Source of the DNA: Pelomyxa schiedti
Lineage: Eukaryota; Protista; Evosea
Direction of reading: 5' to 3'
Length of the DNA: 64,000 nucleotides
NCBI GenBank assembly: GCA_020536535.1
Contig: JAHLWZ010000225.1
Span: forward strand, 21,404 to 85,403
Each line of letters starts with the position of its first letter. Position 1 is the stretch's first letter. Position numbers and translations under genes: made by a program. The notes below the pieces were generated by a model that did no database searches, was not told the origin of the DNA, and worked only from the letters and a program-made list of their open reading frames with translations. Positions 1-64,000 of the stretch are shown here, one piece after another.

Positions 1-67
1 TGGAATCGAAACGGAACCTTTTTTCTTTTTCTTTCCGTACCAACCCCAATTTTTTTCTCAGACAGCG

Positions 68-1309
68 ATGGACCCTCGTGTGCAGCGTGTGACGTGGCTA
101 TCCAAGTTGCTGTGGGACACTGTTCTTCCAAACTTCCTTTCCACGATGACCCCGAAGTACGGCGCCGACACGCGGCCCGAGAGGCACGTGGACCTCGAGG
201 ACTACCGCAACGGCTGGGGCCCCAGCCGCCGCAAGCGCAAGATGTCGCGCTTCCAGACCCGCAGCCGCCCCGCGTCCCGCGGCTTCCGCGAGTGCCAGGA
301 CGTCGTCTCCCTCGGCGAGGCGCTGTTCCCCCTGCTCCCGCGGGCCTGCCGCCTCGCCCTGGGCCTGCGCTTCGGCCGCCCCCTCTGCGTCCTCGGCGTC
401 TGCGCCGCGGCCGGCGCCGTCCGCTGCGCCGCGTGGCTCGCCCGCCGCCACCGCGTCGACGGCAGGGCCATGCTCACCAGCGACAACAACAACGTCCTGG
501 CCCTCGCCTGCGGCGCCGGCCGGCTCGACTTTGCCCGCTGGCTGGCGCCCTACTTCTCCGGCTCCTACTACCTCGGCGCCGACCGGGGCGCCTACATGCA
601 CCAGCTGTACGCCGAGGAGGCGTTTCTTTCGGCGTGCGCGGCGGGGCACCTGCAGGTCGCCGAGTTCCTGGTCGGCAGCATCGCGTACGCGCCCGAGGCG
701 ATGCGGTACACTGCCGCCAGGGCTGTGCACTTCGCGGCCATCAAGGGTTACCTCCCGGTGGTGCAGTGGCTGGTGCGCCGGTTCGACGTGGACTGGTACC
801 GGCTCCACCAGGTCGGGAGGGACACCTTGCTGGACACTATTCAGGCCGGCCACATGGAGACCGCCAAGTGGCTGTTTGTCGAGGCGCGGGGCCCGCAAAC
901 GGGTACGCGGCTTCCGGCCGTTTGCCTCGCTCTGTGCAGCCACAGACACTGGGGGTTTCTTCAGTGGATATTCGACCAAGTGGTGAAGTCGCCGGGGCTT
1001 ACACAGGCATCTCTCCAAGGGGCCCTGCATGGGGCTTCTGTGGCTGGTGACGTGGCCACGGCCAAGTGGGTCCTGGAAAAGCTCAAGAGCCCAAACCTCC
1101 CGGCTTATTTGCAGCAGGAAGCAATGGTCGCCCTCGAGAAATCCAGTAACCTGGAGGTGATTTCTTTCCTTGCAGGTGCTTTCAACTTTGGGTATGACGT
1201 GGCAAAGAGACTGGATCTGGCGCTCAAAATCGAAGCCAACTTTGGTGGTGGGGAGACGGAGGCAGAGGAATGGCTGATGGCTACGTTCACTGGTTCCCAT
1301 AATTGCTGA
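68..1309 (+). CDS. Ankyrin-repeat-like protein, single exon, lineage-expanded family
   Basis: 413-aa ORF with degenerate ankyrin-like units (NNNVLALACGAGRLDFARWL, AFLSACAAGHLQVAEFL, AVHFAAIKGYLPVVQWL, TLLDTIQAGHMETAKWL, ALHGASVAGDVATAKWV). N-terminal LSKLLWDTV motif; strongly GC-rich 5' two-thirds. Confidence 0.8.
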   Translation: MDPRVQRVTWLSKLLWDTVLPNFLSTMTPKYGADTRPERHVDLEDYRNGWGPSRRKRKMSRFQTRSRPASRGFRECQDVVSLGEALFPLLPRACRLALGLRFGRPLCVLGVCAAAGAVRCAAWLARRHRVDGRAMLTSDNNNVLALACGAGRLDFARWLAPYFSGSYYLGADRGAYMHQLYAEEAFLSACAAGHLQVAEFLVGSIAYAPEAMRYTAARAVHFAAIKGYLPVVQWLVRRFDVDWYRLHQVGRDTLLDTIQAGHMETAKWLFVEARGPQTGTRLPAVCLALCSHRHWGFLQWIFDQVVKSPGLTQASLQGALHGASVAGDVATAKWVLEKLKSPNLPAYLQQEAMVALEKSSNLEVISFLAGAFNFGYDVAKRLDLALKIEANFGGGETEAEEWLMATFTGSHNC

Positions 1310-1426
1310 CCGTTGGCCGCACTTTGGCCCATCCCCCGCGTACAAAACAAGAAGAGATGAAGCAACCCAAAGCCATTTCAAGTGGGGAAAACCAACAACT
1401 AGATCTTTTGCATTTGAGATTATACA

Positions 1427-1946
1427 TTAGTGTGATGATGAGGGCCTGGGGGAATTGGTGTGAGTCACGCAGTTTTGGGAGTGGCAGAGGTCAAATTGGG
1501 TGGACTTGACAATTGGGATGCCATCAATTTGCACGTGCACGGAATCCGCTGCGGCGTTGTATGACACTCTCAGGTGCTCGATGTAAGAGTCCACGGTCTC
1601 TGGGTTGAGATGAGCGGGAACGTGGATGTGTGCCGGCATCGTCTTTAGCAGAGTGTGCAGCTGGGCTTTGAGGAACGTGGGATCAAAGGAGATAGCACCA
1701 GTACTCTGATTGTATTGATAAGGAAAAGGCCCGGTCCTGTCAATGTGCAACATGTGTAAACAGGAGATGTAGATCCGGGAACAAATACCATCCTACGGAC
1801 TCCGTGCCTTCACCCAGAACCAGAGCCTCCTTTGTATTTGGATTGAATGAGATCGTGATGTCCTCAGTAAGATGGAAGAACAAGATCTTCATCTCATCTC
1901 GCCCACTGTACTCCCCATCAGGCCCCCTCTGCGCTCGTTGTTCCAT
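1427..1946 (-). CDS. Hypothetical ~150-aa protein, two exons
   Basis: ORF 1740..1946 joins ORF 1427..1753 through a GT-AG intron (GGA TG|gtattt...ttgacag|G ACC), giving ...ESVGWTGPFPYQY... No domain recognised. Confidence 0.65.
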
Positions 1947-2178
1947 GAGCTAACACCGCTGTTGTACTTTTGAAGGGATGACGACGGCCGGGCTTGATTT
2001 TACTTCAACAAATGCACGCAAAGATCTCGTTCTGTCGCCACTTATAAAGGCAATGTGCAGGGAACTGCCGTATCTTTGTTCAGTTGCTATTTTTGTCCCT
2101 GGATATTTGATACTAATAAAAGACCCTAAAACGATTCAAACAACAAACAAAATCAAAGAGAAAAAAAATCAAGGGGAG

Positions 2179-2917
2179 ATGAGCAAGTGCCCAACGTAAG
2201 TCCCATAAAGTCGTCGTCGTTCGTGTCGTAGTAAAACATTTATGCAGGTGCGGGAAGACTGTGTACTTTGCGGAGCGATTTTCCGCCCTCGGAAAGTGCG
2301 TTGACACGAAAAAACTCTTGTATACACAACCGTTTAACTTTTTTAATTTGCAGAGATTACCACAAACTTTGCTTCAAGTGTGTGTCATGCAAGAAGCAGT
2401 TGGAGTTGGGCAAATTTAGCGAGCGCGACGGTCAGTTGTTCTGCAAAATGTGGTAAGTACACCTCAACTACTTAATGAAGATAAATTTCCTCAGTTCTCA
2501 CTTTATCAAGCTATAACTCCCGATTCCAAGATAAGGGGTTAGTACACCGCTTTATTCTTTTTAGGCAAACCTAATCCCAACTGGGTTATCCCATTCCTAA
2601 AAAAAGCTATGGTTTTGGTGGATCAGGAGGAACACTCAGTTCCTATACTCCAGGGACGGCAACAGTGACCGTCGAAATGCATAGTAGCCCCGACGTAAAC
2701 AGGCCCTCTGCTATTAAAACAACCACGTCATCCGCTCCCCCGCCTCCCCCAAGGTCTTTCCTACAATTCTATTGTTTGGTCTCCACTTATTAGTTAACAC
2801 AGGACCACTACCTCGTCGACCCCAGCTTCAAGCGGCAGTGGGCCGAATTTCTGCCCGCAGTGTGGTGCAAAGTGTGCAGGAGCAAGGTTCTGCCCAGGTT
2901 GTGGTCAGAAATTATAA
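2179..2917 (+). CDS. LIM-domain protein (CRP/CRIP-like) with C-terminal double zinc ribbon
   Basis: Spliced: MSKCPT|CGKTVYFAERFSALGK|DYHKLCFKCVSCKKQLELGKFSERDGQLFCKMC|YNSRFQDKG|YGFGGSGGTL... ending FCPQCGAKCAGARFCPGCGQKL*. LIM Cys/His pattern, CRP-type GYGFGG loop, canonical splice sites. Confidence 0.85.
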
Positions 2918-3035
2918 TCTTAATCCGATGCCACATTATCCTCGCCACATGAAATAAGAGAAATTGCAATTTCTAGTCACACGGAAGTCTTGTTATTTAT
3001 TTTTCCAAAATTTGGGAAAGTACAAACAGTAGAGC

Positions 3036-5024
3036 TCATAATACTGGTTGTTTGTGGGGAAGGACTGTGTCCAGGTTGGCCACATTGAAAGCCATCACAG
3101 CAACTGCCACAGAACAAGTAGTGAAGTACTCATAGGAAAGTTTGTCAGGAGTGTCAGCATAACTGTGGTGTAGGTCCCAGTACTCAGAATATGGGTCATA
3201 GTACCCCTGGGTAACAACGGCCATGGCGGGAACACCCTGCTGTTCTAGGGCTTGTGTGTCTGTTTATAAACATAAGTTTTCAATAGTTACTTCCTTCACT
3301 GATTGTTTGTGGTTTTTGGGTTTGCTATTATTTACTAGTTTTTTTCAACTAACCTAAGCAGCCACCCCCAGGTACGAGGGTGATGTTTATTCCGTAATCT
3401 GCCAGAATCTTCATTGTGGGAGCGAGCATGTCAAAGGCCTCCTGTGGTCCACTAAATCGGAAGTAGTCCAGAGGTAACATCCCATGATCCATTTCCAGAG
3501 CCAATGAGGTGTTTCCCAGCTCGCCGGCGTGAGTTACGGCGTAGGACTGGCCCCCCTGGCCTCCAAACTCCTCACAGGTCCACATCACAAGCCGTATAGT
3601 ACGCCTAGCTCTAATTCCTGCAAGGTGCATGCTGCGTACTACTTGCCATGCAGCTGCAATAGCTGCGGCGTCGTCATGGGCTCCAGACATCCACCTGGGG
3701 GCAAGGGTTATTCGGATTGTGATGAGAGGTGTTTTACGAGTCTAGGTGCCCACTGATTATCACTACTTCATTGGGGAATTCAGTGCCTGGGATGTCGAGA
3801 ATTGTGTTATGGGAAATGGTGGTTCCACTCATGCTACAGTTGAGAACAAGCTTCAGTCGCGGAACCTGGTTAATGAAGCGTAGACCTATTAGTAACATAA
3901 ACTATTCACCCAAAGAAAGTGGGTACATACCTGCCCTCTCAGTTGCATTCTATGAAGCATACTTGCATCCTCAACTAATTCATTTGTTTCAGTAATAGAC
4001 TAGAGGTACTTAGAAAGACCTGTTATTGATCCTGCAGGAATTGATGTTGTTGTAGAAGAGCCTGTATGCAGGGTATACAGGGATGCAGGAGCAAGTGACA
4101 TTGTGAGAGAAGCAATTCTAAACCAAAGCAAGGTGAAAATTTAATTTCAGAGTACCTGCCGCGCACCCTCCAACAGCTGCAGCCCGTACGGCACCTTCGA
4201 TTCTATAAAGTGCATTGTAGCTTACATAGGGTACATCATAAACAATAACTGAAGAGATTCAGATCAGAAGTAGAGGGCAAACTGGGACCTACTCTTTCCC
4301 GCAGCCTCACTGCTTCTATTTTGCAGTTCCTCAAAATTGGACACAACCAGAGCCTCAGCTTCAATCCCCGCAGGATCTTGCCAACGTTGATGGATTTGTA
4401 ACAATGCAAGGAAAAAACCTGTGCCAATTGAGAGCCCCAGAGCCGTCACTGCAAGACTCCTTGGCATTCCAGGGGATAAAAGCCGAAGGGAATCACCACT
4501 TGGGTTGTGGTACCAATTGGGTACTGTAACATTTTCGGTATATCCCGTCATTCCTTCCTTTTTCATTTCGCTCAAGCACCATTCCACAGCCGCTGTTTTT
4601 GTTGTTTGAAGTTGATTTGCTATTGTAAGTTGCATCCGCAAATAAAGCATTGATAATTCAAAGAGAGTAAGCTTTAGAGCCAGGTGAGAGAAAGGGCAAC
4701 ACCATCCATATTCGAGCTGCTGCATACCCTTGCTGGGTATAAGTCACACAATTCACAAAGTCTGGAAAATTGTACCTATGCGGAAAAAGTATAAGCCAAA
4801 GAAAAAAATTACAGAACAGAAACGCCAGTAGACAAACTTACATTGTCAGACAGAATTGAATTGACGAGGATATCCAATTGCGTCATCTCGGAGTCACTTT
4901 GGGCTCCTCCACTCCCTCCCACAAGTGAGGCAATGATGCCCAGTCCGCATAGAACCACAAGCCCGAGAAGGACCCCCACCGCCATCACAGTACTGCCAGG
5001 CCCCGCAAACGACTTGTGGGGCAT
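3036..5024 (-). CDS. CPQ: Carboxypeptidase Q (M28 family, PA domain), N-terminal signal/anchor
   Basis: Exons give ENVTVPNW...LAVTALGLSIGT, PAGIEAEALVVSNFEELQNRSSEAAGK, GAHDDAAA, RTIRLVMWTCEEFGGQG, LEMDHG, HHSYADT, colinear with CPQ/PGCP. Hydrophobic N-terminus in ORF 4809..5024. Confidence 0.92.
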
Positions 5025-5567
5025 TTAACAAAGGCATTTCTTTTTCACCCGGAGCTTTTCTTTCCATTCTCTAGGATTGGACAAAGACCAAATGGGCCCA
5101 CCCAAAGGGAAGTGTGTGTTCGCGTATTGTCACCTGCGGTCACGTTTGGCAGTGCATGATTTGGGGAGAAAGCGGAACTCCCGAAAGTGCCCCTTGGACG
5201 TTCGTCAACCCATCATTCCGGATATTGTGCACGAAAACAGCAGTTGTTGTTACAGAGGTCTTTTTTGCGAAGTTGATGTACTTTCGTAACAACCCTGATA
5301 TTAACCGGCCTCTGAGTCTTTCTCACTGACAACACGTAAACCCCCGTTGTTGTAGCGCTGAACTCTTTGTGCGTACAAAAGTGACACAAGTTCCCTGCAC
5401 ATCTTGTCACCCTTTTGTTTCATTTTTTAAAATAAAATTTGTGTTGAGGGCAGGAGGAGATGCGTAACGGTGACAACACACGCGTGTTTTACTTTATTCG
5501 GTAGTTCTTAACACAACATAAGAAATTATTGTCGTTTGTAGCCTTGTGATACTGCTAGTATAAATCA

Positions 5568-6653
5568 ATGTCGTCAACTCTTTTGGAAAGGATCTTAAGC
5601 ACACGAGGTTCGATTTTTCTCTCTTTTCACTTGTTGTTTTTTTACGAGGCCGTTAGACAAAAGAGTCGAGAACTGGCCACTTAATGGTACTCCTACTATC
5701 AGTGTAGCTGTTGTATTTGCATATGCTGCTATTTTGTGGTATTACACGAGCAAAAAGAAGCCGAGCAAAGCCGAGGGCAAACCAAATGCACAACCGTACT
5801 TACGCTTTGCTACTTTGCTGTATGACATTCTTGTGGCTGGCTTGAATTTGTACATTGGCATGGGCATTCTCCGAGAAGTGACTAAGCTGGAGTACTCATG
5901 GGTACCCAGGAGAATGACTTCGTTTCTTTTTAAATGTACAAATAGGTGTGCAACGATTTTGAATACTCCGAGAGGACACTGGCTCTATCTGGTTATCTGT
6001 GGTGGTTTTTTGTATCGAAACACTTTGAACTACTGGATACCGTAATCTTTTTTTTCTTTTTATGTTAGTAAGTAAGACCACTCCAACCTTCATACAGATC
6101 ATCATGCTCGTAAAAAACAACCTTGATCAAGTGACAGTTCTACATGTTTATCACCACTTAACAATGCCACTCTTATGGTGGATTGGGGTACCTTCTTTTC
6201 TTGAGGGAAAAATCATTAATCTCTTTCCTCCAGTCGAATTGGGTGGCTTTAGGGGATGCCTACTGGTCCGCGCTAGTGAACTCCTTTGTTCACGTGATCA
6301 TGTACAGTTACTATGCCCTCGCCGCCGTTGGGTTCAGACCGTCATGGAAGAGAGCACTTACCAGTATACAGGTCTTTATCACCCTTTTTTTTTGTGGTAA
6401 TAAACTTATACTTAAACACAGATGACACAGTTTGTCTTGAATATAATACATTCAGTGACGGCACTAGTCCGCGGTTGTGGGTGTGTTCCCTATCTCCAAC
6501 TTTCAGCCCTCTTACTCCTTCCCTAGATACATACCATGGATGCACTGGGGCATGGTCGTTTACATGCTGTCACTTCTTTTCTTCTTCGGCCAATTTTACC
6601 TCCATGCCTACAACCCCTCCCACAAAAAGTCCACGCGACCACACGACTCATAA
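5568..6653 (+). CDS. Fatty-acid elongase (ELO/GNS1/SUR4 family)
   Basis: SKHFELLDT, QVTVLHVYHH (HxxHH motif), GDAYWSALVNSFVHVIMYSYY, LTSIQ|MTQF, YMLSLLFFFGQFY; multiple introns. Confidence 0.93.
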
Positions 6654-6757
6654 CACCACAGAGCCACCAACCTTTTTTGCCACTTGAATTTTGAAGCAAC
6701 CTTTTTTTTCTCAAATCTCTATCGAAAAAACCGTTCAAACGGCACCACGACGTTTCG

Positions 6758-9209
6758 ATGTCACGGAAGGCGTCGTCAGACCCAGCGTTGGAGGTTTCAC
6801 CTGAATTGCAGATGATACTAATTCGACAACAATTGGCTGTGCGTGCCAGAGCTAATTGATTGACTACTATTGAATTGAAAAACGCCTTTGACAGTGGGAG
6901 GAATTGCCATTGTAGTGATTAAAATACTTAGGGTTGGCTTGTGAAAAAAGGTGGGGCTGGGATTGTGAAACTGCAGAGGAGATACTTCTATATTGCTAAT
7001 AGGTTTTTCTGGTCCTATGCACTTTCCCCTAATGGTTTGGTGTCACTCCTTGATTCCAATAGCTAACCTCTTGATAAGAGGTGAAGCCAAAAGGTGATAT
7101 TGACCTTAGAACAGTCAACAAAGTGGAACTTCTACCTGTAATTCTCCCTAAAGCACCATTTCCTTGTTTTAACTCAGCTTCCCAAGTTAGTTGATGAACT
7201 TAGCTTTATTGTTGTGAGTGATGCTAGACCTAAGCCCTATATTCTCAAAGCAGCAACAGGGTCTGAAGCGAAACTCTGGTATCTTTAGCAGGTGTTTTTC
7301 ACTTTCTTCCCTTTTTAAAAAGGGTCACCTGTATTCTTGAAACCGTGGAAAAACTGAAAATTCGTGTGAGTTTTGTTTGCTCTGCCTTTATCCTGAATTC
7401 GAAATAGGAAAATGACTCCGTTGCCAGGTATATCGTTGTTAAATTACTTGACCTCATTCTTTCCTGTTTGATAACACACTTCATACCCAAGTATGCAGTC
7501 AATATGTTGATTTCTTGATTTAAGAAAAGGAAAATTAAGGTTCCTTAGACATTCTGAGCTTGAATGATCTGACTGGTGGTTCCCTTAAGTTCATTACCGC
7601 AGTATCCCCTTCAACATCAACAGAAACAATTCCACTCCCAACCCAAAAAACGTGGGTTGCTCCTGTGCGGTCCAAATCGCACCAGAGGATTGCTTATTTC
7701 AGCACCAGCAATAGACGACTTGTTTCAACAGAGGATGACACACAATCTGCACGTCTTGAGGACCCATCAACATTATTTCCTCATGACTACATAGCTCCTT
7801 CCTTTCCCGCTGCTGTAGTAGCAGCAGGTATCACTCTTCTCCATTCATTCAAAACACAATTTTATTAGGTATTCCAAGTGCGGAGGCTGTAGCAGAGGTA
7901 TGTCTAGAACGCGCACAGTCCTGTCCAAGACCCAATGGCATGACAATAGAAGAAGGTTTTTTCCCAGTGCCACCTCCTAGTCTATTTTTACACCAACAAT
8001 TTCCCAATCAAGCTGCTGCCATACTGCTCTACACATTTGATTTTGGGTCAACGTCGAAAGTGGAGAATCCTTATGCATTGGTTAACACAGCACTTGTCAC
8101 ACGGAATATCTTAAAAATGCGGAATGTACGAGACTTCTTGTGGTTGTTGCTCTCGGCTTTACGAAGGCTGGAGAGGGTTCAGTATCCTCTGCTCTACCGA
8201 GGCATCACGAAACGAGTTGATGTGAACAAGTACCACCGCTCCTCAACAGTGATATGGCACACTTTCTGCTCCACCACAACTGACATGCAAGTGACTCAAG
8301 GTTTCCTTACTGACAAGGTCACCAAGGAGACATCCGGAACTTTGTTTGTTGTCCGCGATGCATGGGGATATAACATACAGAAGTACAGCTTCATGCCTGG
8401 TGAACAAGGTGGAAAGTGTTGAACTTCATTCCCCTTCCGTCTAATCTAATTCAAAAAGAAATAATTCTCGAGCCCGAGTTAGAATTCCAGGTCTCCGGTG
8501 TGCTTAATTTGCCATTAGTAGTTGTAGAACTTTCCATGACACCGAATTCACCCCTCATGCTCCAAAAAGAAATAAGTACGCCTTATATATTCCTGGTTAT
8601 TCCACTCCAATTGACACATATTCTTCCAGATAAGTTCCGAAGCACAGCCGCAATAGAAAATATCATTACCGTAGAACACAAAGAACCAGAAACCCAAGCT
8701 CCCCTTTGTGAGACAACGATTGCCACCCGGTTTATAACACCGGAATCCACTCCGGAACCCACCAAACCACCAGATTCTCCCTTTGCGTCACGCACATTTC
8801 CTCTTACCACTGAACCATCATCGATTTCACAATCACCATCAACCACAACAACTACCCCTCCTCCCTCCCATAATAGTTCTGGCACAGCGGAGCCACCGTC
8901 ACTACCACCTGCGCCATCAACACCCACAAATCACGGTGACGTCATAACCTGCCTTGTTCAGCATGACAACCGCAAGTACCGGCTTAAGGTACCAAGGCCT
9001 ACTTGTGTGGCTGAGGTGAACACACAGGCACTCAAAGTTGCTGGAATTACTGATACTGCAAAGATTGTTGAGGTTTTTGAGCAGACTCTCAATGAATGGG
9101 TGGTTCTTGATGGTATGTGCGAAATATCCTATACTTCATTCTCAATTCCCAAATAGATATGGACCTGGTTCTTTCAAACAATGTTACTAAACTGCGAATT
9201 GTCGATTGA
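6758..9209 (+). CDS. PH domain + NAD:arginine-type mono-ADP-ribosyltransferase domain + Pro/Thr linker + C-terminal ubiquitin-like/PB1-like domain
   Basis: PH: GWLVKKGGAGIVKLQRRYFYI...KPKGDIDLRTV...YILKAATGSEAKLW (~6930-7290). ART: MTIEE|AAAILLYT...NPYALVN...LYRG...WHTFCSTT...GYNIQKYSFMPGEQ|EIILEPELEFQV (~7940-8530). The 5' exon structure and the 3' end are approximate. Confidence 0.8.
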
Positions 9210-9582
9210 TCAATACTCACGGACGAGGCAGATGTGACTGATCCAGTTGTATCTCTGGACTCGGTACAACTGGCCGTTCTTTCCACAAGTTGTCTGCTGT
9301 GAGAAGAAAGTCTTTTGTTGGACATTTTGGTGTTATTTTAAAAAAGAAAAGAGGAAAATAAATGATAGAACTCCGGCTACCAGTTAATGTCTGCAGCAAT
9401 ATGCTGTGGTCTCTGTACCCCCAGAAGGCCGCACCATTACACCCCCCTCAGGCAGTGGATAATCCCCAACAAATTGGTTGTTCAATTTCCAAACAGTTAC
9501 ATCAATACTATTGGAGGTGTTTGGAAAGAATGGTTTCAAACATTTTCTTCCCGAAATGAGTGGTTTTGTGGTGGTAAATGTA

Positions 9583-10952
9583 TCAAGGTAAACTGATACT
9601 GTTGAGCTGGGTCATTACACTGGAAGTTCGGGTCTTCGCATATTCCAGGCACAGTTTCAGAGTTGTTGGTTCGATGGGTGAACCTGTGAAAATGTCACAC
9701 AACAGTCAATCAGTTTTGGATTGTTGTCCAACCTCCAGGTTTGTAGACGTCGCACAATTGTCCCTGTTCGTTATAAACAATTGACATAAAACCGGAGCTC
9801 AGCAATTCTTCTTCAAAAGTGGGATCGGCGATAATCTGACTGAAGATATTAACTTTAAGGTCAATGGGAGAGGAGTTACTCTTCAAAGAAAGCAAAAGTC
9901 AATGAGACAGGGTGGTGGAGAAGGGATAATCGCCGTGGCGGTGATTTGGTAACTATAAGTGGCACTCCGTCATCAGAGACAGTGCCACAAGGTAATTCAA
10001 CTGGATTGCCAGTAAGATAACCACACTCACCTTGTCACATACCAATTTTGAGAGAGGCCAGGAGAGCTAAAAGGCAACAATCAAACGCATTTCCGTCATA
10101 GTCGACACAATATATATCCACGAAAATATACCTGTTTGTGTTTTATTCTTGGGGGCGGAACAAATTCATACACACCAAACAAATTTTCCTTCTTGGTCGA
10201 ACCACAAGTCCTGGGGTCGGAACAGTGGCATTCTTTTTTTTTGGTTTGAGGGTTGATGGGAAAAAGGTATAAACCTAGTGATAATGGAATTGAGTCGTTG
10301 TGTAACTGAGCTTATGGTGTGCCTCGTAAAATCATCTTTCGCACTTCTGAATTTTGAGTTGGACATTCCTCCAATTTCAACATTGACAACTGTTCAAGTA
10401 CCAGTGAATAAGCTCCTGGGCTGTAAGCCAGATAACAAACCTACATTACAGCCAGAAATAGCCGTGGAATTATCTCGTTCAGATCCAGTCAGGGTGCCTG
10501 AGGGAGGCTCCAGGTTTGCACTCTGTGACACCACAGAACCCCCTCGCCCAACTTCCAGCTTTATTCCCGCCACTGCAGACGTGCCACTCCCCATTCTAAC
10601 AAATGCACTGCCATCAGCACAACTGCTCACGGGTGCCGTATTAATCAACCCAGTCACTGACCTAATAACAATGACTCAACAAACACTCCACACGTAGTGG
10701 ATACTACTGGATCATAGAGAATATAAATTATAAGCGCTTAAAATGATGAAAATAAAAATAAAAAATAAAAAATAAAAAATCAAAAAATACACACGTGTGC
10801 GGTGAGGCAGTAGTGTCGCGACCACCCTTTGACGTTGTCACAATTGTGGGAACCCTTGCCGTTGTAAGAGACCTACCATCCGGCCTCACACCCTGAGCAA
10901 CAAACCGCTTCAAATACTCCTCAGGATAGATCTTGCAAAATGCAGCGCACAT
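9583..10952 (-). CDS. EXOSC8: Exosome complex RNase PH-like subunit RRP43
   Basis: MCAAFCKIYPEEYLKRFVAQGVRPDGR, ADGSAFVRMG, QDLWFDQEGKFVWCV, IADPTFEEELLSSGFMSIVYNEQGQLCDVYKPGG; colinear with RRP43. Confidence 0.9.
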
Positions 10953-11113
10953 TCGCAACGTGTCACACTAGAGAGTCCTGGATTTGGCCTTCACAGCTTT
11001 GTTTACGAAGACAGGGCCGAGGTGTCACGCTGAGCACCGATCAATTAATTGGCTTTAATTTCGAAAAACAAAGCAACTGTTGTAGATTTGATCTTAGGCT
11101 AAGACGAGGACTT

Positions 11114-12401
11114 TCAATCTCTGTGGTTTGGGTTGGGTGGTATATCACATTCCTCAGAGTCGGAACCTGAATCGGAATTGGGCATAGAAGGGAGGGACCG
11201 TTGGGATACGGCTTCAGCTTCACATTTTTCGAGGTAGGCTTGTTGGGCTGTATGCGTACATAGTGTCATGGGAATAGAAAGAAAACAGAGGAAAGAAACC
11301 GGCAATGACAGCGGCCCCATTGGGGCATTTTGAGTAAATGGTCAGAAGTTCGGAGTTTAGTGAAATGAAGGCATGGCCCCATACAAATTTGCTTAGTAGG
11401 AAACGGGCATCATGCTCGAATCCAGTGATGAATAGCGCTAGGAAGTACATTAATGATGTAAAACGGAGAAGGAATTCGCACTGGCTGCTAGTGCTTCGAC
11501 ACAAGACAGCTGTATTGGTTTTCCATAGTTTACAGGATTTGCAGCTACTAGCCAAGGGAGAAGCCTAGGGTGTGCTCCCTTGGTCCTTGCGAGAGGGGTA
11601 GTATCAATTTGAGCCCACGAACAGTCAATAGCAGCAGCACCGTTGTGGAGAATAATATCTCTTGGAATAAGGAAATGGTTTCACATGAGTAGTGAGTGTG
11701 ACTGTACAAGAACTCTCACTTAAACATAATGCTAATGAACCACAACTCCTTTACTTTCTTTCAAAAAAAGAAAAAAAAAAAACCCGAATCAATAAAGCAT
11801 TGAGTATGAAGGCCAAAAAGAGATACCTATCAGCAGGAGATACAGTCATTGTTCCCGTTGGGGACAGAACCACGCCACCAAAAACAGCCGATAGGCTCAG
11901 CTTCTTTGCCAGCTTCATTCTCATCAACTTCCTCCCAGTGCACCGCTTCGAGTCGCACTGGCAAAAGTCCCACAATCCCAACTTGATCCCGACGACCTTT
12001 CCCGGAGTATCCCCGCCCTCATCGTCGTCCTCCTCCACCCCCTCCTCGGCCTCGTCCCCTTCGCTGCTGCTTCTGTCTCCTCCTCGCCGTGTCGTTTTCT
12101 CTCTCGCTCTAGATTCAGATGCCTCAGAGTCGCCATGGCTCTGGGCATCACGAGGCGGCGCCAACGGGCCAACGGCAGCGCCATAGACGTCGCTTCCATC
12201 GACACTCGCTGTAGTCGTCGTCGTAGTAGTAGTACTCGACGCTGGTGCTCTGGGCGAGGGCTCGTGGAGCGAGGACTCGGCGGTGGCGTACTCGCGACCT
12301 TGTGTGCCCCCGCGTCGCTTGTCCCCTCCTCGCCCTCCTCGCGAGGACCCGGCGCCGCCGCGCGCCCCTCCGCCTCGCTTGCCCGCGCGGATTCGTTTCA
12401 T
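11114..12401 (-). CDS. TSR3: 18S rRNA aminocarboxypropyltransferase TSR3
   Basis: [79 protein letters not shown]; long Gly/Arg-rich and acidic N-terminal extension. Confidence 0.95.
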
Positions 12402-12615
12402 CGCCGGCGACTGTGACTATTAGATATCAGATCGATGATCGGTTTTTGGTTTCGAGACGTTTGGTTGAAATCCCAAACGCAAACTTACGGACGAGATCCC
12501 TCTTTGCTGTGCCTCCGGAATGTAGAATCTCAGGGACAGCACATTGTAGAGTTCAATTCATTCGGCCGTTAATTTTATTGTTGGTTTGCGTTGCTACGGT
12601 TTTATCTGGTTGGCG

Positions 12616-13567
12616 ATGGCAGCAACTCCTCCTCGACCGTCACGACGTATTCCAGAGCATAGATTTTGTCTAGATGTAGTTGAGACAGCCGTTCGCCAGT
12701 TTGGTTTGTGGTTAAAACTAGTTTACTTACAAGTGCACGCCCGCTGTCAACTGATACCCATTCTTCATCTCTGTTTTTTTTTTCCCCCATTTTATTACAG
12801 CTGAAGCGAATCAAGTGACACAATGGGGATATATGCCAGGGTACCACTTGTGCCACGCAACTGCCAGGTTGTGCATCGAGGCAAATTTTCCACTTGTGAA
12901 CGGACTGCTGCGGATGCACTACAACAACAGCCGGTCTGAAAGGGCTGCGCTTTCTGCCGCACTGTCGAGCTATAAAAGTCGTGTTCGATGGGACAGGCCT
13001 GACATACCCCTCAGACGTAACTGCGAGGGTGTCACGGGCTCGAACTGGATGTATACCTGGCAGTACAAGTCAATATCCGTCTATGTCGGCTGTACTTTGG
13101 CATCCAACAAGCCAACAATAAACAACAAGTTCCTCCTTAGGCGCACAAGGCAACACATTCAACATGCATTCAACCCTAACAACGGTGAATTCTGGAACAG
13201 GCTGAGTGCGTTCATACGTGTGACCAACCCATATGACTGGTCAATAATCGCAGAACCACCGTCAATTTGTACAGCCCTCAGTCAGAGCCTAAATGATTCT
13301 CTGAACCAAATGCAACTGGGCATACAGATTAGCCAAACCACTGATTCCCGGGTGTTTGAGCAACTGCTGATTTTAGGCCGTGACACCCTTACACCCAATG
13401 GCCTAAATGAGAGAACAACTTTTGCACCAGGCACACCATCACCAGTAGTACCACACCAAGGAACTCCTCCAATTAGCGAAGATTATGGCAACTACGGATT
13501 CTCATCCGACGAAGAAGAACACTCTGAGGATGAAGAGGATGACGATGTGATTGACGAAGACTCCTAG
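12616..13567 (+). CDS. GIY-YIG endonuclease-like protein with acidic C-terminal tail, one intron
   Basis: Exon 1 MAATPPRPSRR...VRQF, phase-1 intron 12704-12800, exon 2 in frame with ORF 12815..13567. Motifs WMY-x9-YVGCT, LLRRTRQH, FEQLLI, DTLTPNGLNE. Confidence 0.7.
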
Positions 13568-13698
13568 CTCAATCACATAAATAAGTGGTATGAATACATA
13601 GTTTAATTGTGATTTTGTCACGCACCACATATTTGCATCCCAAAACGATCTTTCACGAATCACGTTACCATAAACACCCAAAACAAGAGAAGATCAAG

Positions 13699-15078
13699 AT
13701 GCAACTGATCGAGCGTGCCACAATTCGGGGGGATCAGCAGTTTGTTGCGCTTGCTGTGGGGAAGTGGTCGCCGCGGTGCGGGGAGCATAGCGCAGCGAGG
13801 CTCCTGACCCACCACGTCCTGGTGGAGCAGCTCGGCAAGGAGTGGATCGCGGGGGCCGCCCGCTGCTGCGTCGCGTGGTGGCACAACTACGCCAAGGGGG
13901 GCACCGCCACGGTCGCGGCGGTGCGGGTCTCCCACACCCTCGGCGTCGTCGGCGCCCCGCTGCTCCGCGACCTCGCCCCCTGCCTCGGCGGCTCCCGCCT
14001 CGCCCTCGAGTGCTGGGTGACGGGCGGGGGCGGGGGCCTCGGCGGGGGGCCCCAGGGCGGCGGGCGCCTGCGGGCGGTGGCCGCGGCCGCCGAGGACATG
14101 CACTTGATGGACGTGGAGTCCGGGCGGCTGCTTGCCACTCTTGTGGGGAGGGGCAGGGGCTCGGTGGTGGCGAACAACAGGTGGGTGGTGCAGTGCTTCC
14201 CGCCGAGCTTCAGCGACGATAGGAGCCCGGACAACAATCTGAGAATATGGAAGCTACCCACGGCTCATTCTTGCTCATGTTCATCGTCATCGTCATCTTC
14301 TTCTTCGTCGTCGTCAACATCAACATCAGAAACTACTGCAGATAGTAGTAGCGTGCTGGTAGCAAAGATGGCGTCTGTCGACCCTGAAACACTGAGAATT
14401 ACGGCGAGTTGGATGAAGTTCGGCCACAGATACACTGCGTCATGCAATTGTGAGGATGGTCCTTGCGATGAGCTTCTGGTGTTTGGAATAACCCGCCTAG
14501 CCAGCCTAACATACCCCATCACATTTGGAGTCCTGCTGGATATAAACATAGCCAAGACGTATGCAAGTGGCGTTGCTGTTGTGAAGGAGGTTGCGAGGTA
14601 CCCCCTGCCCAGGTGGCCCTCTGTTGTGCAAAACGTGTTCTGTGATGAAGACGGAGTAAGGGATGTTATCTGCATCAACAACTCTGATGAGGGCACACTG
14701 CTGATGGACCCACAGGGCGTAACAACCACACTCCCTTGTCCTGGTACTTGTCTGGCTGCCGTTGATGACCGCCACTTGTTTTACAAATCCAAGTCGACTA
14801 CTCCCAATACAATCCGGGGTACTGGTTATTCTTCAACTTCTTCTTGCTTCATATACAACACTGTGCAACCACACAGAACCCCAGTGTGTGTGCAGGTTCC
14901 GCATACCACCCTCCCTATACTCTCTTCCTCCGGAATTTTTATGCTCTCCTGTTCAGTAGGAGACAAGGAGGAAGCAAACAGATTGGTGATGATGGATGCT
15001 TTGTCTGGGAGGATATTCCTCCAGACACAGAAATCTCTGACTGCCTCCTTTTTAAACGTGAATTTCCTATGCTTTTAA
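13699..15078 (+). CDS. Lineage-expanded hypothetical protein (N-terminal DQQFVAL...RCG..SAARLL motif, beta-strand-rich C-terminal region)
   Basis: Uninterrupted ORF from ATG 13699, GC-rich 5' part, poly-Ser insert, motifs ANNRWVV, LRIWKL, AAVDDRHL, MMDALSG. Confidence 0.75.
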   Translation: MQLIERATIRGDQQFVALAVGKWSPRCGEHSAARLLTHHVLVEQLGKEWIAGAARCCVAWWHNYAKGGTATVAAVRVSHTLGVVGAPLLRDLAPCLGGSRLALECWVTGGGGGLGGGPQGGGRLRAVAAAAEDMHLMDVESGRLLATLVGRGRGSVVANNRWVVQCFPPSFSDDRSPDNNLRIWKLPTAHSCSCSSSSSSSSSSSSTSTSETTADSSSVLVAKMASVDPETLRITASWMKFGHRYTASCNCEDGPCDELLVFGITRLASLTYPITFGVLLDINIAKTYASGVAVVKEVARYPLPRWPSVVQNVFCDEDGVRDVICINNSDEGTLLMDPQGVTTTLPCPGTCLAAVDDRHLFYKSKSTTPNTIRGTGYSSTSSCFIYNTVQPHRTPVCVQVPHTTLPILSSSGIFMLSCSVGDKEEANRLVMMDALSGRIFLQTQKSLTASFLNVNFLCF

Positions 15079-15199
15079 ATCAAACCACTGTAACCCGTGA
15101 CTGTCAATTCGCCTATCGACGTTCGGGGAATTCAGCTGAACTCCAAGAAGAGTTCTCACCTTAACTTGGAATTAGGGGAACCGTTTTCAGGCCTTTTTA

Positions 15200-15795
15200 A
15201 ACGCAACCCATCCGGACAACAAACAAAACAACCACTACTTCAACAACAGAGGCGGTTCCCACGACAGTTCGATGCCCAGCGTCACACATGTGCATGTGGA
15301 GTGGCATAGAGGCTGATTTGGACGCACACCTGGCAGAGTGCCCACATGCCACCGCGAACCCGAAAATCGATTTTCAAGTACCTCCTCGACCAGAACAGGA
15401 AGCTCAAGGAGACGAACGCCAGGCTGGAGGAGCAGAACACCAGGCTTGGCGATCAGATCAGCAAGTCCACGGTCAACCTGCAGTTCATTACTTTGTGGAG
15501 GGAAAGTCCTTTGGATTCTCTCATGTGTGCTGCATCCGCTTGTGCCCAGGTGACACATGTGGCACAGAGCAAAACGACAGAGTTAGCTGGAATTTGGATG
15601 GAACTGGTGGATACTGCACAGGGTGTAGCTGTGACCAGGAAAGATTTAAAAAACTCATATGTTGGGTTTAAGGGGCTAGAGAGAGTAAAGACTTTCTTTT
15701 TACAAAACTTGTGCCGAAGTAGATCAGATTTGGATAGTGACCACCACTTTGTGGGGTGTGCTGGGGTGTTGATGGTTGTTGTTTTACTTGTGTAG
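15200..15795 (+). pseudogene. TRAF-type zinc finger + coiled coil, frame-disrupted (pseudogene or sequence error)
   Basis: VRCPASHMCMWSGIEADLDAHLAECPH is in one frame; the coiled coil IFKYLLDQNRKLKETNARLEEQNTRL is in the +1 frame from ~15346. No clear upstream start. Confidence 0.45.
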
Positions 15796-16115
15796 TAAGG
15801 GAGAAAGAAGCCCGAATACTAAGCACAAGAGTTTATTGTTTATTACTTTGTTGCTTGAGTAACTACAATGACGTTGTTCCTAAAGGCACTAGAATCAGTT
15901 CAAGGTGTCCCCTGAATCTCCCTCCCAGGGTAACAGATTCCCGGTAGTTTTCCCAGACATCCATCAGTGATTAGAACCGGACTTGTAAACCTCGGGGCAA
16001 GGTTTTTGGGTTCTCAGCCAGACCACCTCTAGGCCTTGACAACAACGTTTTTTTTTCTTTATGATGCTTACATTTTATTGGTGACAAACAGGAGGAAATT
16101 AGACTGCGGGTTGGG

Positions 16116-17412
16116 TCAGTTGAGAAGGGGTTTTTCTTTCTTCCTTGTGTTTTCCTCAGTAAGAGGTTTCCATGTTGCAAATATGATGAGAACTGCCGGA
16201 ACGAGATCAAACATGAATATATAGCAGAACTTGAGGGCGGCAATGGCAGATGACTCTGACTCGTCACCTATAACAAAGGTGATAATTAGAACCAGAATTC
16301 CTCTAGCTATAAAAACAGAGCTGAAGATGGCTGCTAAGATAATTATCTAAGGTACAGTGAGTGGGGACTATTTTTGCAGTGCAATTGTGGTAACCACATA
16401 GTGGATAAGCTTGGGAAGAGGAATACTCACTTGGCGAATGACTTTAGAACGCATTCTGTGCACAGTAGCTCTGTTACGATTGAGGAGGTAACAAAGGCAG
16501 CACCCAAGAATCACATAGCCTGAACGAACAGTTTCAGCCCGTTAATGACAAAAAAAGCAGGTGCGACCTGTGCCCAGAGTAATATCCAAAGTGGAGTTGA
16601 ATATTGCTTCAGTGTGATGGTAAATGGTTGTGTGACCCTCATCAATAAACATCAAAAAGCAAAGAAGAAGCCAAATCGAGTACATTATAATATTCAGTAC
16701 AATGTGAAGCTACGACTGTGAGTGAAATATATCATTTCTTCATGAAAGGGTTACAAGTAATACCTTGAGAGTGAGTGAACGCTTTTGCTGCTTGGATAGA
16801 GATGGGACAATGAGCCAGATCCAGAAACAAAAATTCAAAGAATAGGCAGTAAGAAAAATATACCCAGGGAGGCTCTGTATTGCAAAAGGGAATAAAAAAT
16901 TTCCCTTATATATTTCAGCATATTATTAGTCCACACCACAAACAAAACACACCGACAGAAGTGTTTGAAGAGGCTTTTGTTCACCCCAACTCAATTCAAA
17001 GTAGTGGTCCGAGTATATTGACATTTCCAAACCACGGCCTTGGGATGAAACATAAACAACTTTTTAAAAGGAGGGTTCTAAAGAGACATACTTAATAAAG
17101 GCAGTGGAATCAGTAAGTGAGTTCCCTTTCTCACTGAAAATCCCGGCGGCGCCGCCTCGAGGAAGAAAACATACACAACTCCTTTTTTTTTTAAAAAAAA
17201 AAGTTACCAGATGAACGGACCAAAAAAAAAGTCACAGTACTGGCAACGGCAAACAAGAACGTGATGTAAAACAGGGCCACGGTCGTCCACAGCATCGCCA
17301 ACTCCCACGTCGCTGTAGGTGCGAACGAAAACAACGACGAGTCACTGGTAGAGTTCACTGCTGACGACGACGAGGACAACGCCAACGGTGCCCTCAGTAC
17401 CAACCCACACAT
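16116..17412 (-). CDS. Multi-pass (7TM-like) membrane protein, THH1/TOM1/GPR137-like
   Basis: Spliced hydrophobic segments LWTTVALFYITFLFAVASTVTFFLV, PWVYFLTAYSLNFCFWIWLIV, IVLNIIMYSIWLLLCFLMF, GYVILGCCLCYLL, IIILAAIFSSVFIARG, FCYIFMFDLVPAVLIIFATW; ends ...KEKPLLN*. Confidence 0.65.
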
Positions 17413-17525
17413 CGCGCCGATGCAAAAAAGGTTAATTACAGCGAAATTACGGCGAAAACTTCCCGCTTCGTTTCGGAAAACGAAGATCAATCGAATTTCG
17501 AACCCAAGTTGGGGCCCAAGCTGCC

Positions 17526-20500
17526 ATGACGAGCAACGGAAACAGCAGGAACAGTAAAGCCAACAACAACAAGAGTAACATTTTCGGGCGCAACGTGGTT
17601 TCTTCTGTGGAGGTTATTCACCAAGTGCTGCTACACAACTTTACATTAAAAATTCCGAAAAGATTACCAGAGCCACACGAAATCCATTGTCTCAACACAT
17701 TCGCGCTGAATGGTATTTCTTTCTTTCTTCTTCTTTTTTTTTTTCTTTTTCGTTTGAAAATCCTCAACTTATGTGCGTGCTAGTGGGTTTGGACCAAGGC
17801 CTGGAACATGCTCTACTTGTAAAGGGGACTCTTCAGATGAGTCTGACAGCTTTCCTATGCCAGCAGAGTCAATAAAAGTAGCCCCTTTAGAATGAAATTT
17901 TTTTTTTTTTAACTCCCTTGTGCAGAAATTTATACCTAGGCAGACGCAAACACGTGGACCATCATCCAGGATTTCAAGGGTTCCACAGGTGCTAAACGCA
18001 CACGTTGTTAGACATACTCCCACAGATACCACTGAACAGCTACCAGCTCAAAACCAACATCCACAAACGCAACTACCTTCAGGGTGTCAAACACAACACC
18101 CCACCCATCCCCAGCAACAGCAAGCACAATCACAGTTGCAATCACAGTCACTCCTACAGAGACGCCCGAAGCAGCAAATAGGGTTACAGGAACAACGCCA
18201 GCAAATACTAGGAATATCGGAAACAATTAAAGATCACATCCAGTCGCAGGCTTGCTCTCTGTCACCCAATGGCAATGCGGCATCTGGTGGAAGTGTAACT
18301 ATCCAGACAGAACCAAGAAAAATTCAAACAGAATGTCTCCCTGCCAGGGAGGTTGTAGATAACCTCAAATTAGTGCCTGGCCGTCAAGTTGGTACTCTAT
18401 CTAAAATTCATCAAATCTTTACTCAAGAATGTAAGAAAATATTGTAGAAGGCTCTAAATTGGCGTCACATGTTATGGTAGACACCATTTTTTACACAAGA
18501 ATAACCCAACAAACAAAAAAAAAAAGTTGTCCCTCCCTCCTCCTCCTGAAACAGTTTTTGGTGAATCTGTTATGCGACACACACCTGAACCAACTCTTTC
18601 ACACACTGAATCAACAGAACCAGCGATACAATCACCCCCAATGTAACCTGTTTCTCTCTCTGTTCATTAAATTTACTTTGCAGAAAGCGGTGTGTGGTTG
18701 TGAAGAAAGTGATCCCCAGTGAGGTGAGAAGTTGAGTTATTGAAATGAATTAACTTGCTTCCCCAACAGAAGAAGGCTCAAGCCACGCCTCCCTCCCCAC
18801 CCGTTCTTCCCACAACTCCTTATGTCACAATAATCTCAAAGCAACGGGAAGAACAACAGCAAATTAATGATGCTGCCAATCGATTACTCTCAGATTACTT
18901 CAAACAGAGTAGAACGGAAAAGGTTTCTCTCAACCCCTCTAGTTCACACTCTAATTTCATTTAGAATAGTTTTAGTACCCCTCTTACTGGTAATATTTAT
19001 TGTCCAGTTCCCTTCATCACTGACTATGGCATACAAAAAGGGCAGTTATCTGAAGAGCACGGAGCAATAACAAGCAGTATTGGGGAATTTGACCCCACCC
19101 CCATCCATCAGCTGATAGCCACATGCCGCAAAGAAAAAAATAAGTTTGACAACGAATGGCTCTCAACAGAGTGTGCAATAGCTGACAGTGTAAGAGCATC
19201 TGAGATTGAGGAGGTCATTCAAGCAGATGAGCATTTGTGTACTGTGCAGCTTAACATGGAAGTACTGAAAGATAAAGTAAAGCGAGTAGTGGATAGAGCT
19301 GTGAAGACCTGCCAAAATCCACACAGTCCCTTGTTAACAGAACCTCCGCCATTCAAGTATGTATACGGTAGTGTATGATTAATGAACGCTCGCAGGATAT
19401 CCATTTTACCTTCAACTCGCGTTGCAATGTCTTTTGAAACAGATAAACGTCAACCACAAAGTGCTAGAAACATCAAGTCTGTTTCTTTGTCAGTCAATTT
19501 CCTCCTTACAATATTAGGCTCCATTTCCCTACAGATATTATTCCTAAGTATCAGTAAAGAAACGACAAGTTTTAACCCACCACAGAAAGAATCCTGAAAA
19601 GAAACCTGTTGCAATAAGAGCTAATCGATCACATGTGCGCCACCACCATGTTAGAATGACTAAAACAATTTCAGGTGAAACCTCCTACTGTCTCACGTGT
19701 GTGGGACCACCTGCTAAGTCAAAAGGAATTTATGGATGCACCTAAGAAGCCCAAAGTCCCATTGCCACAATCTCTGACGTCTTTATCTGCATTTCAAAGA
19801 CATTACCCTACAATGAGGTTAATTATGTCAAAAATGAAAGACTTAATAATGGAAATTAGAGCTATCAGCAAATCCGATAATGATACTCAAACTCTTCCTG
19901 AGCAGCAGGATGCTTCCACTTCCACTAGTTTAAAACAACCAACCCCACCTATTCCTGAAGAAAGAGATCTTGAGCAAGAACAAGACAATTCTAGAAATAG
20001 TAAATCCAGCCGAAATACTACAGCAAATGAGAGAGTTACTCCTAACTTTCTCTCCGAAGTACAACAAGCCCTAGATAAATCTCCTGCTAGCGACTCTGTG
20101 ACTCGCATTGAACCCCCAGTTGTATTCACTCTTCCAAAGGACACTGAAAAACTTAAAGAAGAAGCTCGTAGAGAGTATCTAAAAATAGTTGGTACGTTTA
20201 CTTCTATGTTAATTTCTCTAAGTCTGGTAGACTCCAGGCCAAACCCAAGAAAGCAGGTCTTTATGCAGTTGTATTGACCATATACCAATCCTTGCACAGA
20301 TTCCATTTGTGGAAGGGTTATCCTTGTTTAATGTGTCAGCTGAACCTGACCAAGAAGCTGAGAAGCCTCCCATATCTACTGCCTCAGAACTCCGTTCTCA
20401 TGTTACCTTCAAATTCTGAGTTGAAAACTCATCCAAACAAATAGGTTCTCGACCCCCACACAAAGCAGGCAATTGGTGATGAGATAAGAGATGCTTTGAC

Positions 20501-22613
20501 ACAGAAGAATAATCTGGATGGTACTTTCTTTCTTGAATCTAATAACTTACCATCCTGGATCCCAGACTCAACTCAAACTCGATCACAAACAATGGAAAAA
20601 TCAATACTGCCCTCTCCACGCGATAATACTCTACGTGAACGGGAACGACAGCTTGAAGACCTAAACAAACAGCAGCAACAATTATTAGAGCAACAACGAC
20701 TTCAGCTACAACTGATGGAACACCAGGGACAGCAGATGATGCAAGAAAAAATTCAGCAACAGCAGCAACAGCAACTCCAACAACAACACGATATACTGCA
20801 ACAGACCCAGCAACGACAACAACAGAGGGAACAGGAACAACAACAAATTCAACAGCAATTGCATCAGCAACAACAGCAATTACAGCAACAGCAACAAGAA
20901 TTATTGCAGCAGCAGCTCAAACAGCAACAACAACAGCTCGAAGAACAGCAAAAGCTTATGAAACAACAGCTGCAACAACAATTAGAAGAACAGCAACGGC
21001 TGCTCCAACACCAATTGCAGCAACAGAATGAACACCTCAAGAATCAATTGCCTCAAGCTCCAGTAAATCAGCAACCCCAAGTACCTTTGCAATTTCAGAC
21101 TATTCCCATCCCATATCCAGTACCTTATCCAATCTCACAACCACAACCCCCACAACCTCCACCGCCACCTCCGCCACAAACCCCGCAACCGCCAGCACCA
21201 ACACCAACACCAGTACAGCCGCCGACTCAACCAGCACAGGCGCCTTTGCAACCAACACCTACATCACCAACACCTCACCGAGTATCAACTCCACCCACAC
21301 CAGAAGAGGAAAAAAGCCACGCATCTATCATACTGTAAGGCTACAGTAACTGACTATCTTTACCTCTATTTATTTCTATTAACAGACCATATGACCACAC
21401 ACCACCGACAAGTCCTATGCACCCTCTTCCTACAGTAGAGATGACAATCCACTCCACACTCTCTCTCGGGACCCTTTCTGATGGTGAAATTGACGGCCCT
21501 AACCTGGAAAGCTTTATGAGTGATGGAGAGGTAATTATGCTTCCCAGAAAAGGTGTGAAACAAATATTCATTCCTGGTTTTTACCTCTATCAAGGGGAAA
21601 TTCCACAGCCGAGTGGGATAGCGGAGGTGTGCCCCCACCGTGATAAAAAGCCTCAAATAACTTTATAACAACAAATACAGCTTTTACACCTGAAAAGACC
21701 AAATTCTCCAGGCCAACTTACAGTCACTACAAGGTTGCAACAATTCTTCTTCCTTTTCCCACTAATGTGGAGTACGGTTAGTATTCCGGAAACTTCACAG
21801 CACAGTGATGGTGAAATAAGTGGCACTCTAACCGACCAGAGTCATTTATGTAATGAACCTACCTCTGAAGGAGAAAATTGCCCTGGAACTGAAAACATCA
21901 CTGAACCACCGACTCGGCCGCAACCCGCACCACGGACAGAAGATAACTCCAATACCAGCACAGGAAATGCACAGACCAGTACCGGAAACGAAAATATTTC
22001 AGCGGCGGCACCCAAAGGTGTTACCACGCCAACAACGGCAGGAACGGCAGGTGCCTTAGTTTTAAGCAGCCGTTCGCAATCTGTCAGGTCATCAGCCGGT
22101 TCCGCTTCCGTTCCAGTCATTGATGTTGATATCGATGACCACACACAGCACACACAGTCAGCAGAATCCAACACACCCAACGGAACCATTATGGCCCCAC
22201 AGCCCACAAACAGCAACAACATTGACATTCCTGATGGTGAGGATGATGACTATGGTGATGATAAGGAAGAGGAGGGGAATGTAGATATAGATAAAGAAGA
22301 AGACAAGACACATGAAAGCAGTGGGGTACTACTTGCCACCACGTCCACAGTTGCAACTGAGGGGGATAAAAATAGCAACAACGATGTTCTGGCTTCAATA
22401 GAAAGAGTTCTATCTTCCCAACCAACAGACAACACTGACAGACCAGATGACGAGGATGATGACAAAGAATCAAAGGTAACATCCAACTATGAACTCAGCA
22501 AAACAACAGGGAAGGAAAAAGCCAGCAGCAGTGGGGGTGCTTCCAGCCTGGATTCACAACAGGACGCACTGTTACAAGCAGAGCACCTTGAACATAGTGA
22601 TAGCAGTGAATAA
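17526..22613 (+). CDS. Large low-complexity coiled-coil / Gln-rich / Pro-rich hypothetical protein (possibly more than one gene)
   Basis: Successive + strand exons: 17526, 17920-18390, 18755, 19675-20277, 20496-21334 (poly-Q then Pro-rich), 21417-21530 and 21735-22613 (acidic, S-[DE]-G-E motifs). Exon joins not all resolved. Confidence 0.6.
20660..21030 (+). repeat. CAG/CAA-rich coding repeat (poly-Gln coiled coil)
   Basis: Visible cag/caa runs encoding QQQQQLLEQQ...QQQQQQLEEQQ. Confidence 0.9.
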
Positions 22614-22719
22614 ATTACCAAAAGAAGTAAGAGGTGTAAAAAAAAAAAACTTTTTGGGTTTTTTTTCCTGTTGGGTGGGGATGTCTCAGAGTAAATACAA
22701 TAGGGAGTATAAAACAAAA

Positions 22720-25700
22720 TCAAACAGAGTCATCAGCAGGACGCTGGAATGAGGTACGGGTGTTGTGAGATAGGCTGTTGCCTGAGGATGTAGTTTTAGA
22801 TTGTGTGGTGGTGAGAAGTGTTGCCCATCGTTTGGAATTGTCTTGGAGATTGTGGTGTAGTGTATCGGCGAAGCCCGGAGGCAGAATTTGTGATACGACT
22901 TCTACAAAGGGTGTTTCAACAAAGTCGATGAATGTGGATTGTGCTTTAGCGATATTCTGTTGTGCATTCAGGATAGAATATCACAAAGGGGGTGGCAAAC
23001 TTACTGTTGTTTTCCGATCCATAAAAGGGGAAATAGGCAATCCGTTTTCTCTTTCGTGCTCTCCTTGTTGGAAGAATTCCTTGTTGTGTCAGCCTTTAGT
23101 TTGAAAAAGAATCTGAAAATACATACTTCCATCACACACTCTGCCCAGGTCTGGGCAACAGACCACTTTCTAATTGCATTGCTAATATCGGCTAATTTTA
23201 ATAAAATTTTCAGACATAACTCTCGTTCTGCCTAATTTTCTGTTAGGTTTTTGTGAAAACACAGAAATAAACCTGTTTAGTATAGTCTAATTCATGAGAA
23301 CTGGCACGAATGGCCTTCAATTGACCTATGATCTCGATGTGCTTAGACATGTCTTGCCAGAAATGAGTTCTAACAAATGATGAGGGGAAGTCAAACCTGT
23401 ACTCAAAACCAGAGCCACCACAAGTCGATGGAAATCTTGGATTTGGGCCTGGGTTTAAAGTGACCGGGAGAAAAGTATGGTTAAATGAAACCTTTGGCCA
23501 GGCGGCAAGGAAATTGATTTCTGGACGAGAAAAAAGCAAATTAAATGCTTCAGATACATGCATGCTTTCCAGAATCTACTAGCTCATAAGAATTGAGATA
23601 TTGTGCTAAGTTCATACAGATATGCCATTATACTTAAGGGCAAGAGCATCAAGAGATGCATATAGAAAGCCATTATTCACTCCTGGATGCAAGTAGTCGT
23701 GAATCTAAGAATGGTAAAAAAGAAAAGAAAACAACTGAGGAAGTGGATACAAATGTCGAAAAAATGGCCGCAAGTAACTCTGTGTTGGTGAAGTGGTGTG
23801 GACCCACGGCCTGCAGTAGAGAGTGCATTGCCTGAGCTACATCCACGGCATGTACAGCGGTATGGTAGGGATTTTTCTTGAAGTATCCAGCTTCCACTTG
23901 TTGAAAATAGGACATAACTTTGTCCAGTTCAAAATGGAAAAAGTCAATGAGTCCATATTCTTTCAGCAAGTGTGTAGCAATGGTAGAAAATACAACATTG
24001 GTTTGTTGCCCAACAAACATTTTGGCAACATCAAAGTCCCACGAGGAAAAACCACGTGGAAGAGATTCCTCCATGGATGATGTACCGCTGCTCTTCATTA
24101 ATATGGAACAAATCACTAAGTGACGATTACATTGTTGACAGAGGCACCCCGGGACCTGTCGGCTCGGAGGGACCACCAGTCGCTCCCAATAGTGTTGTTA
24201 GTACATAGAGATCTGTCTCTGCATCCAGCTCTGAAAAGGAGAGTGAGTTGCTTTGAGCTCAAAGTTTATGACGTGAAACCTCCTAGTTGCTTTTTTGATA
24301 TGAAATCAGCTTTATATAACTTGTTGCTTGATATAATGCCAACAATTTCCATGATTTTTTTCTTGTGAATTTCTGGGATTTCTAAAAGCTAGTTAGACAG
24401 GTTTTTGCGTGCTCATAGGAATACTGGAAACTTTGTTGAGTGCCATTAGTTCTTTTATCACGTATTCAGCAGGGGTGCCAAGAAGTGTCCCACTTCCCCT
24501 CTCAAAAAGGTCTACTTTTTCAGCTAGAAGAGAGGCCTTCAGAAAGTTAGATGTTACAACAACGGAATGGTAGTGTGCCTTGTTTTTATATCTCACAGAA
24601 ACCACAGTAAGAATTCCTACTACAGCCACCAATACAACCACAAATGCTGCGGGAATGGCAACGACAAGTGGAATAATAGAAGTTGCTGATTTAAAATAGG
24701 ACTCTGGGGTTCCAACACACAAGATCCAGGGCGTGTCGGTGACATTCGTGTATGTGATAACAAAGCGGGTGTCATTAAGACTCAAGGTGACATAACAAAA
24801 AGAACAGTTCAGGTTTGAGAGAATCTAAAAGGGGTACTGAGGAGAGAAAGAGAAAATGAAATTTAAATACATTACTAAAATTGGCTGATGCCTGTGCAAT
24901 AGTGTAGGATCTGGAAAGGTTTCGTGCTTCTCCAAAAATAATTGGATAAGCTATTGTGGAGCCAATGACAAAGCCACCATCTGAAAGCATCAAGAAAGAG
25001 AATTGCCCGGAAACTAAGGGGAAAGACTCCAGTATTGTTTCTGTGGATTTCAAAGACATCATCACTAAAGTCCCCATAATGAATGTATTTCCTTCCCAAA
25101 TGGGGTATCCAATGCCAACTTCTACGGCTGGTGGAATTCGTTAGTTGAAGAATGAACAAGATGCATATAGATACCTTGAATAAGAGAAGAATAAAGGGGA
25201 TCTCCGTAAGAGGCTGTCTCTAATGAATTTTCCTTTGGTGCTACTAATTTCCAAAAGGGGTTTCTCTCCATTCCCAAGTCGGCAATCGTGATACCGTAGG
25301 GTGCAAGAGAACCTGATAAGACAAGTACCCTTCAACAGCAGTTAGTACAATACAAAATTGAAGGGCACTGTGACCTTAGCCATTCTTCTGTACCCAAAGC
25401 CCAAGAGATACTTTCAGGAATGTGAGCGCAGTACGAAGGAGCAAGTATTTCAAGAATACGCGAGAGTGCGAGATATGAAGTAGCATTACAAACGGCCTCA
25501 CAGCTAGAACAAACAGTTTGCCCTTAAAAAAAAGGTTCAGCACGAACTGATAAACAATTGGACCCAACCAGGAAAAAATTTGTTGCAATAATCAAGCCAA
25601 GAGGTATTGGAAGGCAGACAAGGACAATAGGGGAAGTTCGAAGGAAGACTAGGAGGTTCTTCGTTATCCACTGTTACTATGAACTAAATTCCATAAGTTG

Positions 25701-26193
25701 TGCCACGCATTACCAGAAGTCGAGAGTCACCTCAGATCTCCTATCAGAATTCTCGTCTACAAGCATGCCCCATGGATAAGTGCCACTGGTATCCACCACT
25801 TTGGTAAGACTTGTCAACTCCACGTCAGAGTTGCCGGTCCAATCAAGAACTCTCTCCTCACGAATAACCCTTGCGGTAATTCTGAGAACCTTTTTGTTTC
25901 CCATGAGAAACCGAAACACAACAGAAAACTAACTCACAGCAATGGCCGTACTGAAAGCAGGTGAAATTTTACCAGACAAAGCCAACGTAGATTCCATCAT
26001 GTAGTCCACTCGACTCCTGGCAGTTAAAATGAGCAAAACCAACGGATTGAAAAAAAACGACAAGCTGTTTGACATACTCCTCCAGACCAGAACAAACACA
26101 ACAAGAGATCAAACAAGCAATAAGAAGGTGCCACAACCAAAGATGCTTCCCTAACGCCCCCTTGCCGGGGCGGGACAAACCTACACCAATCAT
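22720..26193 (-). CDS. Class I cyclic-nucleotide phosphodiesterase with signal/TM, extracellular Cache-like domain and transmembrane helix
   Basis: PDEase: SWDFDV...NPYHTAVHAVDVAQAMHSLL...ELLAAIFST, DMSKH, FFQQGEHERENGLPISPFMDR, AQSTFIDFV. Upstream Cache-like strands VGIGYPIWEGNTFIMGTL and RFVITYTNVTDTPWILCVGTPESYF, then TM IIPLVVAIPAAFVVVLVAVVGIL. Confidence 0.88.
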
Positions 26194-26518
26194 TTTTTTG
26201 TTCTTTTCTGCTTTTAGTTTTTCACTTAAACTCGAGGTTAAAATTTCTTCACGACTGTCTCGGTTAAATGCATGCAACTCAACAATCACTTAAATAGGAT
26301 CTTAGCCGAAAAGTGTTTCCTCGAGCACATACATTCTCATCATTGAATCTGGGGTGTGGGAGGGGTGTTTTCCATGCCAAGCAAACACAAAAAGCGTGCT
26401 TCTGCGATTCGAGCCGTTGAGAAATTTGATGGCGATCGTATTGGGAACTTGTTACTCTTGCAATTTGGTGGTTTTTGGCAGACTGACCGGGGAGGTCAAA
26501 AAAAATCTCCAAAAACAC

Positions 26519-28842
26519 TTAGCCTAAGGATCGGTACCACAGGTCAAGTTCCGCAGCAAAAGCACCTGGTCCTACAAGTGGCTTGCATTCATTTACAATG
26601 AAATCTGCCGGCAACCCCAGCCTCTTTACTGTGTAGGCGGCATTATGGGCCGAAGCTGTCACAATGGGCAGCAGATACTTCTTGGTGACTTCAGCTTCAA
26701 TTTCCGGGAACTTGTTCAGAATCATCCTACATGTGGATAGGCTAATGTAACTTAGGTCTTCATACCAAGTCCATTGGTTATAGCACTCGAGAAACTAAGT
26801 GATTTGTTAAATGGAATGGAAAGGAGGATACTGTTCTGTTACCTCTTTGAGGGAGATGTTAAAGCGGTCAATAAGCCAAGAGCAGCACCCACGTTTATTG
26901 TTTTCCAGCATTGTCTTCATAAGTCTGATTCCATTGCACCTGATGTGCGCGGATGTGAGATTGAAGTATGATATGATCCACTTCACAACTTTCGAGGAGG
27001 AAATTGTTGTAGCGGTGCTAAGGCAACTGGCAACAAAATCTGCAGAGAGAGTGAACTTGGATACAAATACCTTCACATCAGGCAAGTGCCAACTGAGCAT
27101 GGTTACAAAGGTGGATTTCAACAGTTCACTGTGCTCAAGCTGTTGCAGGCCTGGAAGCAAGGGAAATTCATACAGAACAAACATGAGGGTCTCCGGAGCT
27201 AACTTGGATGCTATCTCTTCGACGATAACTAGCAGTGAGGCTCCTTCCAACTTCCTCTCAAGGTGACAAAGAACCCACTTGAGGGAACTAATGCTCTCAA
27301 CACATTTCTTACAAAGCTCCACCACATTACAGGGATTTGAGTTGATAGAGGCCATAATGTGGCGGGTACCTTCAAGGAAGTTTGCAACAGAGATGTTTCC
27401 ATTGGCCAATGCACGGCAGAGGCAATTCTTCAGAGCGTCACAAGGAAGGGCCACCTTTTCACACAGCAGGCATACGAGTTCTACATTGTCATGGTGGTTC
27501 CCACAGGCCTGGTTCACGGTCTCCACTGTGGGTACTGCTCCACCCTGAATGTGCCACTCAACGTGCTTCAAGCTCTGGATTTCTCTTGTAGCTACTACGC
27601 AGTAGGAATTCAAGATTTGTTCCGTTGGTGTGATTTTTGCAGATTCAAAAATCCAGTGTCTCATAGCAACGTTGCTCAGTTTCTCCAGAGAACTCGGCAT
27701 CACAGAACCCCACATTAACGATACTACAACATCCTGCGCCAATTCTGGAGAACACTTCTCGTTGTGCACCAGGGTGTCCACTATCTCTTGCTCCAGTAAA
27801 GAACTGTATGCAGAGTGGAAGTGGAGGGTGGCCCAATTGATAATGCCAGGGTCGTTGCCCATTGCGCAGGCGTGGAGGCCGCAAAAGCAACACTTCCCCG
27901 CGTAACTATTTAAGGCCTCATCGAGTCCAAAAGTAGACACCAGCCACTGGGCTATCTCCAGATGCCCATTTGCCAGAGCCGCCTCCAGAGGTTGGTAAAG
28001 TTCCCACGGCTGCTTGATTCCAAACCTATCCACAGCCCACTGGAGTGCATCCAAGCTCCCAGCCTCGCACACAGCGTCGAGAATGTGGTGATTCCCCTGC
28101 ATGTCTTCCACCAAATCAGCATCATCCCCAACAGGCCACTTTACACAACATAAGCAACAGAAGCAATTCCCACACTTTGCTCCTTTTATCATTCCTCCTC
28201 CTTCTGTCTCTGTTGGTGGGAACAACAAAACCAAAAACAAAAAACAAAAAACAAAACAAACAAAAAACAAAACAAACAAAAAACAAAACAAACAAAAAAC
28301 CCAGTTAGCTTACTGCATAGATACATATCAGTAAATCAACCATTTCCATCACGATGGCCTATGCTTCCCCCCAGACACGGAGAGGCGCTGCAGCAACAGC
28401 AACAACGACAACAACAACCATCAACAAAGCACCTTGCGGACGCCGCGTGGCCGCCGTCGCACAGGCCGCACAGCACCGCCGCGCACTCCATCCCGCGGTT
28501 CCTGGTCGGCTTGCGCCCCAGCACCCAGTTGACGCACCTCCAGCTGTGCGCCTGCGCCGCGCACCGCGCCGCGAAGTAGCGGCTGTGGCGGCCCAGCAGG
28601 GGCAGCGAGACCGCGCGGCGGCACGCCAGCCCGACCAGCGGGAACATGGCGTCGGCCGCGCGGAACAGCCCCACGGCCGCCTGCACCGCGTCCACCGGGC
28701 GCCCCGCGTAGCTCGTCGTGGCCGGCAGGGGGTCCTCGAGGGGAGAAGAAGGGGGAGGGGGGTCCAGCCACCCCGCGCTGATCACGTGGTCCCACACGAT
28801 ACGGCACAGGAACAAGAAGCCTTGCTGCTGGGTAACGTCCAT
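26519..28842 (-). CDS. Ankyrin-repeat-like protein, same lineage family as 68..1309
   Basis: Exon 1 MDVTQQQGFLFLCRIVWDHV... (GC-rich), intron ~28205-28340, long exon with VCEAGSLDALQWAV, AALANGHLEIAQWL, RALANGNISVANFL. Two small introns then join ...NISLKE|FLECYNQWT|WMILNKFPEI...RSLG*. Confidence 0.8.
28221..28300. repeat. (A)nC / AAAAC-type microsatellite inside an intron
   Basis: aacaacaaaaccaaaaacaaaaaacaaaaaacaaaacaaa...; a T-rich tract on the coding (-) strand. Confidence 0.9.
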
Positions 28843-29023
28843 GGTCTACCTCCTTTGTTGTGCTTCTCTCGTATGCTGGTTCTCGTATGCTAGTGGTTGG
28901 TACTGTGGCTGTACGGACAACGACAGTTGGGTGGGCGACTTTCGGGAAGCCAGAGAGGGGCAATTAGGAGTCGATTGTGGATCTAAATCCAATCTAAACC
29001 CTTCAGTTGCATTGCCAAGGAAG

Positions 29024-30170
29024 ATGGCGGACACCAACACCAACGCAGATGCGACACCCACCGCCCCTACGACGACGACGACTGCAGCGAGTGCAGCCGC
29101 GCCGTCGGTAGTGGCAGCGACGTCGGCGTCGGGGGAAAAATCAACTGTGGTATCAACCACTGCTTCATCGTCCCCGGCGCAGGAGGAAGAAGAGCAAAAA
29201 AAGGTTGAAGAGGAACAGCAAAAAAAGACTGAGGCGGAGAGCCAACCGTTGGTGTCACCTTTTGGTCATGCCTTGCCAAAACCAATTCAGTTTAAAGACC
29301 GTGTGTGGCAATCCATGTCATTTTCCCCTCTTCTTACTTTGTTTTTGTTTTTCTGTTTTACTTTGTTTCGTGTTGTTTTTAAAAATAAAACGAAACCAAA
29401 AACAAAACAAAAAAAAAACCCCACAACAACGTAACGCAACTAATTACTTATACTGCATTTATAAATATATGACGTATGTTTGCAGTACCAGAGGCACCTA
29501 GTTCAGCAACTAGAAGAGGAATGGGGGCTAGAGGAAGGGGACTTGCTGTACCTCGCCATGTTGCAACGATGGCATCTGAGGATCCCTCTGTGAGAGCACA
29601 ACGCGCACAGAGATTCGGTATTCCAGTGCAAGAACCGCAATCCGAAATTCCACATCCACGCAATAGGGTACTTCCTTAAAACTGAGTAATTAATTAAGTG
29701 TAAGCCGGAGATATAATATTCTGAACACACATACAACTGACAAGCACAGCAGGCACCATTCCCATCACCCCAGAGACAACCCAAACAAGCACTGGCAGAT
29801 ACCGTCGTTGCAGAAGATGCCGAGCGCAGACGTAAGCGCATAGAAAGATTCGGTCTTCCTCCCGACGTTGGTACCAATGCCAAGCGCCCCCGTACCCCTG
29901 AAAAAGTAATTCTCCCCCTCCAAACTGCATCTCTTTATGTTCCTAATATCTTGTAGCAGACTGATTCCAAGCCCGTGACTATCCCACAAGAAACCAATGA
30001 CAACAAGACTGTACCTCCCACAAATACAACACAACCAGCTAATCAAACAGAGGAGACCCCCAAACCAGCACCGTCCACCACTGAGTAAAGAATTCAACGT
30101 TAACAAACTGTTTCTCTTTTTTTTTTCTTTTAAAGTCTCTCCAGTGGAAGTGAAAAAGCATAGGTCCTAG
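29024..30170 (+). CDS. THO1/MOS11/SARNP C-terminal-motif protein
   Basis: Repeated motif: EDPSVRAQRAQRFGIP and EDAERRRKRIERFGLP; Ala/Thr-rich N-terminus; last exon SPVEVKKHRS*. Confidence 0.7.
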
Positions 30171-30242
30171 TTCTTATACATATACAACAACAAAATTTTC
30201 AAGGTTACTTTCTCACACCAAGCTCTGGTTCTGACTGCCTCA

Positions 30243-31676
30243 CTAGCACTCAGAATTGGTTTTTCCTTTCTCTTCACCCTTCCCTGCATTATCTTTCTCT
30301 TCATCGTTATCTTCTTCCCCCCCTTCAATGTTGATAATAACTTCATCATCACTGCCACTATGCCGCCCATTCCCACTGCTCTCTTTCACTTCAGCACTAC
30401 GTTGACGGGAATCTTCCACAGTATCCCCTGCCACTGCTACTCTTTTTGCATTGTCTGGCTGCTGGTGCACTTCAGCTGGCAGTTCATTCAATTCTATCTG
30501 ACCACATCCAGCTAAATCTTCAGCAGAAGGTTTTTTCGAGAGTTTCTGCAAAAAGGTACCAATTTTGGTTTTCTGTGGATGATATTAAGGAGTGTACGAT
30601 TTGATTGTCATACCAGTGGACTAAAGTAGAACAATAGTCCAAGAAGGATGAACAATTGAATTCCCGAAACCAGTTGAGGGAGCCATGTGCTCCATGTATC
30701 TTTTGCAACAAATATCATAAAACCAGCACCAATAAGTGTCCCAGGAGCAAAAACGCACACCATCGGTAGGGACAGTGTACGTGCTGCCTTTTGAACGTGA
30801 GTTCGCAGGTAATGAGGGGCACATAAAACCTTAGTCCAAAAGGTTGTCCATATTTGGGGTGCCCACTCTACAACAGTAAGTAATGCGGCAAATATTCCAA
30901 GCCCCTTGGCGAGGTATATTGTTGGGTCTGCACAGGGACCAAGGTACACACTACACAGCTGAGAAAGAATATGAAAGAGGTGGAAAAACCTAAAAAGAAC
31001 GCCTACAGTGGCCATCACTGCGAAGTAAAACAAAAATCCAAGCAAACATAAAACCCCAAATGTAAAGTGCTTGGGGTTCCTCTTGGGGGTCTTAAAGAAC
31101 ATAACCCAATACACCAAACTTATTTTAAGTGAGTTGGAATTGCCATACAACTAATGACGGTCGTACAAAGGGAAACAAAATATCCACGACAAAAAATTTT
31201 GCCATAAAGAAAACAATGATGGCATGCATTCATTGATACCCTTTTGAAAGATAAATAAGACACGAAAAATGGATAACATACCACAATTCCACAAGCTTTA
31301 ATTTGTAGTTGCTTAAGCAAAACTATGCAAATGGTAAGTGGTTATTTTCATCGTAAGAGATACATGTGTTGGCTGCTACAGAAGATAGTTTTATATTCTG
31401 CATAAGTAGTGATGTCATACTCACTCCTTCGTGAGTTCTTTTTTTGAAAAATTTCACATGCTAGCAGGCACATGTTAAAGAATATAGCAGGGACATACTG
31501 CACATTTGGCAGTGGGGTACCTGTGGCAAGACAGCAAGCGCTACTGCAGCAACAATAATTGAGTACATTATCTTCTTCTGTAAGCTCATATCCACGAGAA
31601 TATTCATCCACTGCTCGTACTCCGAACCCGATGTGTCAGGGTCCTCAGGGTTGTGTTTGCATGGATCAAGCGACAT
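30243..31676 (-). CDS. PQ-loop repeat membrane protein with acidic cytosolic tail
   Basis: ALAVLPQ...IFQKKNSEGVS (first PQ loop), LLTVVEWAPQIWTTFWTK...RTLSL (second PQ loop), DTWSTWLPQLVSGIQLFILL. Confidence 0.88.
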
Positions 31677-32489
31677 TTTATGGAAGTGATCGTGGTGCTT
31701 GTATGCTTGTCGTCGTCGACCTCACAGATCAGAGATCGCGTCTCAGATGATTCTAGTGACCCACAACGGCAACAAAGGGGCCGTTGTATGCAACCAGTCT
31801 CAACGCCCGTTACGTAGATCCGCAGGCACAAAAAACCCAATGCACAAGAGCGATACTATTTGTCGTTCCTCTCAAGCACCAACACTACGGTAGATCTGAG
31901 ACCTCAACCTCCCCTTAGCCTTTGTTTGTTTGTTTGTGCCCAGTGTCGTCTAGTGCTCACTTACTTCAGGTCGATCAAAAAGTTGCAAGAAAGAAAAAAT
32001 TCGAAGCGGGATTCCCTTTTTCCGAACTTTCTTCTTGCCATCGGTATACCTTATATGGTGATTGGGGGAATGATCAGAGTTGTCCATAGCGGTACCCTAT
32101 GCGCCTTCACTCCGGCCCTCGTACGGTGAAGGGGCAGTTGGAAGCTGATTGGGTGCGCAAGAGCGCATTTGATGAATCAAAGAGCAAATTCTGGGAAGAG
32201 ACCATCGAAAAAATATTTCTCTGATCTTCCGAAACGAACTAAAGAGTCGCGTACGGCTGGATCTTGCTGATGTCGTCTGAGTATCAACCGCCCTCACATC
32301 TGTAGTTATTCTCACTATTTTGAACTCAGACCTCAAAGTGGAGCCACTGTCGACGTGCCCGAAAATGACGCGAGTAAGCCAACCCATAACTTCTTTTTTT
32401 CCTCCCCTCCCTTACATTCAAGCACTCGTGCCTATTTATATTTCGCAATGCTGTTAATAGTATTATCACTTTCACTTCTGACAAGCAGC

Positions 32490-35400
32490 AATAAAAGCTA
32501 GAGGTAAATGGAACGTAGGGGGCACTGCCAACCCCTCTACCGTTGCAGCTCGTAGACGTTCAGTACAAGCACATCAACCTCCTGCTGTCCTTTTTAATGC
32601 TGGAGGGCACAGAGGCACACCTGCTACACCTGCAGAAAGTCCTCCTGTTGTGAAGAAAAAAGTTGAACTGGCATCTATTGAAGTTGCCATTAAGGTTGCC
32701 TCTGTTAATTTCGTGCTTTAACACTGATTAGGACTTGGATCAACTCCAGCATAATCTCACTCAATTTTATCAAGCCACCAGAAAACAATTGAGTAGCCAA
32801 CAATGTACTGACATTTTTTTAAAATCTGTATATGCCATTGATTTCCCTTTAGCTTGGATTGAGGAAGCAGGAAATGCCGCCAGATGGGCTTCTGATTTGT
32901 CAGCAGACTCCTCTAAGAGTGAATACTTCCCCACAACAACCGACATAAGTATGACCCCTATTTTTTCCTTTTTTCTTTTCTCACTGTGAATAGCATCCAC
33001 TTTTATAGAGGCAGCCAATACTGCCAAACAATTCCATGCGAATTTTCTACCCCGTTTGGTATTTTCTCATGAATTTTCTCTATCTGTAACTCGTGTATAG
33101 AAGGTGTCGCTCAGTGAGCTTGGTGCAATGGAAACTTTTTCTGCTAAGAATATACAATTGCACAAAGTACTTCCTACGTCTTCTTTTTTTTTTTTTTTCG
33201 TTGTGGCATCATACAACACGACCAGAGCAACACCCCCACTCCCGCTTCCTTTATTGAGATGTTTTAGGCAATGTGGCAAGGAGTGCAACTTCCCAAAGAC
33301 ACATATGAAACTGCTAATGCAAAATTGTTGGCGGCCCAAAAAAAGGGAAAGTCTGTTGATTTAGCAAAACTTGCCGAGGTACAGAGCACTTATAAACTAG
33401 TGAGATTAACAGGGGGAACAAAATATTTTTAGGCACAACAAGAGCGTGAAACATCTTATGCTGCTTATTCAAAGAGTTATGATGAGGTGTACGATGAAGG
33501 ACTGGGCTTAGCTAACAGGCATGTTTTGGTTCCCATTTCCTAGTAGTCATACACAGTAGGACTATTGCCACGGCCTTAATCCAACTGTGCAATAACTTTG
33601 ATGGTTTCCTTGATTCCCTTAAAAAGTTACTCTCTTTTCTTCACTTCTTTTGGCTTAGTACCGCAGTTCTGTCCAAGCTATGGAGGAAATTAAATCCCAA
33701 ATTCAAATATGGAGACAACTAGCAAAGGAGGTTTGATACACCTGCAACTTATCATACTTACTGTAGAAGAAACTTGCCGAAGTCTCACACAAACCTCCTG
33801 AGGAAACTATACTCCCAAAGATTCCCAGGGAGGAGGTCTCTAATGTAGACGTATCTTGGCAACGATTTATAACAAAAGAAAAAGAATACTGTGAATCATT
33901 GAAGACAATCAATCAAGTTCACAGAAATCCTTTACTCCTTTTTTTTTACCTGAGCTTTAGAATTACCTTGCAAATATTCTGAAGGATGGCTCCCTCTTCA
34001 GTGAGATCACCAAAGAGCAAGTGGGTATCATTTTTTGCAATGTTCGTCATATCATGGATTTCCATACAGCCCTTGTGATTGGGCTATCATCACCAAACCC
34101 TGCTTCCGTTTTTATGGAAGAACTGGTGAGATTTAATGCTGGTAATTATTCTCTAATTTGTGCATCAGCCCAAACTGTGCGAATTATATGCCGGATACAT
34201 ATCAAACTTTGTGGATGCACAGCACACACTTAGCACATGTCAGTCTTCATCAAAAGTCTTCTCCCGAGTTATCAAGGTTTGTTTTTTTTTAACAAAAATG
34301 TTGTATTCCCTACTCCCCTCTGTTGTGTAAATTGTTCATATGCAAATAAGTCAAAACTTTGCAGGAATTGGATGGGAAGAGCCTCAAGGGTGACCTTCGT
34401 ACACTACTTTCTGCTCCACTCACCCGTGTCCGAGATTATTATTTGTTTTTTGAGGTTTTTCTTCTTTCCCTCTTCAACTTAGATTTAATGTCGAAAGAAT
34501 TACTCAACGGAAATCGGCGAAACGGACCCCATTCTGCAAGGCGTTGAAACACTGCACGAACTTTCTGAGCTGGCTGACATGGCAAGATTCACTCATCAGG
34601 TAGCCAAGTGCACTGTTAAATGTGATCTACCTATCCTTCTAGACAGCTCTAGTATCAAGTAATGTAATTGGATGGCCTGATGCGTACCCAGTACCTCCAG
34701 GAAGACGATTCATCATGCAAGCCTCCCTTGTCTCAAAGGAGCATGGTGCTGTTCGAGTTATGCTTTTCAGGTTGGGTAAATAACAACTTGTCGCTCTAAC
34801 AAAGTGCAGTGATATTCTTGTGATTTCAAAGCAAGTTACGGTAAAATCCAGCATAAAACTTCATTTCATCACTTCGACGCCACTACAAACGCTGTCAATA
34901 AAAGAAATTCCTGACATTTCTGCATGTGAGTACCGTTTTATTTCCTATCTCTTATTTTTTCCATTTTCCAGCAATGCACTACTGTCTTCAAATCGCAGAC
35001 CCTCAAACATTGATGCAGTTTGCTACAGAAAATGATGTAATAAGACAAGAAATTATAACTCAAACAAGTAAGGCAAGGGCAAAGGGTCTTCAAAAGAAAG
35101 GTGCTCCACAAATTTTTTCTTTCCATCTAACTTTCGATAGTGTTTCACGTCACTTTAAAAGAATTGATGACCACAAAAAGGGAAGAAGGAAGAGATGTAC
35201 CCTCTCTCGTGGAGTCAGCTGTCTCTTATCTAGAGCAAACCGGTTAGCCAGAGTTTTTCTATTGTTATTTTGTAAAAGAAATAGCTTTATCTGTGGAGGG
35301 TCTATTTCGTGTATCAGGAGATGCAAACCAAATTGAGAAGTTGCAAACAAAAGTAGAAGAAGAAGGCTAGGATCCTTTGTTTATATTTTTAGTAATCTTT

Positions 35401-37169
35401 TCTTTCTTGCTTTTTTCCCTTTCAGAAATTGCGCTTTCTTTTGAGGGAATGGACCCCCACCTTGTCTCTGGAATCCTTAAGAGATTCATACGTTGTCTTC
35501 CAGAACCTGTGCTTACCTACGCGATGCAGCCCGATTTTATAAGATGCGGAGGTAATTATTAGCTGGGCTATACTCAAAATGACCAGTATTTTCTAGAGGA
35601 AACTGATGTAGACCTGCGTGTGAAACAGCTTAGTCAACTTGTGACTGCTCTCCCAACAGAACACAAGAATATATTGCAATACTTGACGAAGTTTTTCTAT
35701 GCTATTTCCTTGAATGAAAGCGAAAACAAAATGAACGCCAAAAACCTAGCAATTGTATTTGCACCCCATTTCCTCAGAAGCAAGGTGACACAGAAAATAT
35801 GATTCTAAATTTTTACATTTCATTCCAGACTGTTGAGGATTTCCGAATTACTAGTGGCGCATCCTTTATTGTTGTACAAACACTCATTGATTATTACCCG
35901 ACTATCTTCCAGGTTATTCTGCATGATTCATACCTTATTACCCTCACTTTACCCAGAACATAGAGAACCAACGGAACGATGCCTCCAAACGCATGAAGGG
36001 TGCGATATTGAGACGGTTTGTGGCATTTATTACTTCCATTACAGTAATGGGGATAAAGTTCTGTAACCAAGGTTGGGGATATGTCAGAGTTTCAAGATGT
36101 TGAAAGTCCCAAAGACGATTCAGGTTAGTAATCCATTTGTGTAGTGGGATTCTTATTCCTTAGGTCTCATTCTCAGTTTGTCTGAGATCGTGAAACAGGG
36201 GTTCCTCTCAAAAAAAGGGAGCCAGAGGCGGAATTGGACGAACAGGTGGTTTGTACTGAAGAAGAACTACTTGTATTATTTCAAAACCAACAAAGTAATA
36301 CACATTCTGAGCTGTACTTTATTTAATGTTCCTAGGACCGAGTTCCCAAAGGTGTTATCAACATTCAGGGATGTGATGTTAGACAAGGAGAGAGTGCCAA
36401 TAAACAATACAGCTTCAACCTCACTGCTTCCGATGGCCGCATTTACATAATCGCAACGCAGACAAATGATGATTGCTTGGCCTGGGTGAAAGCCATCATT
36501 TCGTGTTCACAGTCAACAGCAACACCTTCAGTACCAATACCCGCTTCAACAACACCTATGATATCCTTCACTCCACCCTTATCAACAACACCCTCGACAC
36601 CCCCAACCACAGCCACTGTCTCTGTGTCAAGCTCACCTACTCCACCAATCCCATCCACCACACCTGTAAATAACAATGCATCCAACACACCACCACTGCC
36701 TCACCACAATGCGGATAGTGGCGGTGATACCACCGACGCTACCACAGCGAAACCTAAGCCTGTGATCATATCCTCAGGTAACAGCAGCCTTAGAGTTGCA
36801 CCCGTCAAACCGCCACACCCCATATCCAGCATCAGCTTCACCGCACTCCTACACAAAGAGGATTCGCAAACCTCACACAGCACCGGCTCTGACAGTGATA
36901 GGCAGGCTAGGCCAAAACCACCATCACCAAACACACAACAAGCATCAACTCCCCAAACACCACACAGCACACCGGCATCCGCCACAACTGCAGCGCCGGC
37001 TCTGCCTCCCCGCAACTCGACACCCACACCACCACCACCGCAATCACAACCACAAACAACCACCGCCCAACTAGAGTTATCCTCATCAACTACATCATCA
37101 CCACTCAGCTCGAGAGGGCCAATACCCTCCAAGGCGCTGCCCAAATGGCCACCAACATCTTCTTCTTAG
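32490..37169 (+). CDS. BAR-like + RhoGEF (DH) + PH + RhoGAP + PH + Pro-rich protein
   Basis: DH: FITKEKEYCESLKTINQ...IIFCNVRHIMDFHTAL...LRTLLSAPLTRVRDY. GAP: VPSLVESAV...SVEGLFRVSG...DPHLVSGILKRFIRCLPEPVL...ENKMNAKNLAIVFAP. PH2: KQGFLSKKGSQRRNWTNRWFVL...PKGVINIQGC...CLAWVKAI. The helical N-terminus is called BAR-like by inference. The first exon lies upstream and was not located. Confidence 0.88.
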
Positions 37170-37406
37170 ACACTCAGCTTCACTGTAACCTGTGAAGGTG
37201 TGACCATAAGAGGCAAAAGTTCCTCATCGAAAAATGTTTCTTTGGAAGCCCACAAAACACTGTATTGGCCAATAGGTTCTTTTGTCCCCCGCCAATCGCC
37301 AATGCAACCTTTGAAATTGATTCGAATGCTGATCAATTTCGGGGAACCAGGCAAGACTTACAAAAGTTGAATCAAACAAATGGACGGCTTGACGGATGGA
37401 TGTGTG

Positions 37407-39405
37407 ATGGTTGCGTGTTGTGTCGCTGTTACGGCGGTAAAGGTGCTTCTGATGATGCCTTCTTAGTGCGTAATTTTTTGCAGCTAGTAACAGAGACTGA
37501 CCTTTGTTTTTTTTTTTTTTTTTGTTCGATGTCGTTCAGCCGTAGCACGGATTTTGAAGTTCACCGTAACTGGATGGCGGTTACTTATAATCACCCTGTA
37601 TCAGAATGGTACTATGTGGACCAACCTTCTCCTTGGACTTTGGATTACCCGCCTCTATTTGCTTACTTTGAGTGGGCTTTGTCATTTCTGGCGAGAGTGA
37701 TTGACCCTTTGCTTGTTACTGAGCGGTCCCCAACAGAAGCTGAAGAAGATATCTTGGAGCACAAACTTAGTATTGTTGGATTTATGAGATTTTCTGTGAT
37801 TGCTACGGACAGTGTTCTGTTGCTAGCCTTGTATTGGTGACTCTATTTTATTCCTTCTGTTTCACTGCTCAGTGGTCATAGGTTCTCCAAGACTCTCTAC
37901 CAACATCACAAGCAAAAACCAACAGTTTGGAGCCCTTCTTTGGTTGTATTTGCTTTGGTCGCTCTCAACCCTGGATTACTGATCGTGGATCGTATTTCTC
38001 TCACAGCTGGATGAACTGAAACTTTACAAAATTCTAGATGTACACTTTCAGTACAATGGACTACTTTTTGGAATTCTTATTGCAGCTTTTGCTGCTGCAG
38101 CAAGTGGTAGAGATCTCCTGTGCGCACTTTTGTTTTCGATCCTGTTGAATTTCAAGCATATATTTATTTACATGGCCCCTGCTTTCTTCATCTACTTGCT
38201 TCGGCACTATTGCTTTACTCAAAATATTACAGGTGAAACCCATTCAATTATCTTGAGATCTCAATTCTTTATCTATATATAATTCTCATTGTTGTCATAG
38301 TATTCATCCCTTGATGAAAGGTTTGAGATCATTGAAGTTTTTGAACCTCATCTCGCTTGGCGGAGTTGTGTCTTCAACCTTTATTGCATCCTTTTCAATG
38401 TTTTTGTGGGACTTACCACAAGTTTTGAGGCGACTTTTCCCTTGGGGAAGGGGACTTTGCCACGCTTACTGGTAAACATTCTTCTGATTTGCAATTACTA
38501 TTTTCTGATGATTGCCCATAGGGCTCCTAACTTTTGGGCTCTTTACAATATCGCTGACAAAATTCTTAAAATCAGTGGGTGTTGGCTTTATGACATCCAG
38601 ATCTAATTGTCATCGTAGTTTACAGTAAAATGGGCCTAGCAGTCGTGAACACTACAGCACTCATGACAAGTGGAACAGTAGGCACTGAACAACAATTGCA
38701 CTCAGTTCTTCTTTCCCCAACTCCAATGATAACACTTACTCTGACGTGCATAGCTCTTGCTGTATGGCCTCTCACTTTGTCCTCCTCACTGATCTCTTAA
38801 GATACCGATGGTCAAGTTGTGGAGGAACCCAACTCCCACCCAACTTGTCATGGCAAGTGCACAGTGCTCTTTGTGCTTCTTTGTTTTTGGCTGGCACGTT
38901 CATGAAAAGGCCATTCTGATGGCAGTCATCCCTCTATGGTGTGCCTTGCTATCTTGTAATCAACTAACTTCATTTGGTTAGTTTGATTTCGCTCACAAAT
39001 GCGAAGTACTTCCGACTGCATTTTGTTTTATCAGTAGTCGGGCACTACTCTTTATTTCCCTTGCTATTCACGCCAATGGGTAAATAACCGACGCCTATTG
39101 AAAACTTTACCTTTTCCCAGAGGGCCCTCTCAAATGGGCTTTACTGATTTTCCATTCTCTATTGGCATACAACCTCATGCCATCCTTCAGGTTGGTGGGG
39201 TTTCTGTTTTGCTTCTAACTAACGCCTCCAAAGATTGAAGGTCATGGACCTGTTTGCTGTTTTTGGCATTTTCGCTGTCCAGTTTATGATTTTGGCACTT
39301 TCATTCTTTGGGTCTAACTCACTCCCTTTCCTCCCTCTTATGCTGGTATCTGGCTACTGTGCAATTGTTGTTGTGAGTTGCTTTGCCGCCTCACTTTGCC
39401 TGTGA
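37407..39405 (+). CDS. ALG8: Dolichyl-P-Glc:Glc1Man9GlcNAc2-PP-dolichol alpha-1,3-glucosyltransferase
   Basis: VKVLLMMPSY|RSTDFEVHRNWMAVT...WTLDYPPLFAYFEW, HFQYNG, LLNFKHIFIYMAPAF, FPWGRGLCHAYW|APNFWALYN, FGWHVHEKAIL, PFLPLMLVSGYC. Confidence 0.95.
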
Positions 39406-39579
39406 TCCTTCTGGTTTTGGGACAATAGCACCTCAACACATTTTCACAGTGTGATGTAACAGAATTATCCCCAAAAACCGAGGCCAGTTTCTTTTTGTGT
39501 GAGTCACACTAGGTTAGTTTATCAATGAGATTTGCAGATCATTTTCCTTTTCTCATAAGAAAAAACAACAACGATTTAA

Positions 39580-40448
39580 ATGAGCCAAACAGAGGCCATT
39601 GCCAATGTGATAGTGTCACCCAACACACTGTGGATGATATCAGTGATGGTATCACTGCTTCCCCTGTTTGCACGGGCCTATTTGTGGATGAAGCCTGACA
39701 GGAGGACATCATCACTTCTGCCTCAGCACCTCAGTCCTGGCTCATCCCCATTGTCACTGTCCTCAGAATCATCAGAATACGGTAGGGATGAGAGGGGACT
39801 GAAGACTGGGAACAATAACAATAATGATGGGAGCGGTGGGTGCGGGGCGGAGTCGTGCGTGAGAGGCGTGATGAGGATTCTGGCCGGCAGGATTCCGTTG
39901 GTCCCAGAGTGGGCGAAAAAGTCAGTGTTTGAGTTGGTGTTGGTGTCACAGGGGGGTGTAACCAATAGAAGGCAGGGTGGGGGCCTGAGGGGTTGTGTGC
40001 AGAGGATAATCACACCAATGAGGTGCCTGGGAGTTATCTTCCTGCTCATTGGAGTGCTTTGCGCTTTCTCGGCAGAGGGTCTATTTTCGGATCATGGGTT
40101 CACTCCGGAGCACGGTTCGTGTTTCGACCGATTCTTTTTCATTGTGTTGCTTTGGGTTTTTGTCGATCTAACGTATTGTATTGCTGTTGTTTAGGGGATA
40201 CTGTGAAGTCGTTGATTGTGGAGGGAATATATCAGTACACCAGGAATCCAATATATGTTGGGGCCATCTGTGCAGACTTGGGCCTTGGCTTCGTAATCGA
40301 TACGCCCTTTGTGATTCTTTACTCAGTTGGCTACTGGGCTTACCTAGAGTTCTATGTGATTCCCATAGAGGAGAAAGTTCTCACACTTGTCTTTGGAGAT
40401 CAGTACAAGCAATATGTTGCCACCACCAGCAGATGGTTGTTTTTCTAA
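39580..40448 (+). CDS. Isoprenylcysteine/phospholipid methyltransferase family (Ste14/PEMT-like) membrane protein
   Basis: C-terminal LIVEGIYQYTRNPIYVG...IPIEEKVLTLVFGDQYKQYVATTSRW signature; one intron near 40150-40194. Confidence 0.82.
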
Positions 40449-40595
40449 AAACGTTAATTTAATTTTGGTTCGGTTGACATTGTCACCACTCCCCTGCCCT
40501 TTTTCGAAAGCCCCCCCCCCAAGAAAAGCGCATTTTTTTAAAAACAAAGGCTTCTTCTTTAGACCCTTTTCTGCGTTTTTGTCTGGTGAAGGCGG

Positions 40596-40903
40596 ATGGC
40601 AACAACGTGCGACGGTGCGAGTGCTACGACAACGACACCGGGAGGTGAACCGCGTGCCAAGCTGATGCTCATCAAAGGCGGCACGGTGGTGACCGACGAC
40701 CAGGTGGTTCTTGCTGATGTGCTGGTGTCCAATGGCCGTGTGGCGGCCGTTATTCCCGTTGCTTTGCAGACGCCACACGAAGTGCCACACGGCGTGCAGG
40801 TGGTGGACGCGACGTCGATGCTGGTGTTTTGCGGCGGCGTGGATCCACATGTGCACTTGGAGTATCCTCAGGGTCCAAATAAGGTCTGCGCCGTGCTTGC
40901 ACT

Positions 40904-40941
<38 letters not shown>

Positions 40942-42579
40942 ACATTTTGTATTGTGGAGGGCGAATACTGTGTTTATGAAATGACTTTATTGGGATTATG
41001 TGCGTCTAACACTTGGTGGTGGGAAGATTTACAGCTGTGATGACTTCCACACTGGGAGTGTGGCTGCTGCTCTTGGAGGGACCACTTTCTTCATAGACTT
41101 TGTGGAAGCCAAGCAGGGTGAGACTTTAGCACAGGCACTTCAGGCTCGCTCCGCGGCGGCAGCCCAGAAGAGTGTCCTAGATTTCTCTTTTCATATGACA
41201 TTCAATCGTGTGGATCAACAAACACTGAGTGAAGTTCCAGACATAATCAAAGCTGGTGTGCCACTTTGGTAGACGTCTATGAGTGCCTCATCCCTTCCAG
41301 GTGTGTCTTCATGGAAAATTTATACTGCATACGATGGAATTCGATTGCGTGACAACGAGTTTCTAATTGCTTTGGACACACTACGCGCTTGTGGCGGGCT
41401 TCCTATTGTTCATGCAGAGAACCATGACCTTATAATGCACAGACTTGCCCAATACAAGTCAATGACTCCGCCTGTGTCTCCTGTCTACCATCCACTTACA
41501 AGGCCTGTTGAAGTGCGTCCCAACAAATAACTCTGATTATTTACGGTGATTTGTAGGGAGAAGTTGAGGCTACCACAAGGGCACTTCTTCTTGCTGAATC
41601 TGCTAAAGTTGGGGCTGGGATACACATCGTCCATGTGAGTGCGGCTCGAGCCATACCAGTTATTCGGTACAAGAATTTGGCCATTTCTCTTCACTAAAGG
41701 GATAAAGACGCCAGCAGTGGCTTGTAGGGTCTCCTTTGGGACCTGTGACGGGAGAAGTCTGTGCACACCACCTTGTTCTTGATGACTCGAAGTATAAACT
41801 TCCGCCTAAGGAGGCAGCGAATTTCGTTTGTGCTCCTCCCATCCGGGCCGAAACTGATGTCAAGTGAGTTTCAACTTCTTGTGTTCCATTTTTACACTCC
41901 TTTATGTAGAGGTATGTGGGACGCACTTGCTGAAGGGACCCTCGGATTTGTTGTTACTGATCATTGTCCATTCACTTCACAACAGAGACTGGGTCAACGC
42001 AGGACACCTGAATTTCGTTGGAACTATGCAACAGGTCTCACAGCATAAATGCATTCACTTCATAGTTATGCAACCAACAGGTGAAAAAGTGCCGTCACCT
42101 GCTGAGGAACCCTGGTCCGAAAGCATGCCCTCATTCTTCCAGATGCCCGGTGGTGTAGCAGGGATAGAGACAAGAGTAGCTCTGACTTATCACTATGCAG
42201 TCAATGTCAACAAGTTTCCATTGCCCCATTTCGTGCGTTTGATAAGGTAATGTCTCTGTACCACACTATGACTAACCATGGGCCATGCAGTACAATGGCA
42301 GCCAAGCGCTTTGGAGTGTACCCCAAAAAAGGTAGCCTCCAAGAAGGCGCCGACGCCGATATTGTAATATTCGACCCCAACAAGACTGTAACGATAACAC
42401 ACGGAGGCCTCCACCAGAACTGTGACCATACTCCATTCGAAGGCATACAAGTGCAAGGCTGGGTTGACAGTGTCATCGTTGGCGGGGAGCTAGCAGTCTC
42501 CCACGGCCACGTCACGGAGTCCTTCGTCAATCATCGCGGATCCTTTATCCCAAGGCCCATTGCTTCTTCCTCTTCATAG
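40596..42579 (+). CDS. DPYS: Dihydropyrimidinase / D-hydantoinase
   Basis: LIKGGTVV, GGVDPHVH, DDFHTGSVAAALGGTT..IDF, SSWKIYTAY, VHAEN, HIVHVS, VTDHCPF, PGGVAGIETR, PKKGSLQEGADADIVIFDP, HQNCDHTPFEG. Confidence 0.95.
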
Positions 42580-42744
42580 TCAGCCACAACAAAAAAAAGC
42601 GAAGTGCACTCTTCTCGCCGCCTGTGGGTTTCATTTCGGTTTTTTCTTTTTTTATTCATCAAAGCTGGAGACCGAAGTGATACCGTTTCGAAACCCCGGC
42701 ATCAACTCGTCCTTGTTTGTGTGTGAGTAGCAATTACAAGTAAA

Positions 42745-43898
42745 ATGGAGGAGCACAAGTATATACTTTTTGGCGAGACCGTTTGTTCCATGGTAACTTA
42801 GTAACCACACAACGTAACAGCAAATTTGAGTGTGTCAGTTCCTGATACTTTATTGAGGGAAGCATTTGGGCAGTTTGGTCTACTCCATAGTGTGAAGATC
42901 TTCCCACCCAAGGATCCTGCAAGTAAGACTGTCTAACTTCGTTGGTGCCTTAAATGAAGACTAAAACGTAAATTTTTAGATGCTCAGACACAATATGCAA
43001 GTATAAAGTTTTACTCTGTGAAGGCAGCAAGACGCAGTTTGATGCTGAATGGTATTCCCTTTAGAGGCAAAGGCATTAATGTAGGCAACTAAAGGTGGCC
43101 TTTGCGGTATTGATTTACATGGTACAGGTACAATTGGCATCTGACCGAGGTAAAGATAAAGGATACCGCGATGCAACTTTGTCCATGGGTAAAGGAATAG
43201 AACTTTGCAACCACTACGTGGGCTTTGCAAATTGGAGCTCAACCATATGTGAAATTGCTGAAAAGTCAGAGATTCTGGATTCTGGAAAAATATCGTACCC
43301 TAATAAAATCTGCATTGAGTACACTAATTCGCATCTACAGAAGTTTTTCGCACTGCTCAATAAGGGTTGAATTTCTCCCTCTGGTTGTACCAGAGAACTG
43401 TCCTCTGCACGTGATTGGCAAAGGTATTGGAAGATATGTAGCTAAGAACAGGTATTGACCGGTAATATTCCATCAATTCTGCTGACCGGAATTCAACAAC
43501 CAGGCCACTTGCTGTGTCAATGTCCCGGAAGTTTGCAGTCTCATCAGCTAGGAAGAATGCACTGTCAAAAGTGATGATTTTAATTCTATCTACTGGAAAG
43601 GTACCTCTCAGTTTTGTTCCCTTATACCAAACAGAAATACACACACTATAGACCTGTATCCCCCAATAGCTAAATACTACTACAACCCCCATCCCAATCA
43701 AACCAAACCCCCAACAAAATTCCCATAATCAACATTCACTAGGTTGCCATTGTTTGTTCACCCGGGCACGAAGCAGTGAGAATTGATGCCTCAGAGCCAC
43801 TCGTTGTCAATGACGACTCATATGACGAGAGAGAGGGCGACGACGACGAGGAAGGCAGCTACTCCCTAGGAACTCACGACGACAACACCTCCCACTAA
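42745..43898 (+). CDS. RDM1: RDM1-like protein (RRM + RAD52 motif)
   Basis: Not in the ORF track as one unit. Spliced: MEEHKYILFGETVCSM|VPDTLLREAFGQFGLLHSVKIFPPKDPA|NAQTQYASIKFYSVKAARRS...|VQLASDR...LSMGKGIELCNHYVGFANWSSTI...|...RKFAVSSARKNALSKVMILILSTGK|VAIVC...DDDEEG...*. Colinear with vertebrate RDM1 as I recall it (AFSQFGLLYSV, IKFYS, ELANYYFGFNG, LIVVLESGKIAV). Confidence 0.8.
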
Positions 43899-44237
43899 AC
43901 AAATCAAAGAAAAGCAGAGGACCCTCTGAAACAGTCTCACCTGAACCTGGGGAGATTGGCCTCAGGCCCAGAGACTGCGCCTGTGGGTTTGGAACTCATG
44001 GGTGTGGTTCTACCAAATCAATTGAATTGGCTGGCACACCTCAACGCAATTCACCGTCAAAGCGCCATGAGAAAGAACGGGGAACTAATCCAAAAAAAAA
44101 AAAATTACATGGCGTTTCCGAAACATCAACAATTACCGCCAGATATGAAGGAGAAGAAAAACCCAAATCTTGGAAAAACCAACACCTTGTGCACAACACA
44201 AAAAAAAAAAAAATAAACCGCAGCAAAGTGGTTGTCT

Positions 44238-44877
44238 ATGTCGGGCCGTGTGCTTGCGTGGGTTGCTGTTTGTTTGTCAATCTTCTTTACCGCCGAGATC
44301 TCGGCGCAGTCGTATTGTGGCCCGGATGTTACGACTTGGTTTGGGCGACAGCTCGACCTGTTCTCGTCCGGCGTCGACGGGGGCGTCACGGCGGGAGTTG
44401 CAGTTTTTGACGCTCTGCTGTCGAATCAGAGCGACTCGGGGTCGTTCTTGGCTCAGCTGGTGGCTTCTTCCGTGGGCTCCGGTGCAATGGCGAGTTGCCC
44501 AGACTCTGGGTCTTTGTGCAGTGGAACCATGACTATTTGCGGCGGCTGCTTCGACGCCCTCACGGCGTCGCTGGTGGCGTTCGGCTACGTGGCATCTCGC
44601 TCCTCTGGAACCAGCCTGTGGGGCGCTGTGCACGAAAGGGCCATCTGGGCTCAATCCCACGCATCGGCTGTGCTGGTTGGCATGTATCTGAGAGGCAAAG
44701 GGCCGACGGGCCTGGAGGCAAACCGGGACGCCATGTGCTCGGTGATGAACGGCCAGAGGGGAAATATCCTGAGGTCTATGCTGTTCAGTGGCATGCAGGG
44801 AGATGCTTATGCCCAAGATGTCATTTGGTCTAGTATGAGCGGTGGCACGACTGACATTGAGGCCTGGCAGTCGGAAA

Positions 44878-44909
<32 letters not shown>

Positions 44910-46783
44910 CTGATGAAGGTCTGATTGTTCTCACTCTGGGTAGGAATGAGTTTTGAGGATATGGTGGAGCACCTCCTTGAGGACATGAGCCCAGAGACAC
45001 TTGGAACATGGTTGTCCTTAGTTACCTTGAGCAGTTCTACCTGTTTGCCATGCACTGAGTCTGCTGTATGGGAAGATTTGCAATTTGCTGCACAACCAGT
45101 CGCTAAAGTACCCACATTATCCCAGGAAGATACCCCTTTTTTATTTTGTTTCTTTTGGTAATAAGTTGCCCAGTTCTTCACTTTGGAACAGACGAGGACA
45201 TTACGTGCCTCAGTATTCTAAATTTTGTTCAAGGTTAATAAATTGATTTCTTCACAGGTTGTGCGATCGTTAAATGTGGGTTGTGACACGTTTGAGAGGG
45301 AATCTGCAGACTGGGCCACATGCTCCCGATGGGGATTTGTTGTTGATAGTACAATCCCAACCTCAGAATACAGAAGCATTGAAAAGCCTCAGCCTCAATC
45401 CCAGATTCAACCCCGGCTCACTGCATGGTAATTTTTTTATCCTCTGAACTCGTTGCCAATGAGCTCCAGCCAGAATTCTTTGTTAGCCTTTCAGTCCCAA
45501 GTGATTTACATGAATGGTGTGGATGATGTATGGTAAAGTTTATTCTCTGGCTTTTCCCTTTTGAACGACTTGTTTCCAGTGCTGATGACCTTCTTTCTGC
45601 ATTCACCCAACTCCTTGACACTGTAATTTGGGATTGCTTTCAACCAGATTACGTTCCCTTCATCTTACCGTTCTTGAGTTTTGGACAAGTAATGTGTCAC
45701 TCACAACCCCTATACACAGGCGGGACAGGTTTGCCCCTGGACCAATTTAGCAGCCTAATTTCCATCAGGGGAGGACTGTTTCCGAGTAATGGTTGACAAA
45801 ATTGCACACATGAATATTTTGACATTTGACGCGTTTCCCGTGTGCATACCTTGTACTGCTGAGATCCTGACAAGGGAGAAAATGGATCTTGCTTTTGACT
45901 TGTTTTGTGCGACAGAGTCCAAATACCCTGCTTTTGGAACTACATGGGAATACAAGTACTTCCTTGCTTGCGTAAAACAAAAAAAACCATTAAAACGAGT
46001 ACTGCAGTTGTGTAGAAATAATCAATGTCACTGTGAACGATCCAGATACAGTCCCCATCCCCTCTGAGTGCCTTATTCCCATCACCCCCTCTGGTGTACC
46101 CACTGAAGAAGCACCGTCCCAATGCGAAGCTATCATCACAGCCTTCTCTGATAAACTTAGCTGTTGCTGCAGAATATACAATGACATGTATACAATGATG
46201 GGAGTTCAAGCTGGTAATACCGGATTGCCCTGCCATGCGTGCTACAATGGAGTCCAGCGATATACTGTTGGCATTGCTGGTATGGATTACAACAAAGCAA
46301 GAGAAACCATAGGGGATGCAGCGTTATTATCAATGGTGACTGATGAGATTGCACATCGAATCCCAGCAGTAGTACGAGAAGAATTCGTACGCAATGTTTA
46401 CTTGGCACCCCCTCCTGCTGGAAGTAAGCGTGATAGTTACAGCGAGTCCGCTATAGTCGAATTGGAGGTACACCACCCTCTCACCTATCTATTTCTCACC
46501 GAACTTCAGTATCAACCTATGTCTGAGACTCTCATCTACTTCGATGTTTTCCAGGAAAATGAGACTCTCTTGTAAGTTAAATGCAACTATTCCCCGTCAC
46601 TTACGCTGCGTCAGTGAGTTTGATGTCTTCTTGACTGACGAAGAGATGACAGATGATACAGTTTATGTTGTTAATGTGCAGGTGGAAAATGTTACCAGCA
46701 CATCACAGGAGAGTATCAGTCTAGCATCCTCACTCACACTTCTACCAGTTTTCATTATTGTTGTGGCTTCTCTTTTCTTGTGA
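44238..46783 (+). CDS. Secreted, probably GPI-anchored Cys-rich surface protein of unknown function
   Basis: Signal peptide MSGRVLAWVAVCLSIFFTAEISA, several Cys-rich exons, terminal hydrophobic tail LTLLPVFIIVVASLFL*. Internal exon joins approximate. Confidence 0.75.
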
Positions 46784-47128
46784 TGTGTGTAGTATATATC
46801 CCATTTTTGTTGAACAAACAACAATTTATTTATTCAATTACTGCCACTTGTTCCTACCTTACCAGAAAAACTAAAATGACACACCACTTGTTGTTGTGAC
46901 TCTCTTTATAAGGTTCCCTTACTCTCTGATGGCAACAGTGTCTCCAGATCTGAATCTTGGAAGTCATGAGGTGATTGCCACATCTATCGTTTCTGAAGAA
47001 ATAAAAGATCAAGTTGGGCCATGAGAGGTGCTAGTCCAGCCAAACCTGGGTGCCCAATGAAAGTGGTTCTGGCCCCAGGCAATGGAGCCGGTAATGTGAA
47101 GAAGTGCTTGTGGTATGGTGACCTGGAG
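46611..47128 (+). repeat. First copy of a ~0.5 kb duplicated segment (second copy at 63495-64000)
   Basis: Near-identical from tcagtgagtttgatgtc to ggtgacctggag, with several substitutions and indels. Confidence 0.95.
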
Positions 47129-47752
47129 AGGAGAATGCAACAGATGAACATCCCTGTCACTGTATGGTATAGTTACTCTCTGACCCATTAAAAAAAACAA
47201 AATGCACACCAACGAAAACACATATACGACACGGCCAGCAACTACCCAGACCCAATTGTGGCCCATAAGTCTGTCTGGCTGCCATTCATGCGCGATGAGC
47301 TGCACTGCGACGAGCACACGATCGTAGTGGGGCACAGCTCAGGAGCCGTCGCGGGCCTGAGGCTGGCCGAGAGCGGCGTGAGGCTAGGGGGCCTGGTGCT
47401 GGTTTCGGCATATCACACGGACCTGGGTGACGAGGGCGAGAGGGCCTCTGGCTACTTTGACGACGAGTGGAGGTGGCCTGATATCGTGGCAAACTGCGGC
47501 TTCATTGCTCAGTATCACGGCTCGGACGACCCTCTTGTGGACATCCAGGAGGTAAGATTCTTGTGCGGCATACAACCAACCACCCACATTGTGACTGTGT
47601 TTCTGCAGGGCAGACATGTCCACGAAATGACCAACTCTGAGTACTACGAGCTGGACGACGTGGGTCATTTCCAGGTGTACTTCTTCCCCGAGCTCTACGC
47701 GCTCCTCAAGGAAAGGATCTGGGGATCCAGTTCTAGAAAGCACCATGAGTAA
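47021..47752 (+). CDS. RBBP9: RBBP9/YdeN family serine hydrolase
   Basis: KVVLAPGNGAG...WYG, VC|NYPDPIVAHKSVWLPFM, TIVVGHSSGA (GxSxG), LVSAYHTDLGDEGERASGYF, HGSDDPLV, GHF; two introns. Confidence 0.92.
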
Positions 47753-47869
47753 AAACACAATGTCCTTCCTATTTTTGGCAGAGGAGACTTCCCCGAAACC
47801 GATTGATGAACCCCATCAGAGCCACGTTCTTCCAAAAAAAAGAAAAATCAAACAAAACCGCCCTCAAAA

Positions 47870-50800
47870 ATGGGACGCTGGGGTGTGGTAGTTCTGGCAC
47901 TCGCTGGTATTGGTTTTGTTTTGTTTGTTTTGGATTGACACTTTAATTTGTGCCACATCTGACCCTGGAAAAGTTTGGTGGATTGTGGGGAGTGAATGTG
48001 GGATAACGAGTGCATCGCGGGCTGCTACTAACCGCACCGAGCAAGTCACAATTTTGGGATCGAGCATGTACTATTGGTTAGGTACACCATCGGTCAAAAT
48101 CAAGGGTAGTGCATGCGACATATCCTATCAGTCTTACGCTCAAATTAATTGCATGCCGCCGTATGGCGTTGGTTTGTCACCCCGCCCCACCCTTTTTTTT
48201 TTTTTTTCCTTTCCCACTTCTGCACCCACCCCCGTTTTCTTCTTCATTTTTTTTCTTGAAGGTAAGAATCTTGACCTGGTTATCTGGGTTTCGGGCGAAG
48301 CCTATACAAGTTCCAACTACTCATTCAGGGGTAACTGCTCCGTTTTTCTATTTTTCCCCGTCACCTTATGATTGGATGTTTCAGCTCCTGTGGTCAATTC
48401 CGTGGATAAAAGTTCTACTGTAGGTGGCCTTATACAAATACGTGGTGACAACTTGGGTTACTCTGGATCCAGTGCCTCCGCCACTATAAATGGACAAATA
48501 TGCGCAAATGTTATAGTATCCAGTTCGATGTATGCTACCTGTGTAGCTCCTCCAGGGACTGGTGCAAACCTGCCATTTCTGTTCAGTGCGCCGGCCTCGG
48601 GGTCAAATGCTCAGGTCGCAAGTGCATCTTTTTCCTATAATCGTATGTGATAATGCCAAACTAAAAGTGTTTTACAACTTAAAGCCCCCACAATCATCAG
48701 CGCCACACCAGCTCCCACAAGTGGACTGTATGTAACCACCATATCTGGAACGAATTTTGGAACTTCCAGCATTGGTCTTAGTGTTACAATTGCTGGCCAA
48801 TCTTGCTCAAATGCTACTGCTGTCAATCATACAACTATTACTTGTTTCCCACCACCTGGTGCGGGAATAGATTTGCCAGTAACAGTCTACGTTAAGTCAC
48901 AGAGTTTTACACACAGCAGTGCCTTTTCCTACCAGGGTATCTTTTTCCTATTGAACTTTTTTTTTCTCACTCCCAACAGCACCAACACTACTAAGTGTCA
49001 CTTCCCCCCCAACACAGGGGGGATTTGTCACTATTTATGGAGAGAGTTTTGGTCTGACAGGAACAACTGCTTTTCTGAACGGAAAAGAATGCACCTCACT
49101 ATCTGTATCTACCTCTGGAACTAAGATATTATGTATGGCCCCTCCTGGGGCAGGCCAAGGTCTCCCTGTAGTGGTGCACACAGTAGGTTATGTAACAGAG
49201 GCACAAATATTATCCTACCAAGGTATTGTGTTTTCCTCATATTCTGACTTCTCATTATTTCCTCAGCCCCAACGATTTCTTCGGTGACATTGGATACTCA
49301 TGGGAATCTTACTATTGAAGGAGGCAGTTTTGGTAGTACTTCTGATTGGATTGAAGTTCGCGTTGCAGTTTCTTGGTATAGAGTGGACTATGTATATGAG
49401 ACATGCCTAAATCCTCGACTCATTGTCCCTCATTCAATGATTACGTGCACTTCCCCATTTGGGTATGGCTCGAATAGACCTTTACTTCTGACAGTCTGTG
49501 AGACCAACTCATGGACTTGCCGAACTGGAAATGGCAACTTTGACTTTCCTGGTACATCATCGCTCCTTTTTCTTCTATTCACTTTGTTCAGCCCCCGTAG
49601 TTTTCAGTGCTACCCCCACAGCAACTGACACATCAGAATTGAGCACTATCATAGGTCGAAATTTTGGGTTTCCAGAAACTCCAGTGTCAGTGGAAATTGC
49701 AGGAAATCCCTGCTCTGGTGCAACGAAGCTGAATGCAACCACGCTAACATGCCGGCCACCTGAAGGTGTAAGTGGTCCAAAAACACTGCTGGTCACTGCA
49801 GGGTATTCAGGAGACCCAGGCGCTCAGACAGTGGCTTCTACGTTCTCATATTCTGGTATAAATCTAACTTGTCCCCTCTTTGACTCTGAGTCTAAATAGC
49901 ACCTGTAATCATGTATGGTGTGGGTGTTGCGGGAACTGAATATCAGGGAATCATTACTGGAGCAAATTTTGGGCCCATTGGTACCTCAGCTATTGTTGTG
50001 ATTGATGGAGTTCCCTGTACTTCAGCATACATTTCTATACCCCACACACAGATTACCTGCACACTAGACCCTGGGTCTGGTGAGAATGTTACTGTCAAAG
50101 TCTCTGTATCTGATGATAGTATCAATTGGATGACTTCCACAGCTAATGTTTTCCATTTTGATGGTTGCTAAATCATAGTCTTTATTAAATCTTTGACTTC
50201 CCTAAAGGTGTGGCAATAACCTCTGCAACACTGGTAGACACATCGGGAACGGAAACCACGTTTGTAACTGGGACACTATTTGTTCCCCCAGTACAAGTAA
50301 TAATTGATTCCGCAATTGCCTGCAAAAATGCCACTGTGGTGAGCTCTACATTGATTGAGTGTGTACCTGGCCCCGGGGTTGGGAAAAATCTGCCCATCTG
50401 TGTTGCAGCAGGCTCGGGGGTAACATGTGCTCCTGTCTTCTCATATAGAGGTTTGTAGTGACTATCTAGGGCTCCTTACGAAAAAAAAAAAAAAAAAAAA
50501 GCACCACAGATAGGAAGTGTCACTGGATGTGATACAACTGGAGGTCTAATTCACATTTTTGGCAAAAATTTTGGCTTTATGGTTGATGTCACCCTTGGTA
50601 CTGGTCCTTGCAGCCATAGTGAGAGCAATGATACACTGATAACTTGTCTTGCTCCCCCTGGTGTGGGTAAGACATCCATTATCATACTATCTCCGCCTTC
50701 TGGATCGCATGCACAATCTGTATCAGCTTTCATGTGCTATTCTGGTATTACTTTTTTTTTTACGAAAAAAACGAGTGGCTTATTGTATTGCACAGCTCCT

Positions 50801-53800
50801 GTTGTGTTTTCAGCCCAAGTCACAGACACAGATGGGTCACAACCTACTGTAATTTATGGAAAAAACTTTGGAGTTATTGGCACTGTTGTAGATGTTCTTG
50901 TTGGAAATCAAACTTGCGCGCTTGCAGAGGTTATATCAAACAATACCAAAATCTCATGCTACCCCCCTCCTGGAGTTGGAACTTTGCTCCCAGTCGTTGT
51001 ACGACCATCTCCTTATTGTGTATCCAGTGCCACTGCCTATGTTTTTTCCTATAAAGGTAGAAAGCAACTTCCTAAGTTCCTCACTTTGTCTAGAACCACA
51101 AATAACTTCTGGGGTAAAATATGGCACCTTTATCGTAATTTCTGGCACTAATTTCGGCCCAATAAACACATTGGTTCAAGTGAAGATTGAGAACAATACA
51201 TGTGTAAATGCAACCATCGCGACTGCATCTACCAGAATCACATGTAACGCAATTGTATCACACACGTATAGTGAGGTAGCTATTACTCTTGTTGACCCTG
51301 ATACCTTTGCCACTGTTTATTGTTCCAAATACATTTCATGGGCTGGTTTGTGCATTTAATACAATCAAACTGCTCCTTACAAATTTTTCTAAAGAACCAC
51401 TTATCACTTCTGTATCCATGACACCTACTGATTGTAATATGGTTCCACCCACACCAGTAAGAATACGTGGAGTAAATCTGGGTCCCATTACTGCCTCAGT
51501 AAATGTCACCATTGGGGGGCAGCAGTGTTCAGGTGCTTATGTGTCCATTGCATTCACAGAGATACAGTGTCTTCCTCCATGTGGAGTGGGACAGGACCTT
51601 CCACTTAATATGATTATTGATGTTGATGGAACCACTGTCTATACAAATTCACTGTTCTCTTATTACAGTATTTCCTCCATCTTTTTAACTTGGGATTAAT
51701 GGCATTCAAAGGCCCAATTATTATGTCAACAACGTCTTCCCCCACTCTAGGAGGAGAAGTCATCCTGTTTGGGGCAAATTTTGGCCCTGTTGGAAGTAAG
51801 GTGGTGGTCTTGATTGATGACAGAAATTGCACACTTGCGAATGTAACCATTGCACACTCAACGATTGTGTGTGTTTCTCCACCAGGAGCTGGAATTAACC
51901 TCACCGTTACCATTTTTTCCTCCTTCATGTCATCTGGGAGTCCCTCGTTGGGGAGGACCAACAACATTTTTTCATATCAGGGTATGCAATTATTCCTTTT
52001 CTCTCTAAACTGATATTCAAAGCACCTACGATAATCTCTGCAACTAGAGTGGATACAAAAATACCCAAGGCAACAGTAATTTCGGGAACCAATTTCGGTC
52101 CTTCCAACACCAATCTGGCAGTATCTGTTGGTGGCTATGAATGCAACTCGCCATCTTATATTACTGCACACACAACCATAACTTGTGTGCCTGCTCCTGG
52201 TGTTGGGGTCGACCTTATGGTTGTTGTTACAATTTCTGGCAAGTGGGGCTCCATTTCAGGTTCTGCACAGATATTTTCTTACAATTGTGTGTACTTGCAC
52301 TCCATGAGATGGCTAGTTAATACATACATGTTAGCTCCAACAATATTAAGTGTGAAGCCTGTAAATACATATGACGAGGAATCCATGACAGAGATTGAGG
52401 GAACAAACTTTGGACCCGCCTCTCTAACACTAGTAACTGTATGGATAAGTGGCATTGAGTGCAAAAATGCACAAATCCGCATGGACCACACACTAATCTC
52501 GTGTGTTCCTCCTTCTTTGACTGGGGCCAATCATGAGATGAACATTACCATTACACGCTCTGGGAGTGGGAAATCTACGAGTGTTATGCAGCGTATATTT
52601 TCATACACTGGTTACTTATTTTCTTGGTTTCGTTTTCTCAATTCAATTATCCAGCCCCAGCTATTCAGTATATTACCGGAAGTGACACAGAGGGATCCTC
52701 ACCCATCACCATTCTCGGAACAAATTTTGGAGACTTGACGGGGAACTTTTCTGTTTTTATTGAGGGCAAGTTGTGCTCAAACCCAATAATGACAGTTCCA
52801 CATTTCCAAATTGTTTGTACACCCCCAGCTGGATCTGGTTCTGAGCTTAGCTTATCAGTTTATGTACCAGCATATGGAACTGTGTATCCAACACCCCAAG
52901 TTGCCTATGGCTTCTTCTCCTACACTGGTGCTCTTCTTCTTCTTTTCAGTTTTTAACAGATGAAAAAGAACCTGAAATACTTGATGTTACTATGGCTAAC
53001 ACAAATGGCCAAGAGCCCATAATAATTAGGGTATGATAACACTCTTTATTATTACACTCATTACGCCTAGGGCAATAACTTTGGTCCCAGAAATTCCTCT
53101 GTTTTGATAACGATTGATGAAAATAACTGCTCCATGCCCTTCGTGCACAATCATACAACCATCACTTGTTACCCTCCTCCTGGCATTGGAGTAAAGCACC
53201 TACTTTATGCTTACATCCCTACTGGGGATCATGCTCAAGCAGCAAAATTCAATACCTTTTCCTACCAAGGTTCTCACTTAAGCTCGCCATCTTTTCTTAA
53301 TGATTACTCTTCAGCCCCGGAAATTTATAGTTCAACTCCTACTGATACCGAGGGGGGAATTGAAACTTTAATCACTGGAAAAAATTTTGGGGATTTCAAT
53401 ACATCCGCATATGTAACAATTAGTCTGTGCAATACTGCGAAACCCTGCCTATTCCCGAAAATCACTAAAGCACACTCTGAGATCACTTGTGTGGCGCCTC
53501 CCGGAATAGGTACTGGCAACTTGATTAGTGTCTGGGTGCCAACAGGTTCCAATCAAGTAGGCTCTGCCCCTCTGTTCAGTTATAATGGTATGAGTTCCCC
53601 CACTGTAGCAATTCCAATGTATCCTGTAGCCCCTGTTATTACTTATATCCCTCGTTGTACCACGACTCTGAGTTTGATAACTGTCCAAGTATTTACCAAA
53701 ACCTACAAAACTTAACAAACTTGAAAATAAGGGCATCAATTTCGGTCCTGGTCCCACATCAGGCGATTCGTACTCTATCATTTGTACTCTAGATAGTAGC

Positions 53801-56800
53801 ACTCGGATTACTGCAGATTACATCAATCACACTGCTTTTCGGATATACATGCCTGCAGGTGCTGGCAGAAGCCATACTATTCAAGTAAGGTGTTATGTGC
53901 AACTGAAAAAATAATATAAACCAGGTGTCTATTAAAGACCAAATGTCTAATGTGTACTATTTTGATTACTTGGGTATTCCCACTGATTGCAAAATCTTCA
54001 TACAAACCATTGTAGGTCCAACAGTCTTCTCTGCTACTAGTGTTGGCAGCAATGAATTTGCTGTCACGCAAATCTCTGGGATTAATTTTGGCCCTATTGG
54101 CACATATGTTGAGGTGTACGTTAACAACGCGACGTGCTCCGCGGCTACTGTTACGGTCGCTGATACTTTGATCACATGTATTCCCCCGCCTGGGACTGGT
54201 TCAGGGATATCGATGGTTGTAAACGTGAAAGGACAAACAACAATATGGACTTCTTTTTCTTACAGCGGTATGGCTTAATTATTCATCTGCATTCACATTG
54301 ACCATATCAATTAGATCCGGTCATCTTGAAGGTGTCATCACCAACAACTGATGGTCTGACAGATCTCATCATAGAAGGCTACAACTTCGGTCCCGTTGGA
54401 ACCCAAGTTTTAGTTCAATTTCTCAGCACACTTAATGAGACAACCGAGTGTCTCAATGCGAAGATAACCAGGGCGCACATAGAAATAACCTGTGAGCCTC
54501 CACCTGGGGTAGGAGCAGGCCTTACACTGATTCTATCTGTCTGGAGCATTGGAAGTACTCCTATTTCCACTTCAAGTGTTGTTTCATATGAGCGTATGAA
54601 TCTGGCTGTATCCTTCTTCCTTAATTTGCATGTTAGACCCTGTAATTGAGAATGTAACAAGTGCCGCAACAACTGGGCAGCAAGCAATAACTATAACTGG
54701 AAGAAATTTTGGTCCAGTGGGAGTTGCTATTGAGGTTGATATCAAACATGAAATATGCCAGGGTGCCCTTGTTGTGATACCTCATACAACAATTTCTTGT
54801 ATTCCACCTCCTGGAGTTGGTGCAGACCTGTTACTGGAGGTGAGTGTTGCAGGTCAGCTTGGAGAAGCCCGTTTTTCATACTCAGGTCACTTCATGAAAT
54901 AATTCCCTTCCTCATCTTTGAATAGGTCCCAAAATAAATTCTGTAACTAGCGCTAGTACTTCTGGATCTTCCTTTACAGAGATTTGTGGAACAAATTTTG
55001 GAAATAGCAGTAATGTAAGTGTACTCATTGCTGGGTTGCCATGCCGTGAGCCGGAAATAGTTGTACCCCACAGTTGTTTAAAGTGCTATGCGCCTGCTTG
55101 GACTGGGAAGGACCTACTATTGGAACTCATCGTTCCGAAAATAACCCCAGAAGTGACTTCCCAACGAGCCACTGCGAACTTCTCTTACCTGCGTATGAAT
55201 TCTTTACATTGGATTGAAGTTAACACTTTTCGAAAGCTCCAATTGTTACAGCTGCTACTCCAACGGACACAGATGGATCAACATTAACCACTATAACTGG
55301 AACGAACTTTGGGCCCTTGGGCACAACTGTTGATGTTAAAATCGGTGGCAGTGAGTGTTTCTGGCCGGAAGTCTCTGACTATTGTACAATAACATGTTAT
55401 CCACCAGCTGGTGTGGGATCAAATATTTCAGTAGAACTATGGGTACCTGCAGGCGATAGTGCACACACGCAGCACACAGAAGCTCGTGTCTTTTCTTATA
55501 ATGGTTTTTGGTTTCCCTTACTGAGGAAAACCTTCTAACTTTCCTTGTAGCTCCTATTTTCACTTATTCTACCCCAGTGGATACAACTGGAGGTCCAGTA
55601 GACATATATGGCAGTGGTTTCGGTCCGTATGGCACCAGTGTAGAAGTTCTAATTGGAAACACTTTGTGTGAGCAGGCTGTTGTATCGGCTCCACATTTTA
55701 CGATAAGTTGCTTGGCTGGGGAAGGCATAGGGCTGAAAAACGAGTTGAAAATTTATGTACCAGCAAACAGTAGCAACTTCGCAACAGGGTTCCTTTCTTT
55801 CAACTGTATGCCTAGTTTTTTAGTTCCTGGAAATAACTGTTTGTAGCCCCTGTCATAACCAGTGCCACTTCTGCCTGCACTGACGGCTCAGCCTATACAC
55901 TTATTTCTGGAACCAATTTTGGTCCGGTGAATACCTCGCTGTCTGTTACGATTGGGGGCCAACCTTGTATCAACGCATCAATCGAGATACCTCACACACA
56001 ATTCCGATGCTATCCACCCCCAGGAGTAGGGGCAAACAACACGATAAAGGTTATTATTCCTGCTGACGATGGGCAAGTGGCTTTTTCTCAGATATTTTCA
56101 TATTCTGGTAGGAAAAAACCTCATCTTAAGCTTTCTCATATTTCCAAGCTCCGTCAATTACAAATATTACCTGCCCTCCGACTACTGGCACCCTTGCCCT
56201 CATTGAGGTAAATTTTTTTTTTCCCCCTCAGAATGACAAGCAGCCCACGAAACAAACAGGGTTTGAATTTTGGTCCTGGAGGTAGATATTATGGTATTGA
56301 CTACCGCATTGATGAAGGCCAATGGCTGTCTTCTACCTGGGTCAGTCAGACTCAAATCATGATTCCTTTCCCAGTGGGAACTGGTGCATTCCACGTATTG
56401 CAAGTGATTGTTAGAGATCTTGCTTCCCCTTATGCGATTTTCAACTATGAAGGTTTCTATATTTTTCTGTAATGTAATCTAAAATGTGATCAGGCCCTAT
56501 CATCTCGGCAGCTACAAGGGCTGACACAGACGGCCTTATGCCAACGACAATCGAGGGTACAAATTTTGGGCCTTCTGGTACTTCGATTCTTGTTAAAATT
56601 GGGGATGGCAACTCCATATGCGCGAATGCCACAATTGATGCTCCTCATACACGAATATCATGTTATCCTCCTCCTGGTTCTGGTACTAGTCACGTTGTTC
56701 AAGTCTGGGTCCCTGTTGGAGCCAATGGCGTTATACAGTATAACTCGTTGAGCTCTATTGCGAAAGTATTTTCCTATAACGGTAATTGCTCTGGATCGTT

Positions 56801-59362
56801 TATTTTTAATGACTTATCCTTCTCAGCTCCGGTAGTGGACTCCGCTTCATCAGTCGGCACTTCTGGTGGCACCACAATAATAAAGGGTGGATTTTCTTTG
56901 TGCCATTTTTCTTTTCACACAATGCAGGCAAGAACTTTGGATTGAATTATACTTTGATCTCCGTAACTGTGGATGGAAAGCCTTGTAGTCCTGTTACAAT
57001 AAAAACTGCCCATTATGAACTTGCCTGCTCTGCACCTGCTGGAAAACGTGGGTATCACGCAATCATTGTAACTGTGGATGGGCAAAGTTCCGAGTCAAGG
57101 GTGATGTTAGAGTATACAAGTAAAATGAATACTGGACAAGTATCTGGTACAGTGGTAGGAGTGGTTGTAGGGACATTTGGTTGTGCTGCTGCCGTGGCAG
57201 CTGTTGTTGCTGTTTCTATAAAGAGGTTTTCTTTTTCTTGTCACTCACCTAAATCACGTTACACAGACGGAAAAAACTAGATCGGGCCACAGAAGTTGGA
57301 ATGAATGATCTTTTCCCTGAATCATCTGGATCTGTCATCTTTGAAGAAACTTTTGACCTCCCTGATTCAATGTGCGTGTATTTTGATAGACTTTTTTACT
57401 TATTTCCTATCAGAGGACTAGCTATAGACGAGTTTATTCTTGGGGTAAGACGGATGTAATTACTCCCCAACTCACTTGTTGTCAGATTTCCTGTTCAGAC
57501 CTGGGCTTTGGGCTTGACTCTCGGCAAGCAGAAGTGGACAAGATGATTCAAGAAACTATCACTCTCACCAATAGTACCAATAAAGCCGTTTCCTTCCGGC
57601 TATTTGCCCCTCTTTCCTACAGATTTCAGATCGCATTTGATCCGGAATCAAAAACAATAGAAGCGGTATTTTTCACCTGCTCCTCCTTCTCTTTACACCT
57701 TCCAGAACTCTGAAGCGCAAGTAGAAGTGCGGGCTGTCATCCTCTGCACTTGCAAGATAGATTCGCACATTACCTTAGCTGCTTCTGAAGGTTTTTCCCT
57801 TCTGCCGTGCATTTTCTCTAAGTAGCATAGGGCACAAATTTGGAGCAAAGAGCGTGCATCATACAAGTATTGGCTTTAAGTTGGAATCAGCATTATCTGG
57901 TAAAATTGACCCAGAGGAAATAGCATTGAAAAAGCCTCCTATAGGTGTGCAGCACTGAAATTTTCGTAAGAAGTAACTTCTTTAGGGGAAGGAGCTTTTG
58001 GTTTTGTGTACTGCGGTAATAGTGAATTTTTCTTAAGTTTAAATAACATTTCCAAGGTGAATGGAGAGGCCAAAATGTCGCTGTTAAAGTACCTACTTTT
58101 TGAGTGATTAAAAGTAACATCTAATAATAAATCAGATTTTGAAGTGCCAAGAATCTACAGTCTGTGATGTCAAGACGGATTTCCTGAAAGAAGTGTGTAG
58201 ATTCTCCTGCACTTTTCTATTTGATTACCAAGTTTTAGGTAAAAATAATGGAATCATTCCGATGTCCTCAGGTTTAACCAACTGCCTTTTGCGTTTCTTA
58301 TTTTACTGGCCGTAGATAGTGAACTTTATCGGAGCTGTCTATGTACCCACCAAGCTTGCAATTATTACCGTGCAGTTCTAGTTTCTGTTTGAAGAATTTG
58401 CTGAAGTTCACTTCCTTAGGAGTTCATGCAATTTGGAAGTCTGTCAACCCTTATTACAAAACAGTCATTGTCTATCGAGTTGAAGAGAAAGATGGTACTG
58501 GATTCTGCCCGAGGGATGAATTTCCTTCACAAAGTATGTATTCACTCAATTTCCTGTCTCATGCAAATTTGAAACACATAGAGTGGAGTTTTGCACAGGT
58601 ATACCCATTTCATGTATTTTCTTTTACTGACAAATGATAAGAGACTTAAAGCTCGACAATGTTCTTGTCTGTTCCTTGGATCCAAGTGCGAGTGTTTGTG
58701 CCAAGATCTCTGATTTTGGCACTACACGCAATGTACAGAGTCAAAAAGATACTTTGCATATGACCCAGGGGATAGGGTATATCACTGGCCTCCCATTTTT
58801 TTCTAAAATACCTCAGTACACCAGCATATATGAGTCCCGAAAGTATTGGCAATAGCGATTACAGTGCCGCTTCTGATGTATACAGGTATTTATTTTAAAG
58901 TATCTGTAAGCTGTTAAATTCAAGTACAGCTTTGCCGTCTTGATGTTTGCCGTTTTTTCTGAAACAGGTCTTATTGGCTATTTATTTGTGCACCTAGACT
59001 CACTCAATTTATTTAGAACCCTACACTGGCCCGGAATTCTCGTCAGCCTGGAGTACCTCTCCTCCAACCCATATTCACTCCACTAATAACCATTACCCAC
59101 AGGACTTGCCGAATACATAACTTCCGGAAAAGTATCTGGGTGTTTTCTTTTAATTTCCCTCACTTACCCACACCTTCTCATATCCAGAGGCTTGAAATTC
59201 CCGCGTCAGTTCCCCCTGATATCACCAAATTGATATCCGCATGTTGGGCCCAGGACCCCAGCACACGACCCTGTATTTATCTTCCAGCTTCCTCCTAAAT
59301 TGCTTACCTTTGCTTTAGCCTTTAGTGACATTGTGGCTGACCTTAGCAACGAAAAGGAGTGA
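47870..59362 (+). CDS. Giant type-I receptor kinase: signal peptide + ~29 IPT/TIG repeats + TM + juxtamembrane domain + TKL kinase
   Basis: Repeats of P-x-I-x-S...GG..(V/I)TIxGxNFG...(V/I)xIxGxxC...IxCxxPPGxG...FSY. TM VVGVVVGTFGCAAAVAAVVAVSI (~57150). Kinase motifs IGEGAFGFVY, NVAVK, IVNFIGAV, DSARGMNFLH, HRDLKLDN, KISDFG, GTPAYMSPE, SDVYSF, LISACWAQDPSTRP. Confidence 0.92.
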
Positions 59363-59421
59363 TATAATTTTTGTATTTGTTGTTTACCTAAACCCAGAAT
59401 TATTAAATAAGGAGTTTTCTT

Positions 59422-61318
59422 TTAATACTGCAAACAACAATTGTTAGTCGAGGCGGTCAACTTGGGCAGCTTGCGCCCTCTTTTTATTGATAAGTACCGC
59501 GAAGAGTCCAGCAATCCACAGAAAGCCAGCACACACAAGAAATAGTACCTATAAGGGAGTGAATTTTGTTTGGAAGGATAGCAGTGTGAGACTTGGCATA
59601 CCATGTAGCCAGTTTCTGTGTATGAACCTGCTTGGTGTGGTACGTGAAACGGAGTAAGAACCAAGCCTCCAATAAGCTCCCCGATCATCATTCCTACCAT
59701 CATGGCCATCGTAAATTCGGCCATAAATTTTCCTGACGAAGCTTTGGCTGGAAGTGTATCACAGGCAATTGCGAATTCTACCTTGAGTGCAAGGTCAAAA
59801 AAGAAAAAAAAAAGTTAGTGGTACCCCTGTGAAGAGTCCATTTCCTAGCCCATAGATGCAGGCTGTGACAATACGTTAGGCAGAGGATGACAAGAGTCTA
59901 CAAGGCACACCCATGAGGTAGACAAAAGCCATTTTCCTGATGAAAACGAATGATACGAAACAAAACATGACCAACATAAGGGCAAGAACAGCAATGACCT
60001 TCCTCCCAACAACATCACTTAACTTGCCAGCAGGAATGGCTACAACAATCGCTGTACCAAGATTAATTAAGGCTATTTTCCCCATGTCCTGTGTTTAGTC
60101 AAGTGTTACAGATACAGGTAGAACTTTACTGCAGAGGGATTATCGGAATCTGCAACATCTGCCAACCAATATTGCAAATAAAAAATACCAGCTGCATTCA
60201 TGTAATAGCAAAACCTTGGTTGTTATTTGGTCGTCGTCTAACAGTTTTCAACTTACCTCATCAGCATAGCGAAAATGAAATCACGGTATTTGACAGCAGG
60301 AAATCTGACATAAGTTACCTTGTTAAGAAAAAAAAGAGGCTTTACGTGTAGGACTGGAAAAAATTCCTTACACCTCCACAGTACCGGGAACATCGGTAGT
60401 ACCTGTCTGTCTTCCAATGGAACTCATACTTGTAGAAAGTGATTACTACTATGACATTATTGGGTCTCCATTACGTTGACTGTATCGTGATTCTCCCGAA
60501 GAGGAATTTCATTGGCAGTGAGAAGTGTTGACATATGGCAAAGGGCCAGAACTAAAATGTACAGCCAACAAATAATTACTATTGGTACACTGACAGCTGC
60601 TAACATGTAACCTAGGAAACAATAAAAAGGAAATGAAATTTGGTGACAAGCACATACCAATTGCACTTCCAAGGAAGTTGTGAAGTGCCATCAAACCCGA
60701 CCCAAGACCATGCTGGGGTGTGGGAGTTAAGTCTGGAACAAGTGCAGCAAGAACATCACCACCCATTGAAACGCCAAGTAGGCATAAGTAGTACCTTCAT
60801 AGGACAGGTTTTAATGCATTTAATATAGAATGGGGGGCCTACCCAGCGATAACAGGTGGTAGTAGGTAATAGAAGGCGCCACAAGAGAGGGTAATACAAC
60901 CAGCTCCAATAAGAAAGGCAGCCGCAGTTATGAATGGTCTTCTTCGACCTTGATGGCGTTTAGAGTAGCCTCTTACGATAAGCAATTGTACCAAATCGAC
61001 TGGTACACAAATCACTGAAAAACATGGTTGCAAGTCCTCCCAATTCCAGAATTGCACCACACCCAGCAATCAACCCAAGGGTTCGGGAAGCGTGTCTCGG
61101 TTGAATGTCTTTAATCAACTTAGGCATAATGATTGACGCAAGGCTATGCAAGAAATAAACAAAGAGGAGGGAAAAAAAGCTACGAAACGGGGAGGGAAAA
61201 AAAAAAAAAGAAAAAAAAGGCACCTGTTGTAAACAGTCGCATAAGAGAGCCTCGCCGCCAAAAACAACAAAATGTGCCACCACCGCTTAAAAGTGGGTGC
61301 TAACAGCCCACTGTCCAT
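59422..61318 (-). CDS. Major facilitator superfamily transporter (GRRRPFI type)
   Basis: ASRTLGLI, FFSDLCTSRFG...GRRRPFI, AALVPDLTP..QHGLGSGLMALHNFLG, AGKLSDVVGRKVI, GGLVLTPF; about 12 hydrophobic segments over many exons. Confidence 0.88.
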
Positions 61319-62049
61319 CGTTCTTGGGCTCCAACCCTGTGATCTGCGGATCTACGACTGCCTCCCTTCGTGCGAGCGGACAAACTGAATTTCCGTTGCG
61401 AAAAAAAACGAGTGATGGGTCGTTCACCTAATGACTTCCAAGATTCAGATCTGGAGATAAGTCTCTCATCAGAGAGTAAGGAAACAAGTCACAACAACAA
61501 GTGGTGTGTGTTGCAAGTAGCTGGAATGTACTCAATATCACACTGCTGCGAACAAACAATTGCAGACCACCGGATTATTGGCATACACTCTCTTGACAAC
61601 TGCGCGCCTTCTGATGGTGTCTCGACTTGTGCCATTTATGGGGCACTATTCCATGACTCTGGGCGATATGGAAACCATTCCTTTCCTTTTTGCTTTTTTT
61701 TTTTTCACGGTAATCCAGGAGAAGGAGATGATACTGGACATGGGAGTAGAGCAGATACTGTGAGTAAACACTGTATTTTTAATATTAATTCAATGTTGCT
61801 TCCGTAATACAAACCAAACTGCTTTGTCACCTGCTGTGACCGCTCCGTTTCAACTTGGTTTATTATTGTGACTTATGCAACTCCCAAAAGTAAAGTTGTT
61901 TGCATCCAGTTGGTTTTCCAAGTTTCTTGTCTCTTCAGACCGCCAGTTCACTGAAAATTATTTAAAGAAAACACAGACCAACATGGAACTGAATAACTGT
62001 GTTTGGCGTGCATGCAACGTGGAGACACTCTCAACGGGTCGACAAGAAA

Positions 62050-63189
62050 ATGACGTCGTTCTTTTTATGTCTTTTCCTACACATCACTCTTGCATGTTTG
62101 AGCCAATGCAAGAGTGGGTACGAACATATAATCCCAGTTTGCCTGTCAGGCAGAATGGGACTTGTGTGTGGGAGGCTCCAGACAGTGGCCTATGTCATAA
62201 AACCAGAGATAGAATGCAACCGAGCCACTATCCAGGAAGCAATGGTGGAGATATCACGGCTGACCCCTCTTAAGTTTGTTGAGAGCGGATCACTCCCTGA
62301 CAGAATTGTGTTTGGTCGTGAGAATGACCCTAACTGTGCAGGGCATTCTTGGGTTGGGCGGAAATCAGGCCCTCAGGAACTTCATCTGCAACCAGGTGCA
62401 TCCCTGCACACTACTTTGCATGAAATATGTCACAGCTTGGGCTTTATACATACACACTCGAGGCCTGACCGCGATAGGTTTCGTATTTCATGAGGCTCTT
62501 CTCTTGTTAACTCCTGTATATAGGTACATATCTGTAAAGATACACAATTGCTTGGTCGGATATCGAGACAATTTTCAGATTGAGGGGGCATCAGTAGGGC
62601 CATATGACTTTGCTTCAGTAATGAACTACCCAGTAGACAGTGCGTTTGGTCGCGACGTGTGGGCTCCCCTCACAGCCGTTAGAACTTGGGAGCCAATTGG
62701 AAAGCCAAGCAAGCTATCTGTTGGGGATGTGTTTGTACTTCGCTCCATCTATGGCATTCCTGACTGGGAGGCTATTCATAGCACTGTCGATTTTAACGGG
62801 GTCTGGAATGTGCGTGCATTCAGGTCTTATTTATGAGTCCCACTTTCTTACACTCAAAAAACTCCCGCTACTCGTAGGTGTGGCCCTGACACAGAAACTC
62901 CAACTCCCTGCCTTTATTCCATGACTCTTACTTCCAATGGATCCAGTGGTATTACCGGACATGGCGTATTTCCACCTCAAGAACTGTGGTCCGAAAACAT
63001 CTCATTTGAGGTTACTGGCCTTTACAGTATCTACTCTGGAACAGCTTCAATTACAATCAATTGGAGGAGATATGGCTCGTCTGATATAAATGTGGTGGTT
63101 TTCACAGACCGTAACCACAAAGCCAGAATGATGCTGGGATGGTGGAAAACCACTGAGCAACAGAAGGGTTTGATTGAGATGACCTGCTG
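62050..63189 (+). CDS. Secreted astacin-family (M12A) zinc metalloprotease with C-terminal beta-rich domain
   Basis: Signal-like MTSFFLCLFLHITLACLSQC; IQEAMVEISRLTPLKFV, CAGHSWVGR, QELHL, HEICHSLGFIHTHSRPDRD, PYDFASVMNY, KLSVGDV. 3' end uncertain. Confidence 0.85.
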
Positions 63190-63394
63190 AAGCCCCCACT
63201 GAATACCAGTTTCAAACCCAATGGGCACTTTTGTTTATAAAGTCGTCACGATTCAGCTGTAGGGATGAAGGGGTCACCCTGATTCCAAAGTGTGTGCAAG
63301 TTCCCCAATTTGGATGGGATCGGGGAGATTTAAGACAATTTGTGTGAACATTGGGGAGCTGAATTTGTACCCAAATTGGTAGTCGAAACCCAAA

Positions 63395-63494
63395 NNNNNN
63401 NNNNNNNNNNNNNNNNNNNNNNNNNNNNNNNNNNNNNNNNNNNNNNNNNNNNNNNNNNNNNNNNNNNNNNNNNNNNNNNNNNNNNNNNNNNNNN
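63395..63494. other. Assembly gap (100 N)
   Basis: Run of N. Confidence 1.
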
Positions 63495-64000
63495 TCAGTG
63501 AGTTTGATGTCTTCTTGACTGACGAAGAGATGACAGATGATACAGTTTATGTTGTTAATGTGCAGGTGGAAAATGTTACCAGCACATCACAGGAGAGTAT
63601 CAGTCTAGCATCCTCCCTCACACTTCTACCAGTTTTCATTATTGTTGTGGCTTCTCTTTTCTTGTGATGTGTGTAGTATATATACCATTTTTGTTGAACA
63701 AACAACAATTTATTTATTCAATTACCGTTACCACTTGTTCCTACCTTACCAGAAAAACTAAAATGACACACCACTTGTTGTTGTGACTCTCTTTCTCAGG
63801 TTCCCTTACTCTCTGATGGCAACAGTGTCTCCAGATCTGAATCTTGGAAGTCATTAGGTGATTGCCACATTTATCGTAAATCAAGTTGGGCCATGAGAGG
63901 TGCTAGTCCAGCCAAACCTGGGTGCCCAATGAAAGTGGTTCTGGCCCCAGGCAATGGAGCCGGTAATGTGAAGAAGTGCTTGTGGTATGGTGACCTGGAG
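63495..64000 (+). repeat. Second copy of 46611-47128 (last exon of the surface-protein gene and start of RBBP9)
   Basis: Encodes the same EFDVFLTDEE...VASLFL* exon and MRGASPAKPGCPMKVVLAPGNG start; begins exactly at the gap edge. Confidence 0.95.

What the first reader, a model, noticed from the sequence alone, without database searches (positions are those of the whole stretch)
47870..57120. ~29 IPT/TIG modules separated by phase-1 introns: a cassette-style receptor ectodomain
Seen: the ectodomain has about 29 IPT/TIG units (GxNFG count by eye). At every junction I checked, a 40-45 nt GT-AG intron sits at the same point, just after the terminal 'FSYx', in phase 1. Examples: 48643-48684 (AAT C|...|CC CCC), 48937-48979, 49223-49266 and 49552-49591. 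A few units also carry an internal intron. Established: symmetric 1-1 exons can be skipped, duplicated or shuffled without frameshift, and TIG-repeat surface proteins (TgrB1/TgrC1) mediate kin recognition in Dictyostelium. Inference: this may be a diversifiable recognition receptor, varying by exon skipping or by unequal crossover between modules, and signalling directly through its own kinase. That would be a candidate self/non-self or prey/symbiont sensing system in an anaerobic amoeba. The units are highly diverged from each other, so this is not a recent expansion.
Basis: partly seen in the sequence, partly recalled or inferred. Interest (0 to 1): 0.82.

Follow-up and report, generated by a model that had tools for sequence, protein, structure and literature searches.

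The report
Giant 29-TIG-domain receptor kinase gene
This is an intact gene of the anaerobic amoeba Pelomyxa schiedti for a very long cell-surface receptor kinase with 29 immunoglobulin-like TIG domains, each in its own exon. That exon layout looks like a leftover of how the gene grew, not a device for making variable receptors.

Summary
On the + strand, 47870-59362, lies one intact gene of 55 exons and 54 GT-AG introns (32-90 nt, median 44). It encodes 3019 aa: signal peptide, 29 IPT/TIG units, one transmembrane helix, a cytoplasmic ASH/MSP-like Ig domain, and a TKL-type kinase with all catalytic motifs. All 29 junction introns (the signal-peptide junction plus 28 between units) are phase 1 and sit at FSYx|(A/G/S)PxI.

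The window is Pelomyxa schiedti. At least nine annotated paralogs share this architecture, and 90 of 90 junction introns in four of them are phase 1.

The interpretation as a cassette-diversified recognition receptor is not supported:
- Units average 31% identity and have no DNA-level repeats.
- The closest paralog keeps the same 29 units in the same order, with the same odd internal introns.
- Skipping one unit would need excision of about 330-374 nt in a gene whose introns are 32-90 nt.
- Trinity isoforms of Mastigella homologs differ only by intron retention in the kinase part, never in the TIG array.

The best reading is a constitutively spliced, rod-like receptor kinase. Its symmetric 1-1 exons record growth by tandem exon duplication. 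It is a new member of a known kind, and interest is modest.

The parts
47870..59362 (+). Whole gene: 55 exons, 54 GT-AG introns, 3019 codons, stop TGA at 59360-59362
   Evidence: Spliced model without in-frame stops. The exon pattern matches the paralog on L001.
47870..47906 (+). Exon 1: start codon and hydrophobic signal-peptide start (MGRWGVVVLALA), followed by phase-1 intron 47907-47973
   Evidence: This is the least certain splice choice in the model.
47974..48330 (+). TIG unit 1 (two exons, internal phase-1 intron 48172-48261 of 90 nt)
   Evidence: Unit HMM hit 47997-48176; model.
48385..52927 (+). TIG units 2-16, one exon each (243-285 nt): 48385-48642, 48685-48936, 48980-49222, 49267-49551, 49592-49855, 49900-50163, 50208-50450, 50502-50744, 50796-51056, 51094-51345, 51395-51667, 51712-51981, 52023-52286, 52335-52610, 52655-52927. 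Separated by phase-1 introns of 37-51 nt.
   Evidence: Pfam PF01833 on each exon except unit 5; exon and phase table.
52960..53269 (+). TIG unit 17, split by phase-0 intron 53031-53070 just before GNNFG
   Evidence: The same split (62 + 202 nt) occurs in the paralog.
53315..53587 (+). TIG unit 18 (single exon)
   Evidence: Pfam PF01833, E = 1.8e-8.
53630..53973 (+). TIG unit 19, an atypical unit without the Cys pair, in three exons (phase-0 introns 53689-53731 and 53885-53924)
   Evidence: The paralog has the same exon pattern, 59/159/49 nt versus 59/153/49 nt here.
54016..56107 (+). TIG units 20-26, one exon each: 54016-54267, 54315-54593, 54637-54885, 54926-55192, 55237-55503, 55551-55814, 55847-56107. 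Phase-1 introns between them.
   Evidence: Pfam PF01833.
56149..56452 (+). TIG unit 27, an atypical unit split by phase-0 intron 56208-56259
   Evidence: The paralog has the same 59 + 193 nt split.
56494..56781 (+). TIG unit 28 (single exon)
   Evidence: Pfam PF01833, E = 2.1e-6.
56827..57112 (+). TIG unit 29, membrane-proximal, split by phase-1 intron 56887-56927 after 60 nt
   Evidence: The 57-60 nt phase-1 split is conserved in P0001, P0003, P0016 and the L001 paralog.
57146..57214 (+). Transmembrane helix GTVVGVVVGTFGCAAAVAAVVAV, followed by basic stop-transfer residues KRRKK
   Evidence: Read from the sequence. No dedicated TM predictor was run.
57414..57944 (+). Cytoplasmic juxtamembrane domain of about 140 aa (exons 38-41) with an ASH/MSP/PapD-like Ig fold
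   Evidence: 53% identical to the P0002 juxtamembrane region. AlphaFold model of that homolog from an 18-sequence alignment has pLDDT 85.4. Foldseek top hits are OCRL ASH, CEP192 PapD-like, VAP and MSP. Weak Pfam PF22544 hits in the Acanthamoeba and Tieghemostelium homologs.
57986..59362 (+). TKL-type protein kinase domain in 14 small exons (17-135 nt) with GEGAFGFVYCG, VAVK, HRDLKLDN, DFG and GTPAYMSPE
   Evidence: Model. Weak Pfam kinase hits on single exons. 68% identical to the paralog's kinase. The nearest solved kinases to the paralog's kinase include CTR1 and MLK4.

Best explanation
This is a constitutively spliced type I membrane receptor kinase of Pelomyxa schiedti.

The order of parts is: signal peptide, a rod of 29 IPT/TIG (Ig-like) domains, one transmembrane helix, a cytoplasmic ASH/MSP-like Ig domain, and an active-looking TKL kinase. 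Most TIG domains carry a conserved Cys pair, and the ectodomain has 38 N-glycosylation sequons.

The one-domain-per-exon layout with phase-1 introns at every junction is a historical footprint. The array grew by tandem duplication of an exon-plus-intron unit. Only symmetric (1-1) units can do that without breaking the frame, so the symmetry is a survivorship effect and not a present-day splicing device.

Since then each position has taken on its own sequence identity and is kept under purifying selection. The membrane-distal units diverge fastest between paralogs, so diversity lies at the level of the gene family (about 10 or more paralogs with roughly 10-34 units).

Inferred, not shown: binding of a ligand or surface (prey, particles, other cells or symbionts) at the distal units clusters the receptors. 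The kinases then trans-phosphorylate, and the ASH-like domain serves as a membrane-proximal docking or regulatory module.
For: Shown:
- Intact 3019-codon model.
- Exons coincide with TIG domains.
- 29 of 29 junction introns here are phase 1, and 90 of 90 in four paralogs.
- Intron sizes are tightly distributed, median 44 nt in every family gene mapped.
- Units average 31% identity with no distance effect and no DNA repeats.
- The paralog on L001 is collinear unit by unit. Exon sizes match throughout, including the cytoplasmic exons of 31, 180, 85, 114, 30, 32, 57, 33, 54, 114, 17, 135, 69, 38 and 36 nt, and the internal introns of units 17, 19, 27 and 29.
- Identity to the positional counterpart is 25-62%, against 31% between non-corresponding units. 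It is lowest in units 1-2 and is 68% in the kinase.
- Family members differ in the number of TIG matches found, roughly 10-34.
- The Planoprotostelium TIG-kinase has multi-unit exons and mixed phases, so the layout is specific to this lineage.
- Mastigella isoforms vary only by intron retention in the kinase region.
- All kinase catalytic motifs are present, and the kinase has TKL affinity.
- The juxtamembrane domain has an ASH/MSP fold.

Established background:
- Symmetric 1-1 exons and domain-exon alignment are classical signatures of exon duplication and shuffling (PMC6547436, PMC5400394).
- Intron retention, not exon skipping, dominates outside animals (PMC6142364).
Against: - No transcript data for P. 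schiedti itself could be examined, so low-level or condition-specific exon skipping is not excluded.
- The Mastigella isoforms are short-read Trinity assemblies from another genus, and repeat arrays are hard to assemble.
- The ligand, localisation and kinase activity are all inferred.
- The protein was not found in the protein collections searched, so there is no independent gene model to compare.
- Several paralog gene models are fused, split or cut by contig ends, which blurs the true range of unit numbers.
Confidence: 0.75

Rival explanations
1. The symmetric 1-1 TIG exons are used as cassettes, and regulated or stochastic exon skipping yields receptor isoforms with different module sets. 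This would diversify recognition of self, prey or symbionts within one cell line.
For: Every single-exon unit is frame-neutral (lengths are multiples of 3, flanked by phase-1 introns) and encodes exactly one whole domain. Any skip would therefore give a foldable in-frame protein. Related TIG proteins (TgrB1/C1) mediate kin recognition in Dictyostelium (10.1101/2025.08.01.668227).
Against: - Frame neutrality is required for growth by exon duplication, so it carries no information about present use.
- Skipping needs excision of 330-374 nt, whereas introns of this gene are 32-90 nt and family introns have a median of 44 nt.
- The Mastigella isoform sets show no ectodomain variation.
- Position-specific conservation of all units between paralogs implies that each unit is needed.
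- Exon skipping is rare and not frame-biased outside animals (PMC6142364).
- Tgr diversity is allelic, not splicing-based (10.1101/2025.08.01.668227).
Confidence: 0.06
2. Germline diversification. Module number and order vary between individuals through unequal crossover or gene conversion among modules or paralogs, giving a polymorphic kin or partner recognition locus analogous to tgr genes.
For: Family members differ widely in TIG unit number (about 10-34) and in where split units sit. Modules were therefore gained and lost over evolutionary time. The ectodomain evolves faster than the kinase (45% versus 68% identity).
Against: - No stretch of DNA similarity longer than 54 nt exists between modules, and those matches are 60-86% identical, so there is no substrate for homologous unequal exchange.
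- There is no sign of homogenisation between neighbouring units.
- The closest paralog retains an identical 29-unit order.
- No second TIG gene lies in the 64-kb window.
- Part of the apparent variation in unit number is an annotation artefact.
Confidence: 0.1
3. The protein is mainly a structural or adhesive surface protein (a glycocalyx or stalk component). The kinase is only a regulatory appendage or is inactive.
For: Giant TIG arrays without kinases are common in protists, including Protostelium, Entosiphon, Mesostigma and Fabomonas, and P. schiedti has its own kinase-less TIG gene KAH3746092.1 next to a paralog.
Against: All catalytic kinase motifs are intact, and the kinase is the most conserved part of the protein between paralogs at 68%. 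The ASH-kinase module is conserved across Amoebozoa behind many different ectodomains, which is typical of signalling receptors.
Confidence: 0.08

Closest known systems
Paralogous TIG-array kinases annotated in Pelomyxa schiedti (KAH3758301.1 downstream half, KAH3765385.1, KAH3746093.1, KAH3766163.1, KAH3760936.1, KAH3756150.1 and others) and Mastigella eilhardi transcripts
   Same: Same architecture: TIG array, TM, ASH-like domain, TKL kinase. Same one-unit-per-exon layout with phase-1 junction introns. 44-63% identity in the cytoplasmic part to the P. schiedti paralogs. The closest paralog is collinear over all 29 units.
   Different: This gene's own product was not found in the protein collections searched. 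Unit numbers differ (about 10-34), and the distal units are strongly diverged.
Dictyostelium receptor-like TKL kinases (the DRK family member rk3 with an extracellular TIG domain, PMC1420674) and the amoebozoan 'ectodomain-TM-Ig-like-TKL kinase' chassis (D. discoideum DDB_G0278879 and DDB_G0270550, Tieghemostelium, Acanthamoeba, Entamoeba TMK-like proteins)
   Same: Signal peptide, one TM helix and a C-terminal TKL kinase. The ASH-like-plus-kinase module aligns at 31-42% identity over most of its length. rk3 is reported to carry a TIG ectodomain.
   Different: rk3 is described with an extracellular TIG domain, not 29 of them, and I did not align it here. The roughly 1600-aa Dictyostelium hits show no Pfam TIG domain, and they are too long to be DrkA-C, which are 642-749 aa (PMC7003747). 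Acanthamoeba homologs carry peroxidase/DOMON or periplasmic-binding-type ectodomains instead.
Dictyostelium TgrB1/TgrC1 kin-recognition proteins
   Same: Amoebozoan single-pass surface proteins with IPT/TIG ectodomains.
   Different: As I recall, Tgr proteins have a few TIG domains and no kinase. By my recollection of the tgr literature, they work as an adjacent, co-evolving, highly polymorphic gene pair. Here there is an intrinsic kinase, 29 units and no partner TIG gene in the window, and polymorphism is untested.
Metazoan modular extracellular genes built from symmetric 1-1 exons (Patthy-type exon shuffling, for example sponge aggregation factor genes, PMC5400394), and MET/RON/plexin receptors with IPT repeats
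   Same: Domain boundaries coincide with phase-1 introns. The extreme phase bias (99% phase 1 in the sponge aggregation factor genes) is read there as a signature of exon duplication and shuffling. MET combines IPT repeats with a cytoplasmic kinase.
   Different: This is a non-animal lineage with 40-nt introns. There is no Sema or PSI domain: the array starts 12 aa after the start codon. The kinase is a TKL with HRDLKLDN, not a tyrosine-kinase-group enzyme.
Planoprotostelium fungivorum TIG-array receptor kinases (PRP82680.1 and the 5769-aa P0300)
   Same: Dozens of TIG repeats plus a C-terminal kinase in another amoebozoan.
   Different: The kinase is only 34% identical, has an HRDLAARN motif, and lacks a detectable ASH-like juxtamembrane domain. 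Exons of up to 3689 nt span many units and intron phases are mixed. This architecture was assembled independently or restructured.

Membership tests
IPT/TIG domain repeat protein (Pfam PF01833) | Sequence match to the TIG profile above the curated threshold | tested here: met
   24 of 25 unit exons matched at E <= 0.0015, and 21 of them exceeded the 20.9-bit gathering score. Many matches cover model positions 1-84 of 84. Unit 5 matched only the in-house unit HMM.
IPT/TIG domain repeat protein (Pfam PF01833) | Ig-like beta-sandwich fold of the units | not tested
   No structure prediction was run on the TIG units. The fold is inferred from the Pfam match.
Receptor-type TKL protein kinase (amoebozoan receptor-like kinases) | Signal peptide, single transmembrane helix and C-terminal ePK domain | tested here: met
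   There is a hydrophobic N-terminus, a 23-residue hydrophobic helix followed by KRRKK, and a kinase at the C-terminus. Topology was read from the sequence, without a dedicated predictor.
Receptor-type TKL protein kinase (amoebozoan receptor-like kinases) | Complete catalytic motifs (Gly loop, VAxK, HRDxxxxN, DFG, APE-like) | tested here: met
   GEGAFGFVYCG, VAVK, HRDLKLDN, DFG and SPE are all present in the spliced product.
Receptor-type TKL protein kinase (amoebozoan receptor-like kinases) | Kinase domain groups with TKL kinases | tested here: inconclusive
   The kinase of the closest paralog (68% identical) scores highly against the TKL kinases CTR1 and MLK4 among solved structures. No phylogeny was made, and the window's own kinase could not be submitted as one piece because it is split into 14 exons.
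Dictyostelium DRK family (DrkA-C / rk1-3) | Orthology or close homology to DrkA-C | not tested
   DrkA-C are 642-749 aa (PMC7003747), which lies outside the length range of the searches run. The Dictyostelium hits found (DDB_G0278879, DDB_G0270550, about 1600 aa) are other proteins.
Tgr-type kin-recognition system | Adjacent pair of TIG-protein genes acting as ligand and receptor | tested here: not met
   A unit HMM scan of all six frames of the 64-kb window finds TIG units only in this gene.
Tgr-type kin-recognition system | Extreme allelic polymorphism between strains | not testable with these tools
   Only one assembly (GCA_020536535.1) is available, with no population data.
Cassette-exon diversified receptor (alternative module usage) | Transcript isoforms that differ by whole modules | tested here: inconclusive
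   No P. schiedti transcripts could be examined. In four Mastigella eilhardi homolog groups the isoforms share identical ectodomains and differ only by intron retention in the kinase part.
Cassette-exon diversified receptor (alternative module usage) | Frame-neutral exons that each encode a complete module | tested here: met
   All 24 single-exon units are 243-288 nt, multiples of 3, and are flanked by phase-1 introns. This is necessary for cassette use but not sufficient.
MET/RON/plexin-type receptors | N-terminal Sema and PSI domains before the IPT repeats | tested here: not met
   TIG unit 1 begins 12 residues after the start codon, leaving no room for a Sema domain.

The most novel reading that the evidence does not exclude
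Pelomyxa actually uses the 1-1 TIG exons as skippable cassettes. One gene would then give a population of receptor isoforms of different length or specificity. That would be a protist analogue of splice-diversified recognition receptors, possibly tuned to its prokaryotic symbionts or prey.
Probability: 0.05. Interest if true: 0.8.

Novelty: new member of a known kind. Interest (0 to 1): 0.3.

Why it matters
The gene is a clean non-animal example of a large extracellular protein built from symmetric phase 1-1 domain exons. All 29 junctions here are phase 1, as are 90 of 90 in four paralogs. That pattern is usually discussed for metazoan exon shuffling.

It also documents a family of giant TIG-array receptor kinases in Archamoebae. 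These amoebae live with prokaryotic symbionts, and their surface sensing is unstudied.

For the scan, the lesson is that exon symmetry in a tandem domain array is expected from how such arrays grow. It should not by itself be read as evidence for splicing-based diversification.

If the distal units of the paralogs prove to bind different targets, the family would be a candidate germline-encoded recognition repertoire.

Tried and rejected
1. A naive longest-ORF splice model kept in-frame, stop-free introns and ran past the true stop. I replaced it with a codon and splice-site scored model plus hand curation.
2. I looked for the window's own protein in the collections: by an exhaustive profile search, a region search with the closest paralog, BLAST against all retrieved proteins, and an exact look-up of a neighbouring ORF. 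It was not found.
3. I tested for synteny between the window and the closest paralog's locus with tblastx and blastn. There was none outside the gene, so these are dispersed paralogs.
4. I looked for higher-order periodicity or similarity between neighbouring units. There was none.
5. Long annotated 'introns' (101-275 nt) in the paralogs could have been skipped modules. They turned out to be assembly gaps or mis-annotated coding pieces.
6. The exact splice map of P0005 failed at aa 1962, and I did not pursue it.
7. I considered membership in the Dictyostelium DRK family, but the Dictyostelium hits are too long to be DrkA-C.
8. The Planoprotostelium TIG-kinase was checked as a possible ancestor of the exon layout and rejected, because it has multi-unit exons and mixed phases.
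9. The spliced 3019-aa protein has no reference, so I did not submit it whole to any database tool. Single exons and paralog proteins were used instead.

Full report
**What is in the sequence**

The region is eukaryotic, with very short introns. I built a spliced model by dynamic programming over codon and splice-site scores, then corrected it by hand.

- The gene lies on the + strand from ATG 47870 to TGA 59360-59362.
- It has 55 exons and 54 GT-AG introns of 32-90 nt (median 44), and an uninterrupted reading frame of 3019 codons.
- The product has, in order: a hydrophobic N-terminus, 29 repeat units of 81-96 aa, a 23-residue hydrophobic helix followed by KRRKK, a cytoplasmic region of about 190 aa, and a protein kinase domain.
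- The kinase domain carries GEGAFGFVYCG, VAVK, HRDLKLDN, DFG and GTPAYMSPE.
- Pfam PF01833 (IPT/TIG) matched 24 of the 25 unit exons I submitted. Many matches run from model position 1 to 84 of 84, so the exon is the domain.
- An HMM made from the units finds nothing else in the 64-kb window on either strand.

**Checking the observation**

- All 29 junction introns are phase 1. These are the signal-peptide junction plus 28 between units. They fall directly after the FSYx motif and before (A/G/S)PxI.
- The other 25 introns of the same gene are phase 0, 1 and 2 in 12, 8 and 5 cases (Fisher p = 2e-8 for junction versus other introns). The junction introns descend from one another, so this is not a count of independent events.
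- Five units carry internal introns. Three of those introns are phase 0 and sit just before the GxNFG motif.
- The units are old. Mean pairwise identity is 31%, the maximum is 50.6%, and identity does not depend on distance along the array.
- Tandem Repeats Finder detects no unit-sized repeat. The longest DNA matches between units are 20-54 nt at 60-86% identity, over the conserved protein motifs.

**Organism and family**

- A neighbouring ORF (26810-28195, minus strand) is 99% identical to Pelo_2920 of Pelomyxa schiedti.
- GC content and intron size match P. schiedti loci.
- I searched a profile of 23 units against 1.84 billion representative proteins. Among the top hits was a family with the same architecture: nine P. 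schiedti clusters and several Mastigella eilhardi transcripts.
- The window's own product was not found in any collection.
- The closest relative is the downstream 2860 aa of KAH3758301.1. That GenBank model fuses two genes.

**The decisive comparison**

I mapped the exact exon structure of that paralog on its contig.

- It has the same chain of exons. The cytoplasmic exon sizes match those of the window gene: 31, 180, 85, 114, 30, 32, 57, 33, 54, 114, 17, 135, 69, 38 and 36 nt in both.
- The idiosyncratic internal introns also match: unit 17 (62 + 202 nt versus 71 + 199), unit 19 (59/159/49 versus 59/153/49), unit 27 (59 + 193 in both) and unit 29 (60 nt, phase 1, in both).
- For 22 of the 29 units, the best match in the paralog locus is the collinear unit.
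- Identity to the positional counterpart is 25-62%, against 31% between non-corresponding units. Identity rises from the distal end (units 1-2: 25-31%) to the membrane-proximal end (units 26-29: 50-62%). The kinase is 68% identical.
- The flanks are not syntenic, so these are dispersed paralogs.

Number, order and individuality of the modules have therefore been stable since a duplication old enough to leave 45% identity.

In three further paralogs plus this one, 90 of 90 motif-defined junction introns are phase 1, and the median intron is 44 nt. A Planoprotostelium TIG-array kinase has exons of up to 3689 nt spanning many units, with mixed phases. The one-unit-per-exon layout is thus a feature of this archamoebal family and not of TIG arrays in general.

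**Does the cassette idea hold?**

It is true that each single-exon unit is frame-neutral and encodes one whole domain. But that is also a precondition for an array to grow by tandem duplication of exon plus intron. It cannot distinguish history from present use.

Four observations speak against present use:

1. There is no DNA homology between modules that could support unequal crossover, and neighbouring units show no homogenisation.
2. The array is frozen between paralogs.
3. Skipping a unit would require removing 330-374 nt. Every intron in this gene is 32-90 nt, and 93% of the annotated introns in the mapped paralogs are 30-60 nt. The few longer annotated 'introns' are assembly gaps or mis-annotations. 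Across eukaryotes, exon skipping is frequent and frame-biased only in animals, and intron retention dominates elsewhere (PMC6142364).
4. In four Mastigella eilhardi homolog groups with several Trinity isoforms, the ectodomains are identical. All differences lie in the kinase-coding part and look like intron retention. One example is a 16-aa in-frame insertion at SGK|RL, the position of window intron 59132-59187.

This transcript evidence comes from another genus and from short reads, so it is supportive and not conclusive.

**What evolution did do with the modules**

Family members differ in the number of TIG matches found (about 10 to 34) and in where the split units sit. Modules were therefore gained and lost over long times. 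Only the membrane-proximal unit, with its 57-60 nt phase-1 split, is recognisably the same in all members.

Part of the apparent variation is an annotation artefact:
- One gene is split into 666-aa and 2218-aa models only 26 nt apart.
- One gene is cut by a contig end.
- One model fuses two genes.

**How it probably works**

Shown: an intact receptor-type architecture, a complete catalytic motif set, and the kinase as the most conserved part.

The juxtamembrane domain of the closest paralog is 53% identical to the window's. I modelled it from an 18-sequence family alignment, giving pLDDT 85. It folds as an ASH/MSP/PapD-like Ig sandwich, with top Foldseek hits OCRL ASH, CEP192 PapD-like domain 7, VAP and MSP. 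Pfam gives weak HYDIN/VesB-like Ig hits in the Acanthamoeba and Tieghemostelium homologs.

The same ASH-like-plus-TKL module sits behind quite different ectodomains in Acanthamoeba (peroxidase/DOMON, periplasmic-binding type). It also sits behind ectodomains I did not characterise in Dictyostelium and Entamoeba homologs. The paralog's kinase scores highly against the TKL kinases CTR1 and MLK4 among solved structures.

Inferred:
- The 29 Ig-like domains form a long glycosylated rod (38 sequons, and a conserved Cys pair in most units).
- The fast-evolving distal units bind a ligand or surface.
- Clustering activates the kinase.

**Comparison with what is known**

- The Dictyostelium kinome paper describes TKL receptor kinases, including rk3 with an extracellular TIG domain (PMC1420674). 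A TIG ectodomain on a TKL receptor kinase is therefore a known amoebozoan design.
- Symmetric 1-1 domain exons and domain-exon alignment are classical (PMC6547436). Sponge aggregation factor genes show 154 of 155 introns in phase 1, and this is read as a signature of exon shuffling (PMC5400394).
- Tgr kin-recognition proteins share the TIG ectodomain. As I recall, they lack a kinase. By my recollection, they work as a polymorphic adjacent gene pair (10.1101/2025.08.01.668227). No partner gene is present here.
- MET and plexin membership fails because there is no Sema or PSI domain.

**Verdict**

It is a new member (apparently without a product on record in the collections searched) of a known kind of receptor kinase. 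Its textbook exon-duplication architecture is unusually clean for a protist. Interest is 0.3. The splicing-diversity reading remains possible at about 5%, and RNA-seq junction counts on this locus would settle it.

Noticed in passing
L001:10001-28253 (P. schiedti JAHLWZ010000790.1): GenBank protein KAH3758301.1 (4705 aa) is a fused model. After aa 1841, a Q/N/H-rich tail, the annotation jumps about 750 nt into the middle of the first unit of a second gene. Only the downstream 2860 aa form the paralog of the window gene.
   Followed up: partly
window 57414-57944; P0002:4290-4445: The cytoplasmic juxtamembrane domain has an ASH/MSP/PapD-like Ig fold. Together with the TKL kinase it forms a module conserved behind very different ectodomains in Pelomyxa, Mastigella, Dictyostelium, Tieghemostelium, Acanthamoeba and Entamoeba. 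I found no description of this chassis in the papers searched.
   Followed up: partly
window 59132-59187 (intron between SGK and RLEIP): Mastigella eilhardi isoforms of a homolog differ by a 16-aa in-frame insertion at exactly this intron position. This suggests conserved intron retention in the kinase C-lobe.
   Followed up: partly
window 48172-48261, 50745-50795, 52287-52334, 53270-53314, 53588-53629, 53974-54015, 56782-56826, 57378-57413: Eight of the 54 introns are multiples of 3 and free of stops, so retaining them would insert 12-30 aa in frame. Six of them lie between TIG units. By my rough estimate the number is about what chance predicts. They mislead ORF-based gene models.
   Followed up: yes
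window 1-2000, 12000-16000, 28000-30000: These are GC-rich islands (52-60% GC against about 43% elsewhere) with long intron-free ORFs. They include an ankyrin-repeat ORF (68-1309) with overlapping ORFs on both strands, and a 489-aa ORF (13609-15078) with no Pfam match. Their origin is unknown.
   Followed up: no
window 26810-28195 (-): This ankyrin-repeat ORF is 99% identical to P. schiedti hypothetical protein Pelo_2920, whose contig is 85,403 nt long. This identifies the source organism of the window.
   Followed up: yes
L003:1-2349 (-) and L004:608-2975 (+): Kinase-less TIG-array genes lie next to two kinase paralogs. KAH3746092.1 (2180 aa, named 'zymogen granule membrane glycoprotein') is divergent from KAH3746093.1. 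A 666-aa TIG model ends 26 nt before KAH3766163.1 and is probably the split-off N-terminus of the same gene.
   Followed up: no
window 47000-47755 (+): Immediately upstream lies a small alpha/beta-hydrolase-like gene with short introns, giving a weak Pfam Abhydrolase_6 hit on exon 47240-47548. It ends about 120 nt before the receptor's start codon.
   Followed up: no
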